From: Candidatus Zixiibacteriota bacterium
Lineage (GTDB): Bacteria > Zixibacteria > MSB-5A5 > GN15 > FEB-12
Direction: 5' to 3'
DNA: 64,000 nt
Assembly: GCA_020348905.1 (NCBI GenBank)
Contig: CP070756.1
Span: 1,554,311 to 1,618,310, forward strand
Part shown: one piece after another, positions 1-64,000 of the stretch
How the letters are laid out: each line of letters starts with the position of its first letter
How positions within the stretch are numbered: position 1 is the stretch's first letter
Position numbers and translations under genes: made by a program
The notes under the pieces: model-generated
What the model saw: only the letters and a program-made list of their open reading frames with translations
The model's database searches: none
What the model was told of the DNA's origin: nothing

Positions 1-1
1 G

Positions 2-193
2 GCCCGAAAGCCACTCGATTGGCAGGATTCGCTTGAGAAGATGACTCCGGAGCAGATCGGCGTATTCACCCAGCAGTTTGTCAGTGAACTGGCCGACAAG
101 ATAGCCAAGCTTATTACCGCCAAGATTGACGGTGACAAGCTTCTGAACCTTCTGAAGAAAGAAATTATCAAGCGAATCGAGAGCAGCCAATAA
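2..193 (+). CDS. 3' end of a CDS truncated by the window edge; function unknown
   Basis: Frame 2 is open from the window start to TAA at 191-193 (...KIAKLITAKIDGDKLLNLLKKEIIKRIESSQ*). No recognisable motif. Confidence 0.4.
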   Translation, partial: ARKPLDWQDSLEKMTPEQIGVFTQQFVSELADKIAKLITAKIDGDKLLNLLKKEIIKRIESSQ

Positions 194-276
194 AAGGCAA
201 ACCAATTTCCCGCTTGACTGTTTAATAATCTTGAAGCATTCAATTGGATTAATCAATAGGATGGAAGGACCCAATT

Positions 277-1020
277 GTGTTTGACCAACCAACGGTTGAA
301 ATTCCAGCCGCTGTCTTTGCCGGCTTTTTGTCATTCATTTCGCCATGCGTTCTACCGCTGATTCCTGGCTACCTGTCGTTCATATCCGGCGTGTCGATCG
401 AGGATTTGAGTACCCGGGAGAAGGCGGGCTCACATACCTGGAAGGTGGTTATCAACACCGTATTCTTCGTTCTGGGTTTTTCACTCGTTTTCGTTTTACT
501 GGGTGCCGGGGCAACCAAGATTGGCCGGCTGCTGCAGTCGAACCTGGATATTTTCAATAAGGTAGCCGGGGTAGTGGTTTTCCTGTTCGGTCTTCACGTG
601 GCGGGACTGTTGAAAATCAAGGCTCTCAATTATGAAAAGAGATTTCATGCCCGGCAGAAGAGTATGGGCGTGCTGGGGTCGATGGCGATCGGGATCGCCT
701 TTGCGTTCGGGTGGACCCCCTGTATCGGTCCTATCCTGGGTGCTATCCTGACGCTGGCAGCCCAGCAGGGTTCGATCAACCACGGTATTATGTTGCTATT
801 GTTCTATTCGGCCGGGCTTGGGATTCCGTTTATTCTTACTGCGCTGTTGTTCAATTATTTAATAGGCGCTTTCGGATTTATCAAGCGGCACTTCCGTGCT
901 GTGGAGATTATCTCCGGCTCACTGTTGATGATAGTGGGCATTATGATATTCTTCAATCTGCTCCAGCGCATATCGACGTTCATTCTGGACAGTGTTCCGG
1001 CCCTTCAAAATATCGGATAA
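277..1020 (+). CDS. ccdA: Cytochrome c biogenesis / thiol-disulfide transfer membrane protein CcdA (DsbD family)
   Basis: Polytopic 247-aa ORF with the CcdA/DsbD signatures FLSFISPCVLPLIPGYLSFISG and GWTPCIGPILGAIL. GTG start. Followed by a hairpin plus T-tract. Confidence 0.85.
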   Translation: MFDQPTVEIPAAVFAGFLSFISPCVLPLIPGYLSFISGVSIEDLSTREKAGSHTWKVVINTVFFVLGFSLVFVLLGAGATKIGRLLQSNLDIFNKVAGVVVFLFGLHVAGLLKIKALNYEKRFHARQKSMGVLGSMAIGIAFAFGWTPCIGPILGAILTLAAQQGSINHGIMLLLFYSAGLGIPFILTALLFNYLIGAFGFIKRHFRAVEIISGSLLMIVGIMIFFNLLQRISTFILDSVPALQNIG

Positions 1021-1049
1021 ATAAAAGATTTTTTCGGTTGTGTACCTTG

Positions 1050-1071
1050 ACCGCCCCAGAGGCGGTTTTTA
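1050..1071 (+). terminator. Rho-independent terminator after ccdA
   Basis: ACCGCC-ccaga-GGCGGT stem-loop followed by TTTTTATATT. Confidence 0.6.
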
Positions 1072-1109
1072 TATTGTCTGAAAATTAACCGTCAGTCAAA
1101 CAACGCTAA

Positions 1110-1859
1110 ATGCACCAGAAGAAGAAAAGAAACTCTGTCATAGCTATCTGTATCCAGGAACCAAAAGAAGATGGTTCCTCAATGGACTTCGGACCCATTC
1201 AGGGAGACAACCTGCGCTTTTTACATCAAGCATTCATAACCGATACCATCGTCAATGCGAGTGCCGTGAGCAACGCCGACATCAGGCTGTATTATATCGA
1301 TCAACCGGATCGCAGGCGGCTTGTTAAGATAGTTACCGATTATCTGTCAAACCGTCTGAAAGGCAAGAAGGCCGACTTCTTCAAGACCCGTTTTGATTCT
1401 GTGATGCTCGAGCACCAGCGCTGGGGAATACGCATTCAGCAAGTATTCGAGGATTGCTTCAAGCAGGGCTATAAACATGTGCTTGTTGCCGGAAGCCGCA
1501 CCCCAACCATAAAACCGGTCATGTTCAACACGGCTCTTAAGATGCTCACCAAGTCCGATGCTGTCTTCGGCCCAACTCCTGAAGGTCGCTATTATGTTAT
1601 CGGGATGTCCGGGTCACACCGCATCAATCTGGCCGATTTCGACTGGAAATCGCCCGCCATCTATTCGGAGGTAGCTGACGCCTTCACAAGTCAGGACCTG
1701 GCCTGGTCGGAGCTCGAAATCTGGTATTGTGTGGAAAATACCGAAGAGCTTGAGATGATGATTCGCGACATCAACCAGTTCCGCTACGAGGGTGACGAGC
1801 AAACCGCCCGCGAGACTGAAAAAGTCCTCGAAAGAATCCTCGCACGTCTGGAGCCGTGA
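1110..1859 (+). CDS. DUF2064-like (nucleotidyl/glycosyl-transferase-fold) protein
   Basis: 249-aa ORF with a by-eye resemblance to DUF2064/TIGR04282 proteins (FLHQAFITDT, VLVAGSRTPT, DAVFGPTPEGRYYVIGM). The ORF looks real, but the function call is weak. Confidence 0.5.
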   Translation: MHQKKKRNSVIAICIQEPKEDGSSMDFGPIQGDNLRFLHQAFITDTIVNASAVSNADIRLYYIDQPDRRRLVKIVTDYLSNRLKGKKADFFKTRFDSVMLEHQRWGIRIQQVFEDCFKQGYKHVLVAGSRTPTIKPVMFNTALKMLTKSDAVFGPTPEGRYYVIGMSGSHRINLADFDWKSPAIYSEVADAFTSQDLAWSELEIWYCVENTEELEMMIRDINQFRYEGDEQTARETEKVLERILARLEP

Positions 1860-2594
1860 TTGCAAAGACACCTCCAAAAACTTAATACCCTTCAGATTCA
1901 GAAGTTAGTGCCCTCGGAAATCGATACCGCTATACTTCCGGTGGGGACGGTGGAAGCGCATGGTGCATCGTGCCTGGGTACTGACAATCTGATTCCGGAA
2001 AATATCGCCGCAGGTATCGCCGAACGCATCAACGCCCTGATCGTACCGACCGTCAATTACGGTATCACCCGTTCGGTTTATCGTTATCCCGGCGGGTTCA
2101 GCATAAAACCATCGACCTTTCAGCTATACGTTCGGGATGTGCTCGATTCGCTGGCTGATTCGAAATTCAAAAACATTTTCGTGCTTAACGGCCACGGTGG
2201 TAACAACAGCGATCTAAAGTCGGTGGCTTACGAATTCCATCGCGAGAAGAAGGCCAACATTGCTGTGCTCCATTGGTGGCATCTGTGTGCCGACATGACG
2301 ACCGAGTTTTTCGGGCATGTCGGGGGGCACGGCGGCACCGATGAAACGGCTATGGTTCTTGCGGTGGATCCGGAGCTGGCTGATAAGGAGGCGCACGACG
2401 ATGATCTGGCCTGGTATTTTCGTCCCGGCGCCGATGTTTACCCTGTTCCAGGTTCGGTTCTTCTTTACAAGGAGGGGGAGGGCTACCCGAATTTTGATGT
2501 TAAGCAGGCCAGCGAGTACCGCGAAAAAGTGGTCGATTGTGTGGGTGAATTCGCCGAGACGGTGCTGAATCGGTGGCGTAAGCTCGGTCTATAA
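1860..2594 (+). CDS. Creatininase-family amidohydrolase
   Basis: Motifs ILPVGTVEAHG, LNGHGGN and GGHGGTDETA are typical of the creatininase/ArfB/MftE family. The TTG start abuts the previous TGA stop. Confidence 0.8.
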   Translation: MQRHLQKLNTLQIQKLVPSEIDTAILPVGTVEAHGASCLGTDNLIPENIAAGIAERINALIVPTVNYGITRSVYRYPGGFSIKPSTFQLYVRDVLDSLADSKFKNIFVLNGHGGNNSDLKSVAYEFHREKKANIAVLHWWHLCADMTTEFFGHVGGHGGTDETAMVLAVDPELADKEAHDDDLAWYFRPGADVYPVPGSVLLYKEGEGYPNFDVKQASEYREKVVDCVGEFAETVLNRWRKLGL

Positions 2595-2728
2595 CTTCAC
2601 TTCCGATTCGGGCCCAAATTCCCACCTTAAAATCCTCTCAGCTTCAGCCGATAAAATATGAAACGCCAGTTTCTTTTTGATCTGTGCATTTCAGCGAAAG
2701 AATAATCTGATATCTGGAGGAATATAGC

Positions 2729-3364
2729 ATGCCAGCCGTAAGTAATGCTCATACTCAGAGTGGTTCGCACCCGATGAAGAATTACGTTCGCACGCAGCTT
2801 CAGAACGGGGCTGATTTGGAGACGATCGTGTCCGAGCTGGGCAAATCCGGTGTGGAAGAACACATGGCGCGGCAGATGATTGAGGCGGTCCAGCGCGAGC
2901 CGGTCGGTGCTTCGGCCGCTCCCACGGGCGAGACGCCGTCGATTCAGATGGCGCTTCTGGGGGGCGTGATCTCGGCGCTGGTAGCGGGGGCTATCTGGGG
3001 CGGAATTATCATCGCCACCGGATGGGAGCTGGGATTGATTGCCTGGTTTGTTGGTGGCGCGGTCGGATACGGAATCCTGATTTTCTCGAAAGGGGAAAGC
3101 GGCCCTTCCCGGCAGTATATCGCCGTCCTGTGCAGTGTACTGGGGATTTTGATAGGCAAGTACTTCGCCTTTTATGTCGTGTTCAAGGAGTGGGTTTCCG
3201 AGGAGTTGGGGCCGGAGACAGCGGCCAATATGTCGGTATTCTCGCTTGATTTGTTCGGGCAGTTTATGGGTAACCTGGGCGAGGTGCTGGGGGCCTATGA
3301 TCTTCTGTGGATCGGTTTGGCCTGTGTCTCGGCGTGGAAGATTACCAGCGCTGCGGGTGATTAG
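2729..3364 (+). CDS. Hypothetical membrane protein (soluble helical N-domain plus about 4 TM segments)
   Basis: ATG preceded by GGAGGA. Hydrophobic segments such as LLGGVISALVAGAIWGGIIIATGW. No known motif. Confidence 0.6.
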   Translation: MPAVSNAHTQSGSHPMKNYVRTQLQNGADLETIVSELGKSGVEEHMARQMIEAVQREPVGASAAPTGETPSIQMALLGGVISALVAGAIWGGIIIATGWELGLIAWFVGGAVGYGILIFSKGESGPSRQYIAVLCSVLGILIGKYFAFYVVFKEWVSEELGPETAANMSVFSLDLFGQFMGNLGEVLGAYDLLWIGLACVSAWKITSAAGD

Positions 3365-3409
3365 GCCCGGCGGAATCGTCAGCCGTCTTGCGTAAAGAGG
3401 TTACCGGCC

Positions 3410-4114
3410 TCAGAACGGTGTTACGGTGGGCTGGTTCACTATAAGAACGGCCACGATAGCCAGAATACCGGTGCCGATTAGAGCGGGGTAAGATCCCAGA
3501 GTTAATCCAGCAGAAAGTGTTGTAACAGTGTATGACTCATTGTCGAACCACTCCTTGCGGTCAGAATCCCACCTTGACCCTGTCAGCTCAGCCCGATCGG
3601 CCTGAATAGTCAGCGAGAAGTAGTCCTCAACCGACAATTTCATCTGCAGAATGAGGGGATATGCTGTTCTATCGGTATCGTACCGCCACGATCCTATTCC
3701 CAGGCTGGCATCGAAGCCGATTTTTTTGGTCAGCCAGCGTCGGTATCGAGGCCTGAATCCCATATACGAATCCTCTCCTTCAAGACCGGCTCTGACAAAT
3801 ACCGATGCCCCGATGGCGTCTTTGGCCGAGACATTAAACATGTATCCAACGTCAAAGGTCAAAAGGGACCAGTCTGCATACTCCGTATTGCTGTTTTTAG
3901 AAGCGAGAGTTGTCATGAACCCGACCTCGGTTATCCAGAAAAGCCTGCAGTGTGATTGAGGTCGTCCCCGGAAACATCGGCATTTCTCGCACCCGCTTGT
4001 GTCCGGTTCGACGGTGGTGACGGTGCTCGGCTGACCAGCGGTCGTGTTGAAAGGTAACGCCATGAAGAGGATCAGCGACAGAAGAAGCAATCTGCGCCCG
4101 GCGTGATATCTCAT
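3410..4114 (-). CDS. Hypothetical secreted/envelope protein
   Basis: N-terminal signal-like segment RRLLLLSLILFMALPF, beta-rich body and C-terminal hydrophobic segment. No recognised family. Confidence 0.55.
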   Translation of the reverse strand: MRYHAGRRLLLLSLILFMALPFNTTAGQPSTVTTVEPDTSGCEKCRCFRGRPQSHCRLFWITEVGFMTTLASKNSNTEYADWSLLTFDVGYMFNVSAKDAIGASVFVRAGLEGEDSYMGFRPRYRRWLTKKIGFDASLGIGSWRYDTDRTAYPLILQMKLSVEDYFSLTIQADRAELTGSRWDSDRKEWFDNESYTVTTLSAGLTLGSYPALIGTGILAIVAVLIVNQPTVTPF

Positions 4115-4196
4115 ATTATTTCCTCCCGCTTTAGCAATCTTATAGTAATGACGAAGTTGGGGGAGAGTTTGTCAAATGGTCAGGTGACGGTGGGGG

Positions 4197-4790
4197 TCAC
4201 CGTGGAATCGCTTTAAAGACACCGGTTTGATGATCATAGCCAGACAGTTCGCCGCTGTCGAGGTCGAAGTACCAGCCATGGATGGCCAGCTTTGCCTCAT
4301 CGACTCTCTCTTTAACAAAAGGGAACGTCATAAGATTTCCCAGTGATAGTCGTATTGAAGACTGCTCGAGGGCCTTCGCGGAGGTCTGGTCGCTGGAGGC
4401 ATCTCTGGCGATATACATCCACTGCGGAATGAATTCCCCGTCAGGTCCGGTCGCCAGGGCTTGAATTCCACCGCACTGTGAATGCCCCAGAACCACTACA
4501 TGTTCAACTTCGAGTTGACATATGGCGAACTCAAGGGCAGCGCACACACCGAGAGCACCACCGTGGTCCGAATACGGGGGCACCAGGTTGGCGACGTTGC
4601 GTACCACAAACAGATCACCAGGGTTGGCATCGAATAGTATGGCGGGGTCAACCCGGGAATCGCTGCAGGCAATTACGAGAATATCTGGTCGCTGGGCAAG
4701 CTTCAGGCGATCGTAGGGCTTGTCAGAACCTTGGAAATACTTCTCTCTGAAGCGTTGAAAACCTTTCAGGAGGGCGTCGATGGAGCACAT
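4197..4790 (-). CDS. Beta-class carbonic anhydrase
   Basis: Zinc-ligand motifs CSDSRVDP and GHSQCGG, with typical length and order. Confidence 0.9.
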   Translation of the reverse strand: MCSIDALLKGFQRFREKYFQGSDKPYDRLKLAQRPDILVIACSDSRVDPAILFDANPGDLFVVRNVANLVPPYSDHGGALGVCAALEFAICQLEVEHVVVLGHSQCGGIQALATGPDGEFIPQWMYIARDASSDQTSAKALEQSSIRLSLGNLMTFPFVKERVDEAKLAIHGWYFDLDSGELSGYDHQTGVFKAIPR

Positions 4791-4918
4791 GTGCGATGCC
4801 TTCGCATTTCGGGGTTAGCATTTTGGTGGTAATGTCGACGATGGGGTACGGTTTGTCAAATGGTTTGGGGGCGGGCTCCAATCCCTTGGAGTTCGGGACA
4901 GGGGCGGACGCACCGTAA

Positions 4919-4998
4919 TTTGGCAGGAGACGAAGACGGCTCCTGCCAAACAAGAATCTGTGGGTTGCCGGCCCGGCGGGTTCGAAGACGGACCCGCC
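4919..4998. repeat. Two tandem GC-rich hairpins with different stems and an identical 9-nt loop core CGAAGACGG
   Basis: Hairpin 1 pairs 4919-4929 with 4940-4950 (11 bp, loop ACGAAGACGG). Hairpin 2 pairs 4975-4981 with 4992-4998 (7 bp, loop TCGAAGACGG). Each is followed by an AGAAT-containing flank. They lie between two minus-strand genes. Confidence 0.5.
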
Positions 4999-5053
4999 CT
5001 ACGAGAATAGAAGATGGGTTCCTGCGTTCGCGGGAGATACAGAAAGGCAGCGT

Positions 5054-5863
5054 CTAGAAGCTGTCGATGTAAGTGATCTTGATCTCGCGCGTGATGGTAT
5101 CGGACTCGCGGCGGTTCAGAAGCAGGTCCTTCAGGTGAGCTTCCAACTCAAGGTTCTCGGTGAACAACCACTTGATACCAATGTTGAGATAACCCCGGCC
5201 CTTACCGCCGAAAACATTCGGATCGCCATTCGGCAGCTCGGAGCGGTCATCGTTGAGGCCGACATCGTACTCCATCAGCCACGCCAGGTTGTACTTGAAG
5301 GTGGCGTCAAAACCGAGAAAGAAATTGATGTCTTTCTCGTCATCGACATCGTGCTCCAGTGAGTAATTCGTCCCAATGTGCCAGCCGGAGGTCCATTCAT
5401 AGAAATAAAAACTGCGGCTGACGACCAGGTAAAAACCGCGCGATTTGAAAGTGTAGCGATCAAACTCATCACTGAAGGCTCCAAAGCCCTGCGAACTGAA
5501 GCCCAGTGTGACGGCAGGGAAGTATTCGAGCTCGTCGATACCGCGAAACTTCACATTGAATTCAATACGAGGGTTCCAGTTGGGGTCGGTGCTGGAAATA
5601 ACGTTTTCGGCACCATAGGATATGCCCAGCGTAAGGCGGTTTGATAAACCGATATCGGTGTTGCCGATCGCACCGCCGCCGGGGTACAAGCGCACGCCGA
5701 TATCAAAGTAGCCGCGTGGAAACGTGCCCGCTGTCGGCACATCGACCAGCCACCGGGGAGGAACATCGTACAGACTGGCCGAGAACTCCTCCTGCGCTGA
5801 AATAGCGCCAGCGGAAGTTAGAAATAAAATAAATAAAGCTGTAAGAATATATTTTTTGCGCAT
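5054..5863 (-). CDS. Putative outer-membrane beta-barrel protein
   Basis: Signal peptide MRKKYILTALFILFLTSAGAISAQ, alternating beta-strand pattern and C-terminal ...YIDSF with a terminal Phe. Start moved to the internal ATG at 5863, which follows AGGAAG. Confidence 0.65.
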   Translation of the reverse strand: MRKKYILTALFILFLTSAGAISAQEEFSASLYDVPPRWLVDVPTAGTFPRGYFDIGVRLYPGGGAIGNTDIGLSNRLTLGISYGAENVISSTDPNWNPRIEFNVKFRGIDELEYFPAVTLGFSSQGFGAFSDEFDRYTFKSRGFYLVVSRSFYFYEWTSGWHIGTNYSLEHDVDDEKDINFFLGFDATFKYNLAWLMEYDVGLNDDRSELPNGDPNVFGGKGRGYLNIGIKWLFTENLELEAHLKDLLLNRRESDTITREIKITYIDSF

Positions 5864-5961
5864 GGTTCTGTCTTCCTGTTTATCAGGTAACACCCGGTTA
5901 TCTCAATTCATGGGAAAAATAGAAGAGGCCAAATAAGCAAGTCAATTTAAAAACAATCGTG

Positions 5962-6816
5962 CTAAAGCAGGCCGGTCATGCGTCGGAAGTGGTCGGAAAA
6001 TTCCCGGGTGATCGGACCGGTGCTGATCGGGTAGCTCTTTCGTCCGACTTTAATCAGGTTCACGCCGACAATCAATTTCAGCGAACTGGATATGAACACT
6101 TCATCAGCTTCAAGCAGAGTGCTGAGCCTGCCGTTTCGCTCGTGAATAGAAATGCCGAATTTCTTCGCCTGCCGCAGCACGAGCTTCCTCGTTACGCCAT
6201 CGAGACAGCCGGATCCAATCGGCGGGGTGTAGATCATTCCTTTTTTGACCCAATAGACGTTGGCCGAGGTTACCTCGGCTACCTGATCGCTCTCGTTGAG
6301 CAGGAGGGCGTCATCGCATCGAGCGGCCCGGGCCTGCTTGAGTGCGGCGGCATGAATAGCATACGAAAGGGTTTTGATGATTCGGAAGACAGATTTCTGG
6401 TCGACCTTGAATTCCGAAACGTGTAGCTTGAACGGTTTTGCCGGTAATTGGTGAGGTGAGGCGCTCAGGATCACCTGCGGTTTGCCGTCGGTGCCGACCC
6501 ATCGGGCGGATTCACCACTGGTTACGGTAAGGCGAAGTTTCTTAACTTTGTCAGGGTGAGTCTTGAGTGTCTGTCTGATCCATGATTTCAGCCTGCCAGC
6601 ATCAGCCGGAATCTTCAGACCGATCACCTTCGCTCCCCTGTAGAGCCGGCGAAGGTGGTCATCGCCAAAAATGACTCTATCATCAACTGCCAGGAATGTT
6701 TCGAAGAGACCCTCGGCATAAAGCAGGGAATTGTCAAAGACGGATATTTTGTCCTGGCCCCTTTTGACAATCCGCCCGTTGATGCTGGTTACGGTCTTCA
6801 GGTTTTTGCTTGCCAT
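5962..6816 (-). CDS. Class IV (fold-type IV) aminotransferase, branched-chain amino acid aminotransferase or ADC-lyase like
   Basis: Motifs LYAEGLFETF, IIKTLSY (catalytic Lys), EVTSANVYWVK, CLDGVTR and ADEVFISSS. Start set at the ATG at 6816 (MASKNL...) rather than the longer ORF-track start. Confidence 0.8.
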   Translation of the reverse strand: MASKNLKTVTSINGRIVKRGQDKISVFDNSLLYAEGLFETFLAVDDRVIFGDDHLRRLYRGAKVIGLKIPADAGRLKSWIRQTLKTHPDKVKKLRLTVTSGESARWVGTDGKPQVILSASPHQLPAKPFKLHVSEFKVDQKSVFRIIKTLSYAIHAAALKQARAARCDDALLLNESDQVAEVTSANVYWVKKGMIYTPPIGSGCLDGVTRKLVLRQAKKFGISIHERNGRLSTLLEADEVFISSSLKLIVGVNLIKVGRKSYPISTGPITREFSDHFRRMTGLL

Positions 6817-7088
6817 AGTGTTTCCGGGGTGCCATCGGGCCGCAACCGGGCCGTTCGACGGCGTATCATTATAACCACAGTGCCGAAGGCTGTCAGCCAG
6901 TTTTTTGTTTGACCTGTTTGGGGGCCTGCTGGTGCCCGCGTTGAAATAACGAACTGACGGACAGACATTTGTGTCTGCTGGCATGGCGGCGGGTCAAAAA
7001 GGCGCAAAAAAGCTGTTGACGGTCCGTCAAAAATAGTTAAATTGTTATATAGCATATAAATAGAGCGGGTCAATATCGCCTCTATTTT

Positions 7089-7116
7089 GGAACTTTATGC
7101 CTCTCCAAGGGTATTA
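7089..7116 (+). promoter_or_regulatory. Candidate ECF-type promoter upstream of the sigma factor gene
   Basis: GGAACTT, then 15 nt, then GTATTA (17 nt from the end of GGAAC to GTATTA). This resembles the AAC...CGT(A) ECF promoter architecture and ends about 32 nt before the ATG at 7148. Confidence 0.3.
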
Positions 7117-7147
7117 TTAGTAAGCGAACCGAGATACAGGTATACCT

Positions 7148-7750
7148 ATGGTTAAGGAAACGGAAAAGGATATCGACTTTACTCTTATAAGAGCGGTTCA
7201 GAACGGAGACATGGTCGCTTTTAATCAACTGGTCGACAGGTATAAAGACCGGTTGATGAACGTAATTGGCCGGATGCTGTCATCGGCAGAAGAAGCCCAG
7301 GACATTGTTCAGGAGACTTTTGTCAGGGTTTATCAGCACCGGCAATCGTTTAATTTTCAACACTGTTTCTCCACCTGGATATACACCATCGCCCTGAACC
7401 TGGCTCGGAACGAGTTACGAAAGAGAAAGAAATTCAAGTTCTTTGACATCACCGAGATGAAGGGCAGCGAGACCGAGTTTGCGGTTGAGATGAAGCTGCC
7501 CAGCCGGCTTCCTCAGGCCCTGAACGCCGCCATAAAGGAGCTTCCGAAGAAATACCGGGTGGCTTTCCTGCTGCGCGACATCCAGGAGCTTCCTTACGAA
7601 GAGGTGGCGAAGATGCTTGGTGTTCCGCTGGGGACGGTAAAGTCTCGGGTGAACAGAGCAAGAATGATGTTAAGAGAGAAACTGCAGCCCAAATTGGAGG
7701 GTTACGATGCGCTGTCGAAAAGTGCGCTCTTACCTGTCGGCCTACTGTAG
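7148..7750 (+). CDS. ECF-family RNA polymerase sigma-70 factor
   Basis: Region 2 (FNQLVDRYKDRL...AQDIVQETFVRVY, WIYTIALNLARN) and region 4 (YRVAFLLRDIQELPYEEVAKMLGVPLGTVKSRVNRAR). Confidence 0.9.
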   Translation: MVKETEKDIDFTLIRAVQNGDMVAFNQLVDRYKDRLMNVIGRMLSSAEEAQDIVQETFVRVYQHRQSFNFQHCFSTWIYTIALNLARNELRKRKKFKFFDITEMKGSETEFAVEMKLPSRLPQALNAAIKELPKKYRVAFLLRDIQELPYEEVAKMLGVPLGTVKSRVNRARMMLREKLQPKLEGYDALSKSALLPVGLL

Positions 7751-8402
7751 TGACGAACTCGATGGCCGCCACAGGCTGGCGATAAGCGAGCACCTTTCGA
7801 CCTGCTCGACTTGTCGCAAGGAAGCAGCTATATATAGTTCGTTGATGAAGTCGCGTTCGGAAATCGGGGATTTGAAAGTTTCCGATGATTTTAACGCCAA
7901 ACTCCTTAACCGCATCGCCCAGGAGCGTTTTGCGGAAACCCGTACCAGGGCTTATTTGCCCAGGACCGCCCCTAAGATAGTCTGGGGGAAGGCCGTGCCG
8001 GCCCTGGCAGCCGCCTGTCTGGTTCTTTTTGTCTCGGTAGTTGTATTCTCACCCGGTTTCAGGGAAGATACCGGTCTTTCGACATCATCGAGAGGTGAAC
8101 TGGACGATTCCTATCTCACCGTTCAACCGACCAACAACCCCAACCTGACCGTCAAGATGGATCAAGGGTGGTCGCTCAGCGATCACCTGGCCCGGGCCGA
8201 AAGAGTGAGTCAAATCTCCAGCAGCATGACGCAGGTAAACGGTGTGGACTGGCAGCGGTATTCGTCGGGACTCAGACAGGTTTCGGTAGACGCCGGCAGC
8301 CGCATTCCATACGTACCTTACTATTTCAAGATTCGTCCGGTTGTACGCGTTTACGGTTATCCCGCGGCGACGTCTGTTAAGGAGGTCACCGGAGTATATT
8401 AG
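7707..8402 (+). CDS. Anti-sigma factor, zf-HC2 type, single-pass membrane protein
   Basis: N-terminal CRKVRSYLSAYCSDEL...HLSTCSTCRKE (H-x3-C-x2-C), a TM segment AVPALAAACLVLFVSVVVF, GGAGGG SD, and a 44-nt overlap with the sigma gene. Confidence 0.75.
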   Translation: MRCRKVRSYLSAYCSDELDGRHRLAISEHLSTCSTCRKEAAIYSSLMKSRSEIGDLKVSDDFNAKLLNRIAQERFAETRTRAYLPRTAPKIVWGKAVPALAAACLVLFVSVVVFSPGFREDTGLSTSSRGELDDSYLTVQPTNNPNLTVKMDQGWSLSDHLARAERVSQISSSMTQVNGVDWQRYSSGLRQVSVDAGSRIPYVPYYFKIRPVVRVYGYPAATSVKEVTGVY

Positions 8403-8403
8403 A

Positions 8404-9579
8404 ATGTTAACGATCGCTTTTCGAAGGGCCGCCGGAAAGTACGCGTTTTTAGCTTTTTGGGCGGTTCTTTTTTGCTCCCCCATACTGGCTCAGGACAGCT
8501 CGCTCAACATGCTGGAGAGCGGCCTGAACGATCTCATTTACCGTCTTTCGCGTTCGGTTGTTACGGTAGAGAGTTTTTATCCCAGGCCTGCTAGTATCCG
8601 CAGCGGAGCCGGCGGTGACGCCCTGTACAACGTGATTGCGACAGGCGTCATATTTGATTCCTCCGGTCATGTTCTGACGGTGGCCTCTAATGTCGTCAAC
8701 CGCTCCAGAATACAGATTCGATTCGAAGACCAGACCGTTCCCGCCGAGGTGCAGGCGATTGACTACCAGACCGGGTTGGCCGTTTTGAGACTGGCCAGGC
8801 CGGTGGGAACGCCGGCCAGACTGAATCGTCAGCATGGTTGTGCCGGGCAGATGATTCTCGCCCTGGGCAACGCCTACGGACTTCGGGCGGCACCCTCAAT
8901 GGGCTTTTGTGCCGGGGTCAGACCTGATGGCGCGGTGCAGTTTACGGCTCCCATAACCTCGAGCACTCTTGGCGGCGGCCTGTTCGATCTTTCCGGGCAG
9001 CTTGTCGGGCTTATAACGGGAGGTATCGGGCAGGGCAATCGCACAGAAATCGGCCTGGCTGTGCCATCGGCACGAGTATCCGAAAGTGCGGAATATCTTC
9101 TGGCCCGCGGTGACCGTATGGCCGGATACCTTGGTTTGAGCACCGCTGAGATGGAGGTTTATCCTCCGCTCGAGATTGGTCAAAGCAGCCAATTGGTCAA
9201 CGATGGTAGCGGCGGCATGCTGATCGAACGCGCTGTGGTTATAACGGCCGTTGTACCATCCTCGCCTGCGGCGAAGGCCGGGTTGAAGGTTGGAGATCTG
9301 CTCTTCAGCGTCAATCGTCAGGCGGTACCTTCGGCTTTTCAGGTGGCGAATTTTGTCAAGCAGTCGATGCCGGGCACGGTCATCGAGTTGGGCATCATCA
9401 GGCAGAACCGTTCATACTTCGTGCCGGTGAAGGTGGGACAGGCGCAGACGCGGTCCTTCGAGTCTTCAATAAGTGTCTCTTTTGAACGAGTGGAATATTT
9501 TGACCTGACGGATTCGCTGCTTGGAGAAATCGAGGCCCTCAAGGCCACTATCAGGCACCTGGAGCGTCGCATAAGGTAG
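8404..9579 (+). CDS. HtrA/DegS-like trypsin-fold plus PDZ protein; catalytic triad apparently substituted
   Basis: Signal peptide, S1C-like core (ATGVIFDSSGHVLT, GLAVLRL, GLAVPS) and a PDZ domain (VVPSSPAAKAGLKVGDLLFSVNRQAV). The expected TNxHV, D(L/I)A and GNSGG motifs read TVASNV, TGLA and STLGGG. Confidence 0.75.
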   Translation: MLTIAFRRAAGKYAFLAFWAVLFCSPILAQDSSLNMLESGLNDLIYRLSRSVVTVESFYPRPASIRSGAGGDALYNVIATGVIFDSSGHVLTVASNVVNRSRIQIRFEDQTVPAEVQAIDYQTGLAVLRLARPVGTPARLNRQHGCAGQMILALGNAYGLRAAPSMGFCAGVRPDGAVQFTAPITSSTLGGGLFDLSGQLVGLITGGIGQGNRTEIGLAVPSARVSESAEYLLARGDRMAGYLGLSTAEMEVYPPLEIGQSSQLVNDGSGGMLIERAVVITAVVPSSPAAKAGLKVGDLLFSVNRQAVPSAFQVANFVKQSMPGTVIELGIIRQNRSYFVPVKVGQAQTRSFESSISVSFERVEYFDLTDSLLGEIEALKATIRHLERRIR

Positions 9580-9599
9580 TTTCTGATAGAAGTTTAACA

Positions 9600-10304
9600 T
9601 TGCCATTTTCCTCCGCCGACCATTTCTTAAACAACATGAATCTTACAGCCGACCGTGAGAGCTTTCTGGCTCGCCTTGACAGTTTCCGTCCGCAGGGTCA
9701 GGCCGGTGAGCGAGCATTGGCGATGTATTCGGCTGCTATAGCCCTGGCTGATGATCTGGCCATGACCCGGGCGGTTGAAGTTGGACGAAGATTGAGCCTT
9801 ACAGCGAATGTACTCTACGAGGTGGTTTTGCAGTCGTACCTGTTTTTGGGTTTTCCCCGGATGTTGACCGCCGCGGAGAACTTAAGCCGCACTTTTCCTG
9901 TAGAAAGTAATGAGTTTGAACTCAAAGCGATCAGCCCCGCCGAGTCACGGCAGTGGTTCGACCGGGGTCTGGAGCTGTGCCGAAAGGTTTACGCTGACAA
10001 GTACGAGGTCCTCATGAACAGGGTTGCCGCCATGGCGCCGGATGTTTTCCGCTGGATGATAATAGAAGGCTACGGCAAAGTGCTGTCGCGTCCATCGCTG
10101 GATATCATCAGCCGGGAATTGTCGATCATTGCTTTCTTGATGATGGAGAACCGGGTTAAGCAGCTTCATTCGCATATGACCGGCGCCCTGAATGTGGGCG
10201 CCTCACGAGAATTGATTCACTCGGTGGTCGACGACATTGGATCCGCTGCGGGGGACGGCTACGATTCCGCAAGGGATATTTTGGAACAATGGGGAAGAGA
10301 CTGA
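9600..10304 (+). CDS. AhpD-like / carboxymuconolactone decarboxylase family protein
   Basis: C-terminal RELSIIAFLMMENRVKQLHSHMTGALNVGASRELIHSVVDDIGSAAG resembles a CMD domain. The TTG start is uncertain; an alternative ATG lies at 9636. Confidence 0.5.
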   Translation: MPFSSADHFLNNMNLTADRESFLARLDSFRPQGQAGERALAMYSAAIALADDLAMTRAVEVGRRLSLTANVLYEVVLQSYLFLGFPRMLTAAENLSRTFPVESNEFELKAISPAESRQWFDRGLELCRKVYADKYEVLMNRVAAMAPDVFRWMIIEGYGKVLSRPSLDIISRELSIIAFLMMENRVKQLHSHMTGALNVGASRELIHSVVDDIGSAAGDGYDSARDILEQWGRD

Positions 10305-10305
10305 C

Positions 10306-13300
10306 ATGCGTCGCTGGCTTAAGATAATAGCGATTACTATCCTTACCCTGGTACTTCTGATAGGCGGAGCGTATCTGTACCTGTTTCACCTGGGCGGCAT
10401 AGAAACCGTTATCAACGCCAAGATATCCGGTCTTGTCGAACAGCGTTATCGCCTTGACGTCAAAATAGGAAGGGTCAAGGGGAGTTTTCTGTCTGATCTG
10501 GTAGTCGAAAACGTCGTCGTCTACTATGACGACCCTACCCGACGCTACCAGATACTTACCGTGCCCCGGATATCGGCGTCTTACGCACTGGCCAACATCT
10601 GGGAGGAGCGGTTCATTTTCGACTATCTGTTTGTCGACTCGGCCGAGATCGTCATGCTGCAGGATACCACGGGCGAGTGGGTTATTCCTGATTTCACGCC
10701 CAAGCGAGAGCCCGATGATACCGCCGCCACCAGGCTGCCGTCGTTTTCGGTCGGCAACCTGGGTCTGCGCGATCTGAGCATAAGGTTGGTGAAGCCCGAT
10801 GACACGGTGAGTTTCGATGATATTTTTGTGTCGCTGGCTTTTAAGGGCGAAGACAACACTTATTCGGTTGATGTTGAGCAATTTGAGTTTACCTCCAACA
10901 GGCAGAAGCTTCAGTTGAACGCGGCCGGCGGGAAGGTCACGCTCGCCGATAACCGGCTTCTGTTTCAGGATGTTGCTCTTGTTTCCGGGGATGTCCGGAT
11001 GAAATTGAGCGGCAATATAGACCTGGGTGGCCCGCCGGCAGGCATTGTATCGTTTGCCGCCGACAATATGGATCTTGCTGATGTTACGGCTTATGTCGGT
11101 CCGCGTCTGAAGGGGGTCGTTGATGTCAACGGTACGGTTAATTTCACCGGCAGCGCTTTGAGCGGCACCGTCGATATCGGCGGTGACTTCATGATGGCCA
11201 GTCTGCAGAATCTTTTCGTGGATTTTTCGTACGAGAACGGTTTTTTGTACTTCGACACGCTCTACGGCACGATTCTGGAGAACTGCGCCGTCGACGGAGG
11301 TGGTTACGTGGACTTCACCGAACGCCCGGAAACCTATATGTTAGAAGCGGACATCAAGGGTTTCAATCTGAACACTCTCGTGGGCGGCACTTTCGAGTCG
11401 GACCTCAACGGCAATATTATCATGTACGGCGAGTCATTTCGCAATGCTGACCTGGCTTTAGACCTGCACGCCGAATTGTACGAGTCGTCGTTCGATGAGT
11501 ATCCGATTCATCGGGGTTTCGGCGATGTTCTGATTACGACCGACTCGCTCATATTTCTCGATTCGTTTCGCGTCAATTACTACGAGAATCTGTTTTATGC
11601 CTCAGGCAAGATCGACTACGGTGAGGGCATCGACCTGGATATTGCCATCGATCTGCCCAACCTTGACCGATACCGGGGCAAGCTGTTTATCGATCAGCCG
11701 GGGGGCCGCGGCCGGGCGCGGGCAACCCTGACCGGCCAGACATCGGACCCCGATCTCAGAGGATATTTCACATCCGATTCGATATGGATCTACGGTTTGT
11801 ACAGTGATAGCATGTACGCTACGGTCGAGATTGACCGGTTCCTCAGCCGCAAGCTTGGTACGGTTGAGGTCGATTTCTTTGATGGTACCGTTTATGAGAC
11901 TCCTTACGACACCGGGTACGCTCTACTGCGAGTGGATTCCAACCTGGTGTTTTTTGACACGGCGCGCATAGCCAATCCTTTCACCAGCCTGGTCGTAGCC
12001 GGTGACTACGATTACGAAGCGATACCTGGACTGTTAACCGTAGACAGTCTTAGCCTGGATTTGTTCGGGCAAGACTTCTACAACCGTTCAAAAATCGTGG
12101 TCGAGGTGGATTCGCTCGGGTTCCAGTTCACGCAGGCGGCCATCGGTAACAACGGAGCCGGCCTGACGGTGCGGGGCAGGGCCAATTACGATGAAACGAT
12201 GGACATGATGTTATCGGTGTCACACCTGCCGATCGAACCCTGGAAGAATTTGTTTGTGGAAAGCCTTTTGGTGACGGGATACCTGTCGGCGGAGGCATCG
12301 CTAACGGGCTCCTTTGCGGAGCCGCAGTTTATCATCAACGCTTTTCTGGATTCGCTCGAGTACGAAGGTTTGCTCCTGGGTGATATCGCCACGAGCGTGA
12401 CCTACGATAACCGTCTTTTGAATATCGAGAATTTCCAATTGCTGTCCGAGTACGGTGATTACCGGGCCGACGGCTCTTTCTATGTGGACCTGGCGTTCAC
12501 GGCCGACTCGCTGGAGCGATTTCCCGATTTGCCCATGGAGATACGAATCGCCGCGGTCGACAGCCGCTTCGACCTGGTCAGCCTGTTGCAGCCGTCGGTG
12601 GAGGACCTCACAGGCGACTTTTTCGCTGATTTCGTTCTCTCCGGGACGCCGCTCGACCCACACCTTGAGGGTGAGGCCTTCATGATCAACCCGCGACTGA
12701 AGTATTTCGACCTCGAGGAAAGACTGTTCGGTGATTCAATCTCGGTGACCATGGAGAACAATCGGATTATTATCGATACGCTCGAGGCGTACTATGCGAA
12801 AGACACGACCAACCTATCCGAGCGAGTATCGGTGTTTGCGAGGGGTACTATCACGGTGATGTCACTCGATCGGTTCTACTACGATCTTGATGTGCGCGTA
12901 CCGGAGAAGTTTCCTTTCAGGTATGAACTTGATGACATTTCCGGTGAATTCGAAGGAAATTTACGCGTCGAGGGGGACTCGCCGCCGCGGGTTGTCGGCG
13001 ATCTGGAGATGAGCAGCATGCGGTACCTGGTCAATTTTGCCGAGCCGAATGAACTGTCGCCGGTGATCAAAGCGTTTGAGGGGGACAACCTGTGGGATCT
13101 GGAGGTCGACTTCAGCATTCCATCCAACTACTGGATCAAGAATGAAGATATCGATGCCGAGTTCGCCGGCGAGGTGACGATGCTGCGCAACGCCGGGGTG
13201 TATAGCTTTGTCGGTCAGATGGAGGTGCTGCGCGGTCGGGGCTTCCTGTTTGATAAGATCTTCCAACTCGAACCGGGAGGCCTGGTGACCTTTGAAGGAG

Positions 13301-13854
13301 GTGAGACTTTCAACCCGCTGCTGGAAATTGAAGCCAACACTTACATCGCCGGTAGTCGTGGGACGGACGAAGAAGACCGCAATATTGAACAGCTGCGCCT
13401 GGGTATCCTGATAACCGGTACGCTTGAAGAGCCGGAGATAAATGTCACCGAGGATTCCGATGTCGGGTCGCGCGAGGATATCTTGCCGTTGATTGTAGCC
13501 AACCAGTACGCCGGGGAGGGTGGAACCGCCACGACCAGCCTGGAGACGAGAGTAGCCAGCCTGGTATCGACCCAGTTGTCTCAGATCGGTTCGCGTCAGC
13601 TGGGCCGGCTGGGTGTTGAGACTTTCGAACTCGACCCCGGTTACTCCGGCGAGTTTGATCCGCTGGAAACCAGGGTTACACTGGGCCGGTACTGGACGCC
13701 ACACTTTTACACTTATGGCAGATCTTCGCTTTCGGGACAAAGCCGTCAGGAAGTCGGGTTTGAATACCGGTTCAATAAGTCGGTCATTCTGGAGGGACTT
13801 CGTGACGAGGATGAGCTGTACCACCTTAACCTCAAACTCAACTGGGAATTCTAA
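10306..13854 (+). CDS. tamB: Translocation and assembly module protein TamB (AsmA-like, DUF490 C-terminus)
   Basis: 1182 aa with an N-terminal anchor MRRWLKIIAITILTLVLLIGGAYLYLF, a long beta-rich body and a C-terminus ...GRYWTPHFYTYGRS...GFEYRFNKSVILEG...LNLKLNWEF. Start at the ATG at 10306, just after the previous stop. Confidence 0.8.
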   Translation: MRRWLKIIAITILTLVLLIGGAYLYLFHLGGIETVINAKISGLVEQRYRLDVKIGRVKGSFLSDLVVENVVVYYDDPTRRYQILTVPRISASYALANIWEERFIFDYLFVDSAEIVMLQDTTGEWVIPDFTPKREPDDTAATRLPSFSVGNLGLRDLSIRLVKPDDTVSFDDIFVSLAFKGEDNTYSVDVEQFEFTSNRQKLQLNAAGGKVTLADNRLLFQDVALVSGDVRMKLSGNIDLGGPPAGIVSFAADNMDLADVTAYVGPRLKGVVDVNGTVNFTGSALSGTVDIGGDFMMASLQNLFVDFSYENGFLYFDTLYGTILENCAVDGGGYVDFTERPETYMLEADIKGFNLNTLVGGTFESDLNGNIIMYGESFRNADLALDLHAELYESSFDEYPIHRGFGDVLITTDSLIFLDSFRVNYYENLFYASGKIDYGEGIDLDIAIDLPNLDRYRGKLFIDQPGGRGRARATLTGQTSDPDLRGYFTSDSIWIYGLYSDSMYATVEIDRFLSRKLGTVEVDFFDGTVYETPYDTGYALLRVDSNLVFFDTARIANPFTSLVVAGDYDYEAIPGLLTVDSLSLDLFGQDFYNRSKIVVEVDSLGFQFTQAAIGNNGAGLTVRGRANYDETMDMMLSVSHLPIEPWKNLFVESLLVTGYLSAEASLTGSFAEPQFIINAFLDSLEYEGLLLGDIATSVTYDNRLLNIENFQLLSEYGDYRADGSFYVDLAFTADSLERFPDLPMEIRIAAVDSRFDLVSLLQPSVEDLTGDFFADFVLSGTPLDPHLEGEAFMINPRLKYFDLEERLFGDSISVTMENNRIIIDTLEAYYAKDTTNLSERVSVFARGTITVMSLDRFYYDLDVRVPEKFPFRYELDDISGEFEGNLRVEGDSPPRVVGDLEMSSMRYLVNFAEPNELSPVIKAFEGDNLWDLEVDFSIPSNYWIKNEDIDAEFAGEVTMLRNAGVYSFVGQMEVLRGRGFLFDKIFQLEPGGLVTFEGGETFNPLLEIEANTYIAGSRGTDEEDRNIEQLRLGILITGTLEEPEINVTEDSDVGSREDILPLIVANQYAGEGGTATTSLETRVASLVSTQLSQIGSRQLGRLGVETFELDPGYSGEFDPLETRVTLGRYWTPHFYTYGRSSLSGQSRQEVGFEYRFNKSVILEGLRDEDELYHLNLKLNWEF

Positions 13855-15771
13855 GTGCTGAGAAAGACGCTGCTGCTTTTTGCCTTTTCATCGCTTTTAT
13901 CCGTGGCCTGGGGCCAGACCATCGACCGGGGCACCCTGCGCTGGATGCGTGACCGACCCATCATTGATTCGATTGTCATTGAAGGCAACCAGGCTATTTC
14001 GGATTCGCGGATTCGCTCGCGGATGTACTCCAAGGTGCGGACATTCTTCGATATGCTCAAAGGGGAGAGGCGGAGCCGGCTGCAGCGCGAAACCTACGAC
14101 CGCGATACCCTCGAGATAAAGTACCTGTATCTGACCAACGGCTACCTGGGTGTAAGGGTCAGTGAGTCGTTCGAGGTTCTTCCGGTGGATTCTACCGCCC
14201 TGATAAAAATCGCCATCGACGAAGGCCGGCAGTATTTTTACGGCGACAAGGCGGTTGAGGGAGATTTTCATCCGGGCTTTGCGATACGTTTTGAAAAGAT
14301 TTATCGAAGACTGAAGACGGGCCAGCCGGTGAACCCATTGGCTCTGAGACAAGTCGCTTTCGATATGAAAACGTCACTTGCCAACAACGGCTACCCTTAT
14401 GCCAGTGTTACTTTCGAATTCGACACGGTTATATCGCCTCCTGTTACACCCATCGCTTTCACCGTTGTTACTGATTCGGTGGTGCATTTCGGCGACGTTT
14501 TGATTCAAGGGACCGCGAATTATCCCGAGTTTGTCGCCCGCCGGGAACTGAAGATCAAGCCGGGTGACCTTTACCGGCGGCAGGCTATCGTTGATTCCCA
14601 GAGGCGGCTGTTCGAGTCCGGGTACTTCAGTTACCTCCAGCTGGAGAGGATGGAGACCAACGGTGACCGCCTGAATCCCGATTTCCGTCTCAAGGTCCGC
14701 GAGAGACGTCCTAAATTCATTTCGGTCAAGACCGGTGCCGGTCAGTCGGAACTGAAAGACCTGATTTGGGATTTTTCGTTTGGTGCCGGCAAGCGCAATT
14801 TCATCGGCTCGCGGAGGGTGAGCCTCACTTCCGACTACTCATTTTCACTCGGTGAGGAGTCCCGGCTAATCACCCATCGCTATCGGCTCCGATATACCGA
14901 GCCATGGTTTTTGGGTTTCAGGATGCCGCTTACGCTGACCGGCGAGTATGAGCCGCCGATTAAATCAACACTTCAAGATTTTACTATAACATCTTGGGGT
15001 GTATCAGCATCTACTATTAAATGGTTTGGCGACAAGGTCAAGACCACCACCGGCGTGGAGTACAACGAGGTCAAGATATCGGATGTTCCTCCCGAGCTGG
15101 AGCAGGAGTTGAAGGAGGCGGAGGGAATATCGGCCCGGCGCAAGATTTACACCGTCTACCGGCGCGACAGCCGCGACAATATCTTCATACCGAGACGCGG
15201 CTCGCTCAGCGACATGTCGGTCGAGTTTTTCGGAGGGTTCTTAGGAGGCGACGACGACTTCTACAAGATCGAGGCGAGTTGGGGGCGGTATCAGACAGTC
15301 TGGCCGGGGTGGATTTCGGCCACGCGGCTGAAGGGGGGGTACGTTACCGAATTCGGCGATTCCGAGGTCGTTCCCAAAGATGAGCTTCTGTATCTGGGCG
15401 GTGCCAACACCATAAGGGGTTTCAAAGAGAATACGCTCGGACCGCTTCGTGAGGATGGCTCGGCTGAAGGTGCCCGGATTACCCTGATTTTCAACCAGGA
15501 GTTCCGGTGGAAGACGATTCAGGTTTTGAAGGCGATTCCCTGGCGCGTTTTTGAAGAATTGCCACTGTGGCAATCGGTCTTCCTTGATGTTGGTAACGGT
15601 TTTCGTAATGATACAGAGATAGCGATTGACAACCTGGCTGTCAGCTATGGCACCGGTTTTCAGATTGTCTCACCGGCCGGACCGATACGTATCGACTATG
15701 CCCGGCGCGTCAAGACGGAGAAATATGACTTTGACAGCCGATGGCACTTCACTATATTATATGCCTTTTGA
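13855..15771 (+). CDS. tamA: Omp85-family outer-membrane protein with POTRA repeats, TamA-like
   Basis: Signal peptide, POTRA-like repeats (IDSIVIEGNQAISDSRI, GDVLIQGTANYPE) and a C-terminal barrel with GGANTIRGF and terminal ...FTILYAF. The GTG start abuts the tamB stop. Confidence 0.75.
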   Translation: MLRKTLLLFAFSSLLSVAWGQTIDRGTLRWMRDRPIIDSIVIEGNQAISDSRIRSRMYSKVRTFFDMLKGERRSRLQRETYDRDTLEIKYLYLTNGYLGVRVSESFEVLPVDSTALIKIAIDEGRQYFYGDKAVEGDFHPGFAIRFEKIYRRLKTGQPVNPLALRQVAFDMKTSLANNGYPYASVTFEFDTVISPPVTPIAFTVVTDSVVHFGDVLIQGTANYPEFVARRELKIKPGDLYRRQAIVDSQRRLFESGYFSYLQLERMETNGDRLNPDFRLKVRERRPKFISVKTGAGQSELKDLIWDFSFGAGKRNFIGSRRVSLTSDYSFSLGEESRLITHRYRLRYTEPWFLGFRMPLTLTGEYEPPIKSTLQDFTITSWGVSASTIKWFGDKVKTTTGVEYNEVKISDVPPELEQELKEAEGISARRKIYTVYRRDSRDNIFIPRRGSLSDMSVEFFGGFLGGDDDFYKIEASWGRYQTVWPGWISATRLKGGYVTEFGDSEVVPKDELLYLGGANTIRGFKENTLGPLREDGSAEGARITLIFNQEFRWKTIQVLKAIPWRVFEELPLWQSVFLDVGNGFRNDTEIAIDNLAVSYGTGFQIVSPAGPIRIDYARRVKTEKYDFDSRWHFTILYAF

Positions 15772-15857
15772 CGAGCTGTTGGCGGCCGGAACAACCGGCC
15801 TGACGACAACGTTTTAAGTTGATATAGCATTATTAGACAGGTTATTGGGGAATTCAA

Positions 15858-17027
15858 ATGGAATCGATATATCTCGACCACAACGCCACCACGCCGGTTG
15901 ATCCTGAGGTCGTTCAGGCCATGCTGCCTTACCTGTCGGGAAACTTTGGCAATGCCAGTTCGGTTCACGCCTTTGGCCGCGACGGCAAAGTAGCCCTCGA
16001 AAACGCCCGCGAGATGATCGCATCGGTCATAAACTGCGAGCCTTCGGAGCTGTATTTCACTTCGGGCGGAACCGAATCAGACAATATCGCCGTCCTTGGC
16101 ACTGCCCATCGGTTCAAGGGCAGGAAGGACCATATCATAGTGGGCGCCGCCGAGCATCACGCTGTTTTGGAACCGGCCGAGTACCTGGCTCACAGCGAAG
16201 ATTTCAAGTTGGACCTGTTGCCGGTTGATGGCGAGGGTTTCTCGTCGCCCGAGCAGTTGAAAGAGCTTGTCACCGATCGGACGGCCCTGGTCTCGGTGAT
16301 GCACGCCAATAATGAAACCGGTACAGTTCAGGATATAGGCGGACTGGTCGAAGTGACGCACGCCAAGAATTGCCTGTTCCACACCGATGCCGTTCAGTCC
16401 ACGGGTAAGATCAAGGTAGATGTGAAGCGCATGGGTGTCGATATGGCTACCATAACGGCGCACAAGATTTATGGCCCCAAGGGAATCGGAGGCCTGTATG
16501 TCCGGGCAGGGGTGAAGGTGTCGCCACTTTTTTACGGCGGAGCACATGAGAAGAAACGCCGCCCCGGCACGGAAAACGTCGCCGGCGCGGTCGGATTTGC
16601 CAAAGCGCTTGAAATAGCCATGCGCCGCCAGGAGGATGATTTCCGTAACATGAGCGAGCTGGCCGATTACTTCATCGACAAAGTCATCGGAAGCATACCT
16701 GATGTCATGCTGAACGGGCCGAGGAAGAACCGCATTCCCCAGACAATGAATATGTCGTTTAACGGTGTCGAAGGGGAGTCGGTTGTTCTGGCCCTGGATC
16801 TCAAGGGGATTGCCTGTTCGTCGGGATCGGCCTGTACCTCCGGGGCCACCGAACCCTCGCACGTGCTGAAGGCGATGGGTGCCGAGGCCGTATCGGCCCA
16901 GGGGGCCATTCGTTTCTCTCTCGGTCGCTCGACTACAAGGGATCAGCTCGATTATGTTATCTCCGTTTTGCCCGAGGTAATCGGCAAACTGCGCGAGATG
17001 TCGCCTTTTTACAGTCAGCAAAAGTAA
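15858..17027 (+). CDS. nifS: Cysteine desulfurase (NifS/IscS type, class V aminotransferase)
   Basis: IYLDHNATTP, TSGGTESDN, HTDAVQ, ITAHKIYGPKG (PLP Lys) and the active-site loop SSGSACTSG. Confidence 0.9.
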   Translation: MESIYLDHNATTPVDPEVVQAMLPYLSGNFGNASSVHAFGRDGKVALENAREMIASVINCEPSELYFTSGGTESDNIAVLGTAHRFKGRKDHIIVGAAEHHAVLEPAEYLAHSEDFKLDLLPVDGEGFSSPEQLKELVTDRTALVSVMHANNETGTVQDIGGLVEVTHAKNCLFHTDAVQSTGKIKVDVKRMGVDMATITAHKIYGPKGIGGLYVRAGVKVSPLFYGGAHEKKRRPGTENVAGAVGFAKALEIAMRRQEDDFRNMSELADYFIDKVIGSIPDVMLNGPRKNRIPQTMNMSFNGVEGESVVLALDLKGIACSSGSACTSGATEPSHVLKAMGAEAVSAQGAIRFSLGRSTTRDQLDYVISVLPEVIGKLREMSPFYSQQK

Positions 17028-17053
17028 CATACCGGTCACACAGGGCGAAAGGT

Positions 17054-17077
17054 AAGGGTCGCTCGGCGACCCTTTTG
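17054..17077 (+). terminator. Hairpin plus short T-run between nifS and mnmA (weak terminator or attenuator)
   Basis: AAGGGTCGC-tcg-GCGACCCTT followed by TTGTCT. Confidence 0.4.
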
Positions 17078-17091
17078 TCTGGATAGTAACA

Positions 17092-18177
17092 ATGATCCAA
17101 AAAGTTCTGGTAGCCATGTCGGGGGGGGTGGACTCATCGGTGGCGGCGTTGCTGCTTCGCGAGATGGGTTACGATGTGGTCGGGGCCCACATGAAGCTGT
17201 GGGATTATGTTGATGTGGGTGGTGATATCCACAAAGACGGCCGCTGCTGCACGCTGGACTCCATCAATGACTGCCGGATGATCTGCAACGCGATAAGTGC
17301 TCCCTTCTACGTCCTGAACCTGTCACAGCAGTTCAAAGAGAAAGTGATCGAGGATTTCGTGGCCGAGTATCGCGCCGGCCGTACGCCTAACCCCTGCGTG
17401 AGATGCAACATCGATGTCAAGTGGAGCGAGTTCCTTCGCAAGGCCAATGAGGTCGGATGCGACTATATTGCCACCGGCCATTATGCCATAGTCGAACAGG
17501 AGGAAGACGGCCGCTGCCAGATTCGCAAGGGGACCGACAAGAGCCGTGACCAGTCGTACGTGCTGTGGGGGATATCTCAGGAGGCGCTGTCAAAGACGAT
17601 TATGCCGCTGGGGGCGATGCTGAAATCGGAAGTACGGTCGCTGGCCAAGCGGTACGGTTTGCGCACGGCCGAGAAAACGGAATCGCGCGAGATATGTTTT
17701 GTGGCCGACGACGATTACCACCGGTTTCTGACTGAATACGAGGCCAAGGAGGGCCGGACGTATCAGCCGGGGGATATTGTTCATCAGGACGGGCGCGTTC
17801 TGGGTCAGCACAAGGGGACGCCTTTTTACACAATCGGTCAGCGCAAGGGGCTTGGCATAGCCCATCCTACGCCGCTATACGTTCAGAAGATTGATGTGGC
17901 CAACAATCGTATCATTGTCGGTGATGATGAGGCCCTCTTCGAGCAGGAATGTGAAGTGGAAAACGTTAACTGGGTGAGCATATCGCCGCCGGAGCTTCCG
18001 GAGCAGGCCGAGGTGAAGATTAGGTACCTGCATCCGGCGGCATCGGCTACGGTAACGCCCTTGACCGACCGGACGGTCCACGTTATATTTGACGAAAAGC
18101 AGCGCGCTATCACGCCCGGCCAATCGGCTGTTTTTTACCGCGGCGACCTTCTTCTCGGCGGCGGGGTTATAGCTTAG
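17092..18177 (+). CDS. mnmA: tRNA 2-thiouridine(34) synthase MnmA
   Basis: PP-loop VLVAMSGGVDSSVAA, NPCVRCN, ATGHYA and DQSYVLW motifs along the full length. Confidence 0.95.
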   Translation: MIQKVLVAMSGGVDSSVAALLLREMGYDVVGAHMKLWDYVDVGGDIHKDGRCCTLDSINDCRMICNAISAPFYVLNLSQQFKEKVIEDFVAEYRAGRTPNPCVRCNIDVKWSEFLRKANEVGCDYIATGHYAIVEQEEDGRCQIRKGTDKSRDQSYVLWGISQEALSKTIMPLGAMLKSEVRSLAKRYGLRTAEKTESREICFVADDDYHRFLTEYEAKEGRTYQPGDIVHQDGRVLGQHKGTPFYTIGQRKGLGIAHPTPLYVQKIDVANNRIIVGDDEALFEQECEVENVNWVSISPPELPEQAEVKIRYLHPAASATVTPLTDRTVHVIFDEKQRAITPGQSAVFYRGDLLLGGGVIA

Positions 18178-18221
18178 TGCGAAGCGTGATCAGGCTCCTT
18201 CCAGCCCCCGATTTTAACTTC

Positions 18222-18250
18222 TTGACAAAATGCGGTTCGGCTGATATTTT
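18222..18250 (+). promoter_or_regulatory. Candidate sigma-70 promoter for the first radical-SAM gene
   Basis: TTGACA, 17 nt, TATTTT, located about 95 nt upstream of the ATG at 18347. Confidence 0.35.
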
Positions 18251-18346
18251 GGGAAAGTAATTGCTTCCGCGCTCGAAGTGGGCGTTTGTAGTTGCAGCAC
18301 AATCCTCACCATATATTACACCAAACCCTCATGCGAAAAGAGCCGG

Positions 18347-19672
18347 ATGAAGGCGTCACGGTTTAATAAAGTCGTTGAAATTGAAAGCGGTAACAGGCTC
18401 CTCTTTAACGCCGACACGGGCGCCATCGCGGAACTTCCCCCCGAATCCTACAGCAACGTCAAAAAATTGCTGTTTGCACCGGCAAAGGCGGAGACGGCCG
18501 AGGACCGTAAGCTGGTCGACCAGTTGCTTTACGGAGGGTTTCTGAGCGAGCCCGGCTTTGATGAAATCGCTCATCTGAAGGTGGAAAACGGGCGGCACCG
18601 GTTCGGTAACCCGCTCGGTTTCATTGGAATAGCGCCTACATTCGAGTGCAACCTGACCTGCGGGGGGTGCTCGTCACGTAACCAAAAGGGGCGCATGACC
18701 AAACTGGTGGAAAAGGCAGCGCTCAAGTTTGTGGCCAGGCAGATAAAGAAGTGTGACGAGCTTCAGGTCTGCTGGTTTGGAGGTGAGCCCCTGCTTGGTA
18801 TTGAAACCATCGAACGGCTTCACCGCGGTATTGCCGAGTCAGCCGCCAAATACGATACGACGCTGCAGGGAAGTACTATCATTACCAACGGGTACCTGCT
18901 CGACGCCAAGATGGCCAAAAGGCTGAAAGAGGCCGGCGTGACCGGTGCTCAGGTAACGCTGGAAGGGCCTCCGGAAATCCATGACTCGCGACGGAAACTT
19001 CCCGACGGTACGGGCACCTTTGATACCGTCCTGGGCAATATTGCCGCAGTGGCCGAGGAGCTTGATATTGTTGTCAGGATAAGTGTCCTGGAGAACGACC
19101 CCGAAGCGGCGGTTGAGGTAGTGGAGATTCTGGAAAAGCAGGGCCTTCTTTCAAAAATTGGGTTCTATTTCGGTCCAGCTGAATCGGGATGTGATGCGTG
19201 CGACAGTGTTGTAGGCCAGTGCCGGCTGGATGACAAAGAGGTTGAGGTGCAGTTGGGGATTTACCGTCGCCTGGCCGAAAGCGTTTCCAACCGGATGGAT
19301 TATCCGTATCTGATTCCCTTCCGGCGATGCGGATTCGATTCGAGCCGTTCATTTTTAGTAGCGCCGACCGGATATGTGTTCAAGTGCTGGGAACAGGCTT
19401 CGGCGCGAGTCGACGACTCGGTGTGTAATGTGTTCGGTGATGATCCGGAATCGTTCCAGCAGTCGAACCAGTGGCGGTTCACAGCATTCGACCCGTTTGA
19501 CAGTTCGGAGTGTGTTAAGTGTGACATTCTGCCCGTTTGTATGGGTGGGTGTCCAATCGCGATAGAAGACCGTAGCAATATGATCAAATCTGGGTGCAGT
19601 CCCTGGAGGAAAAATTTGGAGGAGCTGCTTGTGCTAAGGTACCTTTATGAATTAAGAGAGGAGGTGATCTGA
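18347..19672 (+). CDS. Radical SAM/SPASM peptide-maturase-like enzyme with an N-terminal RRE-like extension
   Basis: CNLTCGGC (CxxxCxxC) about 115 aa from the start. Complete SPASM pattern C-x13-G-x4-C ... CVKCDILPVCMGGC ... C. The N-terminus RFNKVVEIESGNRLLFNADTGAIAEL is typical of peptide-binding maturases. Start at the internal ATG; the ORF track begins at the GTG at 18278. Confidence 0.85.
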   Translation: MKASRFNKVVEIESGNRLLFNADTGAIAELPPESYSNVKKLLFAPAKAETAEDRKLVDQLLYGGFLSEPGFDEIAHLKVENGRHRFGNPLGFIGIAPTFECNLTCGGCSSRNQKGRMTKLVEKAALKFVARQIKKCDELQVCWFGGEPLLGIETIERLHRGIAESAAKYDTTLQGSTIITNGYLLDAKMAKRLKEAGVTGAQVTLEGPPEIHDSRRKLPDGTGTFDTVLGNIAAVAEELDIVVRISVLENDPEAAVEVVEILEKQGLLSKIGFYFGPAESGCDACDSVVGQCRLDDKEVEVQLGIYRRLAESVSNRMDYPYLIPFRRCGFDSSRSFLVAPTGYVFKCWEQASARVDDSVCNVFGDDPESFQQSNQWRFTAFDPFDSSECVKCDILPVCMGGCPIAIEDRSNMIKSGCSPWRKNLEELLVLRYLYELREEVI

Positions 19673-19791
19673 TGCTGTTTATCGTTCTGCCTGATCGAAG
19701 CACTGCAGGATCCGGACCAGGATGTGCCGTCAAGACGGGACCTTGTCCCAAGAAAGTGATAAGCATTCTTCCGCCGCCGGCAATTTGGTAG
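19672..19791 (+). CDS. Unannotated 39-aa ORF, candidate RiPP precursor (MLFIVLPDRSTAGSGPGCAVKTGPCPKKVISILPPPAIW)
   Basis: The ATG overlaps the upstream TGA (TGATG). A strong SD, GAGGAGGTGA, ends 4 nt upstream of the ATG. Two Cys sit in a Gly/Pro-rich core. Too short for the supplied ORF track. Confidence 0.35.
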   Translation: MLFIVLPDRSTAGSGPGCAVKTGPCPKKVISILPPPAIW

Positions 19792-19809
19792 CCGGGTGTA
19801 ACGTTGGCG

Positions 19810-19840
19810 CAGATTGGTCAGCGATGCTGCTTCCAATCTG
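19810..19840 (+). other. Stem-loop downstream of the small ORF
   Basis: CAGATTGG-15 nt-CCAATCTG, a perfect 8-bp stem with no T-tract. Confidence 0.3.
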
Positions 19841-20019
19841 AAGAAAACAATACACGACAAACAGAGGAGGGGAAATCTTTGTTTCTGTCATCGGCCCCGA
19901 AGCAAGCAGGAAAAAGCCCTGTCCGCTACCAAGCGGAGGACTGATTTACCTGGTCTGGCCGCCGGTGATTAGGTAAGACTTCGACGAGTATACAACCATA
20001 AGGGGAGACGCGGTTAATG

Positions 20020-20047
20020 TTGACAGACCGTGTTTCCCCTGTATTTT
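20020..20047 (+). promoter_or_regulatory. Candidate sigma-70 promoter for the second radical-SAM gene
   Basis: TTGACA, 16 nt, TATTTT. The same hexamers occur at 18222. Confidence 0.3.
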
Positions 20048-20065
20048 GACTATCATCAGACTGTT

Positions 20066-21094
20066 ATGACTACTTCCGGACAGAGAAAATATAGCTCCAT
20101 CGGCTGGGGCATAACCCGACGATGCAACCTGTCGTGTCCGCACTGCTACACTTCAGCCGCCAAAACATCCACGGGGGAGCTTACCACCGAGGAGTGTCGC
20201 GAGATTATTGACTTGATGCCCGGTCTGGGAGCAGAGAATATCGGCTGGACCGGGGGGGAACCTCTGCTCAGAAAAGATCTGGAAGAGCTTATGAGATACG
20301 CCCAGCGCTACGGAATCACGTCGAGCATTACGACCAATGGCATTCCGCTCACGAAAAGACGGGTGGCAAAGCTGGCGGAGGTTGGACTGAGGGCGCTGCA
20401 GATCAGTCTCGACGGTTCGACGCCGGAGAAAAACCGTAATATTCGCAGGGCCCGCCTGGCGGACTTCGAATTAGTTATCAACGGAGCAAAGATGTGTTTG
20501 GAAGCCGGTCTGCCGGTGACCCTGGCCATGATCATCTCTCGCGATACCATCGACGATGTTATGGACTATGTTGCTATGGCTCGAAACCTGGGTGTCAACT
20601 CAATAAGATTCTGCGGTTTTGTTCCTCACGGTGATGCCGAGGACGGCGAGGCCCGGCACAGGCTGGAGTTTTCCGACCATCACCGCGAACTGTATGCTCT
20701 TGTGGAGAGACTGGTGGACGTAGAGTCTCCAACAATAGTCTTTGACGCGGGCCATGGGCCGGTGCCTCCCGGTTACAGTTGTCACCAGTGCAATGCAGGG
20801 ACGGAGACATTCTATATATCGGATAATGGCGACGTCTACCCATGTACCGGACTACTGTACGATAGGTTTAAGGTTGGTAACCTGCGACTACGTCCGCTTC
20901 TGGAACTTATTGACGACCCCAAGATGTCGGAGATGGCCAGATACGATCACAGCCAGATTCATGGTCATTGCCGCGACTGTCAGTACTTCCGTGTTTGCCG
21001 CGGGGCCTGCCGCGGAGCTACTTACGCCCACACCGGCGACTTGAACGCGTCATTCCCGGTGTGTTTGTTTCGGGCCTCGCTACTGGAGACTTAA
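20066..21094 (+). CDS. Radical SAM/SPASM domain protein (PqqE/NirJ/AhbD-like, no N-terminal RRE)
   Basis: CNLSCPHC near the N-terminus, GGEPLL, and a complete SPASM pattern C-x12-G-x4-C ... CRDCQYFRVCRGAC ... C. Start set at the ATG at 20066. Confidence 0.85.
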   Translation: MTTSGQRKYSSIGWGITRRCNLSCPHCYTSAAKTSTGELTTEECREIIDLMPGLGAENIGWTGGEPLLRKDLEELMRYAQRYGITSSITTNGIPLTKRRVAKLAEVGLRALQISLDGSTPEKNRNIRRARLADFELVINGAKMCLEAGLPVTLAMIISRDTIDDVMDYVAMARNLGVNSIRFCGFVPHGDAEDGEARHRLEFSDHHRELYALVERLVDVESPTIVFDAGHGPVPPGYSCHQCNAGTETFYISDNGDVYPCTGLLYDRFKVGNLRLRPLLELIDDPKMSEMARYDHSQIHGHCRDCQYFRVCRGACRGATYAHTGDLNASFPVCLFRASLLET

Positions 21095-21131
21095 GGCGTT
21101 ACCGACCAGCCGCCAAAATCCAAAAATATCA

Positions 21132-21159
21132 TTGACCTGCCATAATCTTGCGCTAATAT
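21132..21159 (+). promoter_or_regulatory. Candidate sigma-70 promoter
   Basis: TTGACC, 16 nt, TAATAT, located 43 nt upstream of the ATG at 21202. Confidence 0.4.
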
Positions 21160-21201
21160 TGCACATCACCACGCTGCCAACAATAATCAAGGAGAGATAA
21201 A

Positions 21202-21879
21202 ATGCCGCAGGTCAAATTTCTCGGTCACTCCTGTGTGACCATTACCGAGGGAGAACACAAGCTCATCATTGATCCCTTCCTGTCGGATAATCCCAAGGCA
21301 CCGGTCAAGGCATCTGATGTCGATGTCAACTACGTACTGCTGACTCACGGGCATGGAGATCATGTCGGGGACGCTATTGCTATCGCCAAACGCAACAAGG
21401 CCACGGTAATCGCCAATTTCGAGCTGGCCAACCTTTGCGCAGGGGAAGGTGCGCAGATTCATCCGATGCATATCGGCGGTTCGCACAAATTCGATTTCGG
21501 GCGCGTCAAACTCACTATCGCGCATCACGGTGGCGGTTACGGCGCCGATGCGTCGCGTTACACGGGACCGCCCTGTGGTTTTTTGATCACAATCGGCGGG
21601 GCCACGATCTACCACTCCGGTGACACCGGCCTGTTTTATGACATGAAGCTGATTGGTGAGATGAACCGTATTGACCTGGCCTTTCTACCTATCGGTGACA
21701 ATTTCACCATGGGGGTTGACGATGCCGTCAAGGCGGTCGAATTTTTGTCCCCAGCCAAGGTGGTGCCGTTCCACTACGATACCTGGGACATCATCGCCGA
21801 GGATCCCAAGAACTTCGCCGACCGGGTAAAAGGTGCCGAAGTGTTTATACTCAAGCCCGGAGAAGGCCTGACCCTGTAA
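21202..21879 (+). CDS. UPF0173-type metal-dependent hydrolase (MBL fold)
   Basis: KFLGHSCVTI...IDPFLSDNP...LLTHGHGDHVGD...HSGDTG, typical of the UPF0173/YtkL family. GGAGAG SD. Confidence 0.8.
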   Translation: MPQVKFLGHSCVTITEGEHKLIIDPFLSDNPKAPVKASDVDVNYVLLTHGHGDHVGDAIAIAKRNKATVIANFELANLCAGEGAQIHPMHIGGSHKFDFGRVKLTIAHHGGGYGADASRYTGPPCGFLITIGGATIYHSGDTGLFYDMKLIGEMNRIDLAFLPIGDNFTMGVDDAVKAVEFLSPAKVVPFHYDTWDIIAEDPKNFADRVKGAEVFILKPGEGLTL

Positions 21880-21909
21880 AGCTCAATCTTCGTAATTCGT
21901 TACTGACGA

Positions 21910-21936
21910 GGGGGGCACTGCCCCCTTTGTGATTTT
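21910..21936 (+). terminator. Rho-independent terminator
   Basis: GGGGGGC-act-GCCCCCT followed by TTGTGATTTT. Confidence 0.45.
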
Positions 21937-22003
21937 AATTGCTTCCCACCGGTTTTCTTCTTAGAATTCTAAGCCAAGTGGCTTTTGGAGGATATAAGTA
22001 TAT

Positions 22004-24835
22004 ATGAAGAAGTTTTTGAAGATTCTGGGCTGGGTGGCCGGTGCTGTCATCGTCCTGTTGATACTCGCGATCGCTGGTTTATGGTTGTTCTTTCCGATTG
22101 AGAAGGCTAAAGAGATGGCGGTGGAGCGCGGCAGCGCCCAGCTGGGACGAACGATAACAGTCGAAGATGCGGCCATTTCGTTCTGGGGCGGTCTGGGGGT
22201 CAGACTTGGCAATGTGGCGGTAGGCAATCCTGCTGCCATGGAAGACGGCGATTTCCTTAAGGCCGAAGATGTCGATGTCAAGCTGCAGATTCTGCCGCTG
22301 CTTTCAGGAAACTACAAAATCGACCGGCTGGTTATTAACCGTCCCGAGATAGCTATGCTCAAGCGTGCCGATGGCACCAACAACTACACGTTCGAGGCCG
22401 TCGAAAAAAAAGCACCGCCCGAGCTGGCTGAGAAAGTTGCGCCCGAGGCCAAGGCAGCGGCTTTTGCCGTAACCTTTGACGAGCTTGTAATCAATGACGG
22501 CATGCTAAGTTTTGTCGACGATAGTTCCGGCATGAGTTTCCGCCTTAACAATCTTGACCTGTCTACTTCATTAACAAGCCCGCGCGCGAATTACTATCGT
22601 TCATCGGGAAGTATAGAAGTCGATTCGGTGGCGGTGTCGCTGGATGTTCCACTTCCACCGCTATCGGTGAAGCTCGATTACAATCTCGACTACGACCCTG
22701 CTACCAGGCAAATTACGTTCGAAGAAACCCGGCTGGAACTCAACCGGGTAAAATTCGCTCTTAAGGGGGAAGCGCATGATCCAACCGGGCAGCTAAAGAG
22801 CAAGGTGTCGATTAAATCCGAGAAGATCTCGGTGGCTGATTTATTCGCTCTGCTTCCGCCGGAGAAACTGGAAGCCACCCGGGATTTCGAGATAGACGGC
22901 GACTTTACGCTGGACCTTGATGTTGAGTATGACCCCGACCATCCAGATACCCTTACCTATTACGGCACGGCGCTGATAACCTCGATGAATCTCTCTCACC
23001 GGGAGGTGCCGGGCCAATTCGAGTTCAGCCGCGCCCTGCTGGACTTCAAGACCGATAACCTGAGATTCAATATCGAGGATGCCTACTTCGACGGAAATCC
23101 CGTCAAGGGGCACCTGGTCGTGGACAACTTCGATGATCCCACCGCGAACGGCGAACTGGCCGGCAAGTTCAACCTGGCCTATCTGCAGCCGTTCCTCCCG
23201 GCCGAGGGTCAGCACACCATTGCCGGCGGCAGCGAATTCGACATAAAGCTCTCCGGTAAGCCGAGAGACTTCGGCTCCATGAGTTTCTCCGGCAGCCTCA
23301 AGGTATCCGGCGGCAGCTATAACTCGGCGGCCCTTTTCGAGCCGGTCGAATCTTTTGATCTCGACGTTTATTTCGACAACCGCCTCACCCATGTCAGGAA
23401 GCTCACCGGGCGAATGAAGTCGGGCGACCTGTCTTTCGAGGGTCGCTTTAACGATCTGGTTCCGTACTTCATGGCGGATTCGGTCACCCGTCGCATGATC
23501 GCACCCACCATTGACGGTTCGGTGTCAGGGAATGTCGATCTGGCGGTGGTAAACATGTTTTTGCCGCCTACGGGAAATCCCGAGCTCAAGGGTGACCTGA
23601 GCACAAACATAAAGATGACAGGGGTATTGACCGACTACGAACGGCTTCGGCCGAGCGGAAAGCTGACTATTCGGAACGCCTCTTATACCGATTCGCTGTT
23701 ACCGGAGCCGGTGACCCATTTCGAGGCGGAGATGACTATCGCGCCGGATACCATCACGGTCAATAACCTTACGGCGAAGTTCGTATCAAGTGATGCCTCA
23801 TTCTCGGGCAAGCTGGTCGACCCCTTTCCGTACCTTCTGCCGATCGAAGGAGTGGACCGCAGCCAGGTCAACAAGCCGTTATTTCTGTTCCAGCTGTCCT
23901 CGAACCGGTTCGATGCGGATAAACTGTTTCCGGAGGCCGTGCCCGGCTCCGGGGAAAATCGTGCTACCGTGTCGGTGGACTCGATCTCGCCCTTCATCCT
24001 GCCTGACATAGACGGACAGGGGACGTTTGAGGTGGACACCCTTATCTACAGCCAGGTTGAGTTTACATCGCTTCAGGGGAAGATAAAGGTTTACGATCGC
24101 AAGATCGAATGCTACGACGCTACCGGGAAGGTGTACACCGGTGACGTTTCGGGCAAGACCACGATTGACCTGCAGGATTTCGAGAACCCCCGGTACGTTG
24201 GCGAGTTCAAGGCCAGCAATGTCGAAGCGGACGACTTTGTCAGCCGGTTCACGAAATTCGGCGGCTACCTGTTCGGCAAGGTCAATATGGAGGGCAATTA
24301 CAATGCCAGCGGCTGGGAGGCGCAGGATTTTTTGAATTCGCTGACCATGAACTCGGCGTCGTCGATGCAGCAGGGGAAGGTAGTTACGTCGGGCGTCGTT
24401 TTCTCCGCCATAAGCAGCCTGGCATCGAAGGCCGGCGAGACTTTTGAGAAGGAACAGTCCCTGCGCGATCTGAGTACAAACGTGGTTGTCAAGGATGGCA
24501 AAGTATCAGTTGACAAACTCCAGACCGGGTTGGGTAAGGTGGGTGACGTTCAGCTGGACGGTTTCTACGCTTTTACGGGAGACATAAGTTACAGCGGCAC
24601 TATCCTGTTGTCGAAAGAGTGGTCCGAGAAGCTTGTTTCGCAGAAGGGATTGCTGGGTAACCTGGCCGGTTTGTTGTCGGATAAGAGTGTCGATCGCATC
24701 AAGTTGCCGATTGCCTTCGGCGGTACGATCGATCAACCGTCGTTTGATGTCGACTATACAGCGCTGGCGAAGAACCTGGGCGAGAACCTCAAGGATGAAG
24801 CCGGGAATCTGCTGGACAAGTTGAAGAAAAAATAG
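22004..24835 (+). CDS. AsmA-family outer-membrane biogenesis protein
   Basis: 943 aa with an N-terminal anchor KILGWVAGAVIVLLILAIAGLWLFF, then a ...TVEDAAISFWGGLGVRLGNVAVGNP start typical of AsmA, and a long repetitive beta-rich body. Confidence 0.8.
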   Translation: MKKFLKILGWVAGAVIVLLILAIAGLWLFFPIEKAKEMAVERGSAQLGRTITVEDAAISFWGGLGVRLGNVAVGNPAAMEDGDFLKAEDVDVKLQILPLLSGNYKIDRLVINRPEIAMLKRADGTNNYTFEAVEKKAPPELAEKVAPEAKAAAFAVTFDELVINDGMLSFVDDSSGMSFRLNNLDLSTSLTSPRANYYRSSGSIEVDSVAVSLDVPLPPLSVKLDYNLDYDPATRQITFEETRLELNRVKFALKGEAHDPTGQLKSKVSIKSEKISVADLFALLPPEKLEATRDFEIDGDFTLDLDVEYDPDHPDTLTYYGTALITSMNLSHREVPGQFEFSRALLDFKTDNLRFNIEDAYFDGNPVKGHLVVDNFDDPTANGELAGKFNLAYLQPFLPAEGQHTIAGGSEFDIKLSGKPRDFGSMSFSGSLKVSGGSYNSAALFEPVESFDLDVYFDNRLTHVRKLTGRMKSGDLSFEGRFNDLVPYFMADSVTRRMIAPTIDGSVSGNVDLAVVNMFLPPTGNPELKGDLSTNIKMTGVLTDYERLRPSGKLTIRNASYTDSLLPEPVTHFEAEMTIAPDTITVNNLTAKFVSSDASFSGKLVDPFPYLLPIEGVDRSQVNKPLFLFQLSSNRFDADKLFPEAVPGSGENRATVSVDSISPFILPDIDGQGTFEVDTLIYSQVEFTSLQGKIKVYDRKIECYDATGKVYTGDVSGKTTIDLQDFENPRYVGEFKASNVEADDFVSRFTKFGGYLFGKVNMEGNYNASGWEAQDFLNSLTMNSASSMQQGKVVTSGVVFSAISSLASKAGETFEKEQSLRDLSTNVVVKDGKVSVDKLQTGLGKVGDVQLDGFYAFTGDISYSGTILLSKEWSEKLVSQKGLLGNLAGLLSDKSVDRIKLPIAFGGTIDQPSFDVDYTALAKNLGENLKDEAGNLLDKLKKK

Positions 24836-24886
24836 AACCGAAGCAATTCCGCAACCGGGCGCGCCTCAAGAGACTGGTGATAACAA

Positions 24887-25573
24887 ATGACGTGGCTGGC
24901 TGAGCAGTTTGGAATTCTTTCGAAAATCTTCTACTACCTGATTCAGGTGGTTCACTGGACTGTCCTGATTTCGGTTCTGGCTTACCTGCTGGCCCTTATC
25001 TGCGGCCTGGTCTTCGGCATCGCCCGCATCTCGCGAAATCGTTTCATCAGGAGCATAGCCGGGGCATACATAAATGTTCTCAGGGGAGTGCCCCTGCTGG
25101 TACTTATCTTCTTCTTTTATTTCGGTCTTGGCAAGTTTGTCAATCTTGACCGGTTTGTGGCCGGTGTGCTGGCAGTGGGGGTATGCTATGGCGCGTACAT
25201 GGCCGAAATTTTCCGCTCGGGAATTGAAGCTATCGATTACGGTCAGCACGAAGCAGCCATGTCGCTCGGAATGACACGATGGCAGACTCTTCGACACATA
25301 ATTCTGCCGCAGTCGTTCCGGATAGTCGTGGCGCCGGGGGCAAATGAGTTTATTGCCTGCCTGAAGGATTCCTCGCTGGTGTCGATTATCGGACTGCGAG
25401 AGCTTACCCGGGCCGGACGGGAATACGCCAACCAGTATTTTCTCGACTTTCACACCTGGTTGATGGTGGGCATAATATACCTGATTATGACCCTGACGCT
25501 CACCCGGCTGGTAAAGCGCCTGGAGAAGCGATTCGCGATTCATGGTTATGGAGTCACCCGCCATGATAATTGA
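24887..25573 (+). CDS. Polar amino acid ABC transporter permease (HisM/GlnP family)
   Basis: EAA-loop region [43 protein letters not shown]. Confidence 0.9.
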
Positions 25574-26288
25574 CATCAAGAACATTGTCTGCCGTTTTGG
25601 TGAAATCGTCGCCCTCGACGATATCAGTTTGAGCGTTGACCATGGCGAAGTAGTGGTTATCCTGGGACCGTCGGGATCAGGGAAGTCAACCCTGCTGCGA
25701 TGTCTGAACGCACTTGAAGAGATTCAATCCGGTGAGATTAATGTTGATGGCTTCCTGATTGATAGAAATCACCGCCAGATTCACCAGATCAGGCTCGAGG
25801 TGGGTATGGTTTTTCAACAGTTCAACCTCTTTCCGCATCTGACGGTGATCGAAAACGTCAACCTGGCGCAACGGGTGGTTCGAAAGCGCTCCCGGACCGA
25901 GGCTGCCCGCGTTTCCACGGAACTGTTGAACAAGGTAGAACTGGCGGACAAGACCGAGGCGTTTCCCGGTCAGTTGTCCGGTGGGCAGAAGCAGCGTGTA
26001 GCTATTGCCAGAGCGCTGGCTATGAATCCGAAGATAATGTTGTTTGATGAAGTGACTTCGGCCCTCGACCCGGAGATGATCGGTGAAGTGCTCGAAGTTA
26101 TGAAGCAGCTGGCGGCCGAAGGCATGACGATGCTTATTGTCACGCACGAGATCGGTTTTGCTCGCGAAGTAGCCGACCGGGTCATTTTCATCGACGAAGG
26201 CAAGATCGTCGAACAGGCCGCGCCCCGGCAGTTTTTCACTAACCCGACCAATCAGCGAACGAAGGATTTCCTGGCCCACGTTTTGTAG
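25563..26288 (+). CDS. Polar amino acid ABC transporter ATP-binding protein (GlnQ-like)
   Basis: Walker [11 protein letters not shown]-loop, signature [15 protein letters not shown], Walker [13 protein letters not shown] and H-loop VTHE. The ATG at 25563 overlaps the permease stop. Confidence 0.9.
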
Positions 26289-26401
26289 GGCCCAAGCCCG
26301 GGAAATACCAGGGGGGGACAAATTGGCAAGATTTGCCTCAAGAACAAATCGACACCGCCGACCGTTCTTTCTATAGATATCCAACTACGGTTAGCGCCCT
26401 G

Positions 26402-28444
26402 ATGAACGAAATAGACAAGCACATTGAATATCGGATTGTGACAGGTTGGCTGTGTCTTTTGACTACGTTGCTTCTCTCGGGAACAGCCTGGAGCCAGGCT
26501 GTCCCGAATTCAGATAAACTGACCCCGGCGGCTAAAGCGGTTGCCAGCAGTCTGGCAGCCGGCGAACGACACAAGTACTGGCTCTATCTCGATCCGGCTG
26601 TTGCCGCCTCCTCGGCCATTGAGTTGTCGGATAAAGCGCTTGCCCGACGCGCTAAAGTCGATCCGGCGAATTTTCTGATCGACAACCGCGATTTCCCCAT
26701 AGCCGATTCCATCCTCCGGGTGATGGAGGCCAGCGGATTGTCGGTGAAGTTTGCCTCGCGCTGGTTTAAGGCAGTGGTAGTGGAGGCCGACTGGTCCGGT
26801 CTCTCGAAGGCGGTGGCACTCCCATTTGTCAGCACGGTAGACCCGGTAAGAACGTTGACGAGGCAGAGGGACGACGATCTGGATTACCCCAAACCATCGC
26901 TACCACGAATTCAAACGATTGACTTTGCTTACGGTTTCTCCGAGTTTCAGAACAGATTCATAAAGGCCGTCAGACCACACTGGCTCGGTTACACCGGTCA
27001 GGGGGTCAGAATCGCGATATTCGATACCGGCTTCAATACCGCCCACCGGTCCTTTGACTCGACTCATATCGTCGCCACCTATGATTTCATCAACGACGAC
27101 CTCGGTGTTGACGATCCGGAATGTCCGTCGGCCAGCTCGACCGATCAGACCTCTCATGGTACAGCAGTGCTGTCAGTCATAGGCGGTTACGATCCCGACA
27201 CGCTCATCGGAGTTGCTCCGGGAGCCGAATTCGCCCTTGCCAAAACGGAGATCACCTGCGACGGCGCCGAAATCAAAATAGAGGAATATAACTGGATTGC
27301 GGCGGCGGAATGGGCCGACACACTTGGCGTCGATATTATCAACTCTTCGGTCGGATACACAGAGTTTACCGACAGCGGCAGTTACACCTTCGATGATCTG
27401 GACGGCAACACCGCCCTGATTACGGTCGCAGCGGATATTGCTGCTTCAAAGAATATACTCGTGGTGAGTTCGGCGGGGAACTACCGCACCAGATCCTGGG
27501 GACACATCGGCACCCCGGCCGACGGCGACTCGGTTCTGGCAGTGGGGGCGGTTAACCCTGATTCGTCCCTGGCCAGTTTTTCTTCGCCCGGACCGACCTC
27601 CGACAACCGCATAAAACCTGACATTACCACCCTGGGGGTAGGCGTTTTTGTGGCCAGTCACTTGGGTGGCTACAAGTACTCCAACGGGACTTCCTTTTCT
27701 TCGCCGCTCACTGCGGGGGGTGCCGCCCTTGCTCTGGAGCGTGACCCTGCCCTCAGCGCTCGGGAACTTCTGGAGCGTATAAGACGGACGGGCAACCGTA
27801 GCGATAATCCCGACAACGATTTCGGTTATGGCCTGTTTGACGCTACGCGCTCCGCCAATCTGTTTATTTCTTTTGACTTACCAGAAATACTTCAAGTAAA
27901 ATATGACCATCCGGAAACCTTCGACGTGTCAATTCAGAACTGGGACGGACCGACCCCCTTGTTGTCGAGCGTTGACCTGCCGGAATGGATGGAGTTTTTC
28001 GACAACGGGGATGGCACCGGTATACTCGAGGTAAATGCTGATGCCGAGAGCCCTCCCAGCTTGATTTTTGGTCTGGCCGCGGCGGTGACCGAGTTCGCTG
28101 ACACGTCGTATTTCGAGCTTCAGGTATTTGGAGATGTGGCGTCAACCGCCACCAACAGCCCTCAAGCTGTTTCAGCCGGTCCTAATCCCTTTTCCGAATC
28201 GGTCCGCATTTTTGTTGGTGAGGCGGCTGGAGAGGTCAAATCTATTTCAATTTTCAACACCGCGGGAGAAATTGTATGGGAACAAGTCAATAATTTCCTC
28301 CCAACTGCCGATGCAACATATGGATTACAGCAGCTCTGGGATGGCCGCAACCTCGACGGTGAGGCGGTCGCGGCCGGTGTATATATTGTTGTAGTAATCA
28401 CCGACCGGCAGACATATCAATTCAAGCTGCTGAAAACGAACTAG
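26402..28444 (+). CDS. Secreted S8 (subtilisin-family) serine peptidase with a T9SS-type / FlgD-Ig-like C-terminal domain
   Basis: Triad motifs AIFDTGF, HGTAV and GTSFSSP. Signal peptide LLTTLLLSGTAWSQA. C-terminus GPNPFSESVRIF...WDGRNLDGEAVAAGVYIVVV...FKLLKTN. Confidence 0.85.
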   Translation: MNEIDKHIEYRIVTGWLCLLTTLLLSGTAWSQAVPNSDKLTPAAKAVASSLAAGERHKYWLYLDPAVAASSAIELSDKALARRAKVDPANFLIDNRDFPIADSILRVMEASGLSVKFASRWFKAVVVEADWSGLSKAVALPFVSTVDPVRTLTRQRDDDLDYPKPSLPRIQTIDFAYGFSEFQNRFIKAVRPHWLGYTGQGVRIAIFDTGFNTAHRSFDSTHIVATYDFINDDLGVDDPECPSASSTDQTSHGTAVLSVIGGYDPDTLIGVAPGAEFALAKTEITCDGAEIKIEEYNWIAAAEWADTLGVDIINSSVGYTEFTDSGSYTFDDLDGNTALITVAADIAASKNILVVSSAGNYRTRSWGHIGTPADGDSVLAVGAVNPDSSLASFSSPGPTSDNRIKPDITTLGVGVFVASHLGGYKYSNGTSFSSPLTAGGAALALERDPALSARELLERIRRTGNRSDNPDNDFGYGLFDATRSANLFISFDLPEILQVKYDHPETFDVSIQNWDGPTPLLSSVDLPEWMEFFDNGDGTGILEVNADAESPPSLIFGLAAAVTEFADTSYFELQVFGDVASTATNSPQAVSAGPNPFSESVRIFVGEAAGEVKSISIFNTAGEIVWEQVNNFLPTADATYGLQQLWDGRNLDGEAVAAGVYIVVVITDRQTYQFKLLKTN

Positions 28445-28455
28445 ATAAACGCAAG

Positions 28456-30375
28456 ATGACAAGTAATCAATCCGTAAGCAGCATCGGCTTGACGCGGTGT
28501 GCGGTCTGTAAGATTGATCTAAAAGGGAGATTCGTCTATCTCGATGAGAAAATCGAAGCTCTGCTTGGATATACCAAGGAACAGTTGTTTGGTAAGTCGT
28601 TTCTTGAGTTTCTCGATGAATCTTCCCAGCATCTGGTCGAGCAGTTGCTTTCACACCGTAATCACTACGAAACATTCTATGATACTACCACAATAACCAT
28701 CTTCAATCGGGCCGGCGAGGCCCAAAATGTAAGAGTGGTTGTGTCTTTGAATTTCATTGCCGGCAATCCGGTAAACTACCAGTTGATAATAGATGCGGAC
28801 CAGGCGACGACTTACAGTAGCGCAGAGGAAACCAGGTCAGAGCCCCAGGTTTCTTTCATCAAGGAGATATTGACTCTGCCGACACCCTGGGATTGGAGAC
28901 AGGCCCTTTCACTTCTGTGTCGTTTTACGGGCACGCACCAGGCCTGCGTTTATCTGATTACTGAAGAGAGACTTGAGCCACGCTCTGCGGTGTGCGGTGA
29001 GGATCCTGGAGAGTCCGCCTTTGGCCAGATGCCCGACGCCGGCGAGCTGCACGTTCAAATCGCCCGCTCGGGCGAAGAATACTCTTTTCTCGACCAGCAG
29101 GCCGTGCAGAGCGTTTTGGAGAGATTCGGTTCGGCCCCGAACGAGTATGTTACCTGCCTGCAGACGTGTGACGGGAACAGGTATCTCGTGCGGTTGATGT
29201 ATGGCGAAGAATTCGACCACCAAAAGGCCCAGGTTTCGATTGAAAACGCACGGCTGGCCCTGAACCTGGTAGGCCGGTTATCCAACCCCGGCGAGTCCGC
29301 CTCGGGCGACAGTAAGGCTGCTGGCGATATTAAGTTCACTGTAGGTTTTCTTGATTCACTCAGTATCGCTGCCTTTCTCATTGACAGAGAAGGGGTCGTA
29401 ATTGGCTATAACCCGTCAGCACTCAGAATCTTCGATGAGCGTCAGCTCGAGGGTAACTACCTGGATGCCATCGGATGCCTGACCGATTATAATTCGTCCG
29501 AACTGGCAAGGCCGATTGTCGATTACCTCAATACTTCACCCGATGATACCGCCATCCCGGATGAGCTCACGCTGGGCGTCAAAACCTCCCCCTCAGAAAG
29601 GGCGGTCCTGACGGTAATGAGGCTGAGCGATGAGCCGGGGAACCTCAGCAGTTGTTTTGTGCTGGTGCCCGAATACTCGTTGATTGAAAGCTCATCGGAT
29701 GACCAGGCCGATCTCAGTATGTGGCAGTCAGTGCTAAACCAGTTGTTTGAGGATCTTCAATCGGTTGAGGACAGCGCCAGGCGCCTGAGTCACGAGTTTT
29801 ATAATGAGTTGAGAGAAGACGGCAACGCGCAATTGGAATCTCTTTCCGAGCGCACTGCTGCCGTCAGAAGCGCCGTGAGTGATCTGCAGCAGTGCATAGG
29901 CCTCATCAACGATGAGGATTCGCCGGATACAACGGATCTCAACTTGCTGATAAACGAGCAGTTGCGTCAGCTTTTGCCGGAAGGGTCGCGCAGCGATGTT
30001 AAGTGCGAGTATAAGGATTTACCCAAGGTCAAGACGAGACCCAGACTGCTGGGTCAGGCGATCTATCGGCTGCTGGGTAACTGTATGAAATATAATGACA
30101 AACCTGCCGTGCAGATAAAAGTGAAGGCCAGTGTTACTGACGATATCTGTGAGATTACGATAGCCGACAATGGTTTCGGCATTGCCGCCAAGAATCTGCC
30201 AAAAGTGTTCGACCCGTTCTTCCGGGCGCCTGACCGAAAAGTCCAGGCCATCGAGGGAAGCGGGGTCGGACTGACCATAGCCAGGAGAATTATACAGGCT
30301 CTTGGGGGAGATATCAGTATCTCCTCTGCGATGGGGGAGGGAAGTGTGGTGAAGATAAAAATTCCCGTGGAATAA
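28456..30375 (+). CDS. Cytoplasmic multi-PAS sensor histidine kinase
   Basis: No TM segments. PAS-like N-terminus (FVYLDEKIEALLGYTKEQLFGKSFLEF), H-box LSHEFYNEL, and an ATPase domain with N/G boxes (DNGFGIA, FDPFFRA, GSGVGL). Confidence 0.85.
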   Translation: MTSNQSVSSIGLTRCAVCKIDLKGRFVYLDEKIEALLGYTKEQLFGKSFLEFLDESSQHLVEQLLSHRNHYETFYDTTTITIFNRAGEAQNVRVVVSLNFIAGNPVNYQLIIDADQATTYSSAEETRSEPQVSFIKEILTLPTPWDWRQALSLLCRFTGTHQACVYLITEERLEPRSAVCGEDPGESAFGQMPDAGELHVQIARSGEEYSFLDQQAVQSVLERFGSAPNEYVTCLQTCDGNRYLVRLMYGEEFDHQKAQVSIENARLALNLVGRLSNPGESASGDSKAAGDIKFTVGFLDSLSIAAFLIDREGVVIGYNPSALRIFDERQLEGNYLDAIGCLTDYNSSELARPIVDYLNTSPDDTAIPDELTLGVKTSPSERAVLTVMRLSDEPGNLSSCFVLVPEYSLIESSSDDQADLSMWQSVLNQLFEDLQSVEDSARRLSHEFYNELREDGNAQLESLSERTAAVRSAVSDLQQCIGLINDEDSPDTTDLNLLINEQLRQLLPEGSRSDVKCEYKDLPKVKTRPRLLGQAIYRLLGNCMKYNDKPAVQIKVKASVTDDICEITIADNGFGIAAKNLPKVFDPFFRAPDRKVQAIEGSGVGLTIARRIIQALGGDISISSAMGEGSVVKIKIPVE

Positions 30376-30378
30376 GTC

Positions 30379-31059
30379 GTGATGATTCCATTGTCGGATT
30401 CAGAAGCAAGCATACTTATCGTTGAAGAGAATCAATATCATGGGCTGCTGATGGAGAGGCAGATTGCCCAACGCCTCGACCATTCCAGAGTAGTTCTTGC
30501 TCGATGCGCCGATGAGGCGCTACGAATAGCCCGTTCCCAACCCTTTGACATTGCCATTGTCGATTTTGTCCTTTCGGAGTGCGATGGGCTCGCGTTGTTG
30601 CGTTCGCTTAAGCAGATTGACCCAAAACTTACGATTGTGGTTGTGGCCGAGGATCTCACGGAAGCCAGCACAAGAGAAGTTCTCCGATGCGGCTGCAAGG
30701 AAATTCTTCTTAAAGATCACTCATTTTACAGCGTCGTACCCAGGATGATTGCCGGCCTGTATCACAGGAAAAAAATGATAGGTGCCAGAGAACGTCGCGA
30801 TGCCCGTCCACATGTGGAGAGTTTCCGGTTTCTGCACCGGGAACTGACAGTACCGCTCGATAACATACTTGCTGCCGCCGAAGCCATACTCGGCCGTACC
30901 AGGTTGCCCGACAACGACTTGACTGAGCGAGTAAGAAGCATACACCAATCCGCGCTGAGTATAAAGTCGTCACTATCGGGCCCGGTCGGGCCGGAGCAGG
31001 CAGATAACAGGTCAGGGTCATCCAAAGTCGAGGAAAAGCGGCAGCATGCGGTCAAATAG
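30379..31059 (+). CDS. Response-regulator receiver domain fused to a DHp/HisKA-like helix, with no catalytic ATPase domain
   Basis: REC domain: ILIVEEN...DIAIVDFVLSECDG...ILLKD. C-terminal FRFLHRELTVPLDNILAAAEAIL resembles the H-box HELRTPL. The protein ends after about 70 more residues. Confidence 0.75.
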   Translation: MMIPLSDSEASILIVEENQYHGLLMERQIAQRLDHSRVVLARCADEALRIARSQPFDIAIVDFVLSECDGLALLRSLKQIDPKLTIVVVAEDLTEASTREVLRCGCKEILLKDHSFYSVVPRMIAGLYHRKKMIGARERRDARPHVESFRFLHRELTVPLDNILAAAEAILGRTRLPDNDLTERVRSIHQSALSIKSSLSGPVGPEQADNRSGSSKVEEKRQHAVK

Positions 31060-31102
31060 GGCCTCAGAGTCACTTTAGGGGTAATATCAGTTGACAAATT
31101 GA

Positions 31103-31132
31103 GCTAAAGGGCTATTCTTTAGCCTGTTTTTT
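31103..31132 (+). terminator. Rho-independent terminator
   Basis: GCTAAAG-ggctatt-CTTTAGC followed by CTGTTTTTT. Confidence 0.6.
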
Positions 31133-31147
31133 ATAAAGGTTAGCCTT

Positions 31148-32023
31148 ATGAATTCGATGACCGGCTTTGGTAAAGCCGAGCTGAAAACAAGATTGGGGCG
31201 GTTCACGGTTGAGATTTCGAGCGTGAACAACCGGTTTCTGGAGATATCTCAGCGGCTTCCGAGGCAGTTTTTTACGCTGGAGCCAAAAATCCGTGACCTT
31301 ATCAGCTCCAGGCTGAGTCGCGGAAAGATCAGCGTCTATGTTGGATTTGACGGTAATGACGGCTCGGCCGAGCAGTTCTACATTAATAATATCGCTATAA
31401 AAGCTTATTATCGCCAACTGCGGGCGATTAAGAAGGAGCTCAAGGTTGACGGTGAAATCACCATTCATGACCTGCTGCTTCTGCCCGAGGTTGCCCGGCC
31501 CGATGAAGCGGGTCTGGACGAAGCGGTGATCTGGCGAGAGCTTAAGCGGGTTATGGTGAAGGCGTTAGATGATCTGTTGGCAATGCGGCGCAAGGAGGGG
31601 AAGGTTATGGCCGGTGATATGAAAAAGCGTATGTCGATGCTGACCCGGCAAACCAAGCAGGTCATTAAGTCCGCGCCGCGGGCGGTTGAATTCTACCGTG
31701 AAAAAATCACCCGGCGTCTGAACGAGTTGCTGGACGCTCCTGTTCCTGATAATCTTCGAATTGAGGAACAGATCGCCCTGATGGCCGAAAAGACCGATAT
31801 CTCCGAAGAGTGCACTCGTTTCCTCAGCCACATTCAGCAATTCAGCGAGGCATTGAGAAGCCACCAGCCGGCGGGGAAAAGACTGAATTTTATACTGCAG
31901 GAAATGAATCGCGAGGCCAATACGATTTCGTCGAAATCGACCGATGCCGACATTTCTTCGCTGGTCATATCAATGAAGGAACAGATTGAAAAGGTCAGGG
32001 AGCTGGTGCAGAACGTTGAGTGA
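31148..32023 (+). CDS. yicC: YicC-family stress-induced protein (endoribonuclease YicC)
   Basis: N-terminal SMTGFGKAE and C-terminal LQEMNREANTISSKS (DUF1732), with typical length. Confidence 0.85.
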   Translation: MNSMTGFGKAELKTRLGRFTVEISSVNNRFLEISQRLPRQFFTLEPKIRDLISSRLSRGKISVYVGFDGNDGSAEQFYINNIAIKAYYRQLRAIKKELKVDGEITIHDLLLLPEVARPDEAGLDEAVIWRELKRVMVKALDDLLAMRRKEGKVMAGDMKKRMSMLTRQTKQVIKSAPRAVEFYREKITRRLNELLDAPVPDNLRIEEQIALMAEKTDISEECTRFLSHIQQFSEALRSHQPAGKRLNFILQEMNREANTISSKSTDADISSLVISMKEQIEKVRELVQNVE

Positions 32024-32044
32024 TGGGGGAGCCGGCATAGTTAG

Positions 32045-32665
32045 ATGAAGCGGAAGCCAGGGACTATCGTTGTCATATCATCGCCCTCCGGCGGAGGAAA
32101 AACTTCCATATGCCGCCGGCTGTTGACTCCTGCGCGCAAGCGGAGAGGCTGGGCATTTTCAATCTCATATACCACCCGGCGCAAGCGGCGGGGAGAAAGA
32201 AACGGTCGCGAGTATTACTTCGTCACAGACAGCGAGTTTAGAAAGCTGATAAAAGCCAACTTCTTCGCCGAACACTTTAAAGTGCATCTTTATCGATATG
32301 GCACACCCCGAAAGCCGATGGAGGAGGTAATCAGAAACGGCGGGGTGATGATTCTGGATGTTGATGTCCAGGGGGCGTTCAGGCTCAAAAAGGAGTACCC
32401 CGAGGCGATTACGATATTTATTCTGCCGCCCTCGATAGCCGAGTTGAGAAAGCGATTGATAAAGCGGGGCACGGAGACTAAAGAGCAGAGGCGGGTTCGC
32501 TTTGAGAATGCCAAACGGGAAATCAGACTTTATCGCAGATTTGAGTATTCTGTTTTCAACGAAGATCTCGACACGGCCGTCAAAGAGGTTTTGAGTATTA
32601 TTAATTGTCATCACTGTCGAACCGAGAAGGTCAGGCCGGAACAAATCAAGAAATTATCAGTTTAA
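32045..32665 (+). CDS. gmk: Guanylate kinase
   Basis: P-loop SSPSGGGKTS, TTRRKRRGERNGREYYFV and ILDVDVQG motifs. Confidence 0.9.
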   Translation: MKRKPGTIVVISSPSGGGKTSICRRLLTPARKRRGWAFSISYTTRRKRRGERNGREYYFVTDSEFRKLIKANFFAEHFKVHLYRYGTPRKPMEEVIRNGGVMILDVDVQGAFRLKKEYPEAITIFILPPSIAELRKRLIKRGTETKEQRRVRFENAKREIRLYRRFEYSVFNEDLDTAVKEVLSIINCHHCRTEKVRPEQIKKLSV

Positions 32666-32692
32666 GTGGTTGATTTTTGTAAGGAGGCACAG

Positions 32693-32920
32693 GTGCATCG
32701 ATTGTCAATTGAGGAACTTACCAAGCTCGGACTGAACCGGTACGAAGCCGTTATTGTAGCTTCGCAGCACGCCAGGAGCTTGAATAACAAGCGCTTAAGA
32801 TCGCTGGAGAAGATGGAAGAGAACCCCCTGGTGGAGATCGAAGCCAGAAAGATCACCATGGTAGCCCTCAAAGATCTTTTGGAGGGCAAGGTAAAGTTTA
32901 CGCGCTCTAATTCGATGTAA
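32693..32920 (+). CDS. rpoZ: DNA-directed RNA polymerase subunit omega
   Basis: NRYEAVIVASQHARSLN core and conserved gmk-rpoZ synteny. Start set at the in-frame GTG at 32693, 5 nt after AAGGAGG (the ORF track begins at 32666). Confidence 0.8.
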   Translation: MHRLSIEELTKLGLNRYEAVIVASQHARSLNNKRLRSLEKMEENPLVEIEARKITMVALKDLLEGKVKFTRSNSM

Positions 32921-32959
32921 TAAATATTACTTTTCAACTTCGATCCTTTAAGGAACTAA

Positions 32960-35248
32960 ATGGCCAAGAACCTGCTGATAGTTGAGTCCCCCGCTAAAAC
33001 CAGAACCCTTTCCCGCTTTTTAGGAAAAGATTTTGATATTCTGGCAACGGTTGGGCATATCCGGGATTTGCCCAAGTCCAAAATCGGAATTGACCCGGAG
33101 AACAACTTCAGCCCCGAGTATATAGTCATCAAGGGCAAGGAAAAGGTCATCAGGGACCTCAAGAAGGCGGCCAAGAACGCCAAGACCGTCTTTCTGGCGC
33201 CGGACCCGGACCGCGAGGGCGAGGCCATCGCTTGGCACGTGGCCAACAGCATCAAGAAAGGTATCAAGGCCGACATCGTCAGAGTTGCCTTCAATGAGAT
33301 CACCAAGCCGGCCGTCACCGAGGCTATTGCCAATCCGCGCGAGATTAACATGAATCTGGTTAATGCCCAGCAGGCCCGCCGGGTTCTCGACCGGATCGTG
33401 GGCTACACCGTATCGCCGTTTTTGTGGAGCACCGTTGCCCGCAACCTGTCAGCGGGTCGGGTCCAGTCGGTTGCCCTGCGGCTGATTGCCGAGCGTGAAG
33501 AAGCGGTCAATGCTTTCAAACCGCAGGAATACTGGCAAGTTCAGGCCGAGTTGGGCACCAAGAAGAAAGACAAATTTACGGCCCGGCTGTACAAAATCGA
33601 TGGCATGACGGTAGTGACACCGAACGGATCGGGCAAGAATAAGATTTCCATCAGTTCCGAGCAAGAAGTTAAGGGGTATATAAAGGAGCTGGAAAAGGCC
33701 GAATATGTTGTCTCCGATGTTAAGAGTTCACATAAGACCAAGAAAGCTTCGGCACCGTTTATAACCTCTACCTTGCAGCAGGAAGCCTTTAAAAAGCACG
33801 GTTTCAGTGCCAAGCAGACAATGTCGACGGCTCAGAAGCTGTACGAGGGAATAGAAATAGGCAAAGAAGGCCCGGTTGGACTGATAACGTACATGCGCAC
33901 CGATTCCACGCGTATCTCCAACGAGGCTCTCAAGGCTGTCCGGTCGTATATATCGAAAACCTTCGGAAAAGAGTATCTTCCGTCCAAACCGGTTCAGTAC
34001 GGCAAGAAGAAATCTGCGCAGGATGCTCACGAAGCTATCCGTCCGACCTACATGAATCTTCCGCCCGATAAAGTAAAAAAGCGCCTGACGCCGCAGCAGT
34101 TCAAGTTGTATTCGCTTATCTGGAATCGCTTTGTGGCTTCTCAGATGTCGCCGGCCAAGTTCGACGTCGAGACGGTATTGATTGACGCGGCCCGGTTTAA
34201 GTTCAGGGCGGCCGCCGAACGAATCGCCTTTGACGGATTTCTTAAGATTTATCACGAAGAAAAAGAACCGGATGAAAACGGCAATGGAATAAATGGTGTT
34301 GATTCGTTGCCTCCTCTGAAAGTGAATGACCAGCTCAAACTCTTTGCTCTCAATCCATCGCAGTCTTTCACAAAGCCGCCGCCGCGGTTTTCGGAGGCGA
34401 TGCTGGTCAAGGAGCTTGAAGCTGACGGTATCGGCCGTCCCTCAACCTACGCAACGATCATCTCCACCCTCAAGGACCGTAAGTATGTGGAGATGGAGCA
34501 GCGGAAACTCAAGCCGACCGAACTGGGAACAGCCGTCAGCAAGATACTTGTGCAGAGCTTCCCCGACCTGTTTGACGTCGGTTTCACGGCCGAGATGGAG
34601 CGGGAGCTGGACTCCATTGAGGAGGGGTCCGACGATTGGGTCGAGGTAGTCAGCGAATTCTACGAGCCCTTCATGGAGACGATAGGCGAGCTTAAGGGCA
34701 AGCAGAAGGAAATCAAGGCGTCGATGGAAGAGAAGACCGACATCAAATGTGAAAAGTGCGGTTCGCCAATGGTTATAAAGTGGGGACGGAACGGCCGGTT
34801 TTTGGCCTGTTCAGCTTACCCCGAGTGCAAATCGACGAAACCGCTTCCGGAAGAAGAGGCCCGGAGCAAAACCGACCAGAAGTGTGAGAAATGCGGATCA
34901 CCAATGGTTATCAAGACCGGTCGATTCGGCCGCTTCATGGCCTGCTCGGCCTATCCCGACTGCAAAAACACCAAAGCTATCACTCTGGGCATCAAATGTC
35001 CCCGCAAGGATTGTTCGGGCGAGATTATTGAAAAGCAGACCAAGGCCAGAAGATTGTTCTACGGTTGCTCCAATTATCCCAAGTGCGATTACGCCAGCTG
35101 GGATATGCCGGCCAAGATTGAATGTCCGGTATGTCATCACCCTTTTATGGTTTTGAAGGTTTCCAAGGCAAAAGGCGAATATTACCGCTGCCCGGAGTGT
35201 AAACATCAGATGGATAAAAGTTCGACGGAAGAGAAGACTGTTGCCTGA
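32960..35248 (+). CDS. topA: DNA topoisomerase I
   Basis: TOPRIM LLIVESPAKTRT, DPDREGEAIAWH, the active-site region YMRTDSTR, and four C-terminal C4 zinc ribbons (CEKCGSPM...C..YPEC, repeated). Confidence 0.95.
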   Translation: MAKNLLIVESPAKTRTLSRFLGKDFDILATVGHIRDLPKSKIGIDPENNFSPEYIVIKGKEKVIRDLKKAAKNAKTVFLAPDPDREGEAIAWHVANSIKKGIKADIVRVAFNEITKPAVTEAIANPREINMNLVNAQQARRVLDRIVGYTVSPFLWSTVARNLSAGRVQSVALRLIAEREEAVNAFKPQEYWQVQAELGTKKKDKFTARLYKIDGMTVVTPNGSGKNKISISSEQEVKGYIKELEKAEYVVSDVKSSHKTKKASAPFITSTLQQEAFKKHGFSAKQTMSTAQKLYEGIEIGKEGPVGLITYMRTDSTRISNEALKAVRSYISKTFGKEYLPSKPVQYGKKKSAQDAHEAIRPTYMNLPPDKVKKRLTPQQFKLYSLIWNRFVASQMSPAKFDVETVLIDAARFKFRAAAERIAFDGFLKIYHEEKEPDENGNGINGVDSLPPLKVNDQLKLFALNPSQSFTKPPPRFSEAMLVKELEADGIGRPSTYATIISTLKDRKYVEMEQRKLKPTELGTAVSKILVQSFPDLFDVGFTAEMERELDSIEEGSDDWVEVVSEFYEPFMETIGELKGKQKEIKASMEEKTDIKCEKCGSPMVIKWGRNGRFLACSAYPECKSTKPLPEEEARSKTDQKCEKCGSPMVIKTGRFGRFMACSAYPDCKNTKAITLGIKCPRKDCSGEIIEKQTKARRLFYGCSNYPKCDYASWDMPAKIECPVCHHPFMVLKVSKAKGEYYRCPECKHQMDKSSTEEKTVA

Positions 35249-35274
35249 CAGGGCTATTTTCAGTGAATATTTCA

Positions 35275-35306
35275 GCCGGAGCAGAAATGCTCCGGCTTTA
35301 TTGTTG
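35275..35306 (+). terminator. Rho-independent terminator after topA
   Basis: AGCCGGAGC-agaaat-GCTCCGGCT, a 9-bp stem followed by TTATTGTT. Confidence 0.7.
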
Positions 35307-35320
35307 CATAGTCCGGCAAT

Positions 35321-36274
35321 TTGATTGACCGGCTTTTTGTTTTTGGATATTTTGATTACGTGTTAGAAGATTTGCTCGAAAAGTACCTGAAGTACTTGTG
35401 CACCGATCGGCAGTGTGCGCCGCGCACGGTGGAGGCTTATCGCCGGGACCTTCGCCCGTGGGTAAAGTTCCTTAACGATCAGTATCAGCGACTTCCATCG
35501 GCAAAAAAGAACGACCCGCTGTTTCTGAGGATATATCTGCACCAGCGCTCGGAGGAGAAAATATCCAACCGGTCGATGGCCAGGTTCCTCTCGGCGCTGT
35601 CCGGTTTTCAGCGATACCTGTCGGGGCGCGAGAAGCTCAAGGAGTATATTTTCAAGTTGCCCGCCATGAAGTATCGGGCCGGCATCCCGGAGTTTGTCCC
35701 CCAGACCGAGATCGGCCGTCTTTTTGACCACGGCGGCAGTAAGCCCGAAAAACAGGCTTTTTATTACTGGCGTGACTACATGATGATAGCTCTCTTTTAC
35801 GCCACCGGTATCCGGCGCGAAGAGTTGAGCAACATAAAGCTGTCCGACCTCGATTTAAACAGCGGCACTATTACCGTGCTCGGCAAGGGCAACAAGGTCC
35901 GCATCGTTCCGGTCGGTGAAAGCACGCTGGCGGACCTCAACAACTACCTGCCTATCAGAGAAGACTTCTGTAAGGTCAAAGCAAGCGATTCACCGAATCT
36001 GTTCTTGAATCGTCAGGGTGGTCCTCTGACGGTACGTTCGGTCGATCGGCTGGTGAAGAAATTTGCCTCGCTCGCGGGAATGGATCTCACTCCGCACATG
36101 CTGAGGCACTCGTTCGCGACCCATCTTCTGGAGAACGGTGCCGACCTGATGCTTATAAAGGAGATACTTGGCCATTCATCGTTGTCTACGACGCAGAAAT
36201 ACACCCACATCACCGCGGAGTCGATGAAGAAGGCCTATAAGCTGGCTCACCCGCGTTCGGGCTCTAAAAAGTAA
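35321..36274 (+). CDS. xerC: Tyrosine recombinase XerC/XerD
   Basis: LEKYLKYL...RTVEAYRRDL N-domain. Catalytic RHR-Y residues (TGIRREE, HMLRHSFATHLL, GHSSLSTTQKYTH). Start uncertain: TTG at 35321 or in-frame GTG at 35360. Confidence 0.85.
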   Translation: MIDRLFVFGYFDYVLEDLLEKYLKYLCTDRQCAPRTVEAYRRDLRPWVKFLNDQYQRLPSAKKNDPLFLRIYLHQRSEEKISNRSMARFLSALSGFQRYLSGREKLKEYIFKLPAMKYRAGIPEFVPQTEIGRLFDHGGSKPEKQAFYYWRDYMMIALFYATGIRREELSNIKLSDLDLNSGTITVLGKGNKVRIVPVGESTLADLNNYLPIREDFCKVKASDSPNLFLNRQGGPLTVRSVDRLVKKFASLAGMDLTPHMLRHSFATHLLENGADLMLIKEILGHSSLSTTQKYTHITAESMKKAYKLAHPRSGSKK

Positions 36275-36285
36275 TGAGGTGAACG

Positions 36286-36822
36286 ATGAAACTACATGCC
36301 ACGACGATTGTAGGCCTGATCCACAATGGCCAGGCGGCACTGGCCGGTGACGGCCAGGTAACGTTCGATGAAACCGTTATGAAGACCAAAGCTGTAAAGA
36401 TCCGCAAGCTTTATGACGGTAAGATCCTGGCCGGCTTTGCCGGAACCGTTGCCGACGCCATGACGCTTTATGATTTACTCGACAAGAAAATCGATGAGCA
36501 CAGCGGCAATTTGCCGCGGGCGGCGGTCGAACTTGCCAAGGAGTGGCGGACCGATCGAAGCCTGCAGAGGTTGGAGGCAGTGATCGCGGTAACTGACAAA
36601 GAGCATATTTTTCTGATCAGTGGTAACGGGGAAGTGATTGAACCGGATGACGGCTTGATTTCTATCGGGTCGGGCGGTTCCTATGCCCTGGCTGCCGCCA
36701 GGGCCCTGATGTATGCCAATCCGAAACTTACCGCTGACAAGATCGTCACCAAGGCGCTGGAGATAGCCGCAGACATCTGTATCTATACTAACAAGAATAT
36801 CAAGGTGGAATCTCTCAAATGA
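36286..36822 (+). CDS. hslV: ATP-dependent protease subunit HslV
   Basis: N-terminal M-x3-TTIVG (Thr nucleophile), GFAGTVADA and [14 protein letters not shown]. Confidence 0.95.
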
Positions 36823-38168
36823 ATCGGAGCTACCTGAAACCGAAAGAAATCGTCGAGCACCTCGATAAGTATATTGTAGGTCAGGCCGAGGCCAAAAAAT
36901 CGGTTGCCATAGCCCTCCGTAACCGCTGGAGACGGCAAAATGCCCCCGAAGACATCCGCCAGGAGATAATGCCCAACAATATAATTATGATCGGTCCCAC
37001 CGGAGTCGGCAAGACAGAGATAGCTCGGCGACTGGCCGACCTCGCCGGCGCTCCGTTCTTAAAGGTGGAGGCGTCAAAATTCACCGAGGTTGGCTACGTG
37101 GGTCGCGATGTTGAGTCAATGGTGCGTGACCTGGTGGATATCGCCGCCAACATGGTCCGGGTGGAAAAGTCCAAAAGTCTGCACGCCAAGGCAGAAGAAA
37201 ACGCCAACGAAAGGCTTCTCGATTTGCTGCTGGGTCCGCCCCCCAGGACGAAGCCGACCGAAACGCCCGACTCCGAACAACTCGAATCGCTGGCCCGTAC
37301 GAGGGCTAAACTGCGGCAAAAACTGCTGGAGGGCAAGCTGGACGATCGTGAAGTTGAGTTGGAAGCTCCCCAGACGCAGTATCCGGTGGTCGAGATCTTT
37401 TCACCGATGGGCATGGAAGAGTTGGGTGTTAATTTCCAGGAGATGTTCTCCGGCCTGTTGCCCCAGAAAACCAAGCGTCGCAAAATGTCAGTCAAGGAAG
37501 CTCGCAAGTTTGTCTTCAACGAGGAGATGGGTAAGCTGGTGAACATGGATGATGTTGTTGCCGAGGCTCTGGAGAGAGTGCAGGAGTCGGGGATAATTTT
37601 TATCGACGAGCTCGACAAGATTGTGGGCGATGCTTCCCGGACAGGACCTGACGTCAGCCGCGAGGGTGTTCAACGTGATATTTTGCCTATCGTGGAGGGT
37701 TGTGGCGTGACAACCAAGTACGGCATGGTGCATACCGACCACATCCTTTTCATAGCCGCCGGCGCCTTCCATGCGGCCAAGCCGTCCGATCTAATCCCTG
37801 AACTTCAGGGACGATTTCCGATCCGGGTGGAGCTGGATTCGCTTACGGCTGAAGACTTCGAAAGAATCCTGACCGAGCCGCAAGCGTCGCTTGTCAAACA
37901 GTACAAGGCGCTTTTAAAAACTGAAGGGGTTGATCTGACTTTCTCGCCGGGTAGCATAAAGAAGATTGCGGGCTACGCGGAGAAAGTCAACCAGACCTCG
38001 GAAAACATAGGTGCCCGCCGTCTGCATACCGTGCTGACCACACTGCTCGAGGATATTCTCTTTGAACCGCCGGTTAGAAAGAAAAAGGTGGTGGTCAGTG
38101 AGCGGATGGTCTCGAAGAGTCTCGATAGAATCATCGAAAACGAAGACCTGAGCAAGTATATCTTGTAG
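36819..38168 (+). CDS. hslU: ATP-dependent protease ATPase subunit HslU
   Basis: [15 protein letters not shown], Walker [16 protein letters not shown], Walker [10 protein letters not shown] and a 4-nt overlap with hslV. Confidence 0.95.
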
Positions 38169-38180
38169 CGGAGGGCCGTC

Positions 38181-38912
38181 CTAAGCGCCGTAGAACTTTA
38201 TGTCTCCGATGAAGCTGTTACAGGCAACATAGAGCTTCCTGGCAGACTCCTGGTAATTCGTGGTTTGTGAGTCAATGCTGTTGCCAAAGCCGCTGGCCCT
38301 CTTTCCCATTATTTCGATATCGCCAACGAAATTAGAGCAGTGGGCGAAAATTGGCATGTCGGCCGGAGTGAAAATTCTGATATCACCTATAAAGCTTGAA
38401 ATGATCAGTCGGTTTAAGCCATCCCCCAGGACGCCGCCGTTGAGCCTGATATCCAGGTCTCCAAATCCGGCCGATACCTCAACACTTTGCAGGTTGACGC
38501 CGGCACAGTCGATAAACATGTCGCCAAAGGTCTTGCTGTATTTCAGCTTGCCGGCCTCGTCGCTGCTGGGCGCATGGGTCATCCGAGGTTCTTCGTAATT
38601 ACGGGAGGTGTGTGAGCTTTCTGCCTGCGGGCCCTCGCCGGCGGTATCAGTATCATCGGCTGGTGGTTGCGACTCGGGGGGGTATTCAAATGTAGCCGAA
38701 GGCGGCGGAGGTGGTGGGGGAGGGGCATAACGATCGGCTTTGTCGGTTGACCTTCGTCGAAAAATGAGCCAAACGCCTATCAGAATGAGAGCCAGCGGAA
38801 AAACTACGTTGAAAAGATCTTCGACACAAAAGGCGCCGGTCGTCTCGCCGAGCAGGATAATTCCCAGTACAACTAAGACAATACCCCAGATTAGCTTGCT
38901 CCTCGGCTTCAT
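38181..38912 (-). CDS. LiaF-like (DUF2154-type) membrane protein with a proline-rich linker
   Basis: Two N-terminal TM segments, a PPPPPPPP linker and a C-terminal repetitive region (FIGDIRIF / FVGDIEIMG / FIGDIKFYG) like the LiaF C-domain. Confidence 0.5.
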   Translation of the reverse strand: MKPRSKLIWGIVLVVLGIILLGETTGAFCVEDLFNVVFPLALILIGVWLIFRRRSTDKADRYAPPPPPPPPSATFEYPPESQPPADDTDTAGEGPQAESSHTSRNYEEPRMTHAPSSDEAGKLKYSKTFGDMFIDCAGVNLQSVEVSAGFGDLDIRLNGGVLGDGLNRLIISSFIGDIRIFTPADMPIFAHCSNFVGDIEIMGKRASGFGNSIDSQTTNYQESARKLYVACNSFIGDIKFYGA

Positions 38913-39135
38913 CAGCAGTCAGTCCTTCCTGTAAAATCCATTATTAGAGTACGTAATATGACAATCATAGTTTCCGTTAGCAACTTTTAAATATTAATGT
39001 CTTAGAGACGAAAACCGGCAGCCTGAGACACGAAAAATCTCTTGGGCAGGCCACATGCTTCTTGACATTGTCAAAACAAAGCTCTTAATTCCACACGATT
39101 TTGGCTCGAACCAGTCATATAAATCAGGAGGAATC

Positions 39136-40047
39136 ATGCCACGTTCTTTGACACAAATAACGGATTTGACAGCCGCCGAAGTTAGCCGAGTTTTTGATCT
39201 CTGTGCTCAGATGAAAAGCCGCAAGATCGCACCCCGCCCTCTCGAAGGAAAATCGGTTGCCTGCATCTTTACCAAAGAGTCTTTGCGTACCAGGGTGTCA
39301 TTCGATGTAGGCGTGTTTGAACTTGGTGGACACCCCATGTACATTACCGACCGGGAGATAAAGCTGGGCGAACGCGAGTCGGTCGCTGACGCCGCCCGGG
39401 TCCTGTCGCGATACGTCGGGATGATAGTAATCCGCACCTTCAAGCAGTCCGATGTCGACGGTCTGGCCAAGTATGCCTCGGTTCCGGTCGTTAACGGACT
39501 GACCGATCTGGTACATCCCTGTCAGGTGCTTGGAGATTATTTCACCATGCTGGAACATCTCAAGCCCAGCGATCGCTATAAGATTGCCTATGTGGGTGAC
39601 GGTAACAACGTGACCAACAGCTGGCTTAACCTGGCTGCGCTTATTCCGCTTGACCTGAGAATAGGAACGGCTGCCGATACTCATCCCGACCCGGATATTA
39701 TTGGGCGCGCCAAGGCCAATCCCGACAGCAAGATTACGATTACCGACAGCCCGGATGAGGCCGTGGCCGAGGCCGACGTCGTTTACACCGATGTCTGGGC
39801 TTCGACGGGGTATAAGCATCTGGCGGAGGAAAAAGCGGCCAAGCTGCAAGAATATCAACTCAATTCCGCGCTGCTGAAGAAAGCGGCACCCCACGCTATC
39901 GTTTTGCACTGCCTGCCGGCCGAGCGGGGCAGGGAAATCACCGATGAAGTGATGGACGGTCCGCAGTCAGTCGTGTTCGATCAGGCCGAGAACCGACTTC
40001 ATATTCAGAAAGCCATCATGACGTTTTTACTCGAGCAGATGGATTGA
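39136..40047 (+). CDS. argF: Ornithine carbamoyltransferase-family transcarbamylase
   Basis: SLRTRVSF (canonical STRTR), HPCQ, DVWASTG (canonical DxxxSMG) and HCLPA. The ATG at 39136 follows AGGAGG. Confidence 0.8.
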   Translation: MPRSLTQITDLTAAEVSRVFDLCAQMKSRKIAPRPLEGKSVACIFTKESLRTRVSFDVGVFELGGHPMYITDREIKLGERESVADAARVLSRYVGMIVIRTFKQSDVDGLAKYASVPVVNGLTDLVHPCQVLGDYFTMLEHLKPSDRYKIAYVGDGNNVTNSWLNLAALIPLDLRIGTAADTHPDPDIIGRAKANPDSKITITDSPDEAVAEADVVYTDVWASTGYKHLAEEKAAKLQEYQLNSALLKKAAPHAIVLHCLPAERGREITDEVMDGPQSVVFDQAENRLHIQKAIMTFLLEQMD

Positions 40048-40161
40048 TGATTGCCATAGTTCAACCTGTCGATTTTGAGGCCCGGCTGTTTGGCCGGGCT
40101 TTTCTTTGCGCGTGCAACAGCGTCGTTGACATCGCCTCCGCAGGCCGTTACCATAGCTGTC

Positions 40162-40593
40162 ATGAAAGAAATCCTCAGATACTCGAATTGCTTTGTATGC
40201 GGCGATCAAAACCGTCACGGCCTCAAAGCAAAGTTCTTTTTCGATGGTGAAGAAGCTGTATCGGAAATTACCGCCGCCCCCGAATTCGAGGGTTATCGCG
40301 GAATCTATCACGGCGGCATAATCTCTTCGTTGCTTGACGAAGTTATGATCAAAGCCATCCTGGCTCAGGGCAAGTATGTCGTGACGGTTGAGCTGACGGT
40401 AAGATATCTTCTTCCCGTGATGGTCGGCGATAAGATTACCCTGAGCGGCAGAGTTGTCAGAAGTAAGGGACGGGTGACTTTTACCGAGGGCGAAGCCCGC
40501 GGGTCCAACGACCGGGTATACGCTACAGCCACGGCGAAGTACATCGAGGCGGCGCCTGAGATGAGAAAGCAGTTGATGCAGTCGGCGCAATAA
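40162..40593 (+). CDS. PaaI-family hotdog-fold thioesterase
   Basis: CFVCGDQNRHGLKAKF...GIYHGGIISSLLDEVM, typical of PaaI/4HBT-type thioesterases. Start set at the ATG at 40162. Confidence 0.7.
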   Translation: MKEILRYSNCFVCGDQNRHGLKAKFFFDGEEAVSEITAAPEFEGYRGIYHGGIISSLLDEVMIKAILAQGKYVVTVELTVRYLLPVMVGDKITLSGRVVRSKGRVTFTEGEARGSNDRVYATATAKYIEAAPEMRKQLMQSAQ

Positions 40594-40717
40594 AGTTATA
40601 ACCGATTTCAACATCTCTGTAATCGGCAGCGTCTTCGGGCTGTTCGGCGTCGCTACTGGCAATATAAGTTCCTATTATTCAATGTGTTAGCCACGACCGC
40701 GTTAGCCGGCACTATCC

Positions 40718-41248
40718 TTGCTTCGACTTCCAATTGTGAAGAAAGAAAAACCATCCTTGAAGTGCTATATTGCGGCTTTTGCCAACCGCCGGCTCGATCC
40801 GTTTCTGGAGTCAAACGGCTTCTCCAGGGGGATGGTTTGTTTTGCGATCCCGGCTTTCGGTATTATGTTTCGCTGTCGTACCGAGGGTAATATGATCGAT
40901 CTGGAATTCAGCGCCCTGTTCTCGCTGCTGGAATTTGTCAAATCAAAGCTCAAAGCGGAAAAAGTCGGTGCTGTACAAATCTACTCATCGAATCCCCAGC
41001 TGGTTTTTTCATTCGCGGAAAACTCGCCCCAGATGAAAAAGGGTACCGCCCGGCGGACGCTTTTGAACCAGTACGCCAAGGCCTTTCAAATCGCCGTGGG
41101 ATATGTCAAACCATCGGAGAATCGAGCCCTTGTTTCTCCAGCTGAGTACCCCTCGCTTCCATCTGACAGAACAATCGACCTGGATTACGATACCGTCGAT
41201 CTGAAAAAGATCGAGTTCAAGCCCTACCAGAAAGGTATCAAAATCTAA
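40718..41248 (+). CDS. Hypothetical protein
   Basis: 176-aa ORF with no recognised motif. Start uncertain: TTG at 40718 or GTG at 40736. Confidence 0.4.
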   Translation: MLRLPIVKKEKPSLKCYIAAFANRRLDPFLESNGFSRGMVCFAIPAFGIMFRCRTEGNMIDLEFSALFSLLEFVKSKLKAEKVGAVQIYSSNPQLVFSFAENSPQMKKGTARRTLLNQYAKAFQIAVGYVKPSENRALVSPAEYPSLPSDRTIDLDYDTVDLKKIEFKPYQKGIKI

Positions 41249-41365
41249 GTAGCCCGATCTCGGCGGGTCTTGACAAAAACCGGGCAAAAAGTCAGAGACA
41301 TTTTGCGCGATTTTATTATATTATGGGATACCGTTGCACCTTGATCCCGGAGGTACAAGAATCCC

Positions 41366-44077
41366 ATGACAAAATCCGCGCTTTTCTTCACAATGGTCTT
41401 ACTTATGGCACTGCCGGTCAGCGCCGATGACATTGGTCTTATCACAATCAAGAATGAGTATCAGGCACAGGTAGTTAGGGCCATCGTAGATCATGCTCTT
41501 GCCATGGTGGAGGATCGATTCCTGGCCCTCATAGATGACAACCGGGCTGCCTCGCTCACTCGAGCCGGCATTGAGTACGAGATTGTATTTGCCGATGCCG
41601 ATCCGGTATCCACCTTTTTGATCTATCCGCCCCGAAAGAAAGCGCAGCGCCCGGCGCTGCCGCCGGGACAGATAGAAATAGGGATGGGTTTGCGAATCTC
41701 CAGAGCCAGCGATCTGGCCTATGGGGCAGGCGAGGGGAAAATGGCCCGGCTGGCCGACCTGCGCGTGCCAATACGCCTCGCACCTGAGCCGATCGCCGGC
41801 ATTTTGAGTTTTTTCGACGAATTTCCTTCCGATTCTCTGGCGGACCTGGTCCTTCAGGATTCGGTTTATTTTTTCGATACGCGTCTGGAGGACTTCCGGA
41901 CTCGCTATGTGAACTCCGATTCAATCGATGCCGCCCGCGACTGGATGGTGCAGAAGTTTCTTGACTGGGGCTATACTGATGTAACCACTCCCAGCTTCAA
42001 CTACGAGGGTGGCTGGCACTACAACGTTATGGCGGTAAAGCCGGGTTGGGCGGAGCCGGACAAGGTGATTGTCGTCGGCGGTCACTATGACTCGATAACC
42101 TACGGTATCACCCCCGGCCCAATGGTCTATGCGCCGGGAGCCGATGACAACGCCTCCGGTACGACCGTTGTCCTGGAACTGGCTCGTATTCTGGCGGATA
42201 TCCCGCTGCGCAAGACGGTCATATTTATCGCCTTCTCAGCCGAAGAAATAGGCCTGGCCGGTTCCTATGAAGCGGCACATACTTTCTACGAGGATGAGAC
42301 GGACCTGGAAGTTATGTATAACTACGATATGGTGGCCCATGACCCCGAGGATGCCCGCCAGATTGACCTTTCCGCCGGCCGCAATACCGTTTACCGCTAC
42401 GTCGTTCAGGCAGCAGCCGAGCGCGTCACCACCCTGAGCTCGATGCTGACGGCGATGGGCTCCAGTTCTGACCATTACCCATTTTATGTGTATGGATTCA
42501 ATGTCGTCGACGCCATCGAAACCGACTTCAATTCGGATGGATGGCATACCGACCTCGACATCTCATCGCGGTTGAATTTTGAATACTTCACTGACGTTGT
42601 CAGGATGGCCGCGGCGAACCTGGGTGTTGTTGCCAACTCGGCTCACCCGACTATGATCGAGGCTCTCATTGATCGGGGTGACGGCCAGTCGGTGGAAATC
42701 TTCTGGTCCGACTGTGACCCTACCTATACCTACACGGTGCGCTATGGAACGGTGCCCGGCGTGCATCCAAATGCCGTCCCGGTTTCGCCGGGGGCGTGCT
42801 CATGGGTCGTAGACGGTCTGACGGAAGGTCTCACCTATTACTTTACCGTGGTTGGTGAGGTGGCGGATGCTTATCCGCCGGTATGGACGGAAGAGGAGAG
42901 CATCGTTTCATACGTGGTGCCGCGGCAACCCCAGAACCCGTGGGCGGAAGCGGGTCTTTTCCAGATTCACGTGGATTGGGATGACAACATGGAGGGTGAC
43001 CTGTCGCACTACCGGGTGTATCGGGATGATGGTACGGGGCAAGTGCTGTACCAGGACAACGTGACAGAGTCGGAGTTGCTTGATACCGATGTTGAGGGAC
43101 TGGTTGTATACACTTACCGGGTGGCGGCGGTAGACTTCGATTTGAATGAGTCGGTTTTGTCCGATGCCGTCAGTGCCATGCCATACACATTTGACCAGGG
43201 CATTTTACTGGTTGATGAAACTGCCGACGACTTCTATTTGCCGCCACAGGCCGAGCAGGAAGCGTTCTTCGACAGCATATTTGCGGAGATCCCGTATGGT
43301 CTGGACTTAGTGGCCGGAGCTATCGACACGCTGCCGCGCCAAACCGCCGGACCTTACTCGTCAATCTTCTGGCTCGACGATGACATCGGTCACAAAGACA
43401 TCGCATACAATGAAAATAACATCAACTGGTACTGCGGTTATCCGACCAGCACCCTCATAGCCGGATGGCAGACAATTAATCGCTGGACACCTTCTCCGCT
43501 TGACACTGATCATCTCCTTTACCAGCAATTCGGTCTGTCCGGCTATACCCAGAATGATGTCAATGACTTTGTCGGCGCGGTCGGACAAAACGGATGGCCG
43601 TCGTTGACTACCGACACCGACAACCTGTGGGGAGGTAAACTTCCGTTTATACCGGCACTTCAGCCGCTTCCGGGGGCAGAGGTCATATACACTTATGATT
43701 CGTTCAGCGACGATCCGAATTTTGAGGGAGAACCCTGCGGTCTGCTTTACGAGACGGCTAATGGCAAGCGCATAATCCTCGCTTTCCCGGTGTATTTCCT
43801 GACGCCATCTTCTTCGGAGGCGGTGATAGCCCGGGCAGCCGAGGAATTCGGAGAATACGCCAGCTATGTCTTCGGCGACGCCGACGGTTCAGGTGTCCTC
43901 GATATTCTGGACCTGGAGTACCTGATCAACTATTTCTATATGAGCGGTCCACCGCCCGTGAATATGAATGCTTCGGACGCTGACGGTTCCTGCCAGCTTG
44001 ATGTTCTGGATCTGGATTATCTGGTCGGCTATCTTTACCTTGGGGGACCGGCTCCGGTGGCAGGTTGTATCAACTGA
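41366..44077 (+). CDS. Secreted M28-family metallopeptidase with FN3-like modules and a C-terminal dockerin
   Basis: Signal peptide. M28 core (VGGHYDS, GADDNASGT, FSAEEIGLAGS, SDHYPF). C-terminal tandem Ca-binding repeats GDADGSGVLDILDLEYLINY / SDADGSCQLDVLDLDYLVGY. Confidence 0.8.
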   Translation: MTKSALFFTMVLLMALPVSADDIGLITIKNEYQAQVVRAIVDHALAMVEDRFLALIDDNRAASLTRAGIEYEIVFADADPVSTFLIYPPRKKAQRPALPPGQIEIGMGLRISRASDLAYGAGEGKMARLADLRVPIRLAPEPIAGILSFFDEFPSDSLADLVLQDSVYFFDTRLEDFRTRYVNSDSIDAARDWMVQKFLDWGYTDVTTPSFNYEGGWHYNVMAVKPGWAEPDKVIVVGGHYDSITYGITPGPMVYAPGADDNASGTTVVLELARILADIPLRKTVIFIAFSAEEIGLAGSYEAAHTFYEDETDLEVMYNYDMVAHDPEDARQIDLSAGRNTVYRYVVQAAAERVTTLSSMLTAMGSSSDHYPFYVYGFNVVDAIETDFNSDGWHTDLDISSRLNFEYFTDVVRMAAANLGVVANSAHPTMIEALIDRGDGQSVEIFWSDCDPTYTYTVRYGTVPGVHPNAVPVSPGACSWVVDGLTEGLTYYFTVVGEVADAYPPVWTEEESIVSYVVPRQPQNPWAEAGLFQIHVDWDDNMEGDLSHYRVYRDDGTGQVLYQDNVTESELLDTDVEGLVVYTYRVAAVDFDLNESVLSDAVSAMPYTFDQGILLVDETADDFYLPPQAEQEAFFDSIFAEIPYGLDLVAGAIDTLPRQTAGPYSSIFWLDDDIGHKDIAYNENNINWYCGYPTSTLIAGWQTINRWTPSPLDTDHLLYQQFGLSGYTQNDVNDFVGAVGQNGWPSLTTDTDNLWGGKLPFIPALQPLPGAEVIYTYDSFSDDPNFEGEPCGLLYETANGKRIILAFPVYFLTPSSSEAVIARAAEEFGEYASYVFGDADGSGVLDILDLEYLINYFYMSGPPPVNMNASDADGSCQLDVLDLDYLVGYLYLGGPAPVAGCIN

Positions 44078-44108
44078 CGGTCAGGTTGTCGTCTCGAAAA
44101 TTGTCCGC

Positions 44109-44138
44109 GGCGGGCCCATAGTAGCCCGCCGTTTTATT
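44109..44138 (+). terminator. Rho-independent terminator after the M28 peptidase gene
   Basis: GGCGGGC-ccatagta-GCCCGCC followed by GTTTTATTT. Confidence 0.65.
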
Positions 44139-44291
44139 TGGCTCGGGCCCCTGGTTCGTCAATCCACGACAGCAAATATTAGTTGAATCCATATTGCGGG
44201 CCGGATAGATTGAGAGAACCGGGCAGACCCGACACCGGACTGAGCCGGAATCGGCGATTCTACCGGTTCGGCCGCGCCAAATGACCGAACG

Positions 44292-44313
44292 AAAAAACGC
44301 CCCGTGGCGGGGC
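44292..44313 (-). terminator. Rho-independent terminator of rpsT
   Basis: The minus strand reads GCCCCG-cca-CGGGGC followed by GTTTTTTC, about 40 nt after the rpsT stop. Confidence 0.75.
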
Positions 44314-44353
44314 ATTTTCGGGCATTCATATCTTTAACGTGGAATGGAGAGGA

Positions 44354-44608
44354 CTAACCGAGTTGCTGTACGAATCGAGCCAGACGGGCCTTATTTCGGT
44401 CGGCGTTCTTCTTGTGAATCAAGCCATAAGCTACGGCTTTATCAAGCAACGACATGACCGAATTGTACTTAGCGACAGCCTCATCTTTGGCGGTCATGCT
44501 GCGCAATTCCCTGATGCTTGTACGCAACTGCGACCGGTAAGTCCGGTTGCGCAGCCGTTGCTGCTCGGAGGTCTTCATTCGCTTTTTACAGGACTTATGA
44601 TGCGGCAA
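44354..44608 (-). CDS. rpsT: 30S ribosomal protein S20
   Basis: 84-aa basic protein, MPHHKSCKKRMKTSEQQRLRNR...LDKAVAYGLIHKKNADRNKARL. Confidence 0.9.
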   Translation of the reverse strand: MPHHKSCKKRMKTSEQQRLRNRTYRSQLRTSIRELRSMTAKDEAVAKYNSVMSLLDKAVAYGLIHKKNADRNKARLARFVQQLG

Positions 44609-44678
44609 AATCTATCCTTTCAAAGGTTTCTAATTCACTCGACAGAATCAGACCGTAAAGATAAGCGGAAGATCAGAT

Positions 44679-46256
44679 TTGTCAATAAGTAACGTACACA
44701 AAAAGTCCCTGCTCGGTTCAGCCGGTATTGTCTCCGGAGCAACTGCTTTTTCACGCGTATTGGGACTTATCCGCGAGCAGGTTATGGCCTATTTCTTTGG
44801 CGCCGGGATGGCCACCGACGCCTTTCTTACGGCATTCAGGATTCCGAATCTGCTGAGGGACATGTTTGCCGAGGGGGCGCTCTCGGCGGCATTCGTACCT
44901 GTGTTCAAGGAGAAGATGGTCAAACAGGGCGACGCGGATGCCTTCAAGCTGGCCGATGTTGTAATAACGGCCATACTTGTGGTGGTCGGTATAATTGTAC
45001 TTCTGGGTATAATCGCCGCCCCGGCAATAGTTTACATTTCAGCGAACGGATTTACCGAGATCCCGGAAAAATTCGCTTTGACCGTCAGTTTGACCCGGGT
45101 GATGATGATCTACCTGCTGCTGGTATCGCTCTCGGCGCTGGTGATGGGAATGCTCAACTCGTTCGGGCGCTTTGGCGTCCCGGCTCTTTCACCGGCGCTA
45201 TTCAATTTGGGCATTATCGTGACGGTGGTGATTCTGTATCGCTTCTTTGATCAGCCGGTGTATACGCTGGCTTTAGGGGTGCTCATCGGGGGCGCCGGCC
45301 AACTGTTTATTCAGCTGCCAGCCCTGCTCAAAATAGGCTTCAGATTCAAACCGATTTTCAATTTTCTCGATGAAGGCCTCAAGCGGGTTGTCAATCTTCT
45401 CATGCCGATGATTGTGGGCCTATCGGCCGGACGGATCAACATCCTGGTCAACACACTTCTCGCTTCATTTTTGATGCAGGGCTCGATCTCCTTTTTGAGT
45501 TACGCCTACCGCCTGATGCACTTTCCGCTGGGGGTTTTTGCCGTGGCCCTCGGAACGGTGGCGCTGCCGACGGTGTCGGAAATGGTCGCCCGGCGAGACA
45601 TGGACGGTCTTAAGCGTACTTTCGACCAGGCTATCAGTCTGAACCTCTTTGTTGTCATTCCGTCAGCAGTCTTTCTGGCCGTGATGGGACGGGAAGTGGT
45701 AGAGTTGATTTATACCTGGGGTGCTTTTTCCGAAGCTCACGCCGCAAACACCAGTCTGGCCCTGCTGCACTACTCCTACGGTCTGGTGGGCTTCGCTGCG
45801 GTAAGAGTGACGGTACCATTCTACTACGCCTTCAATGATTCGAAACTGCCTATGAAGGCCTCGGTCGTATCGGTCGTGGTGAACATGGCCCTTTACTACC
45901 CGCTTATCAAGGTGCTCGATTTTGCCGGTCTGGCGGCTGCGACCTCCATCGCCGGCTTGCTTAATTTTGCCATTCTGTTATATTACCTTCCTTCCAGGGG
46001 AGTCAGTTTTTCGCTGGGACGTTTCGGCTTGAATGTCTTCAGGATCAGTCTGGCGTCGCTTCTGGCCTTTTATGCCGCCAAGCTGTTTCCTGTCAGTTTA
46101 TATAGGGGAGATCTCAAGGTGCTTTCAAGATTAGAAGGATTACTTCTGCCGTTTGTTGTTGCCGCCATTGTTTATCTTGCGTTGTGCGCGGTGATGGGTG
46201 TCCGGGAGGTAAGGGATATCTCCCGAAAGCTGTTTAGAAGAACAACCGGCGGTTAA
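44679..46256 (+). CDS. murJ: Lipid II flippase MurJ (MviN)
   Basis: SRVLGLIREQVMAYFFGAGMATDAFLTAFRIPNLLRDMFAEGALSAAFVPVF and about 14 TM segments. TTG start. Confidence 0.9.
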   Translation: MSISNVHKKSLLGSAGIVSGATAFSRVLGLIREQVMAYFFGAGMATDAFLTAFRIPNLLRDMFAEGALSAAFVPVFKEKMVKQGDADAFKLADVVITAILVVVGIIVLLGIIAAPAIVYISANGFTEIPEKFALTVSLTRVMMIYLLLVSLSALVMGMLNSFGRFGVPALSPALFNLGIIVTVVILYRFFDQPVYTLALGVLIGGAGQLFIQLPALLKIGFRFKPIFNFLDEGLKRVVNLLMPMIVGLSAGRINILVNTLLASFLMQGSISFLSYAYRLMHFPLGVFAVALGTVALPTVSEMVARRDMDGLKRTFDQAISLNLFVVIPSAVFLAVMGREVVELIYTWGAFSEAHAANTSLALLHYSYGLVGFAAVRVTVPFYYAFNDSKLPMKASVVSVVVNMALYYPLIKVLDFAGLAAATSIAGLLNFAILLYYLPSRGVSFSLGRFGLNVFRISLASLLAFYAAKLFPVSLYRGDLKVLSRLEGLLLPFVVAAIVYLALCAVMGVREVRDISRKLFRRTTGG

Positions 46257-48532
46257 TGATTCGCAAGTTTCCTTCAGTATTCCTGCTGATTTTCATCGTA
46301 ACCGGAATTGTCATGGCTGATCAGAGCCGGTGGCCTTCCTGGTTGTTTCTATTGGTGTGTCTGGTCCCGTGTCTGGGGGGATTTCTTGCTCTTACGTCCC
46401 CGCGAAAGATGCTCGCCACCGTTTTGTTCTGTTTTTCGTTGCTGGGTTTCTCGGCCTTTCGCTTTGCGGCCGGCTTCTATGACGCGGGCCCTAATCACAT
46501 TTCCAGTTTCGACCTCCCAGGCGGCAGTTACCACATCTATGGTGAAGTTTCCGATTGGCCAGACCTTCGCTCTGATCGTACCGAATTCAAAATCGCTATA
46601 GACTCCATTGTAGATTCCCGCTGCCATCGCCTCATCGGGTTTATATTGCTCCGGGTGTCAGATACCACTACTGCTTTGCAGCGCGGCGATCGGGTCGAAT
46701 TCCATGGGAGAATATATCCGGTGAGACAACAAGTTTCTCCGGGCTCGTTCGATTACGGGCGACACCTCAATATGAGAGGCGTATTCGGTATCGTCTACGT
46801 ACCGACTCTTCTCGACGTCCGGGTAGACCGGCGAAACCGGTATGGCTTTTTATCGATGATCGATCGGTTGCGCGATGCCATCAGGGCCAGCCTTTACCAG
46901 AACCTCTCATCAAGCAGTGCCGCCCTGGCCTCGGGCTTTCTGATTGGCGAAACCAGGGATATTCCAATCGATGTGTATCAGCGGTTTCGTGACTCAGGCA
47001 CCCTTCATCTTCTGGCGGTATCGGGTTCCAATGTTGCCCTGATAGTGGTATTTTTTGTGTTTCTTCTCCGCCCTTTGAAGATTGACCCGACCAGGCGGGC
47101 TCTGGTGCTTCTGGCCGTGATCCTGATTTTCGCCTTTCTTTCATATGGCGAACCATCGGTCGTCAGAGCCTCGGTCATGGCCGGGCTGATTATCGTGGCC
47201 GGCCTGCTTCACCGGCGGCACAATCTGAACAACATAATCGCCACGGCTGCCGCCATCATTCTGCTGGTCGATCCCGCCCAGCTTTTTGATGTCGGTTTTC
47301 AGTTGTCCTTCTGTATCGCCTGGGGACTAATATTCATCGTTCCCCGTGTGACAGAGTTCTTCAAACCGGTTCAAAGTCGCTGGTGGTACCGGTGGCTGCT
47401 TTTTCCGCTTCTGATATCGGTGATCGCTCAGATCTGTTCGATGGGTTTGATCGCTTATTACTTCGACCGCGTCCCGCTTATTTCTCCTCTGGCTAACCTG
47501 GTGGTGGTTCCAATCGTGTCGGCAGCGGTGATCGGGACCCTGATCCTCCTGGTAGCTAATCTCATTCTGCCGGTCTTGGCTTTGTTTTTCGGAGCATGGC
47601 TGAACCTTCTTCTGGAGTGTGTGCTGAAGCTGGTGGAAACTTTTGGTAGCGACACGATGCCGGCGCTAAGCGTAGTGAACATGCCAATGTGGGTGAACCT
47701 GTTAATTTATGCTTACATCTTTCTGGCCGCCTGGTCACTCGGCAAGAAGTATGTCCGACGTCTGGTACTGATTTCGCTTCTGATGCTGGCCAATCTGATT
47801 CTGCTGGTTCATGTTTTCGACGATGGGGCGGCTTATGGTGAGGCCGAGGTAACCCTCTTTAGTATCCCCGGTGGTGCGGCGGCGGTAGTGAAGCGGTTGG
47901 GCGGAAATGATGCCGATCTGATCATAACCGGCATCAGAGGGCGTAATTATCCGGTCGATGAAAGGATAATCGGACCATGCCTGGACGAACTCGGGGTGGT
48001 CCGTCTCGGAACCGTGTTCGTCTTATCTGCTGAATTCGATGCCATAGACGATGTTTTACGTCTGACCCGGACTTACCCCGGGAGCCGCCTGTATGTGGAA
48101 CGGAGCGATGAACCGAGTTTCAAAGACGTCATCGCGTCTGATACCGCCGGTGACAGTGGCTCGTCAATTTTGACTTTTGGAGACACTGTCGCCGAATATG
48201 ATCGCAAGGGAGCTTACTACTGTCCGACCGGATGGGGTTTGCTTTTATCTGTGAACGGTTCGAAGGTGTTCTTTTGTGATTATGTTTTGCCGGCACACTT
48301 GAATGCTGACACGAAACTTGAGGGTGCCGTGCTGGTTGTGGGTCAGACCTGGCGTTCGACCGGCGAAGACCTCGCTGGCATCCGCCGCCGGGGTTTCAGT
48401 CAGATCGTCTGTTCAAAAATAGCACAGCCGCGCTACCACGAGGAATCTATGTTCGGGCATCAGCCTCCAAGAGCGCTTCCGGTGAATGTCTACGACCTGA
48501 GCCGGCGTGGCAGGCTAACGCTGAATCTGTAA
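46256..48532 (+). CDS. comEC: ComEC/Rec2-family DNA internalisation channel protein
   Basis: N-terminal TM/OB region, competence domain (FRDSGTLHLLAVSGSNVALI...SFCIAWGLI). The C-terminal domain lacks the MBL HxHxDH motif. The ATG overlaps the murJ stop (TAATG). Confidence 0.8.
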   Translation: MIRKFPSVFLLIFIVTGIVMADQSRWPSWLFLLVCLVPCLGGFLALTSPRKMLATVLFCFSLLGFSAFRFAAGFYDAGPNHISSFDLPGGSYHIYGEVSDWPDLRSDRTEFKIAIDSIVDSRCHRLIGFILLRVSDTTTALQRGDRVEFHGRIYPVRQQVSPGSFDYGRHLNMRGVFGIVYVPTLLDVRVDRRNRYGFLSMIDRLRDAIRASLYQNLSSSSAALASGFLIGETRDIPIDVYQRFRDSGTLHLLAVSGSNVALIVVFFVFLLRPLKIDPTRRALVLLAVILIFAFLSYGEPSVVRASVMAGLIIVAGLLHRRHNLNNIIATAAAIILLVDPAQLFDVGFQLSFCIAWGLIFIVPRVTEFFKPVQSRWWYRWLLFPLLISVIAQICSMGLIAYYFDRVPLISPLANLVVVPIVSAAVIGTLILLVANLILPVLALFFGAWLNLLLECVLKLVETFGSDTMPALSVVNMPMWVNLLIYAYIFLAAWSLGKKYVRRLVLISLLMLANLILLVHVFDDGAAYGEAEVTLFSIPGGAAAVVKRLGGNDADLIITGIRGRNYPVDERIIGPCLDELGVVRLGTVFVLSAEFDAIDDVLRLTRTYPGSRLYVERSDEPSFKDVIASDTAGDSGSSILTFGDTVAEYDRKGAYYCPTGWGLLLSVNGSKVFFCDYVLPAHLNADTKLEGAVLVVGQTWRSTGEDLAGIRRRGFSQIVCSKIAQPRYHEESMFGHQPPRALPVNVYDLSRRGRLTLNL

Positions 48533-48677
48533 AAGGCTTATCACAAACCGTTTTATCTGACTATTGGCTCGATTTTGCAATTAAGAAATCGGCCTGTTTT
48601 CCCGATAATTATAGAGAAATATCCGACTGACGGAAGTCGGTGAATGACATCCTAAAGCGAAGGTTTGGGGACTACAA

Positions 48678-49880
48678 ATGAGTTTAGCCGGTAACTTAAA
48701 AACAGTCTCGTTTCCGGACATCCTGCAGCTGCTGGCTACGGGAAAGAAGACTGGCATATTGGAAGTAAAGACTTCAACGCGCCAGAAGGAAGTTGCCTTC
48801 AAAGACGGTAACATCATCTATGCTTCTTCGGTCAATACCACCGAAGACCTGCTCGGCAATATGCTACTTCGGCGCGGAAAGATCACCAAGTCTGATCTTG
48901 ATCGAGCTATATCACTGCACAAGCAGACCGGGCGACAGCTTGGCACCACCCTGATAGACATGAATCTGTTCCAGAAGGAAGATATTGCAGAGTGTCTTCG
49001 GCTCCAGATAGAGGAAATTGTCTACAACCTGTTCTCCTGGCAGGAGGGAGATTTCGTATTTCATGAAGGCTCTTCGCCCAGCAACGTACCGTTCTTGATC
49101 GAACTGAACACCATGAATGTCATCATGGAGGGGACGCGGAGAATCGACGAATGGATGGAGATTCAGAAAGTCCTTCCGCCCGATGATGTGGTTCTGGCGC
49201 TGGCCAAGTCACCCAAGGTTGCCAAAGAGGATATTTCGATTTCGCTTGAAGAGTTTCGGATCATGGCCCTGATCAACGGTGAAAGGACCCTGCCCGATCT
49301 GATCAACATTTCGCCCATGGGTGAGTTCGTCACCTGCCGGGCGATCTACCGGCTCATTGTCGGCAACCTCATCGAGGTTGTGGGCCGCAGAGAAGACAGT
49401 CCCGAGGAAAAAGAGGATGAAGAAGAAGTCATTCTGGGTGTCCTGTTTCACCTGTACAACAACTGCTTTTTCAAAATCAGAAGTCTGGTAGAATCAGTCC
49501 TGGGAGAGAGTAACAGCCGCTTCGTGGATTTCACCTCGCAGTATCGTAGCGGCGTTTTTACCTTTTTCCCCGGCGTCGACCCGTCTTCGGAGTTGTGTCC
49601 ATCGTTCGACAAGTTCGTAGCCGCCGTCCGCGCCTTTCCGATTGAGACACGCTACCACAAACTGATGTCGGGCCTGGAAAACATGCTGGCCGAACAGCTT
49701 GAATATGTCTTTCAGCTTTTGGGAGTGGGTATTTACCGTGAGGCTGCGGTGCAGGTGAAAAAGGAGATTTCCGAACCACTGGCCGTACGAAGGGAAATGG
49801 TTAAGAGATATGGAATCGACGACAGTTTTTATAAAACGATGAAGAGAGCTGAAAAAGTCGTCAAAATGGTAAGAGGGTAA
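48678..49880 (+). CDS. PATAN/DUF4388-domain protein with a helical insertion
   Basis: N-terminal LAGNLKTVSFPDILQLLATGKKTGILEV...VAFKDGNIIYASS is the DUF4388 signature. An inserted helical repeat pair resembles GspE-N/MshEN helices. The C-terminal ~150 aa is unassigned. Confidence 0.7.
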   Translation: MSLAGNLKTVSFPDILQLLATGKKTGILEVKTSTRQKEVAFKDGNIIYASSVNTTEDLLGNMLLRRGKITKSDLDRAISLHKQTGRQLGTTLIDMNLFQKEDIAECLRLQIEEIVYNLFSWQEGDFVFHEGSSPSNVPFLIELNTMNVIMEGTRRIDEWMEIQKVLPPDDVVLALAKSPKVAKEDISISLEEFRIMALINGERTLPDLINISPMGEFVTCRAIYRLIVGNLIEVVGRREDSPEEKEDEEEVILGVLFHLYNNCFFKIRSLVESVLGESNSRFVDFTSQYRSGVFTFFPGVDPSSELCPSFDKFVAAVRAFPIETRYHKLMSGLENMLAEQLEYVFQLLGVGIYREAAVQVKKEISEPLAVRREMVKRYGIDDSFYKTMKRAEKVVKMVRG

Positions 49881-49882
49881 AG

Positions 49883-50245
49883 ATGAGAAAGATATTAGGA
49901 TTGAGTGTCCTGAGCATTCTGGCAACAAGCGGCGACGCGACGGCGGCGAATTTAGCCGTCATTACCAGCCCGCCAACAATGCTCAAGTTTGTGGTCTTCG
50001 GCGTTGCCATTGGATGCCTGGTCGGCTCGGTGAAGCTTCTGTCAGTCCTGAAGGGAGGACTGCTGTTTAAGAGTTGGCAGAATATCATGTTCGGATTCGG
50101 AGTCCTGGCCGTGTCGCAACTGGCCGCCCTGCTCAGTGATTTCGAAGTGGTTAACCTGCCCGACTTCGTTTCACCGGCTCTCTGGGTAGTTGTATGCGGG
50201 CTCTTCCTTTACGGAATCTTTGAGGCCAAGAGAACCCTGGACTGA
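49883..50245 (+). CDS. Small membrane protein (signal/anchor plus 3 TM segments)
   Basis: 120-aa hydrophobic ORF starting 2 nt after the previous stop. No known family. Confidence 0.55.
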   Translation: MRKILGLSVLSILATSGDATAANLAVITSPPTMLKFVVFGVAIGCLVGSVKLLSVLKGGLLFKSWQNIMFGFGVLAVSQLAALLSDFEVVNLPDFVSPALWVVVCGLFLYGIFEAKRTLD

Positions 50246-50255
50246 AAATTATTAT

Positions 50256-50284
50256 ATTGACATAACTTGCTGTATTATATATAA
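50256..50284 (+). promoter_or_regulatory. Perfect consensus sigma-70 promoter in an AT-rich spacer
   Basis: TTGACA (50256-50261), 17 nt, TATAAT (50279-50284). An 8-nt direct repeat TAAGTTGA lies at 50296 and 50316, downstream of the -10 box. Confidence 0.55.
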
Positions 50285-50348
50285 TTATGGGCTAAGTAAG
50301 TTGATGTATTTGTCAATAAGTTGAAAACCAATAACTTCGAAGCTGCTG

Positions 50349-51209
50349 ATGATAAATGCTGTCGAAATAGACGAGCGAATTAGTAAGTGTCAGAAGATTT
50401 TGGACGTCGATCCAAACTCTCAAATCTTTGCCGCTCTGGCGGAAGCCTATCGTAAGAAGGGGGAGTTAGAGAAGGCTTTTCGCGTTTGCCAGAACGGTCT
50501 CAGAATTCATCCGTCTTACGGCTCGGCGCATGTTGTCATGGCCAAGATCAATCTTGACCGGCGCCTTTACGATTGGGCTGAAATCGAGGCCAGAAAGGCA
50601 TCCGAAATAGACGGTCTGACGCGGACTATCGAGCTGTTGCTGGCTGAAATATACATCTATAAGGGCGAATTCACGCAGGCCGTGAAACTGCTCAAGAAGC
50701 TCAACGAGGCTGATCCCAATAACGATCAGATCAAGAAACTGTTGGACATTGCTCAAAAGATACCCGAGGAGCAGACCCTGGTCATTGAGCAAGCGGCGCC
50801 GGAGCCGGGCGACGGGACAGGGCAAACCGACGAAGTCCCGGTGGCGGATGAACAAGCTACCCCGCAACGTTTGGGAGTCAGGGACGTGGTGGAGCAGGCG
50901 TTGAAGATAGGCGGGGTTCAGGGTGCGCTTCTGGTTAACTTTGAGGGTTTGATTGTAGACTCGGAATGGCGATTGTCTATGGATTCTTCGCTATGCAGCG
51001 CCACGCTGGGGGATGTTAGTAACCTGCTAAGTCAGGACCTGGTAAAAAGTTCTTTCGGAGACTTCTACACGGTACTAATCGAAGCTGCCAAGAACACTTT
51101 TTATCTGGTCCGCGTTCATAATGGTTTATTCCTGTTCGTTACCGATAGCAAGGCTAATCTGGGGACGATCAGAATGAAGGTTGAGAATTTGCTGATCTCG
51201 TATCAGTAA
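50349..51209 (+). CDS. TPR-repeat protein fused to a C-terminal Roadblock/LC7 (MglB-like) domain
   Basis: TPR helices at aa 20-135, an acidic/Pro linker, then VVEQALKIGGVQGALLVNFEGLIVDS...FYLVRVHNGLFLFVTDSKANLGTIRMKV, which follows the Roadblock pattern. Confidence 0.7.
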   Translation: MINAVEIDERISKCQKILDVDPNSQIFAALAEAYRKKGELEKAFRVCQNGLRIHPSYGSAHVVMAKINLDRRLYDWAEIEARKASEIDGLTRTIELLLAEIYIYKGEFTQAVKLLKKLNEADPNNDQIKKLLDIAQKIPEEQTLVIEQAAPEPGDGTGQTDEVPVADEQATPQRLGVRDVVEQALKIGGVQGALLVNFEGLIVDSEWRLSMDSSLCSATLGDVSNLLSQDLVKSSFGDFYTVLIEAAKNTFYLVRVHNGLFLFVTDSKANLGTIRMKVENLLISYQ

Positions 51210-51226
51210 ACAATAAAGGACAACTT

Positions 51227-52201
51227 ATGGAAATAAGCGGACGCATATCAAGGCAGATTCTGCTCCTATCGTTGCTGGTACTGCTGGTTTCGATGCTGAT
51301 ATTTCCTAAGAGATATGGGACGAATCTTGCCGACGCTCCTTTGATTTATGTCGTGGTTGAACTGGTTTTCTATGGATTCGTGATTTACCTGTTTAATAGA
51401 AGCCTCACCCCGCTGCAGCTGGTATCTTCGGCCGGTCTGTGCCTGATTTACCGATTTGCTCTTGGAGCAGCTCTTGGTATCGGCATCGTTGTCGTCTATC
51501 AGTGGCAGTTCAAAACAGCCCTGATAGCAGGCATGGGAAGTTATCTTCCGGGAATGCTGCTTCAAATAGTGGCGGCGCCTTTTATTCTGAAACCGGCTAT
51601 TGACGTTCTTTACGGTGGGCAGCCCAAGGCCAAACCGAAAGCTCCACCGAAACCCCAGAGTGCCTCCACCGATTCCTTAACCTCTATTGCCGCCTCGAAG
51701 AAGAAAGGTTACAGCCAGACGGGCCCGGCTTCGGTGGCCGAAGTGTTCGGGCCAGATGCGGCTTCGAGCCAGACCGGTTCCGTGGCCTCGACCGCCACCG
51801 AAGACAACGGATTCGACCGGGCCACCAGGTACATAGGCGAGGATGGATCGGTCCTGGTGGCAGCTGTAGTTGATGTTGATGGTTTACTGTTGGGCAATTT
51901 CAGCCGGCGGGGCGTCGATGCCGAGGACTGGGCTCCCTTCGCGCTGACTTTGGTGGAACAGAATCGGCAAGTGGTGACCCGGCTCGATCTGGATAAACCT
52001 GAAAAGATCGACATTGTACTCAACGACAAGAAAGTAATCGTTGCCTGCGAAGAGGCTTACTCGCTGATGGTCGTCGCCGACCGGGCAACCGATGATGTTC
52101 TTAATATTCGAATTAATCAGGGGCTTGAAATAATCAGAAAATATGTAGCTGAACGATATAGCGAAGAGCTTATCGGGAAGGTGGAGAAGACTTATGTATG
52201 A
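51227..52201 (+). CDS. Membrane-anchored (about 4 TM) protein with a C-terminal Roadblock/LC7 domain
   Basis: Hydrophobic N-terminal 125 aa, a Lys/Pro/Ser linker, then YIGEDGSVLVAAVVDVDGLLLGNF...KKVIVACEEAYSLMVVADRATDDVLNIRI. Confidence 0.7.
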   Translation: MEISGRISRQILLLSLLVLLVSMLIFPKRYGTNLADAPLIYVVVELVFYGFVIYLFNRSLTPLQLVSSAGLCLIYRFALGAALGIGIVVVYQWQFKTALIAGMGSYLPGMLLQIVAAPFILKPAIDVLYGGQPKAKPKAPPKPQSASTDSLTSIAASKKKGYSQTGPASVAEVFGPDAASSQTGSVASTATEDNGFDRATRYIGEDGSVLVAAVVDVDGLLLGNFSRRGVDAEDWAPFALTLVEQNRQVVTRLDLDKPEKIDIVLNDKKVIVACEEAYSLMVVADRATDDVLNIRINQGLEIIRKYVAERYSEELIGKVEKTYV

Positions 52202-52535
52202 CGTGTTGGACGGCTTGAACAAAACCACCGGTGTAACCGGGTCTATGGTGGTGGGAAATGACGGTATCGTCATTGCCGCCAATCTCGATGAATCGTTCGA
52301 GGGCGAGGCGATAGGTGCTCTGGCAGCGTCAATTACGACCAATATTCAGAAGTCACTTGACCGGCTGGAGTCGACGCCGCTGAAGCAGGTAACGATTGAA
52401 GCAGAGGAAGGAAAGCTATTTTTCACCGATGCCGGTCTGGGTATTCTGGTGGTGACCACCGAAAAGCAGGTGAATATCGGTTTGATTCGGCTGGAAATCA
52501 AGAATGCTATCAGTAAACTCAAAATAGCAGGGTAA
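52194..52535 (+). CDS. Stand-alone Roadblock/LC7 domain protein (MglC-like size)
   Basis: 113 aa: LNKTTGVTGSMVVGNDGIVIAANL...EEGKLFFTDAGLGILVVTTEKQVNIGLIRLEI. The start overlaps the upstream stop (ATGTATGA). Confidence 0.8.
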   Translation: MYDVLDGLNKTTGVTGSMVVGNDGIVIAANLDESFEGEAIGALAASITTNIQKSLDRLESTPLKQVTIEAEEGKLFFTDAGLGILVVTTEKQVNIGLIRLEIKNAISKLKIAG

Positions 52536-52564
52536 ACAATCTATAACACACAGGATCAAACAAT

Positions 52565-53656
52565 ATGGTTTCAATAAACTATTCATCGCGGGAAGTCTGT
52601 TGTAAGATTGTCTATTACGGTCCTGGTCTGTCCGGCAAGACGACCAATCTGCTTTACGTCCACTCTAAGGTACCCTCGGATACGCGCGGTAAGATGATTT
52701 CTCTGGCAACGGAAGCCGACCGAACCCTGTACTTCGACTTTCTGCCGATAAACATTGGCACGATTAACGGCTTTGCCGCCAAATTCCAGCTATACACCGT
52801 ACCCGGTCAGGTTTACTATAATGCGACCAGGAAACTGGTGCTGCGCGGCGTGGACGGAGTCGTATTCGTGGCCGACAGTCAGCCCGATAAGATGGAAGAA
52901 AACATCGAATCATTGGTCAACCTCGAGGAAAACCTCAGGGAATACGGTTATGATATCAATGATCTTCCCATGGTTATCCAGTATAACAAACGGGATCTTC
53001 CGGGGGTGATGGCGGTAGATGAACTCAACACCCGTCTCAATACACGGAATTTGCCTCATTTCGAGGCGTCGGCTACGATCGGTAACGGAGTATTCGACAC
53101 GCTCAAGTTGATAATCAAGCTGGTGCTGGAGAAGGCCAAGCGAAGTGCCACCGATCGAGCTCGACCGGATGTGAGTTATTCGGAGCCGGCCGCCGAGGCG
53201 CCTGTGCCGACTCCGGTTCAGCAGGAGCCGGATGAGGTTCCGTCAGCACCGTCAGAGCCGGCCGCACCGGAGCGGGTGCCGGTCGAACCATCACCGGTGA
53301 CAGCCGAGGCAGAGCCCGGCGGGCAGGCGGCGCGATCGACCGGGCCTATAAGTGTGGCACAGGCCGAACCCGTGGCCGAGGCTCCGGCGGAGCAGCCCGA
53401 ACCGTCCAGGTATCGTCCGTATCCGGGCGGTGAAAATCCGGAGGAATTGGACAAGAAGATTTCATCTGCAAGCTTTACACCTACCCGGCGGGAAGAAGCG
53501 GATGACAATGCGCCGGCCGCGGAAGTAGCCGGACTTAAGACCGGCCAGGACAGCGAAAGCGCCGACCTGTCCCGACCGGCAATGGCTCCTTCACTCAAGC
53601 GCCGCGGCGACAAGAAGAAGCGCGGTTTCTTTAAACGTTTGTTCGGTATTAAATAG
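52565..53656 (+). CDS. mglA: MglA-type Ras-like small GTPase with a ~170-aa disordered C-terminal extension ending in an amphipathic basic tail
   Basis: The first ~192 aa are near-collinear with Myxococcus MglA as I recall it (INYSSRE..CKIVYYGPGLSGKTTNL, DRTLYFDFLP, YTVPGQVYY, QYNKRDL). The tail is P/A/E-rich and ends KKKRGFFKRLFGIK. Confidence 0.9.
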   Translation: MVSINYSSREVCCKIVYYGPGLSGKTTNLLYVHSKVPSDTRGKMISLATEADRTLYFDFLPINIGTINGFAAKFQLYTVPGQVYYNATRKLVLRGVDGVVFVADSQPDKMEENIESLVNLEENLREYGYDINDLPMVIQYNKRDLPGVMAVDELNTRLNTRNLPHFEASATIGNGVFDTLKLIIKLVLEKAKRSATDRARPDVSYSEPAAEAPVPTPVQQEPDEVPSAPSEPAAPERVPVEPSPVTAEAEPGGQAARSTGPISVAQAEPVAEAPAEQPEPSRYRPYPGGENPEELDKKISSASFTPTRREEADDNAPAAEVAGLKTGQDSESADLSRPAMAPSLKRRGDKKKRGFFKRLFGIK

Positions 53657-53673
53657 TCATCCAGGAGGCTGAA

Positions 53674-54165
53674 ATGGCTGATAATAGTCTGATAATCTAT
53701 GAAGAAGAGATTAACCAAATCGACTCGTTGATTTCTAAGATGCTCAAAGGGGCCGAGGCAAAGTGCGCTCTCCTTGTCGACAAGGATGGTCACCTTATCA
53801 CCCGTCAGGGATTCACTCACTCCCTTGACACAACCGCTCTGGCCGCCCTGCTGGCAGGGTCATTCGCATCGACCAAGGAAATCGCACGGCTGGTCGGTGA
53901 GCCGGAGTTCTCGGTGCTGTTCCACCAGGGCAAGAAAGACCATATCCATATGTCGCTGGTCGGAGATCGGTCCATCCTCGTGGTCATATTCGATGACCGT
54001 ACGACGATCGGGATGGTGCGTTTGTATGCCAAGGAGACAGCGATCGAGTTGGGCAAGATCTTCGAGAAGATCAAAGAGCAGTCCGCCGATAAACCCAAGG
54101 CTGGCATTACCAGTGATTTCGCCAGTAAGGCTGAAGACAAGCTCGACGATATCTTCCAGGATTAG
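53674..54165 (+). CDS. mglB: MglB-type Roadblock/LC7 GTPase-activating protein
   Basis: YEEEINQIDSLI...ALLVDKDGHLITRQG...DTTALAALLAG...FHQGKKDHIHMSLVG...VVIFDDRTTIGMVRLYAKE plus an acidic C-tail, collinear with Myxococcus MglB as I recall it. AGGAGG SD. Confidence 0.85.
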   Translation: MADNSLIIYEEEINQIDSLISKMLKGAEAKCALLVDKDGHLITRQGFTHSLDTTALAALLAGSFASTKEIARLVGEPEFSVLFHQGKKDHIHMSLVGDRSILVVIFDDRTTIGMVRLYAKETAIELGKIFEKIKEQSADKPKAGITSDFASKAEDKLDDIFQD

Positions 54166-54227
54166 CGCTGTTTCCGTTACTTAAACAAGTGCGTCGGTAA
54201 ACCCGTTTACATCGAGTTGCAAGGATT

Positions 54228-55928
54228 ATGTCTTCTGAACTTAGTGCGATGCTGGTCAAGGCCGGCAAAATCACGCCGGAGCAAGCTGAAAAAGCTCTGG
54301 CCATGGTCAAAGAGAAGGGCGAGAATTTTGAGCAGGCCTTGATAAAGGTCGGTGCCGCCGACTCAGAAGATGACATTGCCAAGTTTATCGGCAAGCACCT
54401 GAAAATCGGAGCCCTGCGTCTCTCCGACGTCGAACTCAACCCGGACATTGTAAAGCTGATTCCGCTCGATATCGCACGCAAATTCAAAGTCGTCGCGGTA
54501 TCCAAACTCAACAAGACTCTGCTGGTAGCCATCAGTGATCCCAACAATATTTATGTCCTCGATGCCATAAAGTTCATCACGGGATGTACCGTGCAGCCGG
54601 TTATATCTCCCGAGAAGGCAATCGAAAAGGCTATTGAGACCTACTATACCAATGCCGACGGTCTCTCGGAGTTGGTCCGCGGTCTGGAAGAGGATTCGGA
54701 TCTGGAAGTAGTCTCCGACGAGGAAACGCCCAGCGAATCGGACCTCCTCTCGCAGATTCAGGACAAGCCGCTGGTCAAGCTCGTCGATTCTATTATTGCC
54801 GACGCCATTCGTATAGGGGCGTCCGATATTCATTTCGAAATGTATGAAAAACGAATCCGGGTGCGATATCGTGTTGACGGTGACCTGCGAGAGATGGCAC
54901 CGCTGCCGTTTAAGTATCGGGCCGCCATTGTATCGCGTATCAAGATTATGGCCGAACTGGATATTTCCGAGCGTCGTCTGCCGCAGGACGGCCGCATCAA
55001 GATTAAGATTGCCGGGCGAACGGTCGACCTTCGTGTCTCGGTCCTGCCGACCATATTCGGCGAGAAGGTGGTTATGCGTATTCTGGACCCGATGGCTCTG
55101 ATGGTGGACATGACCAAGCTGGGGTTCAGGGAAGATGACCTGAAAAAGTTCAACGAAAAAATCCATCTGCCCTACGGCATTATTCTGGTCACCGGGCCGA
55201 CCGGTTCGGGTAAAACGACCACCCTTTATTCGGCTCTGAAGCAGATCAATACCGTTGATGTCAATATCATGACTGCCGAGGACCCGGTCGAGTTCAACTT
55301 CGACGGCATCAATCAGGTGGCCGTCAAGTCCGACATCGGCATGACCTTCGCCGCCTCACTTCGTTCCTTCCTTCGTCAGGACCCTGACATCATAATGGTT
55401 GGTGAGATTCGTGACGGCGAAACGGCCGAGATCGCCATCCGAGCCGCCCTGACGGGTCACCTGGTGTTTTCGACCCTGCACACCAACGACGCCCCCTCAT
55501 CGATTAACCGGCTTATCGACATGGGTGTACCTCACTACCTGGTTGCTTCGGCTACGAAGATGATTATGGCTCAGCGAATGATGCGCAAGATTTGCCAGAG
55601 CTGCAAAGAAGAGGTCAACCTCACCCAGGAACAGGTTGAAAGCCTTGGTGTTACCAAAGACATACTGCGCAATATCAGGGCTTTTCGGGGAGTGGGCTGC
55701 AGTGACTGCAATGACACCGGCATGTCGGGTCGAACCGGTATCTATGAGGTTATGCCTATAACATCCGAAATGGAGGCACACATTCTTTCCAGGTCGACCG
55801 ATACAGAGATCCGTGAGACGGCCCTGAAACAGGGCATGTACAGCCTTCGGATGGCCGCCGTCGATAAAATGAAGCAGGGCATAGTTTCTATCGATGAGGT
55901 CTTCTCGGTGACCTCTGCCGGCTCCTGA
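54228..55928 (+). CDS. pilB: Type IV pilus assembly ATPase PilB (GspE family)
   Basis: N-terminal T2SSE_N helices, Walker A GPTGSGKTTTLYS, Asp/His boxes and the tetracysteine CQSC...CSDC. Confidence 0.9.
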   Translation: MSSELSAMLVKAGKITPEQAEKALAMVKEKGENFEQALIKVGAADSEDDIAKFIGKHLKIGALRLSDVELNPDIVKLIPLDIARKFKVVAVSKLNKTLLVAISDPNNIYVLDAIKFITGCTVQPVISPEKAIEKAIETYYTNADGLSELVRGLEEDSDLEVVSDEETPSESDLLSQIQDKPLVKLVDSIIADAIRIGASDIHFEMYEKRIRVRYRVDGDLREMAPLPFKYRAAIVSRIKIMAELDISERRLPQDGRIKIKIAGRTVDLRVSVLPTIFGEKVVMRILDPMALMVDMTKLGFREDDLKKFNEKIHLPYGIILVTGPTGSGKTTTLYSALKQINTVDVNIMTAEDPVEFNFDGINQVAVKSDIGMTFAASLRSFLRQDPDIIMVGEIRDGETAEIAIRAALTGHLVFSTLHTNDAPSSINRLIDMGVPHYLVASATKMIMAQRMMRKICQSCKEEVNLTQEQVESLGVTKDILRNIRAFRGVGCSDCNDTGMSGRTGIYEVMPITSEMEAHILSRSTDTEIRETALKQGMYSLRMAAVDKMKQGIVSIDEVFSVTSAGS

Positions 55929-56077
55929 TTTCCCCAAAATAAATTCCTTGTCAGGCAACAGCTTAAGGCCTGATTTTGGCCGATTTTCTTTCAAGATTCG
56001 CGGTTATCTTCCGATAATAATGGAAAACAGCGATTCTGTATAGATTCGAGAACAATATAGCGATCTGGAGATAATCC

Positions 56078-57151
56078 ATGGTATCCCTGCGTGAACTGTT
56101 GGAGCAGATGGTTAAGATGGGTGCCTCCGACTTGCATCTTACGGTGGGTTCTCCACCGGTTGTACGGGTGGATGGCAAGTTGCAGAGGCTGGATCACGAC
56201 ATCCTGACCAGTGAACAGACCAAGAAAATTTCATACTCCATGCTCAACGAGAAGCAGAAGCAGAAATTTGAGCAGAACTCCGAACTTGACTTCTCGTTCG
56301 GAATCGAGCAAATGAGCCGTTTCAGATGCAACATGTTCATGCAGCGCGGAAATGTTGCGGTTGCTCTTCGCCAGATTCCTTACAAGATAATGTCGTTCGA
56401 AGAGCTTGGTCTTCCCAAAGTGGTGGCCGACTTCTCCAAGCTGCCGCGCGGGCTGGTGCTCGTTACCGGTCCGACCGGTTCAGGTAAGTCGACGACACTG
56501 GCGTCGATCATCGATAAAATCAATCGTGAGCGCCCGGTCCATATAATCACCGTCGAAGATCCGATCGAGTACCTGCATCGTCATCAGCAGGCGTTGATTA
56601 ACCAGCGAGAGGTATACTCCGACACGACTTCGTTTGCGGCGGCTCTGAAGTACGCCCTGCGTGAGGATCCGGATGTGGTTCTGATAGGCGAGATGCGTGA
56701 TCTGGAGACAATCGAGGCGGCCCTGTCGATATCGGAAACGGGACACCTGGCTTTTGCCACCCTCCACACCAACTCGGCCTCGGAGTCGATCAACCGTATT
56801 ATTGACGCTTTTCCCACCAATCAGCAGGAGCAGATACGGATTTCGCTGTCGTTCACTCTGCAGGCTATCCTGTCACAGACCCTGATTCCCAAGATAGGCG
56901 GCGGACGGGTGCTGTCGATGGAGATCCTGGTTGTCACGCCCGCCATCAGGGCCCTGATTCGCGACGACAAGGTCCATCAGATCTACTCCATGATTCAATC
57001 GGGACAGAAGTTCGGTATGAAGACGATGAATCAATCGCTGTCTGAATTGTATCAGACGGGAAAGATTACAATAAACGATGCTATGAGCTACAGTCACAAT
57101 CCTCAGGAGTTGAGCGAATCGTTGTCGAAACAGAAAACTGCGGCTTTTTAG
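56078..57151 (+). CDS. pilT: Type IV pilus retraction ATPase PilT
   Basis: GASDLHL, GPTGSGKSTTLAS, the AALREDPDV-like region ALREDPDVVLIGEMRD, and GHLAFATLHTNSA. Confidence 0.95.
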   Translation: MVSLRELLEQMVKMGASDLHLTVGSPPVVRVDGKLQRLDHDILTSEQTKKISYSMLNEKQKQKFEQNSELDFSFGIEQMSRFRCNMFMQRGNVAVALRQIPYKIMSFEELGLPKVVADFSKLPRGLVLVTGPTGSGKSTTLASIIDKINRERPVHIITVEDPIEYLHRHQQALINQREVYSDTTSFAAALKYALREDPDVVLIGEMRDLETIEAALSISETGHLAFATLHTNSASESINRIIDAFPTNQQEQIRISLSFTLQAILSQTLIPKIGGGRVLSMEILVVTPAIRALIRDDKVHQIYSMIQSGQKFGMKTMNQSLSELYQTGKITINDAMSYSHNPQELSESLSKQKTAAF

Positions 57152-57180
57152 CCGAAGCTGTGATAAGAAAGGATTAAGCA

Positions 57181-58380
57181 GTGCCAGTTTTTGAATATAA
57201 AGGTAAGACTCTCGCCGGCGCCGCTGTTAAAGGCGAGCTTAAGGCTAACAGTCGAGCCGACCTGGAGCGTGTCCTCCGGCAAAACCGGATTATGGTGACG
57301 TCAATCACCAAGAAGGCGCCGGAGATACAAATCAAAATCGGCACCGGTGTCAAGCGAATCGAGGTTTCTCGGTTCACCCGGCAGTTCGCCACCATGATCG
57401 GCGCCGGGCTACCGATGGTGCAGTGTCTGGACATTCTCGCCACGCAGATGGAAAATAAGGAGTTGGCCAAGATCGTTCAGCAGGTGAAGGATTCCGTGCA
57501 GGGTGGCGCTACCCTGTCGGAGGCCCTGGCGCGCCATCCCAAAATATTCGACCAGCTGTATACCAACATGGTTGAGGCCGGTGAGGTAGGCGGTGCTCTC
57601 GACGCTATTCTAAACCGACTGGCTCTCTATCGGGAAAAAGCCGACCGGCTGGTCCGCAAGGTTAAAGGCGCCATGGTCTATCCGTCGGTGGTTTGTGTCG
57701 TGGCGATAGCCGTTACAATCGGTATGCTGGCTTTTATCGTGCCGGTGTTCGCCAAGATGTTTGGAGGCCTGGGAGCGGAATTGCCGAAACCGACTCAGGT
57801 CGTACTGGGAATATCAAACTTCCTGAAAAGCAATATCGGGACAATAATATTCGGCACCCTGGGCGGCCTGGGAATTTTCATATGGTGGAAACGGACGCCA
57901 TCGGGTGCGCTGCTCTGGGACAGATTCCTGCTTTCCTCGCCGATACTGGGAAACCTCATAAGAAAATCGTCGATTGCCCGTTTCACGCGTACCCTGGGCA
58001 CGCTGCTGGCATCGGGTGTCTCCATCCTGGAAGCGCTGGAGATAACCGCCAAGACCGCCGGCAACCTGATCGTGGCTAACGCGATTAACAAGTCGGTGCT
58101 TTCGATCGCCGAGGGTGATACCATTACCAGTCCTTTGAAGGAGACCGGTGTATTCCCTCCGATGGTAACCCAGATGATAGCGGTCGGTGAAAAGACCGGC
58201 GGCCTTGACGAGATGCTCAACAAGATCGCCGATTTCTACGATGAGGAGGTCGACGAGGCGGTATCCGCCCTGACATCGGTTATCGAGCCGATCATCATCG
58301 TGGTTATGGGTGTCGTTATCGGTGGCATCCTGATCGCCATGTACCTGCCGATGTTCGACATCATTGGCAAGATTGGATGA
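57181..58380 (+). CDS. pilC: Type IV pilus platform protein PilC (GspF family)
   Basis: Duplicated GspF domains (FTRQFATMIGAGLPMVQCL / FTRTLGTLLASGVSILEAL) and 3 TM segments. GTG start. Confidence 0.9.
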   Translation: MPVFEYKGKTLAGAAVKGELKANSRADLERVLRQNRIMVTSITKKAPEIQIKIGTGVKRIEVSRFTRQFATMIGAGLPMVQCLDILATQMENKELAKIVQQVKDSVQGGATLSEALARHPKIFDQLYTNMVEAGEVGGALDAILNRLALYREKADRLVRKVKGAMVYPSVVCVVAIAVTIGMLAFIVPVFAKMFGGLGAELPKPTQVVLGISNFLKSNIGTIIFGTLGGLGIFIWWKRTPSGALLWDRFLLSSPILGNLIRKSSIARFTRTLGTLLASGVSILEALEITAKTAGNLIVANAINKSVLSIAEGDTITSPLKETGVFPPMVTQMIAVGEKTGGLDEMLNKIADFYDEEVDEAVSALTSVIEPIIIVVMGVVIGGILIAMYLPMFDIIGKIG

Positions 58381-58410
58381 TGGCAGACCAGACGAAGACT
58401 ATCACTTTGT

Positions 58411-58437
58411 ACGGCGCCGGGGGGCGCCGTTACTTTT
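58411..58437 (+). terminator. Hairpin plus T-run between pilC and the kinase gene
   Basis: ACGGCGCC-gggg-GGCGCCGT followed by TACTTTT, directly abutting the ATG at 58438. Confidence 0.45.
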
Positions 58438-60141
58438 ATGTATAGCAGAGAGGTTCTCAACAAGATCGGATGGTTCCTGCCGCTGAGACTGGCACAATAT
58501 ATTGTGCTGTTCGCAGTGGTGGTGTTCTGGATGGGCTACCCGCGGTTCATGCAGCCGCAGTTCGTCTTGTACTCCATCTGTACGCTCGGTTTTGCGGTGC
58601 TGATGGCGGCCGGTCGAAAGCACCGGTTGAAGAACGTCACAGCCACCATAATCGGTCTGCAGTTTCTGTTCGAGATTGTTCTGGAATCAAGCATCATTTA
58701 CTCGACCGGAAATGTCAATTCGCCGTTCTCCGCGCTGTTTATTCTCACTATCGTTTCCGCCGCCCTTACCTATCGCCTTCTGGGCACGCTGGTGACAGCA
58801 TCGCTGGTATCGGTCGCGTATGCCTTCATCATCTGGTTGGGACTGTCAAGGGGTCAGGATTACGAAATATCGATGCGAACCCTCAAAACCATCTTCTCCT
58901 CGGGTGACAGCGCTTTCTACTCGATATTTCTTCATATTCTCATCTTCTACCTGGTGGCGTTTATATCGGGTTACCTGGCCGAACGCCTCAAGGAGCGCGA
59001 TCGCCAGTTGGCTGACACTTCGCTGGCGCTGAAGAAGGCGAAACTTGAAACCGACGACATCCTCAGACATCTTAACTCCGGGCTTCTGACCGTCGACGCC
59101 AAGGGAATCGTCATATTTTTTAATCGGGCCGCCGAAAGGATACTGGGTTACCGCGAAGAAGACGTCAAAGGTATGCACTGTCGGGAAGCGTTCTCGCAAC
59201 GAATGCCCGAGCTGGCCAGCCGCCTGATGGACGGGATAGAACATCGCCTGGAGCACCCACGGGTCGAAATTGAAATCGTCGGGGCCGAAGGCGCCGTTGT
59301 CCCGCTGGGACTGTCGACATCGATTCTGACCGAGGAGGGCCTGGGGATGAGGGGGATTATTGCCATCTTTTCGGATCTCACCGAAGCAAAGCGCCTTGAA
59401 GCGAAAATGAGGACGGCCGACAGGCTGGCCGTGGTTGGCGAACTGTCCGCCTCGATTGCACACGAAATACGCAATCCGCTCGCGGCTATTTCCGGTTCGG
59501 TGGAGGTGCTCAAGAATGACCTGAAAGTCTCCGATGAAAATGAGCGGCTGATGAACCTGATCGTGAAAGAGTCTGACCGGCTAACGAAAATTCTTACCGA
59601 GTTTCTTTTATATGCCAGGATCGACCGTACCGCTTACAACAAGGTTGAACTCTGTCACCTGGTAGGCGAAGTGATTGAAATGCTTTACCATAATCGGTCG
59701 CTTGAATCAAGAGTCGATTTCAGGGTAGAGTCGGATGAGTCCATAATCTACGTGGTAGGCGACGAAGACCTGATCAAGCAACTGCTGCTGAATCTGGCTG
59801 TCAACGCCTGCGAATCATTCGAAGACATGGACGGCCAGGTCACTTTTCGTCTGACTGTCAATCATCCGGAAAACCGGGTGGAGTTGCGTGTTCAGGACAA
59901 CGGGCCCGGTATCCCGGCCGACAACATCAAGAAGATATACCAGCCGTTCTTTTCGACCAAGAAGGAGGGGACGGGCCTGGGGCTTTCCATTGTTCACCGC
60001 ATCTGCTCAGCTCTCAAGCTGAGGATGGAAGTATTGTCTGAAGAAGGTGTTGGCACCACCTTTGTGGTCGAATTTGACACTTTCGTTCAGGAAACGCCGT
60101 CGCCGGTCGAATCAATCCCCCCATCGTGCGGCAGCCACTGA
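58438..60141 (+). CDS. Membrane sensor histidine kinase, PilS-like architecture (multi-TM, PAS, HisKA, HATPase)
   Basis: About 6 N-terminal TM segments, PAS (LLTVDAKGIVIFFNRAAERILGY), H-box SASIAHEIRNPL, and N/G boxes (DNGPGIP, GTGLGLSIV). Confidence 0.8.
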   Translation: MYSREVLNKIGWFLPLRLAQYIVLFAVVVFWMGYPRFMQPQFVLYSICTLGFAVLMAAGRKHRLKNVTATIIGLQFLFEIVLESSIIYSTGNVNSPFSALFILTIVSAALTYRLLGTLVTASLVSVAYAFIIWLGLSRGQDYEISMRTLKTIFSSGDSAFYSIFLHILIFYLVAFISGYLAERLKERDRQLADTSLALKKAKLETDDILRHLNSGLLTVDAKGIVIFFNRAAERILGYREEDVKGMHCREAFSQRMPELASRLMDGIEHRLEHPRVEIEIVGAEGAVVPLGLSTSILTEEGLGMRGIIAIFSDLTEAKRLEAKMRTADRLAVVGELSASIAHEIRNPLAAISGSVEVLKNDLKVSDENERLMNLIVKESDRLTKILTEFLLYARIDRTAYNKVELCHLVGEVIEMLYHNRSLESRVDFRVESDESIIYVVGDEDLIKQLLLNLAVNACESFEDMDGQVTFRLTVNHPENRVELRVQDNGPGIPADNIKKIYQPFFSTKKEGTGLGLSIVHRICSALKLRMEVLSEEGVGTTFVVEFDTFVQETPSPVESIPPSCGSH

Positions 60142-60232
60142 CGCCATCTTTTGTCAAAATAATTTGCACTTGTTTTTTCACCATCAATGTATAACTTAGA
60201 AAACTATTAATAACCAAGAGGGAGACGCCTAA

Positions 60233-62011
60233 GTGATACTACTGCGCTTCGCTGCAATTACGGCTTTTTTTATTGCATATCTGATTGCCTGTGGCCCGGC
60301 CGGAATTACCCCTGAAACCGCCCCGGAATCCACCTCGTCGAAACCTCCGGACCTTGAATATTCTATCGTTGAGGCCGATCAGGGGTACCGTCTTACCATG
60401 TCTCAGCTGGCTTTCAAGCTGAGCGAGAGCGGGCTCTTTAGCGAGGGAGGCGAAATTAGCGCCGACACCATCAGGGTCATTCTTGACAGCGTTGTGTCCG
60501 ATACGCTGGCCGGACTGGCTGCCTGGGAAATCGCTCTCGGTGATTACTACGAGTTTCATCGCCAGTACCGGCAGCGGTACGAAGACGCTCTGTTAGAGAA
60601 CTATTTCGACCAGATGGTTTACAGTCAGATCGAGATGGATTCCCAGAATGTTGTCGATTACTATCAGGATCACCCGGACCTGTTCGGAATGGATGAGCAG
60701 GTCTACATTTATCATATCCAGGTTACCAAGGATCCCATGATAAACGGCCCGGATTCAGTGAGGTACCGGGAACTGCCAGTTGAGGAATTGGAGGCTGCTG
60801 TCGAAAAGCGTGCCCGGGATATTCGAGCTATGATCAACTCCCCTGAATCCTTCAAGACTGTGGCGGCTGAGTACTCCGACGACACCACCCGTGCTGACGA
60901 AGGAGGGCTGATAGGCTGGGCTGAAAGAGGGACCTACCTGAAGCCATTTGATTCAGTGTCCTTCGCGCTGAAGCCGGGGGAGGTATCGCAGCCATATAAG
61001 GATTCTTACGGGTGGCACATTATATTGGTCGAGGACTACAAAGAGGCCGGTATACCGCCCCTCGACTCGGCGCGTTACCAGCGAGCGGCCGCACATTACC
61101 GGGCTCTCCAGGCCAATCGTATTGGCGGCGTTATCATGGATACGCTGCTGGATGAGATCGATGTAGAGTACAATGATTCCATATTGGATTCTAACCTCTA
61201 CTACGTGGATGTTCAGCAGTGGGTCGCTATTGTTAACGGGATGGACACAATTGACTGCAACGATGCTCGTGGCCCGGAACTGGCGGCTCGCAGAAATTAC
61301 CAGGTAGCTAATACCAATGCCGAACAGAAGAAAGAGATGCTTCAGCGGCTGGCACAAAGAATGACTATCATTCAGGCCGCGAGGGCGATTCGGATCGATA
61401 CCCTGGCCGGGGTGGCTGAGTTCGAACGATTTCTGTGGCATAAGTATGCCAAGGCCATCTACCGGAAAGCCAGAGAAGACGTTGACTGGCTACCCGATGA
61501 TAGCAGCGTCCAACGATATTACCAGGAGCATGCCGCCGAGTTCAGACCTCAGAAACCGATGAAGGTGCAGCACATAATAGTGTCGGACTCGCTCTTTGGC
61601 GACTTCCTCAGAGATCAGGCCATGTCGGGCTATGACTTTCTGGATCTGGCCGAGGAGCACTATCCGGGCGATACCCTGGTGCGACGAAAATTGGCTGACC
61701 TGGGCAGGATCAGCCAGCGAGACGTACCGGAAGCCTTCTGGAAAGCGGCCCAGCAAACGGTGCTGGGAGAAGTCTCCCACCCGGTCAAGACCGAGTACGG
61801 GTATCACATCATTAAGGTGCTTGAACGGGAGGAAGTGAAATCCATAGAGCAGGTGCGACCGGGTATAGTCTCGAAGCTTAAGAAAGCGCACCAGTTGGAA
61901 GTATTTCGTGAATATCGCGATAAATTGTATCGGAAGTACCATGTGAAGTTCACCGGTGAGGTGGTTCCCGTTTATTTGCGGCCCCTGACCGAGCGCTTTG
62001 ATACGGAATGA
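60233..62011 (+). CDS. SurA/PpiD-like lipoprotein with two parvulin PPIase domains
   Basis: Lipobox FFIAYLIAC. Parvulin motifs ...GGLIGWAERG...SYGWHIILVED and ...EYGYHIIKVLE. GTG start. Confidence 0.8.
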   Translation: MILLRFAAITAFFIAYLIACGPAGITPETAPESTSSKPPDLEYSIVEADQGYRLTMSQLAFKLSESGLFSEGGEISADTIRVILDSVVSDTLAGLAAWEIALGDYYEFHRQYRQRYEDALLENYFDQMVYSQIEMDSQNVVDYYQDHPDLFGMDEQVYIYHIQVTKDPMINGPDSVRYRELPVEELEAAVEKRARDIRAMINSPESFKTVAAEYSDDTTRADEGGLIGWAERGTYLKPFDSVSFALKPGEVSQPYKDSYGWHIILVEDYKEAGIPPLDSARYQRAAAHYRALQANRIGGVIMDTLLDEIDVEYNDSILDSNLYYVDVQQWVAIVNGMDTIDCNDARGPELAARRNYQVANTNAEQKKEMLQRLAQRMTIIQAARAIRIDTLAGVAEFERFLWHKYAKAIYRKAREDVDWLPDDSSVQRYYQEHAAEFRPQKPMKVQHIIVSDSLFGDFLRDQAMSGYDFLDLAEEHYPGDTLVRRKLADLGRISQRDVPEAFWKAAQQTVLGEVSHPVKTEYGYHIIKVLEREEVKSIEQVRPGIVSKLKKAHQLEVFREYRDKLYRKYHVKFTGEVVPVYLRPLTERFDTE

Positions 62012-62640
62012 CGGTTAATAAAGGCAATTCCGACAATCAGATTAGCTTCCTCCATGAGATCTTTCGCAAGGCCACTCACACGTGTGCCCTTGTAATACCG
62101 GGAGGGTACTATTTCTTGCGGCTATCGCGGGGCGAGATGCTCGCCATCATGATTCCTATCACTATCGCTATGATTCTCATAGACGTATCCCGCCTTCGGC
62201 AGTGGCGTTTCTGGACATCATTCGCCAGGAAGATAGGCGGTGCTATAATCCGCCAACATGAGATTGAAGGTGACTTTACGGGTGCCTCGTATATACTTAT
62301 TTCCGTTTGCTTAACCGTTGCTTTATTCGAAAAACCAATAGCCATAGCGGCACTGGTATTTATAATAGTGGGCGACACTCTCGCGGCGCTGGTCGGACGG
62401 CCATACGGGCGTCACCGGTTCTTCCGCGGCAAGTCTGTAGAAGGCTCTCTGGCCTGTCTGGCGGGAACGTTTCTTGTATCTATGATATTGCCGGGTATAA
62501 GTTTATGGGTGGGTGCGGTCGGCGCCGTGATAGCCACCGTGGTGGAGGCGTTCTCCTTTAACGTTGACGACAATATCTCGGTACCTCTTCTGTCGGGGCT
62601 TTCCATGACTCTCACTGACCGGGTCATCACATTTTTGTAG
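62008..62640 (+). CDS. CTP-dependent polyprenol/diacylglycerol kinase or phosphatidate cytidylyltransferase family membrane protein
   Basis: Polytopic protein. IVGDTLAALVGRPYGRHRF..GKSVEGSLA resembles the CDS/dolichol-kinase family motif. ATGA overlap with the upstream gene. Confidence 0.55.
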   Translation: MTVNKGNSDNQISFLHEIFRKATHTCALVIPGGYYFLRLSRGEMLAIMIPITIAMILIDVSRLRQWRFWTSFARKIGGAIIRQHEIEGDFTGASYILISVCLTVALFEKPIAIAALVFIIVGDTLAALVGRPYGRHRFFRGKSVEGSLACLAGTFLVSMILPGISLWVGAVGAVIATVVEAFSFNVDDNISVPLLSGLSMTLTDRVITFL

Positions 62641-62722
62641 ATTATTGTTGATGCCTGCGCGTATAATATTTATAAGACAGTGTGCGCGGGAATCTAACTT
62701 AATCTCCATTGGAGGAATCTTG

Positions 62723-62929
62723 ATGTCTAAGGGCAAGGTCAAGTACTTCAACGACACAAAAGGCTGGGGCTTTATTGCCAGTGAAGAAACCGATCAGGAT
62801 GTGTATGTCCACTATACTGCGATTAACATGGATGGGTATAAGACGCTCAGGGAAGGTCAGGAAGTTCTATACGAGCTGGCAAATACCGAAAGAGGATATC
62901 AGGCTAAGAATGTGACGCCTGCCGAATGA
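62723..62929 (+). CDS. cspA: Cold-shock protein (CspA family)
   Basis: GKVKYFNDTKGWGFI (RNP1) and DVYVHY (RNP2). 68 aa starting at the ATG after GGAGGA. Confidence 0.9.
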   Translation: MSKGKVKYFNDTKGWGFIASEETDQDVYVHYTAINMDGYKTLREGQEVLYELANTERGYQAKNVTPAE

Positions 62930-62958
62930 GTCGAGAGGCCGCCCTTTTGAAGATTCTG

Positions 62959-62986
62959 AAAAGCCACCTTTAAGGGTGGCTTTTTC
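62959..62986 (+). terminator. Rho-independent terminator after cspA
   Basis: AAAAGCCACC-tttaag-GGTGGCTTTT, a 10-bp stem followed by TC. Confidence 0.75.
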
Positions 62987-63052
62987 TTATACTACTCGAC
63001 CGTACAATCAACAGGGCTTGTTAATCAGCGGTTTTTTCGTATATTGAATCCC

Positions 63053-64000
63053 ATGAAAATTCTAGACTTTCGCTCCGATACCGTCACCAGACCGTCAGCG
63101 GAGATGCGACAGGCCATACTGACTGCGGCGGTCGGCGACGACGTCTTCGGGGATGATCCCACGGTTATAGAACTTGAGCAATATGTAGCCGATCTGCTCG
63201 GCAAGGAGGCAGGCCTGTACGTTCCGTCGGGCACGATGGGCAATCAGATCTGTCTGAAGGCACATTCGCAACCCGGCTGGGAGCTCCTTTGCGACCGGGA
63301 ATGCCACGTGGTCAATTATGAGGTGGCCGGGCCGGCCGTGCATTCCGGCCTGCTGGTTAATCTAATTACGACCAAGTACGGCATGATCACCGCCGATATC
63401 GTGCGCCGGTCGATCCGTCCCAAGAATGTTCACTGTCCCCTGACGAAGATGGTGGCGCTGGAAAACACTCATAACCATCATGGCGGCACCATCCTGCCTC
63501 ACGATGAGATTCTGGAGGTCCGCAAGGTGTGCGACGAGTTCGACCTCATTTTCCACCTCGATGGAGCCCGGATCTGGAATGCGCACGTGGCCACCGGAAT
63601 TGCTCTGCCCGAACTCACAGACCCTTTTGATTCGGTGTCGGTCTGTCTGTCCAAGGGACTGGGGGCACCGATCGGGTCGGTCTTGGCCGCTTCCGCCGAT
63701 TTCATAACCAGATGCAGGCGTGAGAGAAAGCTGTTCGGGGGCGGTATGCGTCAGGTTGGTATCCTGGCCGCCGCCGGTCTTTATGCTCTGAAGAACAATA
63801 TTCCCAGGCTGGCCGATGATCACGCCAACGCTAAGTTCCTTGCCGAAGGTCTGGCGGAATTTGAGACTTTCGATATTCCGATGGATCGGGTTCAGACGAA
63901 CATCGTTCTGGCCAATATTGTCTCCGACAGTTCGGCCGAGGACGTCCTGGCCGAGATGAAACAGGTTGGGGTCCTGGCAGTGCCTTTTGGTCCGAAGCAG
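63053..64000 (+). CDS. ltaE: Low-specificity L-threonine aldolase (5' part; runs off the window end)
   Basis: My own translation: MKILDFRSDTVTRPSAEM...VGDDVFGDDPTV...PSGTMGNQ...HLDGARIWNA...CLSKGLGAPIGS (PLP Lys). Open to nt 64000. Absent from the ORF track because it has no stop. Confidence 0.85.
   Translation, partial: MKILDFRSDTVTRPSAEMRQAILTAAVGDDVFGDDPTVIELEQYVADLLGKEAGLYVPSGTMGNQICLKAHSQPGWELLCDRECHVVNYEVAGPAVHSGLLVNLITTKYGMITADIVRRSIRPKNVHCPLTKMVALENTHNHHGGTILPHDEILEVRKVCDEFDLIFHLDGARIWNAHVATGIALPELTDPFDSVSVCLSKGLGAPIGSVLAASADFITRCRRERKLFGGGMRQVGILAAAGLYALKNNIPRLADDHANAKFLAEGLAEFETFDIPMDRVQTNIVLANIVSDSSAEDVLAEMKQVGVLAVPFGPKQ

What the first reader, a model, noticed from the sequence alone, without database searches (positions are those of the whole stretch)
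7148..9579. ECF sigma / anti-sigma operon followed by an HtrA/DegS-like PDZ protein with all three catalytic residues apparently replaced
Seen: the sigma and zf-HC2 anti-sigma genes overlap, and the next gene starts 2 nt after the anti-sigma stop. Its product has a signal peptide, a trypsin-fold core collinear with DegP/DegS, and a PDZ domain. At the positions I align by eye to the triad motifs it reads TVASNV (expected TNxHV), TGLAVL (expected D(I/L)A) and STLGGGL (expected GNSGGAL). Known: in E. coli, DegS (PDZ protease) performs site-1 cleavage of the anti-sigma RseA to release sigma-E. Inference: a catalytically dead DegS-like protein could act as a periplasmic sensor, decoy or co-anti-sigma in this ECF pathway.
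Basis: partly seen in the sequence, partly recalled or inferred. Interest (0 to 1): 0.55.

Follow-up and report, generated by a model that had tools for sequence, protein, structure and literature searches.

The report
Dead HtrA partner of anti-sigma factor
In Zixibacteria, a stress-response switch (a sigma factor and its membrane-bound inhibitor) is always followed by a protease look-alike that has lost its cutting residues; it most likely guards or senses through the inhibitor rather than cutting it, although public databases label it an active serine protease.

Summary
Window 7148-9579 encodes an ECF sigma, an overlapping zf-HC2 anti-sigma and, 1 nt after its stop codon, a 391-aa HtrA/DegS-fold protein with one PDZ domain. 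At the His/Asp/Ser columns it reads Ser95(or Asn96)/Gly124/Leu189.

The loss is a family trait. Among 120 orthologues none has His and 103 have V/I/L at the Ser column. The same procedure returns H-D-S in 81 of 83 canonical HtrAs. dN/dS of 0.03-0.24 shows purifying selection.

The organism is a Zixibacterium. In 59 species-level genomes the order sigma, anti-sigma, dead HtrA, CMD-like, TamB, Omp85 is conserved, behind a sigma-E-like promoter (GGAACTT-N-GTAyTA).

Related His-less HtrA-like proteins follow sigma/anti-sigma pairs in other Zixibacteria and in KSB1, where the downstream genes differ. The three-gene module is therefore the conserved unit.

New here: the anti-sigma ends in Tyr in 57 of 58 orthologues, and in Tyr or Phe in 8 of 8 related modules. 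The PDZ carboxylate-binding loop is intact.

Best reading: a periplasmic pseudoprotease that works as co-anti-sigma or sensor, holding the anti-sigma tail until outer-membrane-protein C-termini compete. This mechanism is inferred, not shown. It is a new variant of a known kind.

The parts
7089..7116 (+). ECF-type, sigma-E-like promoter: -35 GGAACTT (7089-7095), -10 GTATTA (7111-7116), ending about 31 nt before the sigma ATG
   Evidence: GGAAC-N16-18-GTA is present at the same place in 48 of 51 orthologous upstream regions. The strict pattern gives a single hit in the 64-kb window. A single hit is not significant on its own: 23 of 100 shuffles give at least one. The support comes from conservation across loci.
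7148..7750 (+). ECF sigma factor, 200 aa, regions 2 and 4 only. Its last 14 codons overlap the anti-sigma gene.
   Evidence: Pfam Sigma70_r2 and Sigma70_r4_2. Closest solved relatives are SigW 4e-31, AlgU and RpoE about 1e-28. Mean identity across 52 orthologues is 81%. dN/dS is 0.004-0.11.
7707..8402 (+). Class I (zf-HC2) single-pass anti-sigma, 231 aa. Zn-finger at 7713-7817 (H29, C33, C36). Transmembrane segment about 7992-8048. Periplasmic part 8061-8399. C-terminal Tyr231 codon 8397-8399.
   Evidence: Pfam zf-HC2 5e-9. A profile of 48 orthologues hits RsiW at 1.3e-3. The overlap with sigma is 44 or 47 nt in 52 of 52 loci. The terminal residue is Tyr in 57 of 58, encoded by TAC 39 times and TAT 18 times.
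8404..9579 (+). HtrA-fold pseudoprotease with one PDZ domain, 391 aa. Signal peptide or anchor 8404-8490. Trypsin-like domain 8638-9012. PDZ 9181-9429. Flexible linker, then an amphipathic C-terminal helix 9505-9573.
   Evidence: for domains and fold. for orthologues and synteny. for purifying selection.
8686..8691 (+). Codons of Ser95 and Asn96, which occupy the catalytic His position
   Evidence: Ser95 by the DegS pairwise alignment, MAFFT and hmmalign. Asn96 by the DegQ pairwise alignment. No orthologue has His here, 0 of 120.
8773..8775 (+). Codon of Gly124, at the catalytic Asp position
   Evidence: The family has Gly in 86 of 120 and Asp in 18 of 120.
8968..8970 (+). Codon of Leu189, at the catalytic Ser position, inside a retained glycine-rich L1 loop (G190-G192)
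   Evidence: The family has V/I/L in 103 of 120 and Ser in 3 of 120. G190 is invariant and G191/G192 are conserved in at least 90%.
9124..9138 (+). PDZ carboxylate-binding loop G241-Y-L-G-L245, preceded by invariant R238
   Evidence: It aligns to the GYIGI loop of DegS. R238 is conserved in at least 90%; G241 and G244 are invariant in 70 sequences.
9600..10304 (+). CMD-family (carboxymuconolactone decarboxylase-like) protein with no CxxC motif. It is the fourth gene of the cluster; function unknown.
   Evidence: Pfam CMD 1.3e-8. Present after the pseudoprotease in 52 of the 59 loci; absent where expected in L011 and L048, the other five contigs end first.
10306..13854 (+). TamB/AsmA-like protein. 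The likely ATG start lies 1 nt after the CMD stop.
   Evidence: Pfam TamB 1.4e-36. Synteny. The CMD-to-TamB gap is -4 or -1 nt in 35 of 47 loci.
13855..15771 (+). Omp85/POTRA outer-membrane protein (TamA/BamA-like). It starts immediately after the TamB stop.
   Evidence: Pfam Omp85 1.4e-47 and POTRA 3e-22. It follows TamB in 36 of 41 loci.

Best explanation
The third gene encodes a periplasmic HtrA/DegS-fold protein that can no longer hydrolyse peptide bonds. It has been kept as a binding subunit of a sigma-E/SigW-type envelope-stress switch.

Shown:
- The trypsin fold and one PDZ domain are present, and His, Asp and Ser are all replaced.
- The replacement holds across the family, which is under purifying selection.
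- Production is translationally coupled to the anti-sigma.
- The PDZ carboxylate-binding loop and the glycine-rich L1 loop are retained.
- The anti-sigma's periplasmic C-terminus ends in a near-invariant Tyr.
- The operon carries an autoregulatory ECF promoter and continues into TamB and Omp85.

Inferred:
- The pseudoprotease binds the periplasmic part of the anti-sigma. The most likely contact is the C-terminal Tyr in the PDZ groove. The conserved RPVV(R/K)xY strand may also lie in the dead cleft.
- This binding shields the anti-sigma from a separate site-1 protease, as RseB and MucB do for RseA and MucA.
- Unassembled outer-membrane proteins end in an aromatic residue, as the three encoded nearby do. 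When they accumulate they compete for the PDZ.
- The anti-sigma is then exposed and degraded by regulated intramembrane proteolysis, and sigma is released.
- Sigma transcribes its own operon, including the TAM outer-membrane assembly genes.

One dead enzyme would thus combine DegS's sensor role with RseB's guard role.
For: Dead triad:
- Searches place the triad columns. The His column holds His in 0 of 120 orthologues, and the Ser column holds V/I/L in 103 of 120.
- As a control, the same procedure gives H-D-S in 81 of 83 canonical HtrAs, including a Zixibacterial DegQ, P0426.
- No His column reaches 90% conservation in 70 sequences.

Not a decaying gene:
- dN/dS is 0.03-0.24.
- The ORF is intact in 59 species.

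Tie to the anti-sigma:
- The gap between the two genes is -4 to +3 nt in 51 of 54 loci.
- The trio sigma/anti-sigma/HtrA-like recurs with different neighbours. The E-type follows a FadL-like gene. The D-type in KSB1 follows holA.

PDZ ligand idea:
- In the PDZ loop, G241 and G244 are invariant and R238 is conserved in at least 90%.
- The anti-sigma's last residue is Tyr in 57 of 58, with zero entropy against 2.3-3.8 bits at positions -1 to -4.
- Both Tyr codons are used.
- In 8 of 8 E-type and D-type modules the anti-sigma ends in Tyr or Phe. In these modules the intergenic gap is 27-113 nt, so a translational-coupling signal cannot explain the conservation.
- Nearby outer-membrane proteins end in Phe.

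Pathway type:
- The sigma is closest to SigW, AlgU and RpoE, all of which are controlled by proteolysis of a single-pass anti-sigma.
- The conserved promoter has a GGAACTT -35 element.
Against: - No interaction was tested. The tools do not return model coordinates or allow complex prediction.
- In a divergent sister lineage (group B), 4 of 8 anti-sigmas end in ...YLIIPE or ...YLIAP and have no terminal aromatic residue. The tail is therefore dispensable in at least some lineages.
- The terminal Tyr codon in the main family lies 5-6 nt before the next gene's ATG. A nucleotide-level constraint cannot be fully excluded there.
- No site-1 or site-2 protease was identified; none lies in the window.
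- Active HtrAs also sit in sigma operons as regulon members (mucD; Mycobacterium tuberculosis htrA). Linkage alone does not prove a regulatory role.
Confidence: 0.5

Rival explanations
1. The protein is a regulon member, not a regulator. It would be a protease-dead HtrA acting as a periplasmic holdase or chaperone for outer-membrane proteins, co-expressed with TamB and Omp85 under the sigma. Proteolytically inactive DegP keeps chaperone activity in the same way.
For: It lies in one operon with TamB and Omp85 in nearly all main-family loci. The PDZ and the L1 loop are retained. Active HtrAs such as mucD and Mycobacterium tuberculosis htrA are encoded in sigma operons without being anti-sigma partners.
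Against: In the E-type and D-type modules the HtrA-like gene stays with sigma and anti-sigma, while TamB and Omp85 are absent from 8 of the 9 places looked at. The 1-nt coupling is to the anti-sigma gene. The conserved aromatic C-terminus of the anti-sigma has no explanation under this view.
Confidence: 0.22
2. The protein is an adaptor or activator for an active protease. It would bind the anti-sigma and present it to, or form mixed oligomers with, a catalytically active HtrA or another site-1 protease. This makes it a positive regulator, as the pseudoprotease MamO promotes MamE proteolysis.
For: There is a precedent for an HtrA pseudoprotease needed for the activity of an active paralogue (PMC4794232). 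Active HtrAs exist in Zixibacteria, for example P0426 with H-D-S. The same linkage evidence applies as for the best explanation.
Against: No active HtrA is encoded in the operon or the window. Hetero-oligomerisation could not be tested here.
Confidence: 0.15
3. The protein is still an enzyme that uses non-canonical residues, for example the invariant Cys146 and Cys169 or His89.
For: C146 and C169 are invariant in 70 sequences. His89 is frequent, in 89 of 120. The related E-type proteins keep the Ser and show a very uniform S-N-S at the triad columns, in 113 of 120.
Against: No His or Lys column reaches 90% conservation in the family. His89 aligns to a strand residue six positions before the catalytic His and is replaced by R, Y, L or F in 31 of 120. 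The nucleophile position holds an aliphatic residue. The Cys pair is absent in the orthologous group B.
Confidence: 0.05
4. The terminal Tyr of the anti-sigma is a recognition signal for a different PDZ protease, not for the pseudoprotease. Candidates are a tail-specific Prc/Ctp protease, RseP, or an active DegS-like enzyme. The dead HtrA would then bind elsewhere or compete as a decoy.
For: Tail-specific and site-2 proteases read C-terminal residues (established knowledge). Prc acts on MucA (bioRxiv 10.1101/2024.05.28.596254).
Against: The only PDZ protein genetically locked to these anti-sigmas in three module types is the HtrA-like one.
Confidence: 0.08

Closest known systems
E. coli rpoE-rseA-rseB-rseC with DegS (sigma-E envelope stress pathway)
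   Same: An RpoE/SigW-like ECF sigma with a GGAACTT -35 element. A single-pass anti-sigma encoded next to sigma. A periplasmic protein as the third gene. An HtrA-fold protein with a single PDZ and a DegS-like GY(I/L)G(I/L) loop. A link to outer-membrane-protein biogenesis.
   Different: DegS is an active protease encoded elsewhere in the genome, and it cuts RseA. Here the HtrA-fold protein has no triad and occupies the operon position of RseB. There is no homology to RseB (no Pfam hit). The anti-sigma's cytoplasmic domain is of the zf-HC2 type, not RseA_N.
Pseudomonas aeruginosa algU-mucA-mucB-mucC-mucD, and AlgW
   Same: An HtrA-family gene (mucD) lies in the sigma/anti-sigma operon. The model matches the MucD and AlgW structures.
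   Different: MucD and AlgW are catalytically active. MucD is the fifth gene and has two PDZ domains. MucB, not an HtrA, is the co-anti-sigma.
Mycobacterium tuberculosis sigE / rseA-htrA-tatB
   Same: The same gene order: ECF sigma, zf-HC2-type anti-sigma, HtrA (PMC10027907).
   Different: The mycobacterial HtrA is an essential active protease. The reason for its linkage is itself unexplained. The organism is monoderm-like and has no TamB or Omp85.
MamO and other HtrA-family pseudoproteases of magnetotactic bacteria
   Same: A bacterial trypsin-2/HtrA fold with a degenerate triad, kept for a non-catalytic role (PMC4794232).
   Different: MamO binds metal through a di-His motif and promotes MamE proteolysis in magnetosomes. 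Here there is no conserved His, there is a PDZ and a C-terminal coiled-coil-like helix, and the partner is an anti-sigma factor.
Protease-dead DegP (S210A) as chaperone
   Same: An HtrA scaffold working without proteolysis (established knowledge).
   Different: That is an engineered mutant of a two-PDZ cage-forming enzyme. Here the loss is natural, ancient, and involves all three residues.

Membership tests
HtrA / MEROPS S1C serine proteases | Chymotrypsin-fold protease domain followed by at least one PDZ domain | tested here: met
   Pfam Trypsin_2 and PDZ_6. PDB phmmer 1e-19 to 4e-25. AF2 model plus Foldseek to DegS, DegQ and DegP at about 1e-22.
HtrA / MEROPS S1C serine proteases | Catalytic triad His-Asp-Ser (TNxHV, D(I/L)A, GNSGG) | tested here: not met
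   The window protein has Ser95 (or Asn96), Gly124 and Leu189. No orthologue of 120 has His. The control set gives H-D-S in 81 of 83.
HtrA / MEROPS S1C serine proteases | Score above the curated NCBIfam cut-offs for DegP/HtrA/Do, DegS or DegQ | tested here: not met
   116 bits against a cut-off of 416 (Do family). 95 against 423 (DegS). 79 against 756 (DegQ).
DegS-type site-1 protease of a sigma-E pathway | Single PDZ with a peptide-binding carboxylate loop, and an N-terminal membrane or secretion segment | tested here: met
   There is one PDZ. GYLGL aligns to the GYIGI loop of DegS. G241 and G244 are invariant and R238 is conserved in at least 90%. The N-terminal hydrophobic segment was read from the sequence; no predictor was run.
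DegS-type site-1 protease of a sigma-E pathway | Cleaves the periplasmic domain of the anti-sigma | not testable with these tools
   This needs biochemistry. It is implausible without a nucleophile or a general base.
ECF sigma / class I (zf-HC2, ASDI) anti-sigma pair | Sigma with regions 2 and 4 only. Adjacent anti-sigma with an N-terminal HxxxCxxC motif and one transmembrane segment. | tested here: met
   Pfam. H29, C33 and C36 are conserved in at least 90%. The overlap of 44 or 47 nt holds in 52 of 52 loci. The transmembrane segment (residues 96-114) was read from the sequence.
ECF sigma / class I (zf-HC2, ASDI) anti-sigma pair | Autoregulatory ECF-type promoter (AAC-containing -35 element, short -10 element) | tested here: met
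   GGAAC-N16-18-GTA lies 28-37 nt before the sigma ATG in 48 of 51 loci. Promoter activity was not tested.
Named ECF group (ECF Hub / Casas-Pastor 2021 classification) | Score against the group-specific HMMs | not tested
   The group HMMs are not available here. The nearest characterised sigmas are SigW, AlgU and RpoE, all below equivalog cut-offs. The main text of the classification paper does not mention trypsin, HtrA or PDZ contexts.
RseB/MucB co-anti-sigma proteins | Homology to the MucB_RseB family | tested here: not met
   No such Pfam or NCBIfam hit. The resemblance lies only in operon position, periplasmic location and proposed role.
RseB/MucB co-anti-sigma proteins | Binds the anti-sigma periplasmic domain and blocks site-1 cleavage | not testable with these tools
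   Inferred from the coupling and the conserved C-terminal Tyr.
MamO-type HtrA pseudoproteases | Degenerate triad together with a surface di-His metal site | tested here: not met
   The triad is degenerate, so that part is met. No His column reaches 90% conservation, so the metal-site feature is absent.

The most novel reading that the evidence does not exclude
The anti-sigma carries a built-in mimic of the outer-membrane-protein C-terminal signal: a terminal aromatic residue held by the PDZ of a dead DegS-like protein. Free outer-membrane-protein C-termini displace it. Sensing would then work by competitive un-guarding rather than by allosteric activation of a protease. One pseudoenzyme would merge the DegS sensor and the RseB guard. 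This would be the ancestral envelope-stress circuit controlling TAM/Omp85 in Zixibacteria, KSB1 and perhaps further FCB-related phyla.
Probability: 0.3. Interest if true: 0.8.

Novelty: new variant of a known kind. Interest (0 to 1): 0.62.

Why it matters
How envelope stress reaches an ECF sigma is understood in detail only for a few Proteobacteria and Firmicutes. In those cases an active protease makes the first cut.

Here a whole phylum, and at least one more, keeps a protease-derived protein that cannot cut, locked to the anti-sigma gene. This gives a natural case of a signalling protease converted into a binding regulator. It also yields a concrete, testable hypothesis (the PDZ binds the anti-sigma's C-terminal Tyr in competition with outer-membrane-protein tails). 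It links an ECF sigma directly to the TamB/Omp85 assembly genes.

There is a practical point as well. Of the 28 orthologues that carry a source name, 27 are named as a serine protease (S1-C/S1C subfamily or family, 'serine protease', 'serine protease Do'). For this family that name is functionally wrong.

Tried and rejected
Rejected readings:
- His89 of SSGHVL as a relocated catalytic His. It aligns to the Tyr of GYxLT and is not conserved.
- A decaying pseudogene. dN/dS is 0.03-0.24 and the ORF is intact in 59 species.
- A terminal Tyr conserved only because of the adjacent start codon. Both Tyr codons and all three stop codons are used. The aromatic end also persists in E-type and D-type modules with intergenic gaps of 27-113 nt. 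Within the main family this cannot be fully excluded.
- P0053, a 600-aa anti-sigma/HtrA-like fusion, as 'Rosetta stone' evidence. It has lost the anti-sigma tail, and an internal signal sequence would give the wrong topology. It is probably a variant or an artefact.

Searches that led nowhere:
- The ECF classification paper has no mention of trypsin, HtrA or PDZ in its text, and no supplements are held.
- Literature searches for a dead HtrA next to an anti-sigma, or for Zixibacterial sigma factors, found nothing relevant.
- A profile of the anti-sigma against PDB matched only the cytoplasmic zf-HC2 part, to RsiW and ChrR.
- The strict promoter pattern gave no second site in the window.

- The first related-loci run with the 70-sequence alignment failed because it had no conserved stretch. 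A 16-sequence alignment worked.
- No complex prediction was attempted.
Full report
**1. What is in the window**

Three genes lie head to tail on the + strand.
- An ECF sigma factor is at 7148-7750.
- A zf-HC2 anti-sigma factor is at 7707-8402. It overlaps sigma by 44 nt in another frame.
- A 391-aa protein starts with ATG at 8404, one base after the anti-sigma TAG, and ends at 9579.

Pfam assigns the following:
- Sigma70_r2 and Sigma70_r4_2 to the first protein.
- zf-HC2 (H29-x3-C33-x2-C36) to the second.
- Trypsin_2 (residues 79-203, full profile length, E 6e-12) and PDZ_6 (residues 279-333, E 6e-11) to the third.

The third protein matches solved DegQ, DegS and DegP chains at 1e-19 to 4e-25. 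An AlphaFold2 model built on 70 orthologues (pLDDT 82, pTM 0.71) matches DegQ, DegS, DegP, AlgW and MucD structures at about 1e-22.

**2. The catalytic triad is gone**

Four alignments place the triad columns: phmmer pairwise to DegQ and to DegS, MAFFT with 120 orthologues and two active references, and hmmalign.
- All four put the catalytic Asp on Gly124 and the catalytic Ser on Leu189.
- The His falls on Ser95 in three of them. It falls on the adjacent Asn96 in the DegQ pairwise alignment, where a one-residue gap is placed differently.
It is His in only 89 of 120 orthologues.
- In a 70-sequence alignment no His or Lys column reaches 90% conservation.

The glycine-rich L1 loop is retained: G190 is invariant and G191/G192 are near-invariant. 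So is the PDZ carboxylate-binding loop (R238, G241-Y-L-G244), which aligns to the GYIGI loop of DegS.

The scaffold and its peptide-binding elements are therefore kept, and the chemistry is not.

**3. The loss is a family trait under selection**

The protein is 100% identical to a protein annotated 'serine protease' from a Candidatus Zixiibacteriota MAG on a 3.27-Mb contig.

Among 120 orthologues (39-92% identity):
- The His column is never His (Ser 56, Pro 19, Gln 12, and others).
- The Ser column is V/I/L in 103 and Ser in 3.
- The Asp column is Gly in 86 and Asp in 18.

As a control, the same hmmalign procedure gives H-D-S in 81 of 83 canonical HtrAs returned by another search. These include a Zixibacterial DegQ-family protein, P0426.

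dN/dS for the gene is 0.03-0.24 in pairs where dS is not saturated. This is comparable to the anti-sigma and CMD genes. The gene is not a decaying pseudogene.

**4. Genomic context**

A pattern scan of one genome per species returned 59 loci. Most are labelled Zixibacteria or carry no specific name; 18 are filed under Ignavibacteriales, 1 under Calditrichota and 2 under Deferrimicrobium/Acidoferrum.

Wherever the contig reaches far enough, sigma, anti-sigma and the pseudoprotease occur in that order; CMD-like follows in 52 and TamB in 54 of the 59 loci. An Omp85/POTRA gene follows TamB in 36 of 41 loci.

Spacing is rigid:
- Sigma and anti-sigma overlap by 44 or 47 nt in 52 of 52 loci.
- The anti-sigma-to-pseudoprotease gap is -4 to +3 nt in 51 of 54 loci.
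- The CMD-to-TamB gap is -4 or -1 nt in 35 of 47 loci.

Sigma is far more conserved (81% mean identity) than the anti-sigma (47%) or the pseudoprotease (44%).

A conserved GGAACTT-N14-GGTAyTA motif lies about 31 nt upstream of sigma. GGAAC-N16-18-GTA is present in 48 of 51 loci (window 7089-7116). This is an ECF, sigma-E-like promoter and implies autoregulation.

The closest characterised sigmas are SigW, AlgU and RpoE. All three are released by regulated proteolysis of a single-pass anti-sigma.

**5. The trio is the conserved unit**

A full HMMER scan of 1.8 billion representatives with the family profile showed about 48 representatives of the main family. Beyond these lie further 380-470-aa HtrA-like proteins. 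In the groups followed up (B, D and E) the His is missing, and the sampled members end in a heptad-patterned helix.

- Group B comes from metagenome contigs. It sits in the same sigma/anti-sigma/pseudoprotease/CMD/TamB operon and is a divergent orthologous lineage.
- Group E is from Zixibacteria and is about 430 aa. It reads S-N-S at the triad columns in 113 of 120 members. It follows its own ECF sigma (52-55% identical to the window's) and zf-HC2 anti-sigma. A FadL-like gene lies upstream in four of the five contigs, and in one case TamB lies downstream.
- Group D is from candidate division KSB1. It follows holA, an ECF sigma and an anti-sigma, with unrelated genes downstream.

The downstream genes change, but sigma, anti-sigma and the His-less HtrA-like protein stay together. 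The HtrA-like protein is therefore tied to the sigma/anti-sigma pair rather than to TamB and Omp85. This favours a regulatory partner over a TAM-specific chaperone.

**6. A new clue: the anti-sigma's C-terminus**

The periplasmic part of the anti-sigma is poorly conserved apart from three motifs:
- a YLTVQP..NPN motif,
- a WSL..QLAR.ER.NRIS helix,
- an RPVV(R/K)xY strand.

The very last residue, however, is Tyr in 57 of 58 orthologues. Its entropy is zero, against 2.3-3.8 bits at positions -1 to -4. It is encoded by TAC 39 times and TAT 18 times, before TAA, TGA or TAG.

The conserved Lys-Glu at positions -6 and -5 is explained instead by an AAGGAGG Shine-Dalgarno-like sequence for the next gene.

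In all eight E-type and D-type modules examined the anti-sigma also ends in Tyr or Phe. In those modules the intergenic gap is 27-113 nt. This argues for selection on the amino acid and not on a coupling signal.

The outer-membrane proteins encoded nearby end in Phe: Omp85 ...ILYAF, TamB ...LNWEF, and the 279-aa outer-membrane protein ...YIDSF.

The PDZ domain of DegS is known to read the aromatic C-termini of unassembled outer-membrane proteins. This is established knowledge of the E. coli sigma-E pathway. The dead protein's intact PDZ loop and the anti-sigma's aromatic end make a PDZ-tail contact the most economical hypothesis.

One counter-observation stands. Four of eight group-B anti-sigmas stop right after the RPV(I/V)K(D/N)YLI(I/A)P motif and have no aromatic end.

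**7. Most likely mechanism (inferred)**

- The pseudoprotease is exported. Its N-terminus is a signal peptide or an anchor.
- It is made in step with the anti-sigma and binds its periplasmic part.
- It shields the anti-sigma from an unidentified site-1 protease, as RseB and MucB do.
- Accumulating outer-membrane-protein C-termini compete for the PDZ. The anti-sigma is then degraded.
- Sigma is released and drives its own operon, including TamB and Omp85.

Confidence that the protein is catalytically dead is about 0.9. Confidence in the regulatory-partner model as a whole is about 0.5.

Rivals, with approximate confidence:
- an outer-membrane-protein holdase that is merely a regulon member (0.22);
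- a MamO-like adaptor or activator for an active protease (0.15);
- the terminal Tyr read by another PDZ protease (0.08);
- a non-canonical enzyme (0.05).

**8. Comparison with known systems**

- The system works like the rpoE-rseA-rseB/DegS and algU-mucABCD circuits.
- It shares gene order with Mycobacterium tuberculosis sigE/rseA-htrA-tatB.
- It is not a member of the active S1C proteases, because the triad test fails and the curated cut-offs are missed by a factor of about four or more.
- It is not homologous to RseB or MucB.
- It lacks MamO's conserved di-His site.

No paper describing a triad-less HtrA partnered with an anti-sigma was found. I rate it a new variant of a known kind.

**9. 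Limits**

- There are no coordinates, no complex prediction and no whole-genome access.
- The ECF group was not assigned.
- Whether the E-type module is a paralogue in the same genomes or the counterpart in another lineage is unresolved.
- The role of the invariant Cys146/Cys169 pair, of the C-terminal helix (residues 368-390, heptad pattern L372/I376/L379/I383/L386/I390) and of the CMD-like protein is unknown.

Noticed in passing
window 7707-7750; L001-L059: The out-of-frame overlap between sigma and anti-sigma (44 nt, or 47 nt in 8 loci) holds in 52 of 52 loci. Sigma's C-terminal tail DALSKSALLPVGLL and the anti-sigma's MRCRKVRSYLSAYC are both conserved. This is a dual-coding stretch.
   Followed up: partly
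window 9600-15771: The operon continues with three more genes: a CMD-family protein with no CxxC motif (function unknown), TamB, and an Omp85/POTRA protein. All have gaps of 0-1 nt or overlaps. Omp85 follows TamB in 36 of 41 related loci.
   Followed up: partly
L060-L062, L147, L148 (proteins P0208, P0262-P0378): A second module type in Zixibacteria: ECF sigma, zf-HC2 anti-sigma ending in Tyr, then a roughly 430-aa HtrA-like protein. That protein reads S-N-S at the triad columns with striking uniformity (113 of 120), which may indicate a different constraint or chemistry. In L147 a TamB gene follows it, and in L061 an OMP279 homologue lies upstream. Whether it is a paralogue or a positional counterpart is unresolved.
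   Followed up: partly
L143-L146 (proteins P0381-P0413): Candidate division KSB1 carries holA, an ECF sigma, an anti-sigma ending in Phe or Tyr, and a His-less HtrA-like protein with a C-terminal heptad helix. Its promoters have a GGAACTTTT -35 element and a GGTT(A/C)AA-like -10 element.
   Followed up: partly
P0053 (600 aa, JGI contig of 13.4 kb): An in-frame fusion of the anti-sigma, minus its C-terminal tail, to the pseudoprotease. The signal sequence becomes internal. This is probably a deletion variant or an assembly artefact.
   Followed up: no
L013:5905-5925, also L015, L025, L036: Four related MAGs have CCG where all the others have the ATG of the pseudoprotease (...TAC TAA A CCG CTA AC...). 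No canonical start codon occurs before the hydrophobic segment. How the gene is translated there is unclear.
   Followed up: partly
window 8839-8841 and 8908-8910 (Cys146, Cys169): Two cysteines are invariant in 70 main-family sequences and absent in the orthologous group B. They may form a disulfide or a redox or metal site in the periplasm. The secondary-structure register in the model puts them about two residues out of direct pairing.
   Followed up: no
window 8379-8385: AAGGAGG lies within the anti-sigma's conserved Lys-Glu codons. It sits 18 nt before the pseudoprotease ATG, an unusually long spacer. A weaker purine patch (GGAG or AAGG) lies about 9 nt before the ATG.
   Followed up: no
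window 9505-9573 (residues 368-390): A C-terminal amphipathic helix with a 3-4 heptad pattern and conserved D-S-L ... L-K ... L-E. It is joined by a low-confidence linker (pLDDT 35-38). A similar helix closes the sampled members of groups B, D and E and is absent from canonical HtrAs. It may be a trimeric coiled coil or a docking helix.
   Followed up: partly
window 5054-5893 (-) and 5962-6984 (-): A 279-aa putative outer-membrane protein (weak YjbH hit, ends ...YIDSF) and a class IV aminotransferase lie divergently upstream. Both are syntenic in most loci.
   Followed up: partly
window 22004-24835, 60233-62011, 54228-58380: Other envelope genes in the window: a second AsmA/YhdP-like protein of 943 aa, a SurA/PpiC-type double-rotamase protein, and type IV pilus PilB/PilT/PilC-like genes with a PilS-like kinase. 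No RseP, Prc or active HtrA was found among the 30 further ORFs scanned.
   Followed up: no
P0001-P0120 source names: Public records name these proteins 'serine protease', 'S1C family serine protease' or 'serine protease Do'. For this triad-less family the name is misleading.
   Followed up: yes

Follow-up and report, generated by a model that had tools for sequence, protein, structure and literature searches.

A probable RiPP operon encoding two radical-SAM/SPASM enzymes and a short Cys-containing precursor in Candidatus Zixiibacteriota

Introduction

The Clo7bot system, in which a TIGR04334 maturase is paired with TIGR04333 peptides in Clostridium botulinum, C. sporogenes, and Paraclostridium, is one that we take to be defined bioinformatically, with its product uncharacterised. 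SCIFF loci are typically minimal, consisting of a peptide and a radical-SAM enzyme with no dedicated protease or exporter, and thuricin loci encode two different precursors together with transport genes. For thuricin CD, the two radical-SAM enzymes TrnC and TrnD are active only as a complex (PMC12093266).

Here we analyzed a 64,000-nucleotide stretch of a Candidatus Zixiibacteriota genome (assembly GCA_020348905.1, contig CP070756.1, positions 1,554,311 to 1,618,310; hereafter, the window). A sequence-only reading of this stretch had proposed an "orphan" RiPP-like locus, embedded among housekeeping genes, in which two radical-SAM/SPASM enzymes flank a small Cys-containing ORF. The features that it described for both enzymes and the ORF were all found in the window where it had placed them.

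Results

The first enzyme gene, rSAM-1 (18347–19672, plus strand), encodes a radical-SAM/SPASM peptide maturase of 441 aa with a predicted RRE-like domain at its N terminus; its sequence is 100% identical to that of a Candidatus Zixiibacteriota MAG protein at NCBI. Its CNLTCGGC motif occupies residues 101–108, providing the cluster Cys C101/C105/C108, and Pfam PF04055 (Radical_SAM) matched at 56.5 bits. The seven-Cys SPASM pattern was tested with a regular expression (CX9-15GX4C … CX2CX5CX3C … C) that both enzymes matched. In rSAM-1, it corresponds to C328-x13-G-x4-C347, C389-x2-C392-x5-C398-x3-C402, and C417, and the SPASM model TIGR04085 scored 42.4 bits against a cutoff of 27. The radical-SAM and SPASM Cys were invariant in a 30-sequence family alignment with the window protein as reference row, and rSAM-1 kept every invariant residue of that alignment.

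The N-terminal domain had been described as about 115 aa long. The domain is present, but its length is about 100 aa, and the upstream GTG at 18278, a start that would fit the longer domain, is not backed by homologues. In the AF2 model (pLDDT 83), the order of elements is β7-11, β17-21, β27-30, α32-43, α51-62, and α73-86, followed by the barrel. Pfam PqqD did not match this protein, and the model aligned over its full length to CteB and TigE, both of which bear an RRE. Judged by its predicted βββααα topology and its position, the domain appears to resemble a peptide-recognition element.

The best PDB folds for rSAM-1 in Foldseek searches were CteB (TM 0.68), anSME, and then TigE; by sequence, CteB was the best match among solved structures (E 7.5e-11) and TigE the second. 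The best-scoring curated families were all maturases of Cys-rich peptides, namely Clo7bot, TIGR04463, CefB, PapB, and CcpM. The top one, the Clo7bot maturase TIGR04334, scored 250 bits against a cutoff of 600, and rSAM-1 likewise stayed below the cutoffs of TIGR04463 (207.8 versus 525 bits), the SCIFF maturase TIGR03974 (59.8 versus 425), and PapB NF047865 (103.1 versus 340). The cyclophane-forming families YhhB and GrrM/OscB gave weak matches.

The second enzyme gene, rSAM-2 (20066–21094, plus strand), encodes a radical-SAM/SPASM enzyme of 342 aa, with Pfam matches to Radical_SAM (105.9 bits) and SPASM (PF13186, 39 bits versus a cutoff of 21.5). Its CNLSCPHC motif spans residues 20–27 (cluster Cys C20/C24/C27), and its SPASM pattern reads C242-x12-G-x4-C260, C302-x2-C305-x5-C311-x3-C315, and C333, the CX9-15GX4C match itself beginning at the non-invariant C239. 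All seven SPASM Cys and the radical-SAM Cys were invariant in a 35-sequence family alignment, again with the window sequence as reference row, and rSAM-2 retained all invariant residues of that alignment. The presence of CxxxCxxC and the seven-Cys pattern in both proteins bears out the description of two complete radical-SAM/SPASM enzymes around a small Cys-containing ORF. The N-terminal RRE-like domains that the earlier reading had brought into the picture were predicted for rSAM-1 only: in the AF2 model of rSAM-2 (pLDDT 90), a barrel strand starts directly from residue 11 and no RRE-like domain is seen.

The best PDB folds for rSAM-2 were PqqE, SkfB, BlsE, SuiB, CteB, and anSME. It reached no NCBIfam cutoff, the best families being AhbD, StsB, and MftC. 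Assignment to AhbD (TIGR04545, 168.5 versus 500 bits, far under the cutoff) or NirJ (135.2 versus 515) was rejected on scores under the cutoffs, and assignment to MftC (TIGR03962, 149.5 versus 265) or PqqE (TIGR02109, 128.9 versus 381) was rejected on scores under the cutoffs and on missing partner genes; the MoaA cutoff was not reached either. These scores speak against the cofactor families that had been named as possible homes for the enzymes. At least 120 homologues of rSAM-2 were found at 46% identity or more, none with a curated specific name among the matches listed; JGI gives one homologue the name "AdoMet-dependent heme synthase".

Between the enzyme genes lies a gap of 393 nt (19673–20065), estimated earlier at about 390 nt, and the 39-aa ORF reported there was located at 19672–19791 on the plus strand (MLFIVLPDRSTAGSGPGCAVKTGPCPKKVISILPPPAIW). 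The first base of its ATG is also the last base of the rSAM-1 stop, TGA, and the 3′ end of rSAM-1 contains a Shine-Dalgarno sequence, GGAGG (19660–19664, plus strand). In most loci, the precursor gene starts behind a GGAGG site at a position that overlaps or directly adjoins the stop of rSAM-1, and GGAGG(T)GA precedes the peptide start in most related loci. Homologous peptides, the window-lineage versions, occur at the same position in four relatives (L085, L086, L001, and L087). A profile built from these four, with the window left out, ranked the window ORF first of 2488 six-frame window segments (E 8e-5; runner-up 0.21). The concern that the intergenic ORF might not be conserved is thus answered by its conservation at the amino-acid level, and on these sequence comparisons we regard the 39-aa ORF (19672–19791) as a real gene.

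The related small ORFs are uncalled and have the consensus MKFIEKPxxxxxKPCPCYKRLFLILPP. Precursors range from 28 to 49 aa, with a core of PCPC..LFLILPP or C..CPK..ILPP. Most family members read MKFIEKP…KPCPCYKRLFLILPP, and the core KPCPCYKRLFLILPP is almost invariant across distantly related MAGs. Window-lineage peptides read MLFIVxP…C…CPK..I.ILPP, the window's own tail being ..VISILPPP. Conservation of the core is highest in the hydrophobic stretch with Pro-Pro, where I and P hardly vary. The Cys differ in spacing and in number (one to six), with at least one Cys in every copy seen and at least two in most. The window peptide has two, that of L001 six, and that of the closest relative, L085, at least five in a very different multi-Cys core, even though its rSAM-1 is 86% identical. 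Across nine distinct DNA versions of the 14-codon core, most differences fall at third positions of codons (81/62/265), a result that is partly circular because the copies were selected by amino-acid motif.

A profile made from PCPCYKRLFLILPP-type (PCPC-type) peptides alone did not pick up the window peptide (E 99). The window peptide is therefore divergent, and its proposed link to the PCPCYKRLFLILPP-type group rests on its position, the N-terminal M-x-F-I-x-x-P, the Cys residues, and the ILPP tail. None of the curated peptide models matched the window peptide or the family, and no paper on this peptide family was found in the literature. The earlier statement that the locus cannot be assigned to a known RiPP class agrees with these results, as no curated RiPP family was reached by the enzymes and no model by the peptide.

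Downstream of the precursor gene, we found a degenerate second copy (19864–19976, plus strand) with a Shine-Dalgarno sequence GAGGAGGGG (19864–19872), an ATC at 19875, the translation IFVSVIGPEASRKKPCPLPSGGLIYLVWPPVIR, and a stop at 19974–19976. Its 3′ end repeats that of the first copy (19958–19975 versus 19773–19790, 83% identical). It has one Cys only and no in-frame ATG, GTG, or TTG start, and is a decaying paralogue unless ATC serves as its start. A GC-rich hairpin with a 15-bp stem (20001–20040, plus strand) follows between the peptide genes and rSAM-2; the 89-nt region containing it (19977–20065) folds at -28.4 kcal/mol (z -3.1). A stable, GC-rich hairpin followed the precursor gene or genes in all five loci folded; those of L001 (z -6.6), L002 (-5.4), L003 (-4.8), and L087 (-3.4) differ in sequence but not in location. 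The hairpin may act as an attenuator or a transcript stabiliser.

Two promoter-like sites were found, each matching 10 of 12 consensus positions. The sigma-70-like site upstream of rSAM-1 (18222–18250, plus strand; TTGACA, 17 nt, TATTTT, with TG) is a candidate promoter by its sequence, and in L001, L002, and L003, a TTGACA followed some 17 nt later by a TAxxxT box was also seen upstream of rSAM-1. The other (20020–20047, plus strand; TTGACA, 16 nt, TATTTT) overlaps the 3′ arm of the hairpin, and its promoter role, suggested by consensus match only, is uncertain. The degenerate second copy, the strong hairpin, and both promoter-like sites had been missed by the earlier reader.

The trio of rSAM-1, peptide, and rSAM-2 recurs in 24 loci (group A) from Zixibacteria, Ignavibacteria, and Acidobacteriota MAGs with unrelated neighbourhoods. 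Of these, 21 were found via rSAM-1 and three were picked via rSAM-2 alone; all three of the latter have an rSAM-1 homologue immediately upstream. An rSAM-2 homologue stands beside an rSAM-1 homologue in every one of the 24 loci examined, and the small ORF adjoins the enzymes in 24/24. Among the 21 loci that were clustered, the two radical-SAM genes were the only common neighbours, and no conserved protease, exporter, transporter, or heme/cofactor gene was detected. In the window, no protease or exporter gene lies within about 5 kb of the cassette, in line with the earlier remark that none is adjacent. Tetrapyrrole genes were absent from the window neighbourhood and from the neighbours common to the loci, and so were a PqqA- or MftA-like peptide, a stand-alone RRE gene, and accessory pqq/mft genes from the window and the shared neighbours.

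The earlier suggestion to look for the three-gene unit in relatives is thereby borne out, and its persistence in differing contexts, with an ORF conserved at the amino-acid level, upholds the proposal of a minimal two-maturase RiPP cassette. The window's lineage has stably inherited the cassette with mnmA (17092–18177 in the window, upstream of rSAM-1) on one side and a metallo-hydrolase gene on the other. The housekeeping setting on the mnmA side had been noted correctly, yet it is specific to this lineage and no part of the system. The word "orphan" is misleading, because the unit belongs to a sizeable unannotated family in uncultured Zixibacteria and Ignavibacteria; for the same reason, the cassette is a good natural-product lead, though not a new kind of system.

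Discussion

We consider it probable that the cassette is a self-contained RiPP operon of two radical-SAM/SPASM enzymes and their precursor. The operon would be transcribed from the promoter-like site at 18222–18250, with the precursor translationally coupled to rSAM-1 and the hairpin raising the ratio of precursor to enzyme transcript. The RRE-like domain of rSAM-1 would bind the leader at the N terminus of the peptide (MLFIVxP in the window; most relatives have MKFIEKP), and the enzyme would apply 5′-deoxyadenosyl-radical chemistry to the Cys-containing core; Cys-to-carbon thioether cross-links of the kind found in sacti- and ranthipeptides are the most likely product. Like PqqE and MftC, rSAM-2 lacks a recognition domain of its own, and its substrate is probably the peptide while bound to rSAM-1 or once modified. 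The likely target is the conserved hydrophobic Pro-Pro tail at the C terminus or a site close to it (the window has ..VISILPPP, relatives have LFLILPP). No cassette lacking rSAM-2 was seen to have this tail; the pairing of enzyme and motif is a correlation across families. Leader removal and export, if any, would depend on genes encoded elsewhere.

The chemistry thus probably comprises Cys thioether cross-links and a second modification, although sequence does not tell thioether formation from C–C cross-linking, cyclopropanation, or epimerisation. The same cassette could instead modify conserved aliphatic or aromatic tail residues through rSAM-1, rSAM-2, or both, leaving the Cys for disulfides or metal binding; candidates are a C–C cyclophane from Tyr/Phe/Trp, cyclopropyl-glycine on Ile/Val/Leu, and epimerisation. 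The greater conservation of the hydrophobic Pro-Pro stretch relative to the Cys, the weak matches to the cyclophane families, and the position of TigE, a methyl-cyclopropylglycine synthase acting on Ile, as second-best solved sequence match would fit such chemistry. We nevertheless regard it as somewhat unlikely, since the top curated families for rSAM-1 all act on Cys-rich peptides, the best structural match, CteB, forms thioethers, and no precursor copy is free of Cys. That the product is an intracellular or membrane-associated "housekeeping RiPP" (cofactor-like or SCIFF-like) of anaerobic bacteria of the FCB group and not an exported antibiotic, with a complex of one RRE-bearing and one RRE-less radical-SAM enzyme placing a so far undescribed modification on the Cys-Pro/hydrophobic-Pro-Pro core, is a speculative reading that we hold to be doubtful; it fits the lack of a conserved protease or exporter in the 21 clustered loci, the near-invariant core, and the stable inheritance in the window's lineage.

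Decay of the cassette in this genome, with intact enzymes, a drifted precursor, and no functional product, seems very unlikely to us. The reduction to two Cys, the loss of a start codon and one Cys in the second copy, and the failure of the PCPC-type profile point toward it, but both enzymes retain all invariant residues of their alignments (with the window as reference row), and the precursor keeps its Shine-Dalgarno site, overlapping start, MLFIV.P leader, two Cys, and ILPP tail. Moreover, RiPPs normally show hypervariable cores behind conserved leaders. It is harder still to credit that rSAM-2 belongs to a cofactor pathway, as an enzyme like AhbD/NirJ (heme) or MoaA, and only happens to stand beside a one-enzyme RiPP system. 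AhbD as its top NCBIfam match, the heme-synthase name of one homologue, and its own promoter-like site are set against the missed AhbD, NirJ, MoaA, PqqE, and MftC cutoffs, the constant proximity to rSAM-1 (including the three loci picked via rSAM-2, each in a different neighbourhood), and the absence of a heme/cofactor gene common to the loci.

The probable two-enzyme operon can be compared with several known systems. TIGR04334 of Clo7bot matched rSAM-1 over its full length (model positions 1–436), with the same order of RRE-like domain, radical-SAM core, and SPASM, and the precursors share the leader M-K-F-I-x-K-P, also present in these single-enzyme systems, and Cys in the core. As a positive control, the radical-SAM enzyme of C. 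botulinum (L072) scored 843 bits on TIGR04334 and its peptides 36–58 bits on TIGR04333 (cutoff 31 bits), whereas the window peptide and four relatives gave no TIGR04333 match at E ≤ 10. Clo7bot loci have 4–8 tandem peptides upstream of a single radical-SAM enzyme, beginning MKFIKKP and ending in Cys-rich CxxC/CxxxC tails with no hydrophobic-PP motif; in the family described here, one or two peptides with a hydrophobic Pro-Pro tail lie downstream of rSAM-1 and a second radical-SAM/SPASM enzyme is always present.

CteB and the SCIFF-type ranthipeptide and sactipeptide synthases (PDB 5wgg/5why) have an N-terminal RRE followed by barrel and SPASM, an order matched in rSAM-1 by its predicted RRE-like domain, barrel, and SPASM, and their loci are minimal as is this cassette. 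However, CteB is only 17–18% identical to rSAM-1, the precursors are unrelated (SCIFF has six Cys in 45 residues), and a second enzyme is present here. Two radical-SAM/SPASM genes encoded with precursor genes are also found for TrnC/TrnD of thuricin CD and for RumMC1/MC2, and the TrnC/TrnD complex is a precedent for an RRE-less partner such as rSAM-2. No specific sequence relationship to thuricin CD was detectable, and in contrast to it, the enzymes here are of clearly different types (441 aa and RRE-like versus 342 aa without) and have no conserved transporter. In PqqE/PqqD and MftC/MftB, the SPASM enzyme uses a separate RRE protein; rSAM-2 resembles PqqE and MftC in lacking an RRE, PqqE being its best fold match and both MftC and PqqE among its better family matches; their loci also lie among housekeeping genes and lack an exporter.

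A paralogous and also unannotated two-enzyme cassette from the same phyla (group B; for example, L050, L027, and L064), often in the same genome as group A, pairs an RRE-bearing radical-SAM enzyme of the Clo7bot-like clade (346 bits) with a second SPASM enzyme encoded after it. Its precursors (MIYLIDP…C..C…KPLYGIPP) resemble the window-lineage peptides, whose profile matches the peptides of L029 at E 2e-4. It differs from the cassette described here in the position of the peptides, upstream of the first enzyme, in the overlap of the two enzyme genes, and in the type of the second enzyme, whose best family is TIGR03913 and which is only 24–37% identical to rSAM-2.

Two radical-SAM/SPASM enzymes in one cassette

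The cassette is built around two radical-SAM/SPASM genes, rSAM-1 (18347–19672, 441 aa) and rSAM-2 (20066–21094, 342 aa), separated by a 393-nt gap (19673–20065). The rSAM-1 product was 100% identical to an NCBI protein from a 3.27-Mb contig of a Candidatus Zixiibacteriota MAG. Every gene around the cassette lies on the plus strand: TamB (10237–13854), BamA/Omp85 (13855–15771), a class-V aminotransferase of the IscS/NifS type (15858–17027) and MnmA (17092–18177) precede it, and a metallo-β-lactamase-fold hydrolase (21202–21879), AsmA (22004–24835) and amino-acid ABC importer genes (24887–26288) follow. An Rfam scan of the whole window returned no RNA family at threshold, and the gap therefore carries no known riboswitch or sRNA. 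Elsewhere in the window, the AT skew is strongly negative (−0.25 to −0.30) at 45–48 kb; this stretch corresponds to two membrane-protein genes, MurJ (44679–46256) and ComEC (46256–48532), and is ordinary.

The motifs that the sequence-only reading had picked out in both enzymes were all recovered. In rSAM-1, CNLTCGGC occupies residues 101–108 and the SPASM pattern runs C328…G-x4-C347, C389-x2-C392-x5-C398-x3-C402, C417; in rSAM-2, CNLSCPHC occupies residues 20–27, followed by C242…C260, C302-x2-C305-x5-C311-x3-C315, C333. These cysteines were invariant in alignments of 30 (rSAM-1) and 35 (rSAM-2) homologues. The domain preceding the radical-SAM motif of rSAM-1 measured about 100 residues, rather than the 115 given before.

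The top curated families for rSAM-1 were all maturases of Cys-rich peptides, every one below its cutoff: Clo7bot (TIGR04334, 250 bits against 600), TIGR04463 (208 against 525), CefB (175 against 600) and PapB (103 against 340). Its AF2 model (pLDDT 83) places three strands and three helices before the barrel, a predicted topology that is that of a RiPP recognition element (RRE), and the whole model aligned best with the RRE-bearing CteB (TM 0.68); anSME and TigE, the latter also RRE-bearing, came next. The rSAM-2 model (pLDDT 90) opens directly with the barrel, and rSAM-2 thus appears to have no RRE; its best folds were PqqE, SkfB, BlsE, SuiB, CteB and anSME. Its family scores also stayed under the cutoffs, namely AhbD (168.5 bits, cutoff 500), StsB (163, cutoff 625), MftC (149.5, cutoff 265) and PqqE (129, cutoff 381). 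The rSAM-2 family is tight, with at least 120 homologues at 46% identity or more, mostly labelled just 'radical SAM protein'. The earlier concern that both enzymes might cluster with cofactor families whose contexts lack peptides was not borne out. A metagenome scan with the window rSAM-1 as sole query yielded only distant radical-SAM genes of 25–30% identity.

The cassette is an independent module

Homologues of rSAM-1 (35–86% identity) were almost confined to Zixibacteria, Ignavibacteria and some Acidobacteriota MAGs. In 24 loci they were adjoined by an rSAM-2 homologue (42–68% identity), and we refer to these loci as group A (the window and the retrieved loci L001–L003, L005–L015, L017, L018, L023, L028 and L086–L090). 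Three of them were retrieved through rSAM-2 alone, and each carried a radical-SAM gene of 436–491 aa immediately upstream.

The surroundings from mnmA to the hydrolase were common to the window's lineage only (L001, L087 and partly L086), while L002, L003, L088, L089 and L090 each lie amid unrelated genes. All-against-all ORF clustering of 21 loci left the two radical-SAM genes as sole common neighbours and found no common protease, exporter or immunity gene. Recurring extra clusters in this comparison proved to be antisense shadow ORFs of both radical-SAM genes. Given the differing neighbourhoods and the lack of a common neighbour, we regard the cassette as an independent module. The proposed three-gene unit is conserved in relatives across the 24 group A loci, and the housekeeping setting noted earlier, real in the window, is lineage-specific and incidental to the cassette.

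Several accessory-looking genes were seen sporadically beside group A cassettes, none conserved across loci: genes containing an ABC-type ATPase (L013:127–3788 and L017:6416–8218), an M48 peptidase (L088:229–1653), and an M16 peptidase pair with a small 4Fe-4S ferredoxin directly upstream (L089:1–1639 and 2679–3089). In the window, a 703-aa subtilase (Peptidase_S8, 26333–28444) lies 5.2 kb 3′ of rSAM-2, past AsmA and the amino-acid ABC importer; the other group A loci had no conserved nearby proteases.

A precursor gene between the enzymes

The 39-aa ORF that had been pointed out in the gap lies at 19672–19791 and is a real precursor gene. Its ATG and the TGA stop of rSAM-1 have one base in common, with GGAGG located 8 nt upstream. 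A profile built from the peptides of four relatives (L086, L001, L087 and L085), with the window sequence left out, ranked this ORF first among 2488 six-frame window segments (E 8e-5; runner-up 0.21). The gap ORFs at 19722–19841, 19804–19944 and 19814–19972 and the minus-strand ORFs were rejected as precursors, because they overlap the real frames and have no conserved counterpart in relatives.

When the profile was built from PCPCYKRLFLILPP-type peptides and excluded the window lineage, the window peptide was not detected (E 99), which makes it a divergent member. An earlier E of 1e-10 for the same peptide was, given this result, a product of profile construction and was not counted as evidence. 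What ties the window peptide to the main type is its position, the M-x-F-I-x-x-P start, two Cys and the …ISILPPP tail. A phmmer search with it against 1.84 billion representatives gave zero matches.

A short ORF lay within the gap in 20 of the 24 group A loci, in most of them preceded by GGAGG(T)GA and starting at, or a few bases from, the rSAM-1 stop, and in most loci it was left uncalled by gene callers. The common type has 27–34 residues with the consensus MKFIEKPxxxxxKPCPCYKRLFLILPP(W), as in MKLIQKPQEQAQIPCPCYKKLFLILPPW (L010/L090) and MKLIENPKGITPRKPCPCYRRLFLILPPGPK (L003); its core of about 15 residues is extremely conserved, and several loci hold two to four copies. The precursor of L018 sits 3′ of rSAM-2. 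L012, L015 and L017 had no peptide between the enzymes, and a variant with a duplicated '[YL]IIC' core was found just upstream of rSAM-1 (each 3300–4010), for example (M)RLITLPGVTFARKPHYIICGVKGPLYIICGHY and (M)RLIIRPPDEVLGIDFLIICKVNGPYPIICFINKP.

Closer to the window, peptides were read from L086 (MLFIVPPIKNGDGPKCPNLDPCPLYVKPCPKNAIYILPPIYM; rSAM-1 identity 52%), L001 (MLFIIEPTSGKGPNGPNCPSDCTLLCGTLCATLCKPVIYPIIGIMLPIE; 45%, with 44% in a second comparison), L087 (44%; a close variant of that of L001, with a second copy upstream of rSAM-1) and L085 (MLFIVPPIKNGPGPKCPKKNVCEFLCSTLSPCVTKCMD…, cut by the contig end; 86%). The L085 peptide shares the leader MLFIVPP with the window and has a very different multi-Cys core (…GPKCPKKNVCEFLCSTLSPCVTKCMD…), which points to a core that evolves much faster than the enzymes. 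The 14-codon core was compared in nine distinct DNA versions; differences numbered 81, 62 and 265 by codon position, mainly at the third; this supports coding constraint, as supporting evidence only because the copies were picked by amino-acid motif.

Among 5.8 billion predicted proteins, a profile search recovered only 15 called precursor copies, none with an informative name (one was a 'hypothetical protein'). No family matched when the peptides were scanned against NCBIfam at E up to 10; an LptM match in these scans and a huazacin match on a peptide of the group B cassette described below (14 bits against 35) were dismissed as noise.

A second copy, a hairpin and promoter-like sites

Downstream of the precursor gene, a second, strong Shine–Dalgarno sequence (GAGGAGGGG, 19864–19872, plus strand) precedes an in-frame ATC (19875), from which the frame reads IFVSVIGPEASRKKPCPLPSGGLIYLVWPPVIR and ends at 19976. 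The 3′ end of this second copy repeats the first (19773–19790 against 19958–19975, 83% identical); it contains a single Cys and lacks a canonical start codon. The copy (19864–19976) may be a paralogue in decay, or else a gene that starts at ATC.

A 15-bp GC-rich hairpin occurs at 20001–20040, and the 89-nt region containing it (19977–20065) has a folding energy of −28.4 kcal/mol (z −3.1). Four relatives carry strong GC-rich hairpins of unrelated sequence at the same position, after the last precursor gene and before rSAM-2 (L001:7476–7567, L002:7413–7480, L003:7422–7500 and L087:7556–7645; z −3.4 to −6.6). The stems measure 14–16 bp, the structure being conserved and the sequence not. In RiPP operons, a hairpin placed after the precursor gene usually adjusts the amount of precursor transcript relative to that of the enzyme. 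Promoter-like sites matching 10 of 12 consensus positions were found on the plus strand at 18222–18250 and at 20020–20047, the latter overlapping the hairpin, and comparable TTGACA/TAxxxT boxes lie upstream of rSAM-1 in L001–L003.

A paralogous cassette

A further two-radical-SAM cassette, paralogous and unannotated, is found in many of the genomes with group A and is called group B here (L025–L027, L029, L030, L033, L035–L038, L040, L043, L045, L046, L049, L050, L055, L056, L064, L067, L070, L076 and L084). In it, a Clo7bot-like RRE-rSAM gene is preceded by one to three precursors of the form MIYLIDPxxxxxxC..C...C.IKPLYG[IV]PP and overlaps the gene of a different SPASM enzyme (best family TIGR03913). 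Both groups occur together in CP070796 (L012 and L050) and CAZFNN01 (L008 and L084). The profile of window-lineage peptides matched group B peptides at E 2e-4, placing the two groups in one superfamily of leader-sharing precursors.

Novelty and significance

Radical-SAM/SPASM RiPPs are a repeated source of new cross-link chemistry and antibiotics, with sactipeptides, ranthipeptides, darobactin and cyclopropyl-glycine peptides as examples. The cassette is clearly of this known kind; its distinguishing marks are that its precursors form a family apart, that the second enzyme is obligatory and has no RRE, and that it occurs in uncultured FCB-group bacteria and Acidobacteriota. No curated NCBIfam peptide model and no named homologue describes the family, and literature searches returned nothing specific and no paper describing it. 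With three genes in about 2.9 kb, from phyla without cultured producers, and a conserved core of some 15 residues suited to synthesis and MS/NMR, it is less a surprise than a compact and well-defined candidate for heterologous expression. The obligatory pairing of an enzyme that has a predicted RRE with an RRE-less one could shed light on the recruitment of a further radical-SAM enzyme to a substrate bound through its leader. If the chemistry is ordinary, the family would be one further ranthi- or sactipeptide-like one.

Proposed mechanism and comparison with known systems

Clostridial loci from the same scan were true Clo7bot systems (TIGR04334 maturase with TIGR04333 Cys-rich peptides); the C. 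botulinum enzyme (L072) scored 843 bits and its peptides passed TIGR04333. Clo7bot peptides start MKFIKKP or MKYIVKP, a leader motif that group A shares. However, their 4–8 tandem peptides end in CxxC-rich tails without the hydrophobic Pro-Pro motif, and they are served by a single radical-SAM gene, whereas group A has two. Across these systems the leader motif correlates with the rSAM-1-type enzyme and the hydrophobic Pro-Pro tail with the presence of rSAM-2, and from these correlations we infer a working model.

The leader would be bound by the RRE-like domain of rSAM-1, and this enzyme would modify the Cys residues, with thioethers as the most likely product. PqqE and MftC have no RRE, and each needs a separate RRE protein. 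By the same token, the RRE-less rSAM-2 may take as its substrate the peptide while bound to rSAM-1, or after prior modification, and act at the tail or close to it. C–C cross-linking or cyclopropanation of the conserved aliphatic/aromatic residues instead is a serious alternative. The least conventional reading, in which the peptide is not exported, resembles a cofactor or SCIFF and carries new chemistry, seems to us unlikely. For the proposed cooperation of rSAM-1 and rSAM-2 on one leader-bound peptide, a precedent is found in thuricin CD, in which TrnC and TrnD are active only as a complex (PMC12093266).

Follow-up and report, generated by a model that had tools for sequence, protein, structure and literature searches.

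Among the radical SAM enzymes that carry a SPASM domain, those of similar fold can form C-C bonds, cyclopropanes or epimers; TigE installs a cyclopropane and SuiB a Lys-Trp cross-link. The characterised or curated Cys-rich substrate families hold four to eight Cys. In the SCIFF (thermocellin) system, the peptide (TIGR03973) has six Cys in about 45 residues and is matured by the thioether-forming CteB (structure 5wgg), and its physiological role is debated. Clo7bot pairs a Cys-rich peptide (TIGR04333) with a radical SAM/SPASM maturase (TIGR04334), and a literature search found no published chemistry for Clo7bot itself. Two radical SAM/SPASM enzymes can also be encoded with the precursor or precursors, as in thuricin CD (TrnC/TrnD), ruminococcin C (RumMC1/2) and SynChlorMet (ScmE/ScmF) (PMC12093266, PMC8188230).

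The locus described here encodes a peptide that has only two Cys. In the 64-kb window, which is the whole stretch of DNA analysed, a 39-codon frame almost certainly represents a genuine gene, missed in annotation, whose small Cys-containing product is modified by the two radical SAM enzymes encoded on either side of it. The peptide almost certainly belongs to an undescribed family found mainly in Zixibacteria. Judged from sequence comparison, the frame is very probably a genuine RiPP precursor substrate, the middle gene of a self-contained module with the order rSAM1-peptide-rSAM2.

The peptide gene and its family

The precursor gene (copy 1; 19672..19791, forward strand) was read from the sequence and the list of open reading frames, and is supported by a family-profile match and by homologous frames at 17 other loci. 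Its product, MLFIVLPDRSTAGSGPGCAVKTGPCPKKVISILPPPAIW, has two Cys, three Lys and a C-terminal Trp, arranged as a leader MLFIVLP, Cys18 and Cys25, and a tail C25-PKKVIS-ILPPPAIW. The start codon (ATG, 19672-19674) overlaps the TGA stop of rSAM1 (19670-19672) in the sequence TGATG, with the A in common. The Shine-Dalgarno sequence GAGGAGGTGA (19658..19667, forward strand), identified by sequence reading and motif count, lies within the last rSAM1 codons; four nucleotides (TCTG) separate it from the ATG, and 7 nt lie between its GGAGG core and the start. The initial annotation had described this TGATG overlap, a ribosome-binding site ending 4 nt upstream of the ATG and a 39-residue product with two Cys, several Lys and a terminal Trp, and all three descriptions agree with the sequence. 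It had also called the gene unannotated, and the exact 39-residue sequence is indeed without an entry in a collection of 15 billion proteins that does include P0001, the adjacent enzyme of the same NCBI record. The window peptide matches no Pfam or NCBIfam model.

Little can be concluded from the window itself. The list of open reading frames has 121 of at least 30 residues in the 13 kb around the gene, and a frame of 39 codons is by itself within chance; its significance comes from other genomes, not from the window. The motif AGGAGGTGA occurs twice in the 64 kb, against 0.44 copies expected by chance, with the second copy at 13296 within a coding region.

At 17 other loci, a small frame of the same family adjoins the rSAM1 homologue on the same strand, with enzyme identities of 42-86%; loci L002-L011 and L084-L088 are among those with homologous small frames beside the enzyme. 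Frameshifts or stops in homologous loci had been named in the initial annotation as an observation that would count against a gene. Instead, the frame is kept beside enzymes across that whole range of identity, and with it the start context, the leader motif, a nearly invariant Cys and the C-terminal ILPP, which supports the earlier proposal of a precursor peptide. Codon changes at conserved positions are mostly synonymous, and the leader codons alternate between CTG and CTC, TTT and TTC, ATC, ATA and ATT, or CCT, CCA, CCC and CCG.

Family members are 28-50 residues long. They begin with a leader of the form M-x-[FY]-I-[IV]-x-P, carry the nearly invariant Cys and have a tail with the hydrophobic motif ILPP(W). 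M1 and I32 are invariant in the alignment and C25 is at least 90% conserved, giving the consensus PCPxxC...ILPP with a conserved C-terminal segment C-P-x-[KR]-x3-I-L-P-P. The tail with its invariant Ile is the most conserved part of the peptide, and many members end in PPW. The core usually has one or two Cys and up to six (one member has a single Cys), and a PCPC motif is common among the peptides retrieved by profile. A Trp stands at the C-terminus, or at most two residues from it, in about nine of 23 members, and the alignment has no conserved Lys column. Lys-Trp chemistry, which the initial annotation had entertained, is therefore not supported as the defining feature of the family, in which it is one Cys that reaches at least 90% conservation.

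A leave-one-out profile, built from 21 peptides of other loci, finds a single match when all six frames of the window are searched, at 19672-19779 (E 8e-5; next best 1.4); the match begins at profile position 1, with a modest score of 20 bits. The same profile gives 34 bits to the second copy in L085, a member that was not used to build it. Across 16,515 small frames from all loci, 52 profile matches fall on the enzyme strand and two on the opposite strand. In 5.8 billion protein clusters, a profile search turned up only 18 entries, all unnamed. Peptides found by profile alone sit in the same cassette, between a radical SAM enzyme and a second radical SAM/SPASM enzyme, in unrelated contexts (L090-L092).

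Tandem arrays of three to five divergent precursor copies are found in L006, L010 and L087, and in L084 the peptide core differs strongly even though the enzyme is 86% identical; divergence of this kind suggests natural-product-like behaviour. The initial annotation had cautioned that precursors often lie upstream of their maturases. This holds in part, given that tandem arrays do occur upstream of rSAM1, and coupled downstream copies are also found in the family.

A Shine-Dalgarno sequence of the AGGAGGTGA type stands a few nucleotides 5' of the start in almost every family member shown, with a few of them degenerate. Free-standing intergenic copies in L006, L010, L086 and L087 have the same sequence, so that it is not a by-product of the rSAM1 coding sequence, contrary to the concern that its position inside the upstream gene could be coincidental. 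The window thus illustrates why such genes escape annotation, with a start that overlaps a stop codon and a ribosome-binding site hidden in coding sequence. With neither a Pfam nor an NCBIfam model, the family is invisible to current annotation, and a search of the literature on Clo7bot, on TIGR04333, TIGR04334 and TIGR04463, and on Zixibacteria together with RiPPs found no description of it.

The two enzymes and the spacer between them

The upstream gene, rSAM1 (18347..19672, forward strand), encodes a 441-residue radical SAM/SPASM peptide maturase with an RRE-like N-terminal domain, as assigned from identity to P0001, profiles and an AF2 model. Its true start is the ATG at 18347, not the GTG at 18278, and the product is 100% identical to NCBI P0001 (441 residues, Candidatus Zixiibacteriota MAG). 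A candidate sigma-70-like promoter, TTGACA-17-TATTTT with a TG extension, lies upstream (18222..18250, forward strand; 10 of 12 positions matched in a consensus scan). The protein matches PF04055 and the SPASM model TIGR04085 (42 bits, cut-off 27). The CX3CX2C motif (C101/C105/C108) and the seven Cys of the SPASM region (C328-x13-G-x4-C347, C389-x2-C392-x5-C398-x3-C402 and C417) do not vary across 29 homologues. Its best sequence relatives are TIGR04334, TIGR04463 and CefB, all maturases of Cys-rich peptides, with full-length matches below threshold. Against the Clo7bot maturase TIGR04334, residues 25-458 of the 464-residue open reading frame align with positions 1-436 of the 440-position model at 249.7 bits, where the cut-off is 600; by these profile scores, rSAM1 is a homologue of the Clo7bot maturase and not an equivalog. 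A scan of a genome collection with rSAM1 returned solely an unrelated archaeal radical SAM protein (25% identity), a result uninformative on conservation.

The AF2 model of rSAM1 (pLDDT 83) has an N-terminal beta-beta-beta-alpha-alpha-alpha arrangement at residues 7-86, with strands 7-11, 17-21 and 26-30 and helices 32-43, 51-62 and 73-86 modelled at pLDDT above 90. These three strands and three helices agree with the definition of an RRE, and the domain can be called RRE-like on the basis of its predicted fold; a Pfam search gave no sequence-profile match to PqqD. The closest solved structure is CteB 5wgg, both by sequence (E 7.5e-11, 17% identity) and by superposition of the model, where it is the best structural match (TM 0.69), with the N-terminal domain superposed along with the rest of the chain. 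TigE, SuiB and EpeE are also structural neighbours; by sequence, SuiB gives E 7.5e-4. The generic class of radical SAM/SPASM RiPP maturases with an RRE is marked by a short precursor gene that adjoins and co-varies with the enzyme, and this arrangement is found at the 17 other loci and by reverse look-up.

The downstream enzyme, rSAM2 (20066..21094, forward strand; 342 residues), matches PF04055 and PF13186 and is the conserved second enzyme of the module, directly 3' of the peptide gene or genes in 13 other loci. It has no N-terminal recognition domain. Its closest solved relatives are SkfB and PqqE, with alignments that start at residue 15-16, and its NCBIfam matches to AhbD, StsB, MftC and PqqE are all below threshold (129-149 bits for PqqE and MftC; WgkB gives 120 bits against a cut-off of 650). 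ScmE and ScmF are weak matches for rSAM1 and rSAM2 alike.

The order of enzyme, peptide and second SPASM enzyme repeats in unrelated genomic contexts, and within one lineage the chromosomal position of the module among housekeeping genes is stable. No protease or exporter is encoded in or beside the module in the window, and exporters are usually absent in the family. An MBL-fold hydrolase (21202-21879) was considered as a PqqB-like part of the module and ruled out, in that it matches the housekeeping family PRK00685 (294 bits, cut-off 144) and is missing from cassettes elsewhere (L087, L088, L090, L092). A functional tie to the upstream iscS-mnmA genes was ruled out on the same grounds. An AT-skew anomaly at 45-48 kb comes from open reading frames there with translations dominated by hydrophobic residues, and is unrelated to the module.

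The spacer between the peptide gene and rSAM2 contains a probable relic of a second precursor copy (19863..19976, forward strand), recognised by translation, by aligning its DNA with the second L085 copy and by BLASTP. The sequence AGAGGAGGGG provides a Shine-Dalgarno site, followed by a TTG at 19879 that begins the coding sequence for MFLSSAPKQAGK; past a frame change of 1 nt, the other frame reads KPCPLPSGGLIYLVWPPVIR to the TAA at 19974-19976. The change falls somewhere between codon 7 (CCG, 19897-19899) and the codons for KPCP (from 19914), and the A5 run at 19911-19915 is one candidate site. In the DNA alignment to L085, the TTG and the KPCP codons are both aligned, with 35 nt between them in the window and 36 nt in L085. 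The repaired peptide aligns with the L085 copy ungapped at 42% identity (26.6 bits, BLASTP), and profile support is weak at 6-7 bits. The frame change could reflect a pseudogene or an assembly error; in the latter case the intact second precursor would be MFLSSAPKQAGKKPCPLPSGGLIYLVWPPVIR. A 21-residue frame from the TTG (19879-19944) was rejected as an independent small gene, being better explained as the 5' half of the frameshifted copy, and loss of a start codon in the other frame (TTT, 19878) fits the DNA alignment worse than a 1-nt frameshift.

Further downstream lies a stable 15-bp G+C-rich hairpin followed by UGUAUUUUG (20001..20040, forward strand), with a folding energy of -27.5 kcal/mol (z = -4.6). 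A similarly strong hairpin of unrelated sequence stands 0-30 nt past the last precursor stop in eight of ten other loci. The window hairpin, placed between the precursor gene or genes and rSAM2, is a candidate for an attenuator, a terminator or an element that stabilises the 3' end. No Rfam family matched 17900-21400 at E <= 1; among known riboswitches and sRNAs the spacer therefore has no counterpart. A promoter-like match at 20020-20047 shares sequence with the hairpin loop and 3' arm.

Proposed maturation and competing explanations

From the sequence, ribosomes that finish rSAM1 at the TGA (19670-72) are able to re-initiate at the overlapping ATG, which has its own strong Shine-Dalgarno site. 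The short leader MLFIVLP would then be bound by the RRE-like domain of rSAM1, whose radical SAM core and two SPASM auxiliary clusters may cross-link Cys25 and possibly Cys18 as well. The most likely product would be a thioether formed within the peptide, from Cys to a carbon of one of the residues of C-P-x-[KR]-x3-I-L-P-P, perhaps one in V29-I32. Without a recognition domain of its own, rSAM2 may add a second modification to the same peptide, and the hairpin after the precursor gene or genes may set the ratio of peptide to rSAM2 expression or stabilise the peptide mRNA. A Cys thioether is the most likely type of chemistry, with about an even chance of being correct. The assignment is an extrapolation, given that both enzymes match families of known chemistry far below the curated cut-offs.

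The same peptide could be a genuine substrate whose Cys do no more than coordinate a metal or an auxiliary cluster; the common PCPC motif would be suited to metal binding. The modification would then be a C-C or C-O cross-link in the aromatic/Ile/Pro/Trp tail, an epimerisation or a rearrangement like those of PQQ and mycofactocin. We lean against this reading but consider it a serious one, given that rSAM2 resembles PqqE, MftC, AhbD and WgkB about as much as it does the sactisynthases, that the structural neighbours of rSAM1 include the cyclopropane-forming TigE and the Lys-Trp enzyme SuiB, and that conservation is highest in the tail, with its invariant Ile and frequent PPW ending. It is opposed by the sequence relatives of rSAM1, the best of which all mature Cys-rich peptides, by CteB as the top structural match, and by the conservation of Cys to at least 90%, a level that Trp, Tyr and Lys do not reach.

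It is improbable that the peptide is conserved but unmodified, either as a hydrophobic or membrane peptide or as a regulatory upstream peptide that controls rSAM2 with the downstream hairpin. The hydrophobic tail, the strong hairpin that in most loci separates the peptide gene(s) from rSAM2, and the lack of a protease or exporter would all suit such a role. However, divergent arrays of three to five copies lie upstream of rSAM1 and distant from rSAM2 (L006, L010), the hairpin stands clear of the stop codon on its 3' side, a conserved Cys would serve no purpose in a regulatory peptide, and both the peptide-recognition fold of rSAM1 and the leader common to Clo7bot-type precursors point to a substrate. 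That the frame arose by chance, its ribosome-binding site a by-product of the C-terminal E-E-V codons of rSAM1, is very improbable. The window has many frames as long as this one, and the site does lie within coding sequence, but the comparative data already refute this origin: frame and motifs persist at 17 other loci, free-standing copies have the same site, substitutions follow a synonymous pattern, the leave-one-out match is unique in the window and the strand bias is 52:2. The enzyme identities of 42-86% also exclude misassembled copies of one sequence.

With the peptide read as a precursor, two orphan radical SAM/SPASM genes of an uncultivated phylum become a defined and testable system of enzyme, substrate and second enzyme. 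More tentatively, and on balance doubtfully, the module could represent a RiPP class of its own, found largely within Zixibacteria, with a leader of about seven residues, a conserved C-P-x-[KR]-x3-I-L-P-P-(W) tail and an RRE-bearing followed by an RRE-less SPASM enzyme. Its chemistry could differ from that of sactipeptides and ranthipeptides, in which the Cys sulfur is joined to an alpha-carbon and to a beta- or gamma-carbon, respectively. On this reading, the usual lack of a protease and exporter and the stable place among housekeeping genes in one lineage may point to a physiological product, whether cofactor-like, metal-binding or in signalling, and not to an antibiotic. The module adds a further uncharacterised member to the large group of radical SAM RiPPs, and to a specialist the surprise is moderate. 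The substrate is short enough for synthesis, and the very short leader and conserved tail are attractive for new radical peptide chemistry and leader-guided engineering.

Comparison with described systems

The streptide-type Lys-Trp systems (StrB/SuiB, WgkB) differ from the module, in which Lys and Trp are not conserved at a fixed spacing and enzyme scores to SuiB and WgkB are low. Closer in outline are PqqA/PqqE with PqqD and MftA/MftC with MftB, which also combine a short peptide, a conserved C-terminal motif and a SPASM enzyme without an exporter; the stable position of the module among housekeeping genes is a further likeness. However, all scores to these families are below cut-off, the Glu/Tyr motif of PQQ and the terminal Val-Tyr of mycofactocin are absent from the peptide, and the other pathway genes are missing. 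The cores of the module are also hypervariable and multi-copy, unlike a cofactor precursor.

The sactipeptide systems with two enzymes share with the module the pairing of two SPASM enzymes with a precursor. Their enzymes are paralogous, RRE-bearing sactisynthases, whereas rSAM2 is short, lacks a recognition domain and is nearest to AhbD, StsB, MftC and PqqE. SCIFF offers the solved structure closest to rSAM1 in both sequence and fold, and both systems are minimal cassettes of peptide and radical SAM enzyme, conserved in one bacterial lineage without protease or exporter. They differ in that rSAM1 reaches only 59.5 bits on TIGR03974, the model of the SCIFF maturase, where the cut-off is 425, that the SCIFF peptide has six Cys and the window peptide two, and that SCIFF uses one enzyme and the module two.

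Clo7bot also has much in common with the module. Its maturase family is the best family match of rSAM1, over the full length at 250 bits, tandem multi-copy precursors occur in both systems, and the leader is common to both, being of the M-[KR]-[YF]-I-x-x-P type in Clo7bot and MLFIVLP in the window. In an hhalign comparison of profiles from 23 peptides of the Zixibacteria type and 14 of the Clo7bot type, columns 1-10 align with 89% probability (E 2e-6). The more distant rSAM1 homologues have true Clo7bot peptides beside them, which score 48-60 bits on TIGR04333 (cut-off 31 bits); on the same model, neither the window peptide nor any of three close relatives gives a match, even at E <= 10. The Clo7bot-type core, C-x2-C-x3-C-x3-C, has at least four regularly spaced Cys, whereas the window peptide has two (C18 and C25) and the module's core is Pro-rich with a hydrophobic ILPP(W) tail rather than rich in CxxC and Cx3C. 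The module is further set apart from Clo7bot by the usual absence of exporters and by its second SPASM enzyme, which is an obligate partner.

A probable precursor peptide gene and its family

The TGA stop codon of rSAM1 (19670-19672), the upstream radical SAM/SPASM gene, supplies with its last base the first base of the ATG at 19672, according to the sequence and the ORF list. The initial annotation had described this overlap, a Shine-Dalgarno (SD) sequence just 5' of the ATG and a 39-aa product, and sequence reading confirmed the coordinates and the product of the ORF (19672-19791, +). The SD (19658-19667, +) reads GAGGAGGTGA, and its AGGAGGTGA motif occurs in two copies in the 64 kb window. 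The exact peptide was not found among 15 billion proteins, a collection that holds the neighbouring enzyme, and the ORF is therefore unannotated. Given that ORFs of 39 codons are common in the window DNA, the window alone proves nothing for this one.

To look beyond the window, rSAM1 homologues were collected, the DNA of their loci was fetched, and small ORFs were read beside the enzyme. Every close locus with sufficient flanking sequence carries a small ORF of the same family on the enzyme's strand; the single exception, L012, ends 66 nt after rSAM2, the second, downstream radical SAM/SPASM gene. The peptide is MLFIVPPIKNGPGPKCPKKNVCEF... in L084, where the enzyme is 86% identical to rSAM1 and the peptide is broken off at the contig end, MIFIVPPVNSGSGPKCPPKVVPCDLLCSTLCSLKCAQVYYILPPLIWQ in L085 (57% enzyme identity), MLFIVPPIKNGDGPKCPNLDPCPLYVKPCPKNAIYILPPIYM in L002 (52%) and MLFIIEPTSGKGPNGPNCPSDC...IMLPIE in L003 (45%), with MKFLEKPQDSVKKPCPCLNRLFLILPPW and alike in L087, L088 and L008. 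The peptide start overlaps the enzyme's stop codon in 11 loci (TGATG, TAGTG, ATGA or GTGA) and follows the enzyme by at most 7 nt in three more. Additional copies are found 5' of the enzyme in L006, L010 and L086, and tandem arrays of 3-5 divergent copies in L006, L010 and L087. An SD of the AGGAGGTGA type lies a few nucleotides 5' of the start codon in both coupled and free-standing copies, so the SD is a property of the peptide gene, which counters the earlier caveat that an SD inside coding sequence might be coincidental. The C-terminal E-E-V codons of rSAM1 accommodate it.

In the peptide alignment M1 and I32 are invariant and Cys25 is at least 90% conserved, with the consensus MKFIxxPxxxxxxPCPxxCxxLxxILPPx; codon differences at conserved leader and tail positions are synonymous almost throughout. 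The candidate precursor of the initial annotation is thus supported by the comparative check proposed there, since the reading frame is conserved beside homologous enzymes, whereas the Lys-Trp crosslink also suggested there is unsupported as the family's defining chemistry.

A leave-one-out profile of the family, drawn from the other loci (21 peptides) and omitting the window peptide, was run against 2,209 six-frame stop-to-stop segments of the window. It gave one significant match, 19672-19779, from profile position 1 (E = 8e-5; runner-up E = 1.4), and the second copy in L085, unseen by the profile, scores 34 bits. Among 16,515 small ORFs from all fetched loci, matches at E <= 1 share the strand of the enzyme in 52 cases and lie opposite in 2. 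When 5.8 billion protein clusters were searched with a profile, the only matches were 18 small proteins, every one unnamed or "hypothetical", and a Pfam domain was found in none of the 18. As a reverse test, two of the 18 were looked up, and both belong to this same cassette, within genomic surroundings unrelated to those of the window (L090-L092), in the order radical SAM (442-448 aa), peptide overlapping its stop, and radical SAM/SPASM (346-356 aa).

Comparison of L084 (1869-1982) with the window (19672-19791) reveals an identical MLFIV leader with synonymous codon changes and cores that are already very different (DRSTAGSGPGCAVKTGPCP... versus IKNGPGPKCPKKNVCEFLCSTLSPCVTKC...) despite 86% maturase identity; the rate of change is far higher in the core than in the maturase. 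More distant rSAM1 homologues (L025, L026, L030, L041 and L042; L052 and L055) adjoin other precursor sub-families with the same leader and different cores; one has the tail ...KC...YP[LM]YG[IV]xP and is paired with a second radical SAM of another kind (365-377 aa), and another is MTFLVEP...GPGGGC, in tandem triplets.

Enzymes and genomic setting

The rSAM1 product (+, 441 aa) begins at ATG 18347, where NCBI and the alignment of the family also place its start, and is 100% identical to an NCBI protein from a Candidatus Zixiibacteriota MAG, which assigns the window to a genome of that lineage. A start at GTG 18278, to which the mechanical ORF extends 23 codons further 5' (18278-18346, +; MGVCSCSTILTIYYTKPSCEKSR), was rejected, as both the alignment and the annotation begin at 18347; the 23 codons probably belong to an untranslated RNA leader, 3' of a promoter-like site at 18222-18250. 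Full-length alignments to NCBIfam maturases of Cys-rich peptides score 250 bits for Clo7bot (TIGR04334), 207 for TIGR04463 and 174 for CefB, all under the curated cut-offs. The CX3CX2C motif and the complete SPASM Cys set are invariant across 29 homologues. In an AlphaFold2 model (pLDDT 83) the N-terminal domain has three strands and three helices, arranged as in a RiPP recognition element (RRE). Of the solved structures, CteB, a thioether synthase, matches best both in fold and in sequence, followed by TigE, anSME and SuiB. The rSAM2 product (ATG 20066, +, 342 aa) also belongs to the SPASM enzymes but lacks an N-terminal domain of this kind; its nearest profiles are AhbD, StsB, MftC and PqqE, and its nearest solved structures SkfB and PqqE.

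The window gene order is TamB, BamA, IscS, MnmA, rSAM1, small ORF, rSAM2, MBL-fold hydrolase, AsmA and ABC transporter. From TamB to the ABC transporter it is kept in three Zixibacteria genomes (window 10237-26288; whole loci of L003 and L086) at an rSAM1 identity of only 44-45%. The synteny of mnmA, module, MBL hydrolase and asmA is not maintained in others, and elsewhere in the Zixibacteria these three genes are found together in unrelated surroundings. Therefore, the housekeeping neighbours do not belong to the system, and the module seems to have travelled as one block. No protease or exporter was found in the module. Two ABC_membrane/ABC_tran exporter genes lie directly 5' of the cassette on the same strand in L092 (1-3494); an exporter is absent from the window and most other cassettes. 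Elsewhere, AT skew is strongly negative (-0.25 to -0.30) at 45001-48000, where two long plus-strand ORFs encode predominantly hydrophobic residues, and the skew thus resembles the usual codon composition of membrane proteins. From their translations only, we take these ORFs to be MurJ-like (44679-46256) and ComEC-like (46256-48532).

A probable second-copy relic and a hairpin

Between the 39-aa ORF and a downstream hairpin lies an apparent relic of a second precursor gene (19863-19976, +), in which an SD, AGAGGAGGGG, precedes a TTG at 19879 that opens MFLSSAPKQAGK...; shifted by 1 nt, the translation continues as KPCPLPSGGLIYLVWPPVIR up to a TAA at 19974-19976, 24 nt 5' of the hairpin. DNA alignment with the second copy of L085 matches both the TTG and the KPCP codons and leaves the window one base short between them, and one possible place for the lost base is an A5 run (19911-19915). 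A mistake in assembling the homopolymer could also account for the frame change. Once repaired, the peptide aligns gap-free with the L085 copy at 42% identity, but it scores only 6-7 bits against the family profile and has lost the F-I-V core of the leader. The interval is probably a frameshifted, decaying second precursor copy.

The hairpin itself (20001-20040, +; 15 bp, G+C-rich, -27.5 kcal/mol, z = -4.6), followed by UGUAUUUUG, stands just 5' of rSAM2 and 200 nt past the 39-aa ORF stop. Eight of ten other loci have a hairpin of similar strength and unrelated sequence, 0-30 nt past the stop codon of the last precursor gene; most loci thus have a strong G+C-rich hairpin between that gene and rSAM2, for example L002 2605-2656, L003 7504-7539, L086 7576-7611 and L088 7431-7463. 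Possible roles of the element are attenuation, termination or mRNA stabilisation. A promoter-like match (20020-20047) overlaps both its loop and its 3' arm.

Proposed mechanism and relation to Clo7bot

The gene arrangement, coupling signals, conserved reading frame and Fe-S motifs of the module are read directly from the sequence, and the recognition-domain fold predicted for the rSAM1 N-terminus is counted with them. The N-terminal domain of rSAM1 would bind the leader MLFIVLP, and the enzyme would then cross-link the conserved Cys. The cross-link is most likely a thioether, given that Cys-rich peptides are the substrates of all the families nearest to rSAM1 and that CteB is the closest structure. 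Lacking a recognition domain of its own, rSAM2 may install a second modification on the same peptide, and the hairpin may tune the expression ratio of peptide to enzyme. Leader recognition by the RRE, SPASM auxiliary clusters, and alpha- versus beta/gamma-thioethers have been described (PMC10114670, PMC10288494).

A literature search found no publications on Clo7bot chemistry or on this Zixibacterial peptide family. By sequence comparison, the closest known family is the NCBIfam Clo7bot pair, peptide TIGR04333 and maturase TIGR04334. More distant rSAM1 homologues adjoin peptides that pass the TIGR04333 cut-off (48-60 bits), and the leaders of both peptide sets align (hhalign 89%, E 2e-6). However, TIGR04333 does not match the window peptide at all, and the score of rSAM1 is 250 bits where the maturase model requires 600. 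In the window family the core also differs, being poor in Cys and having a hydrophobic, Pro-rich ILPP(W) tail, and a second SPASM enzyme is a constant partner. The failed cut-offs, different core and second SPASM enzyme make this a sister family of Clo7bot rather than a member, and the system is best described as a putative radical SAM/SPASM RiPP system that combines a Clo7bot-like leader with a new core and adds a second enzyme.
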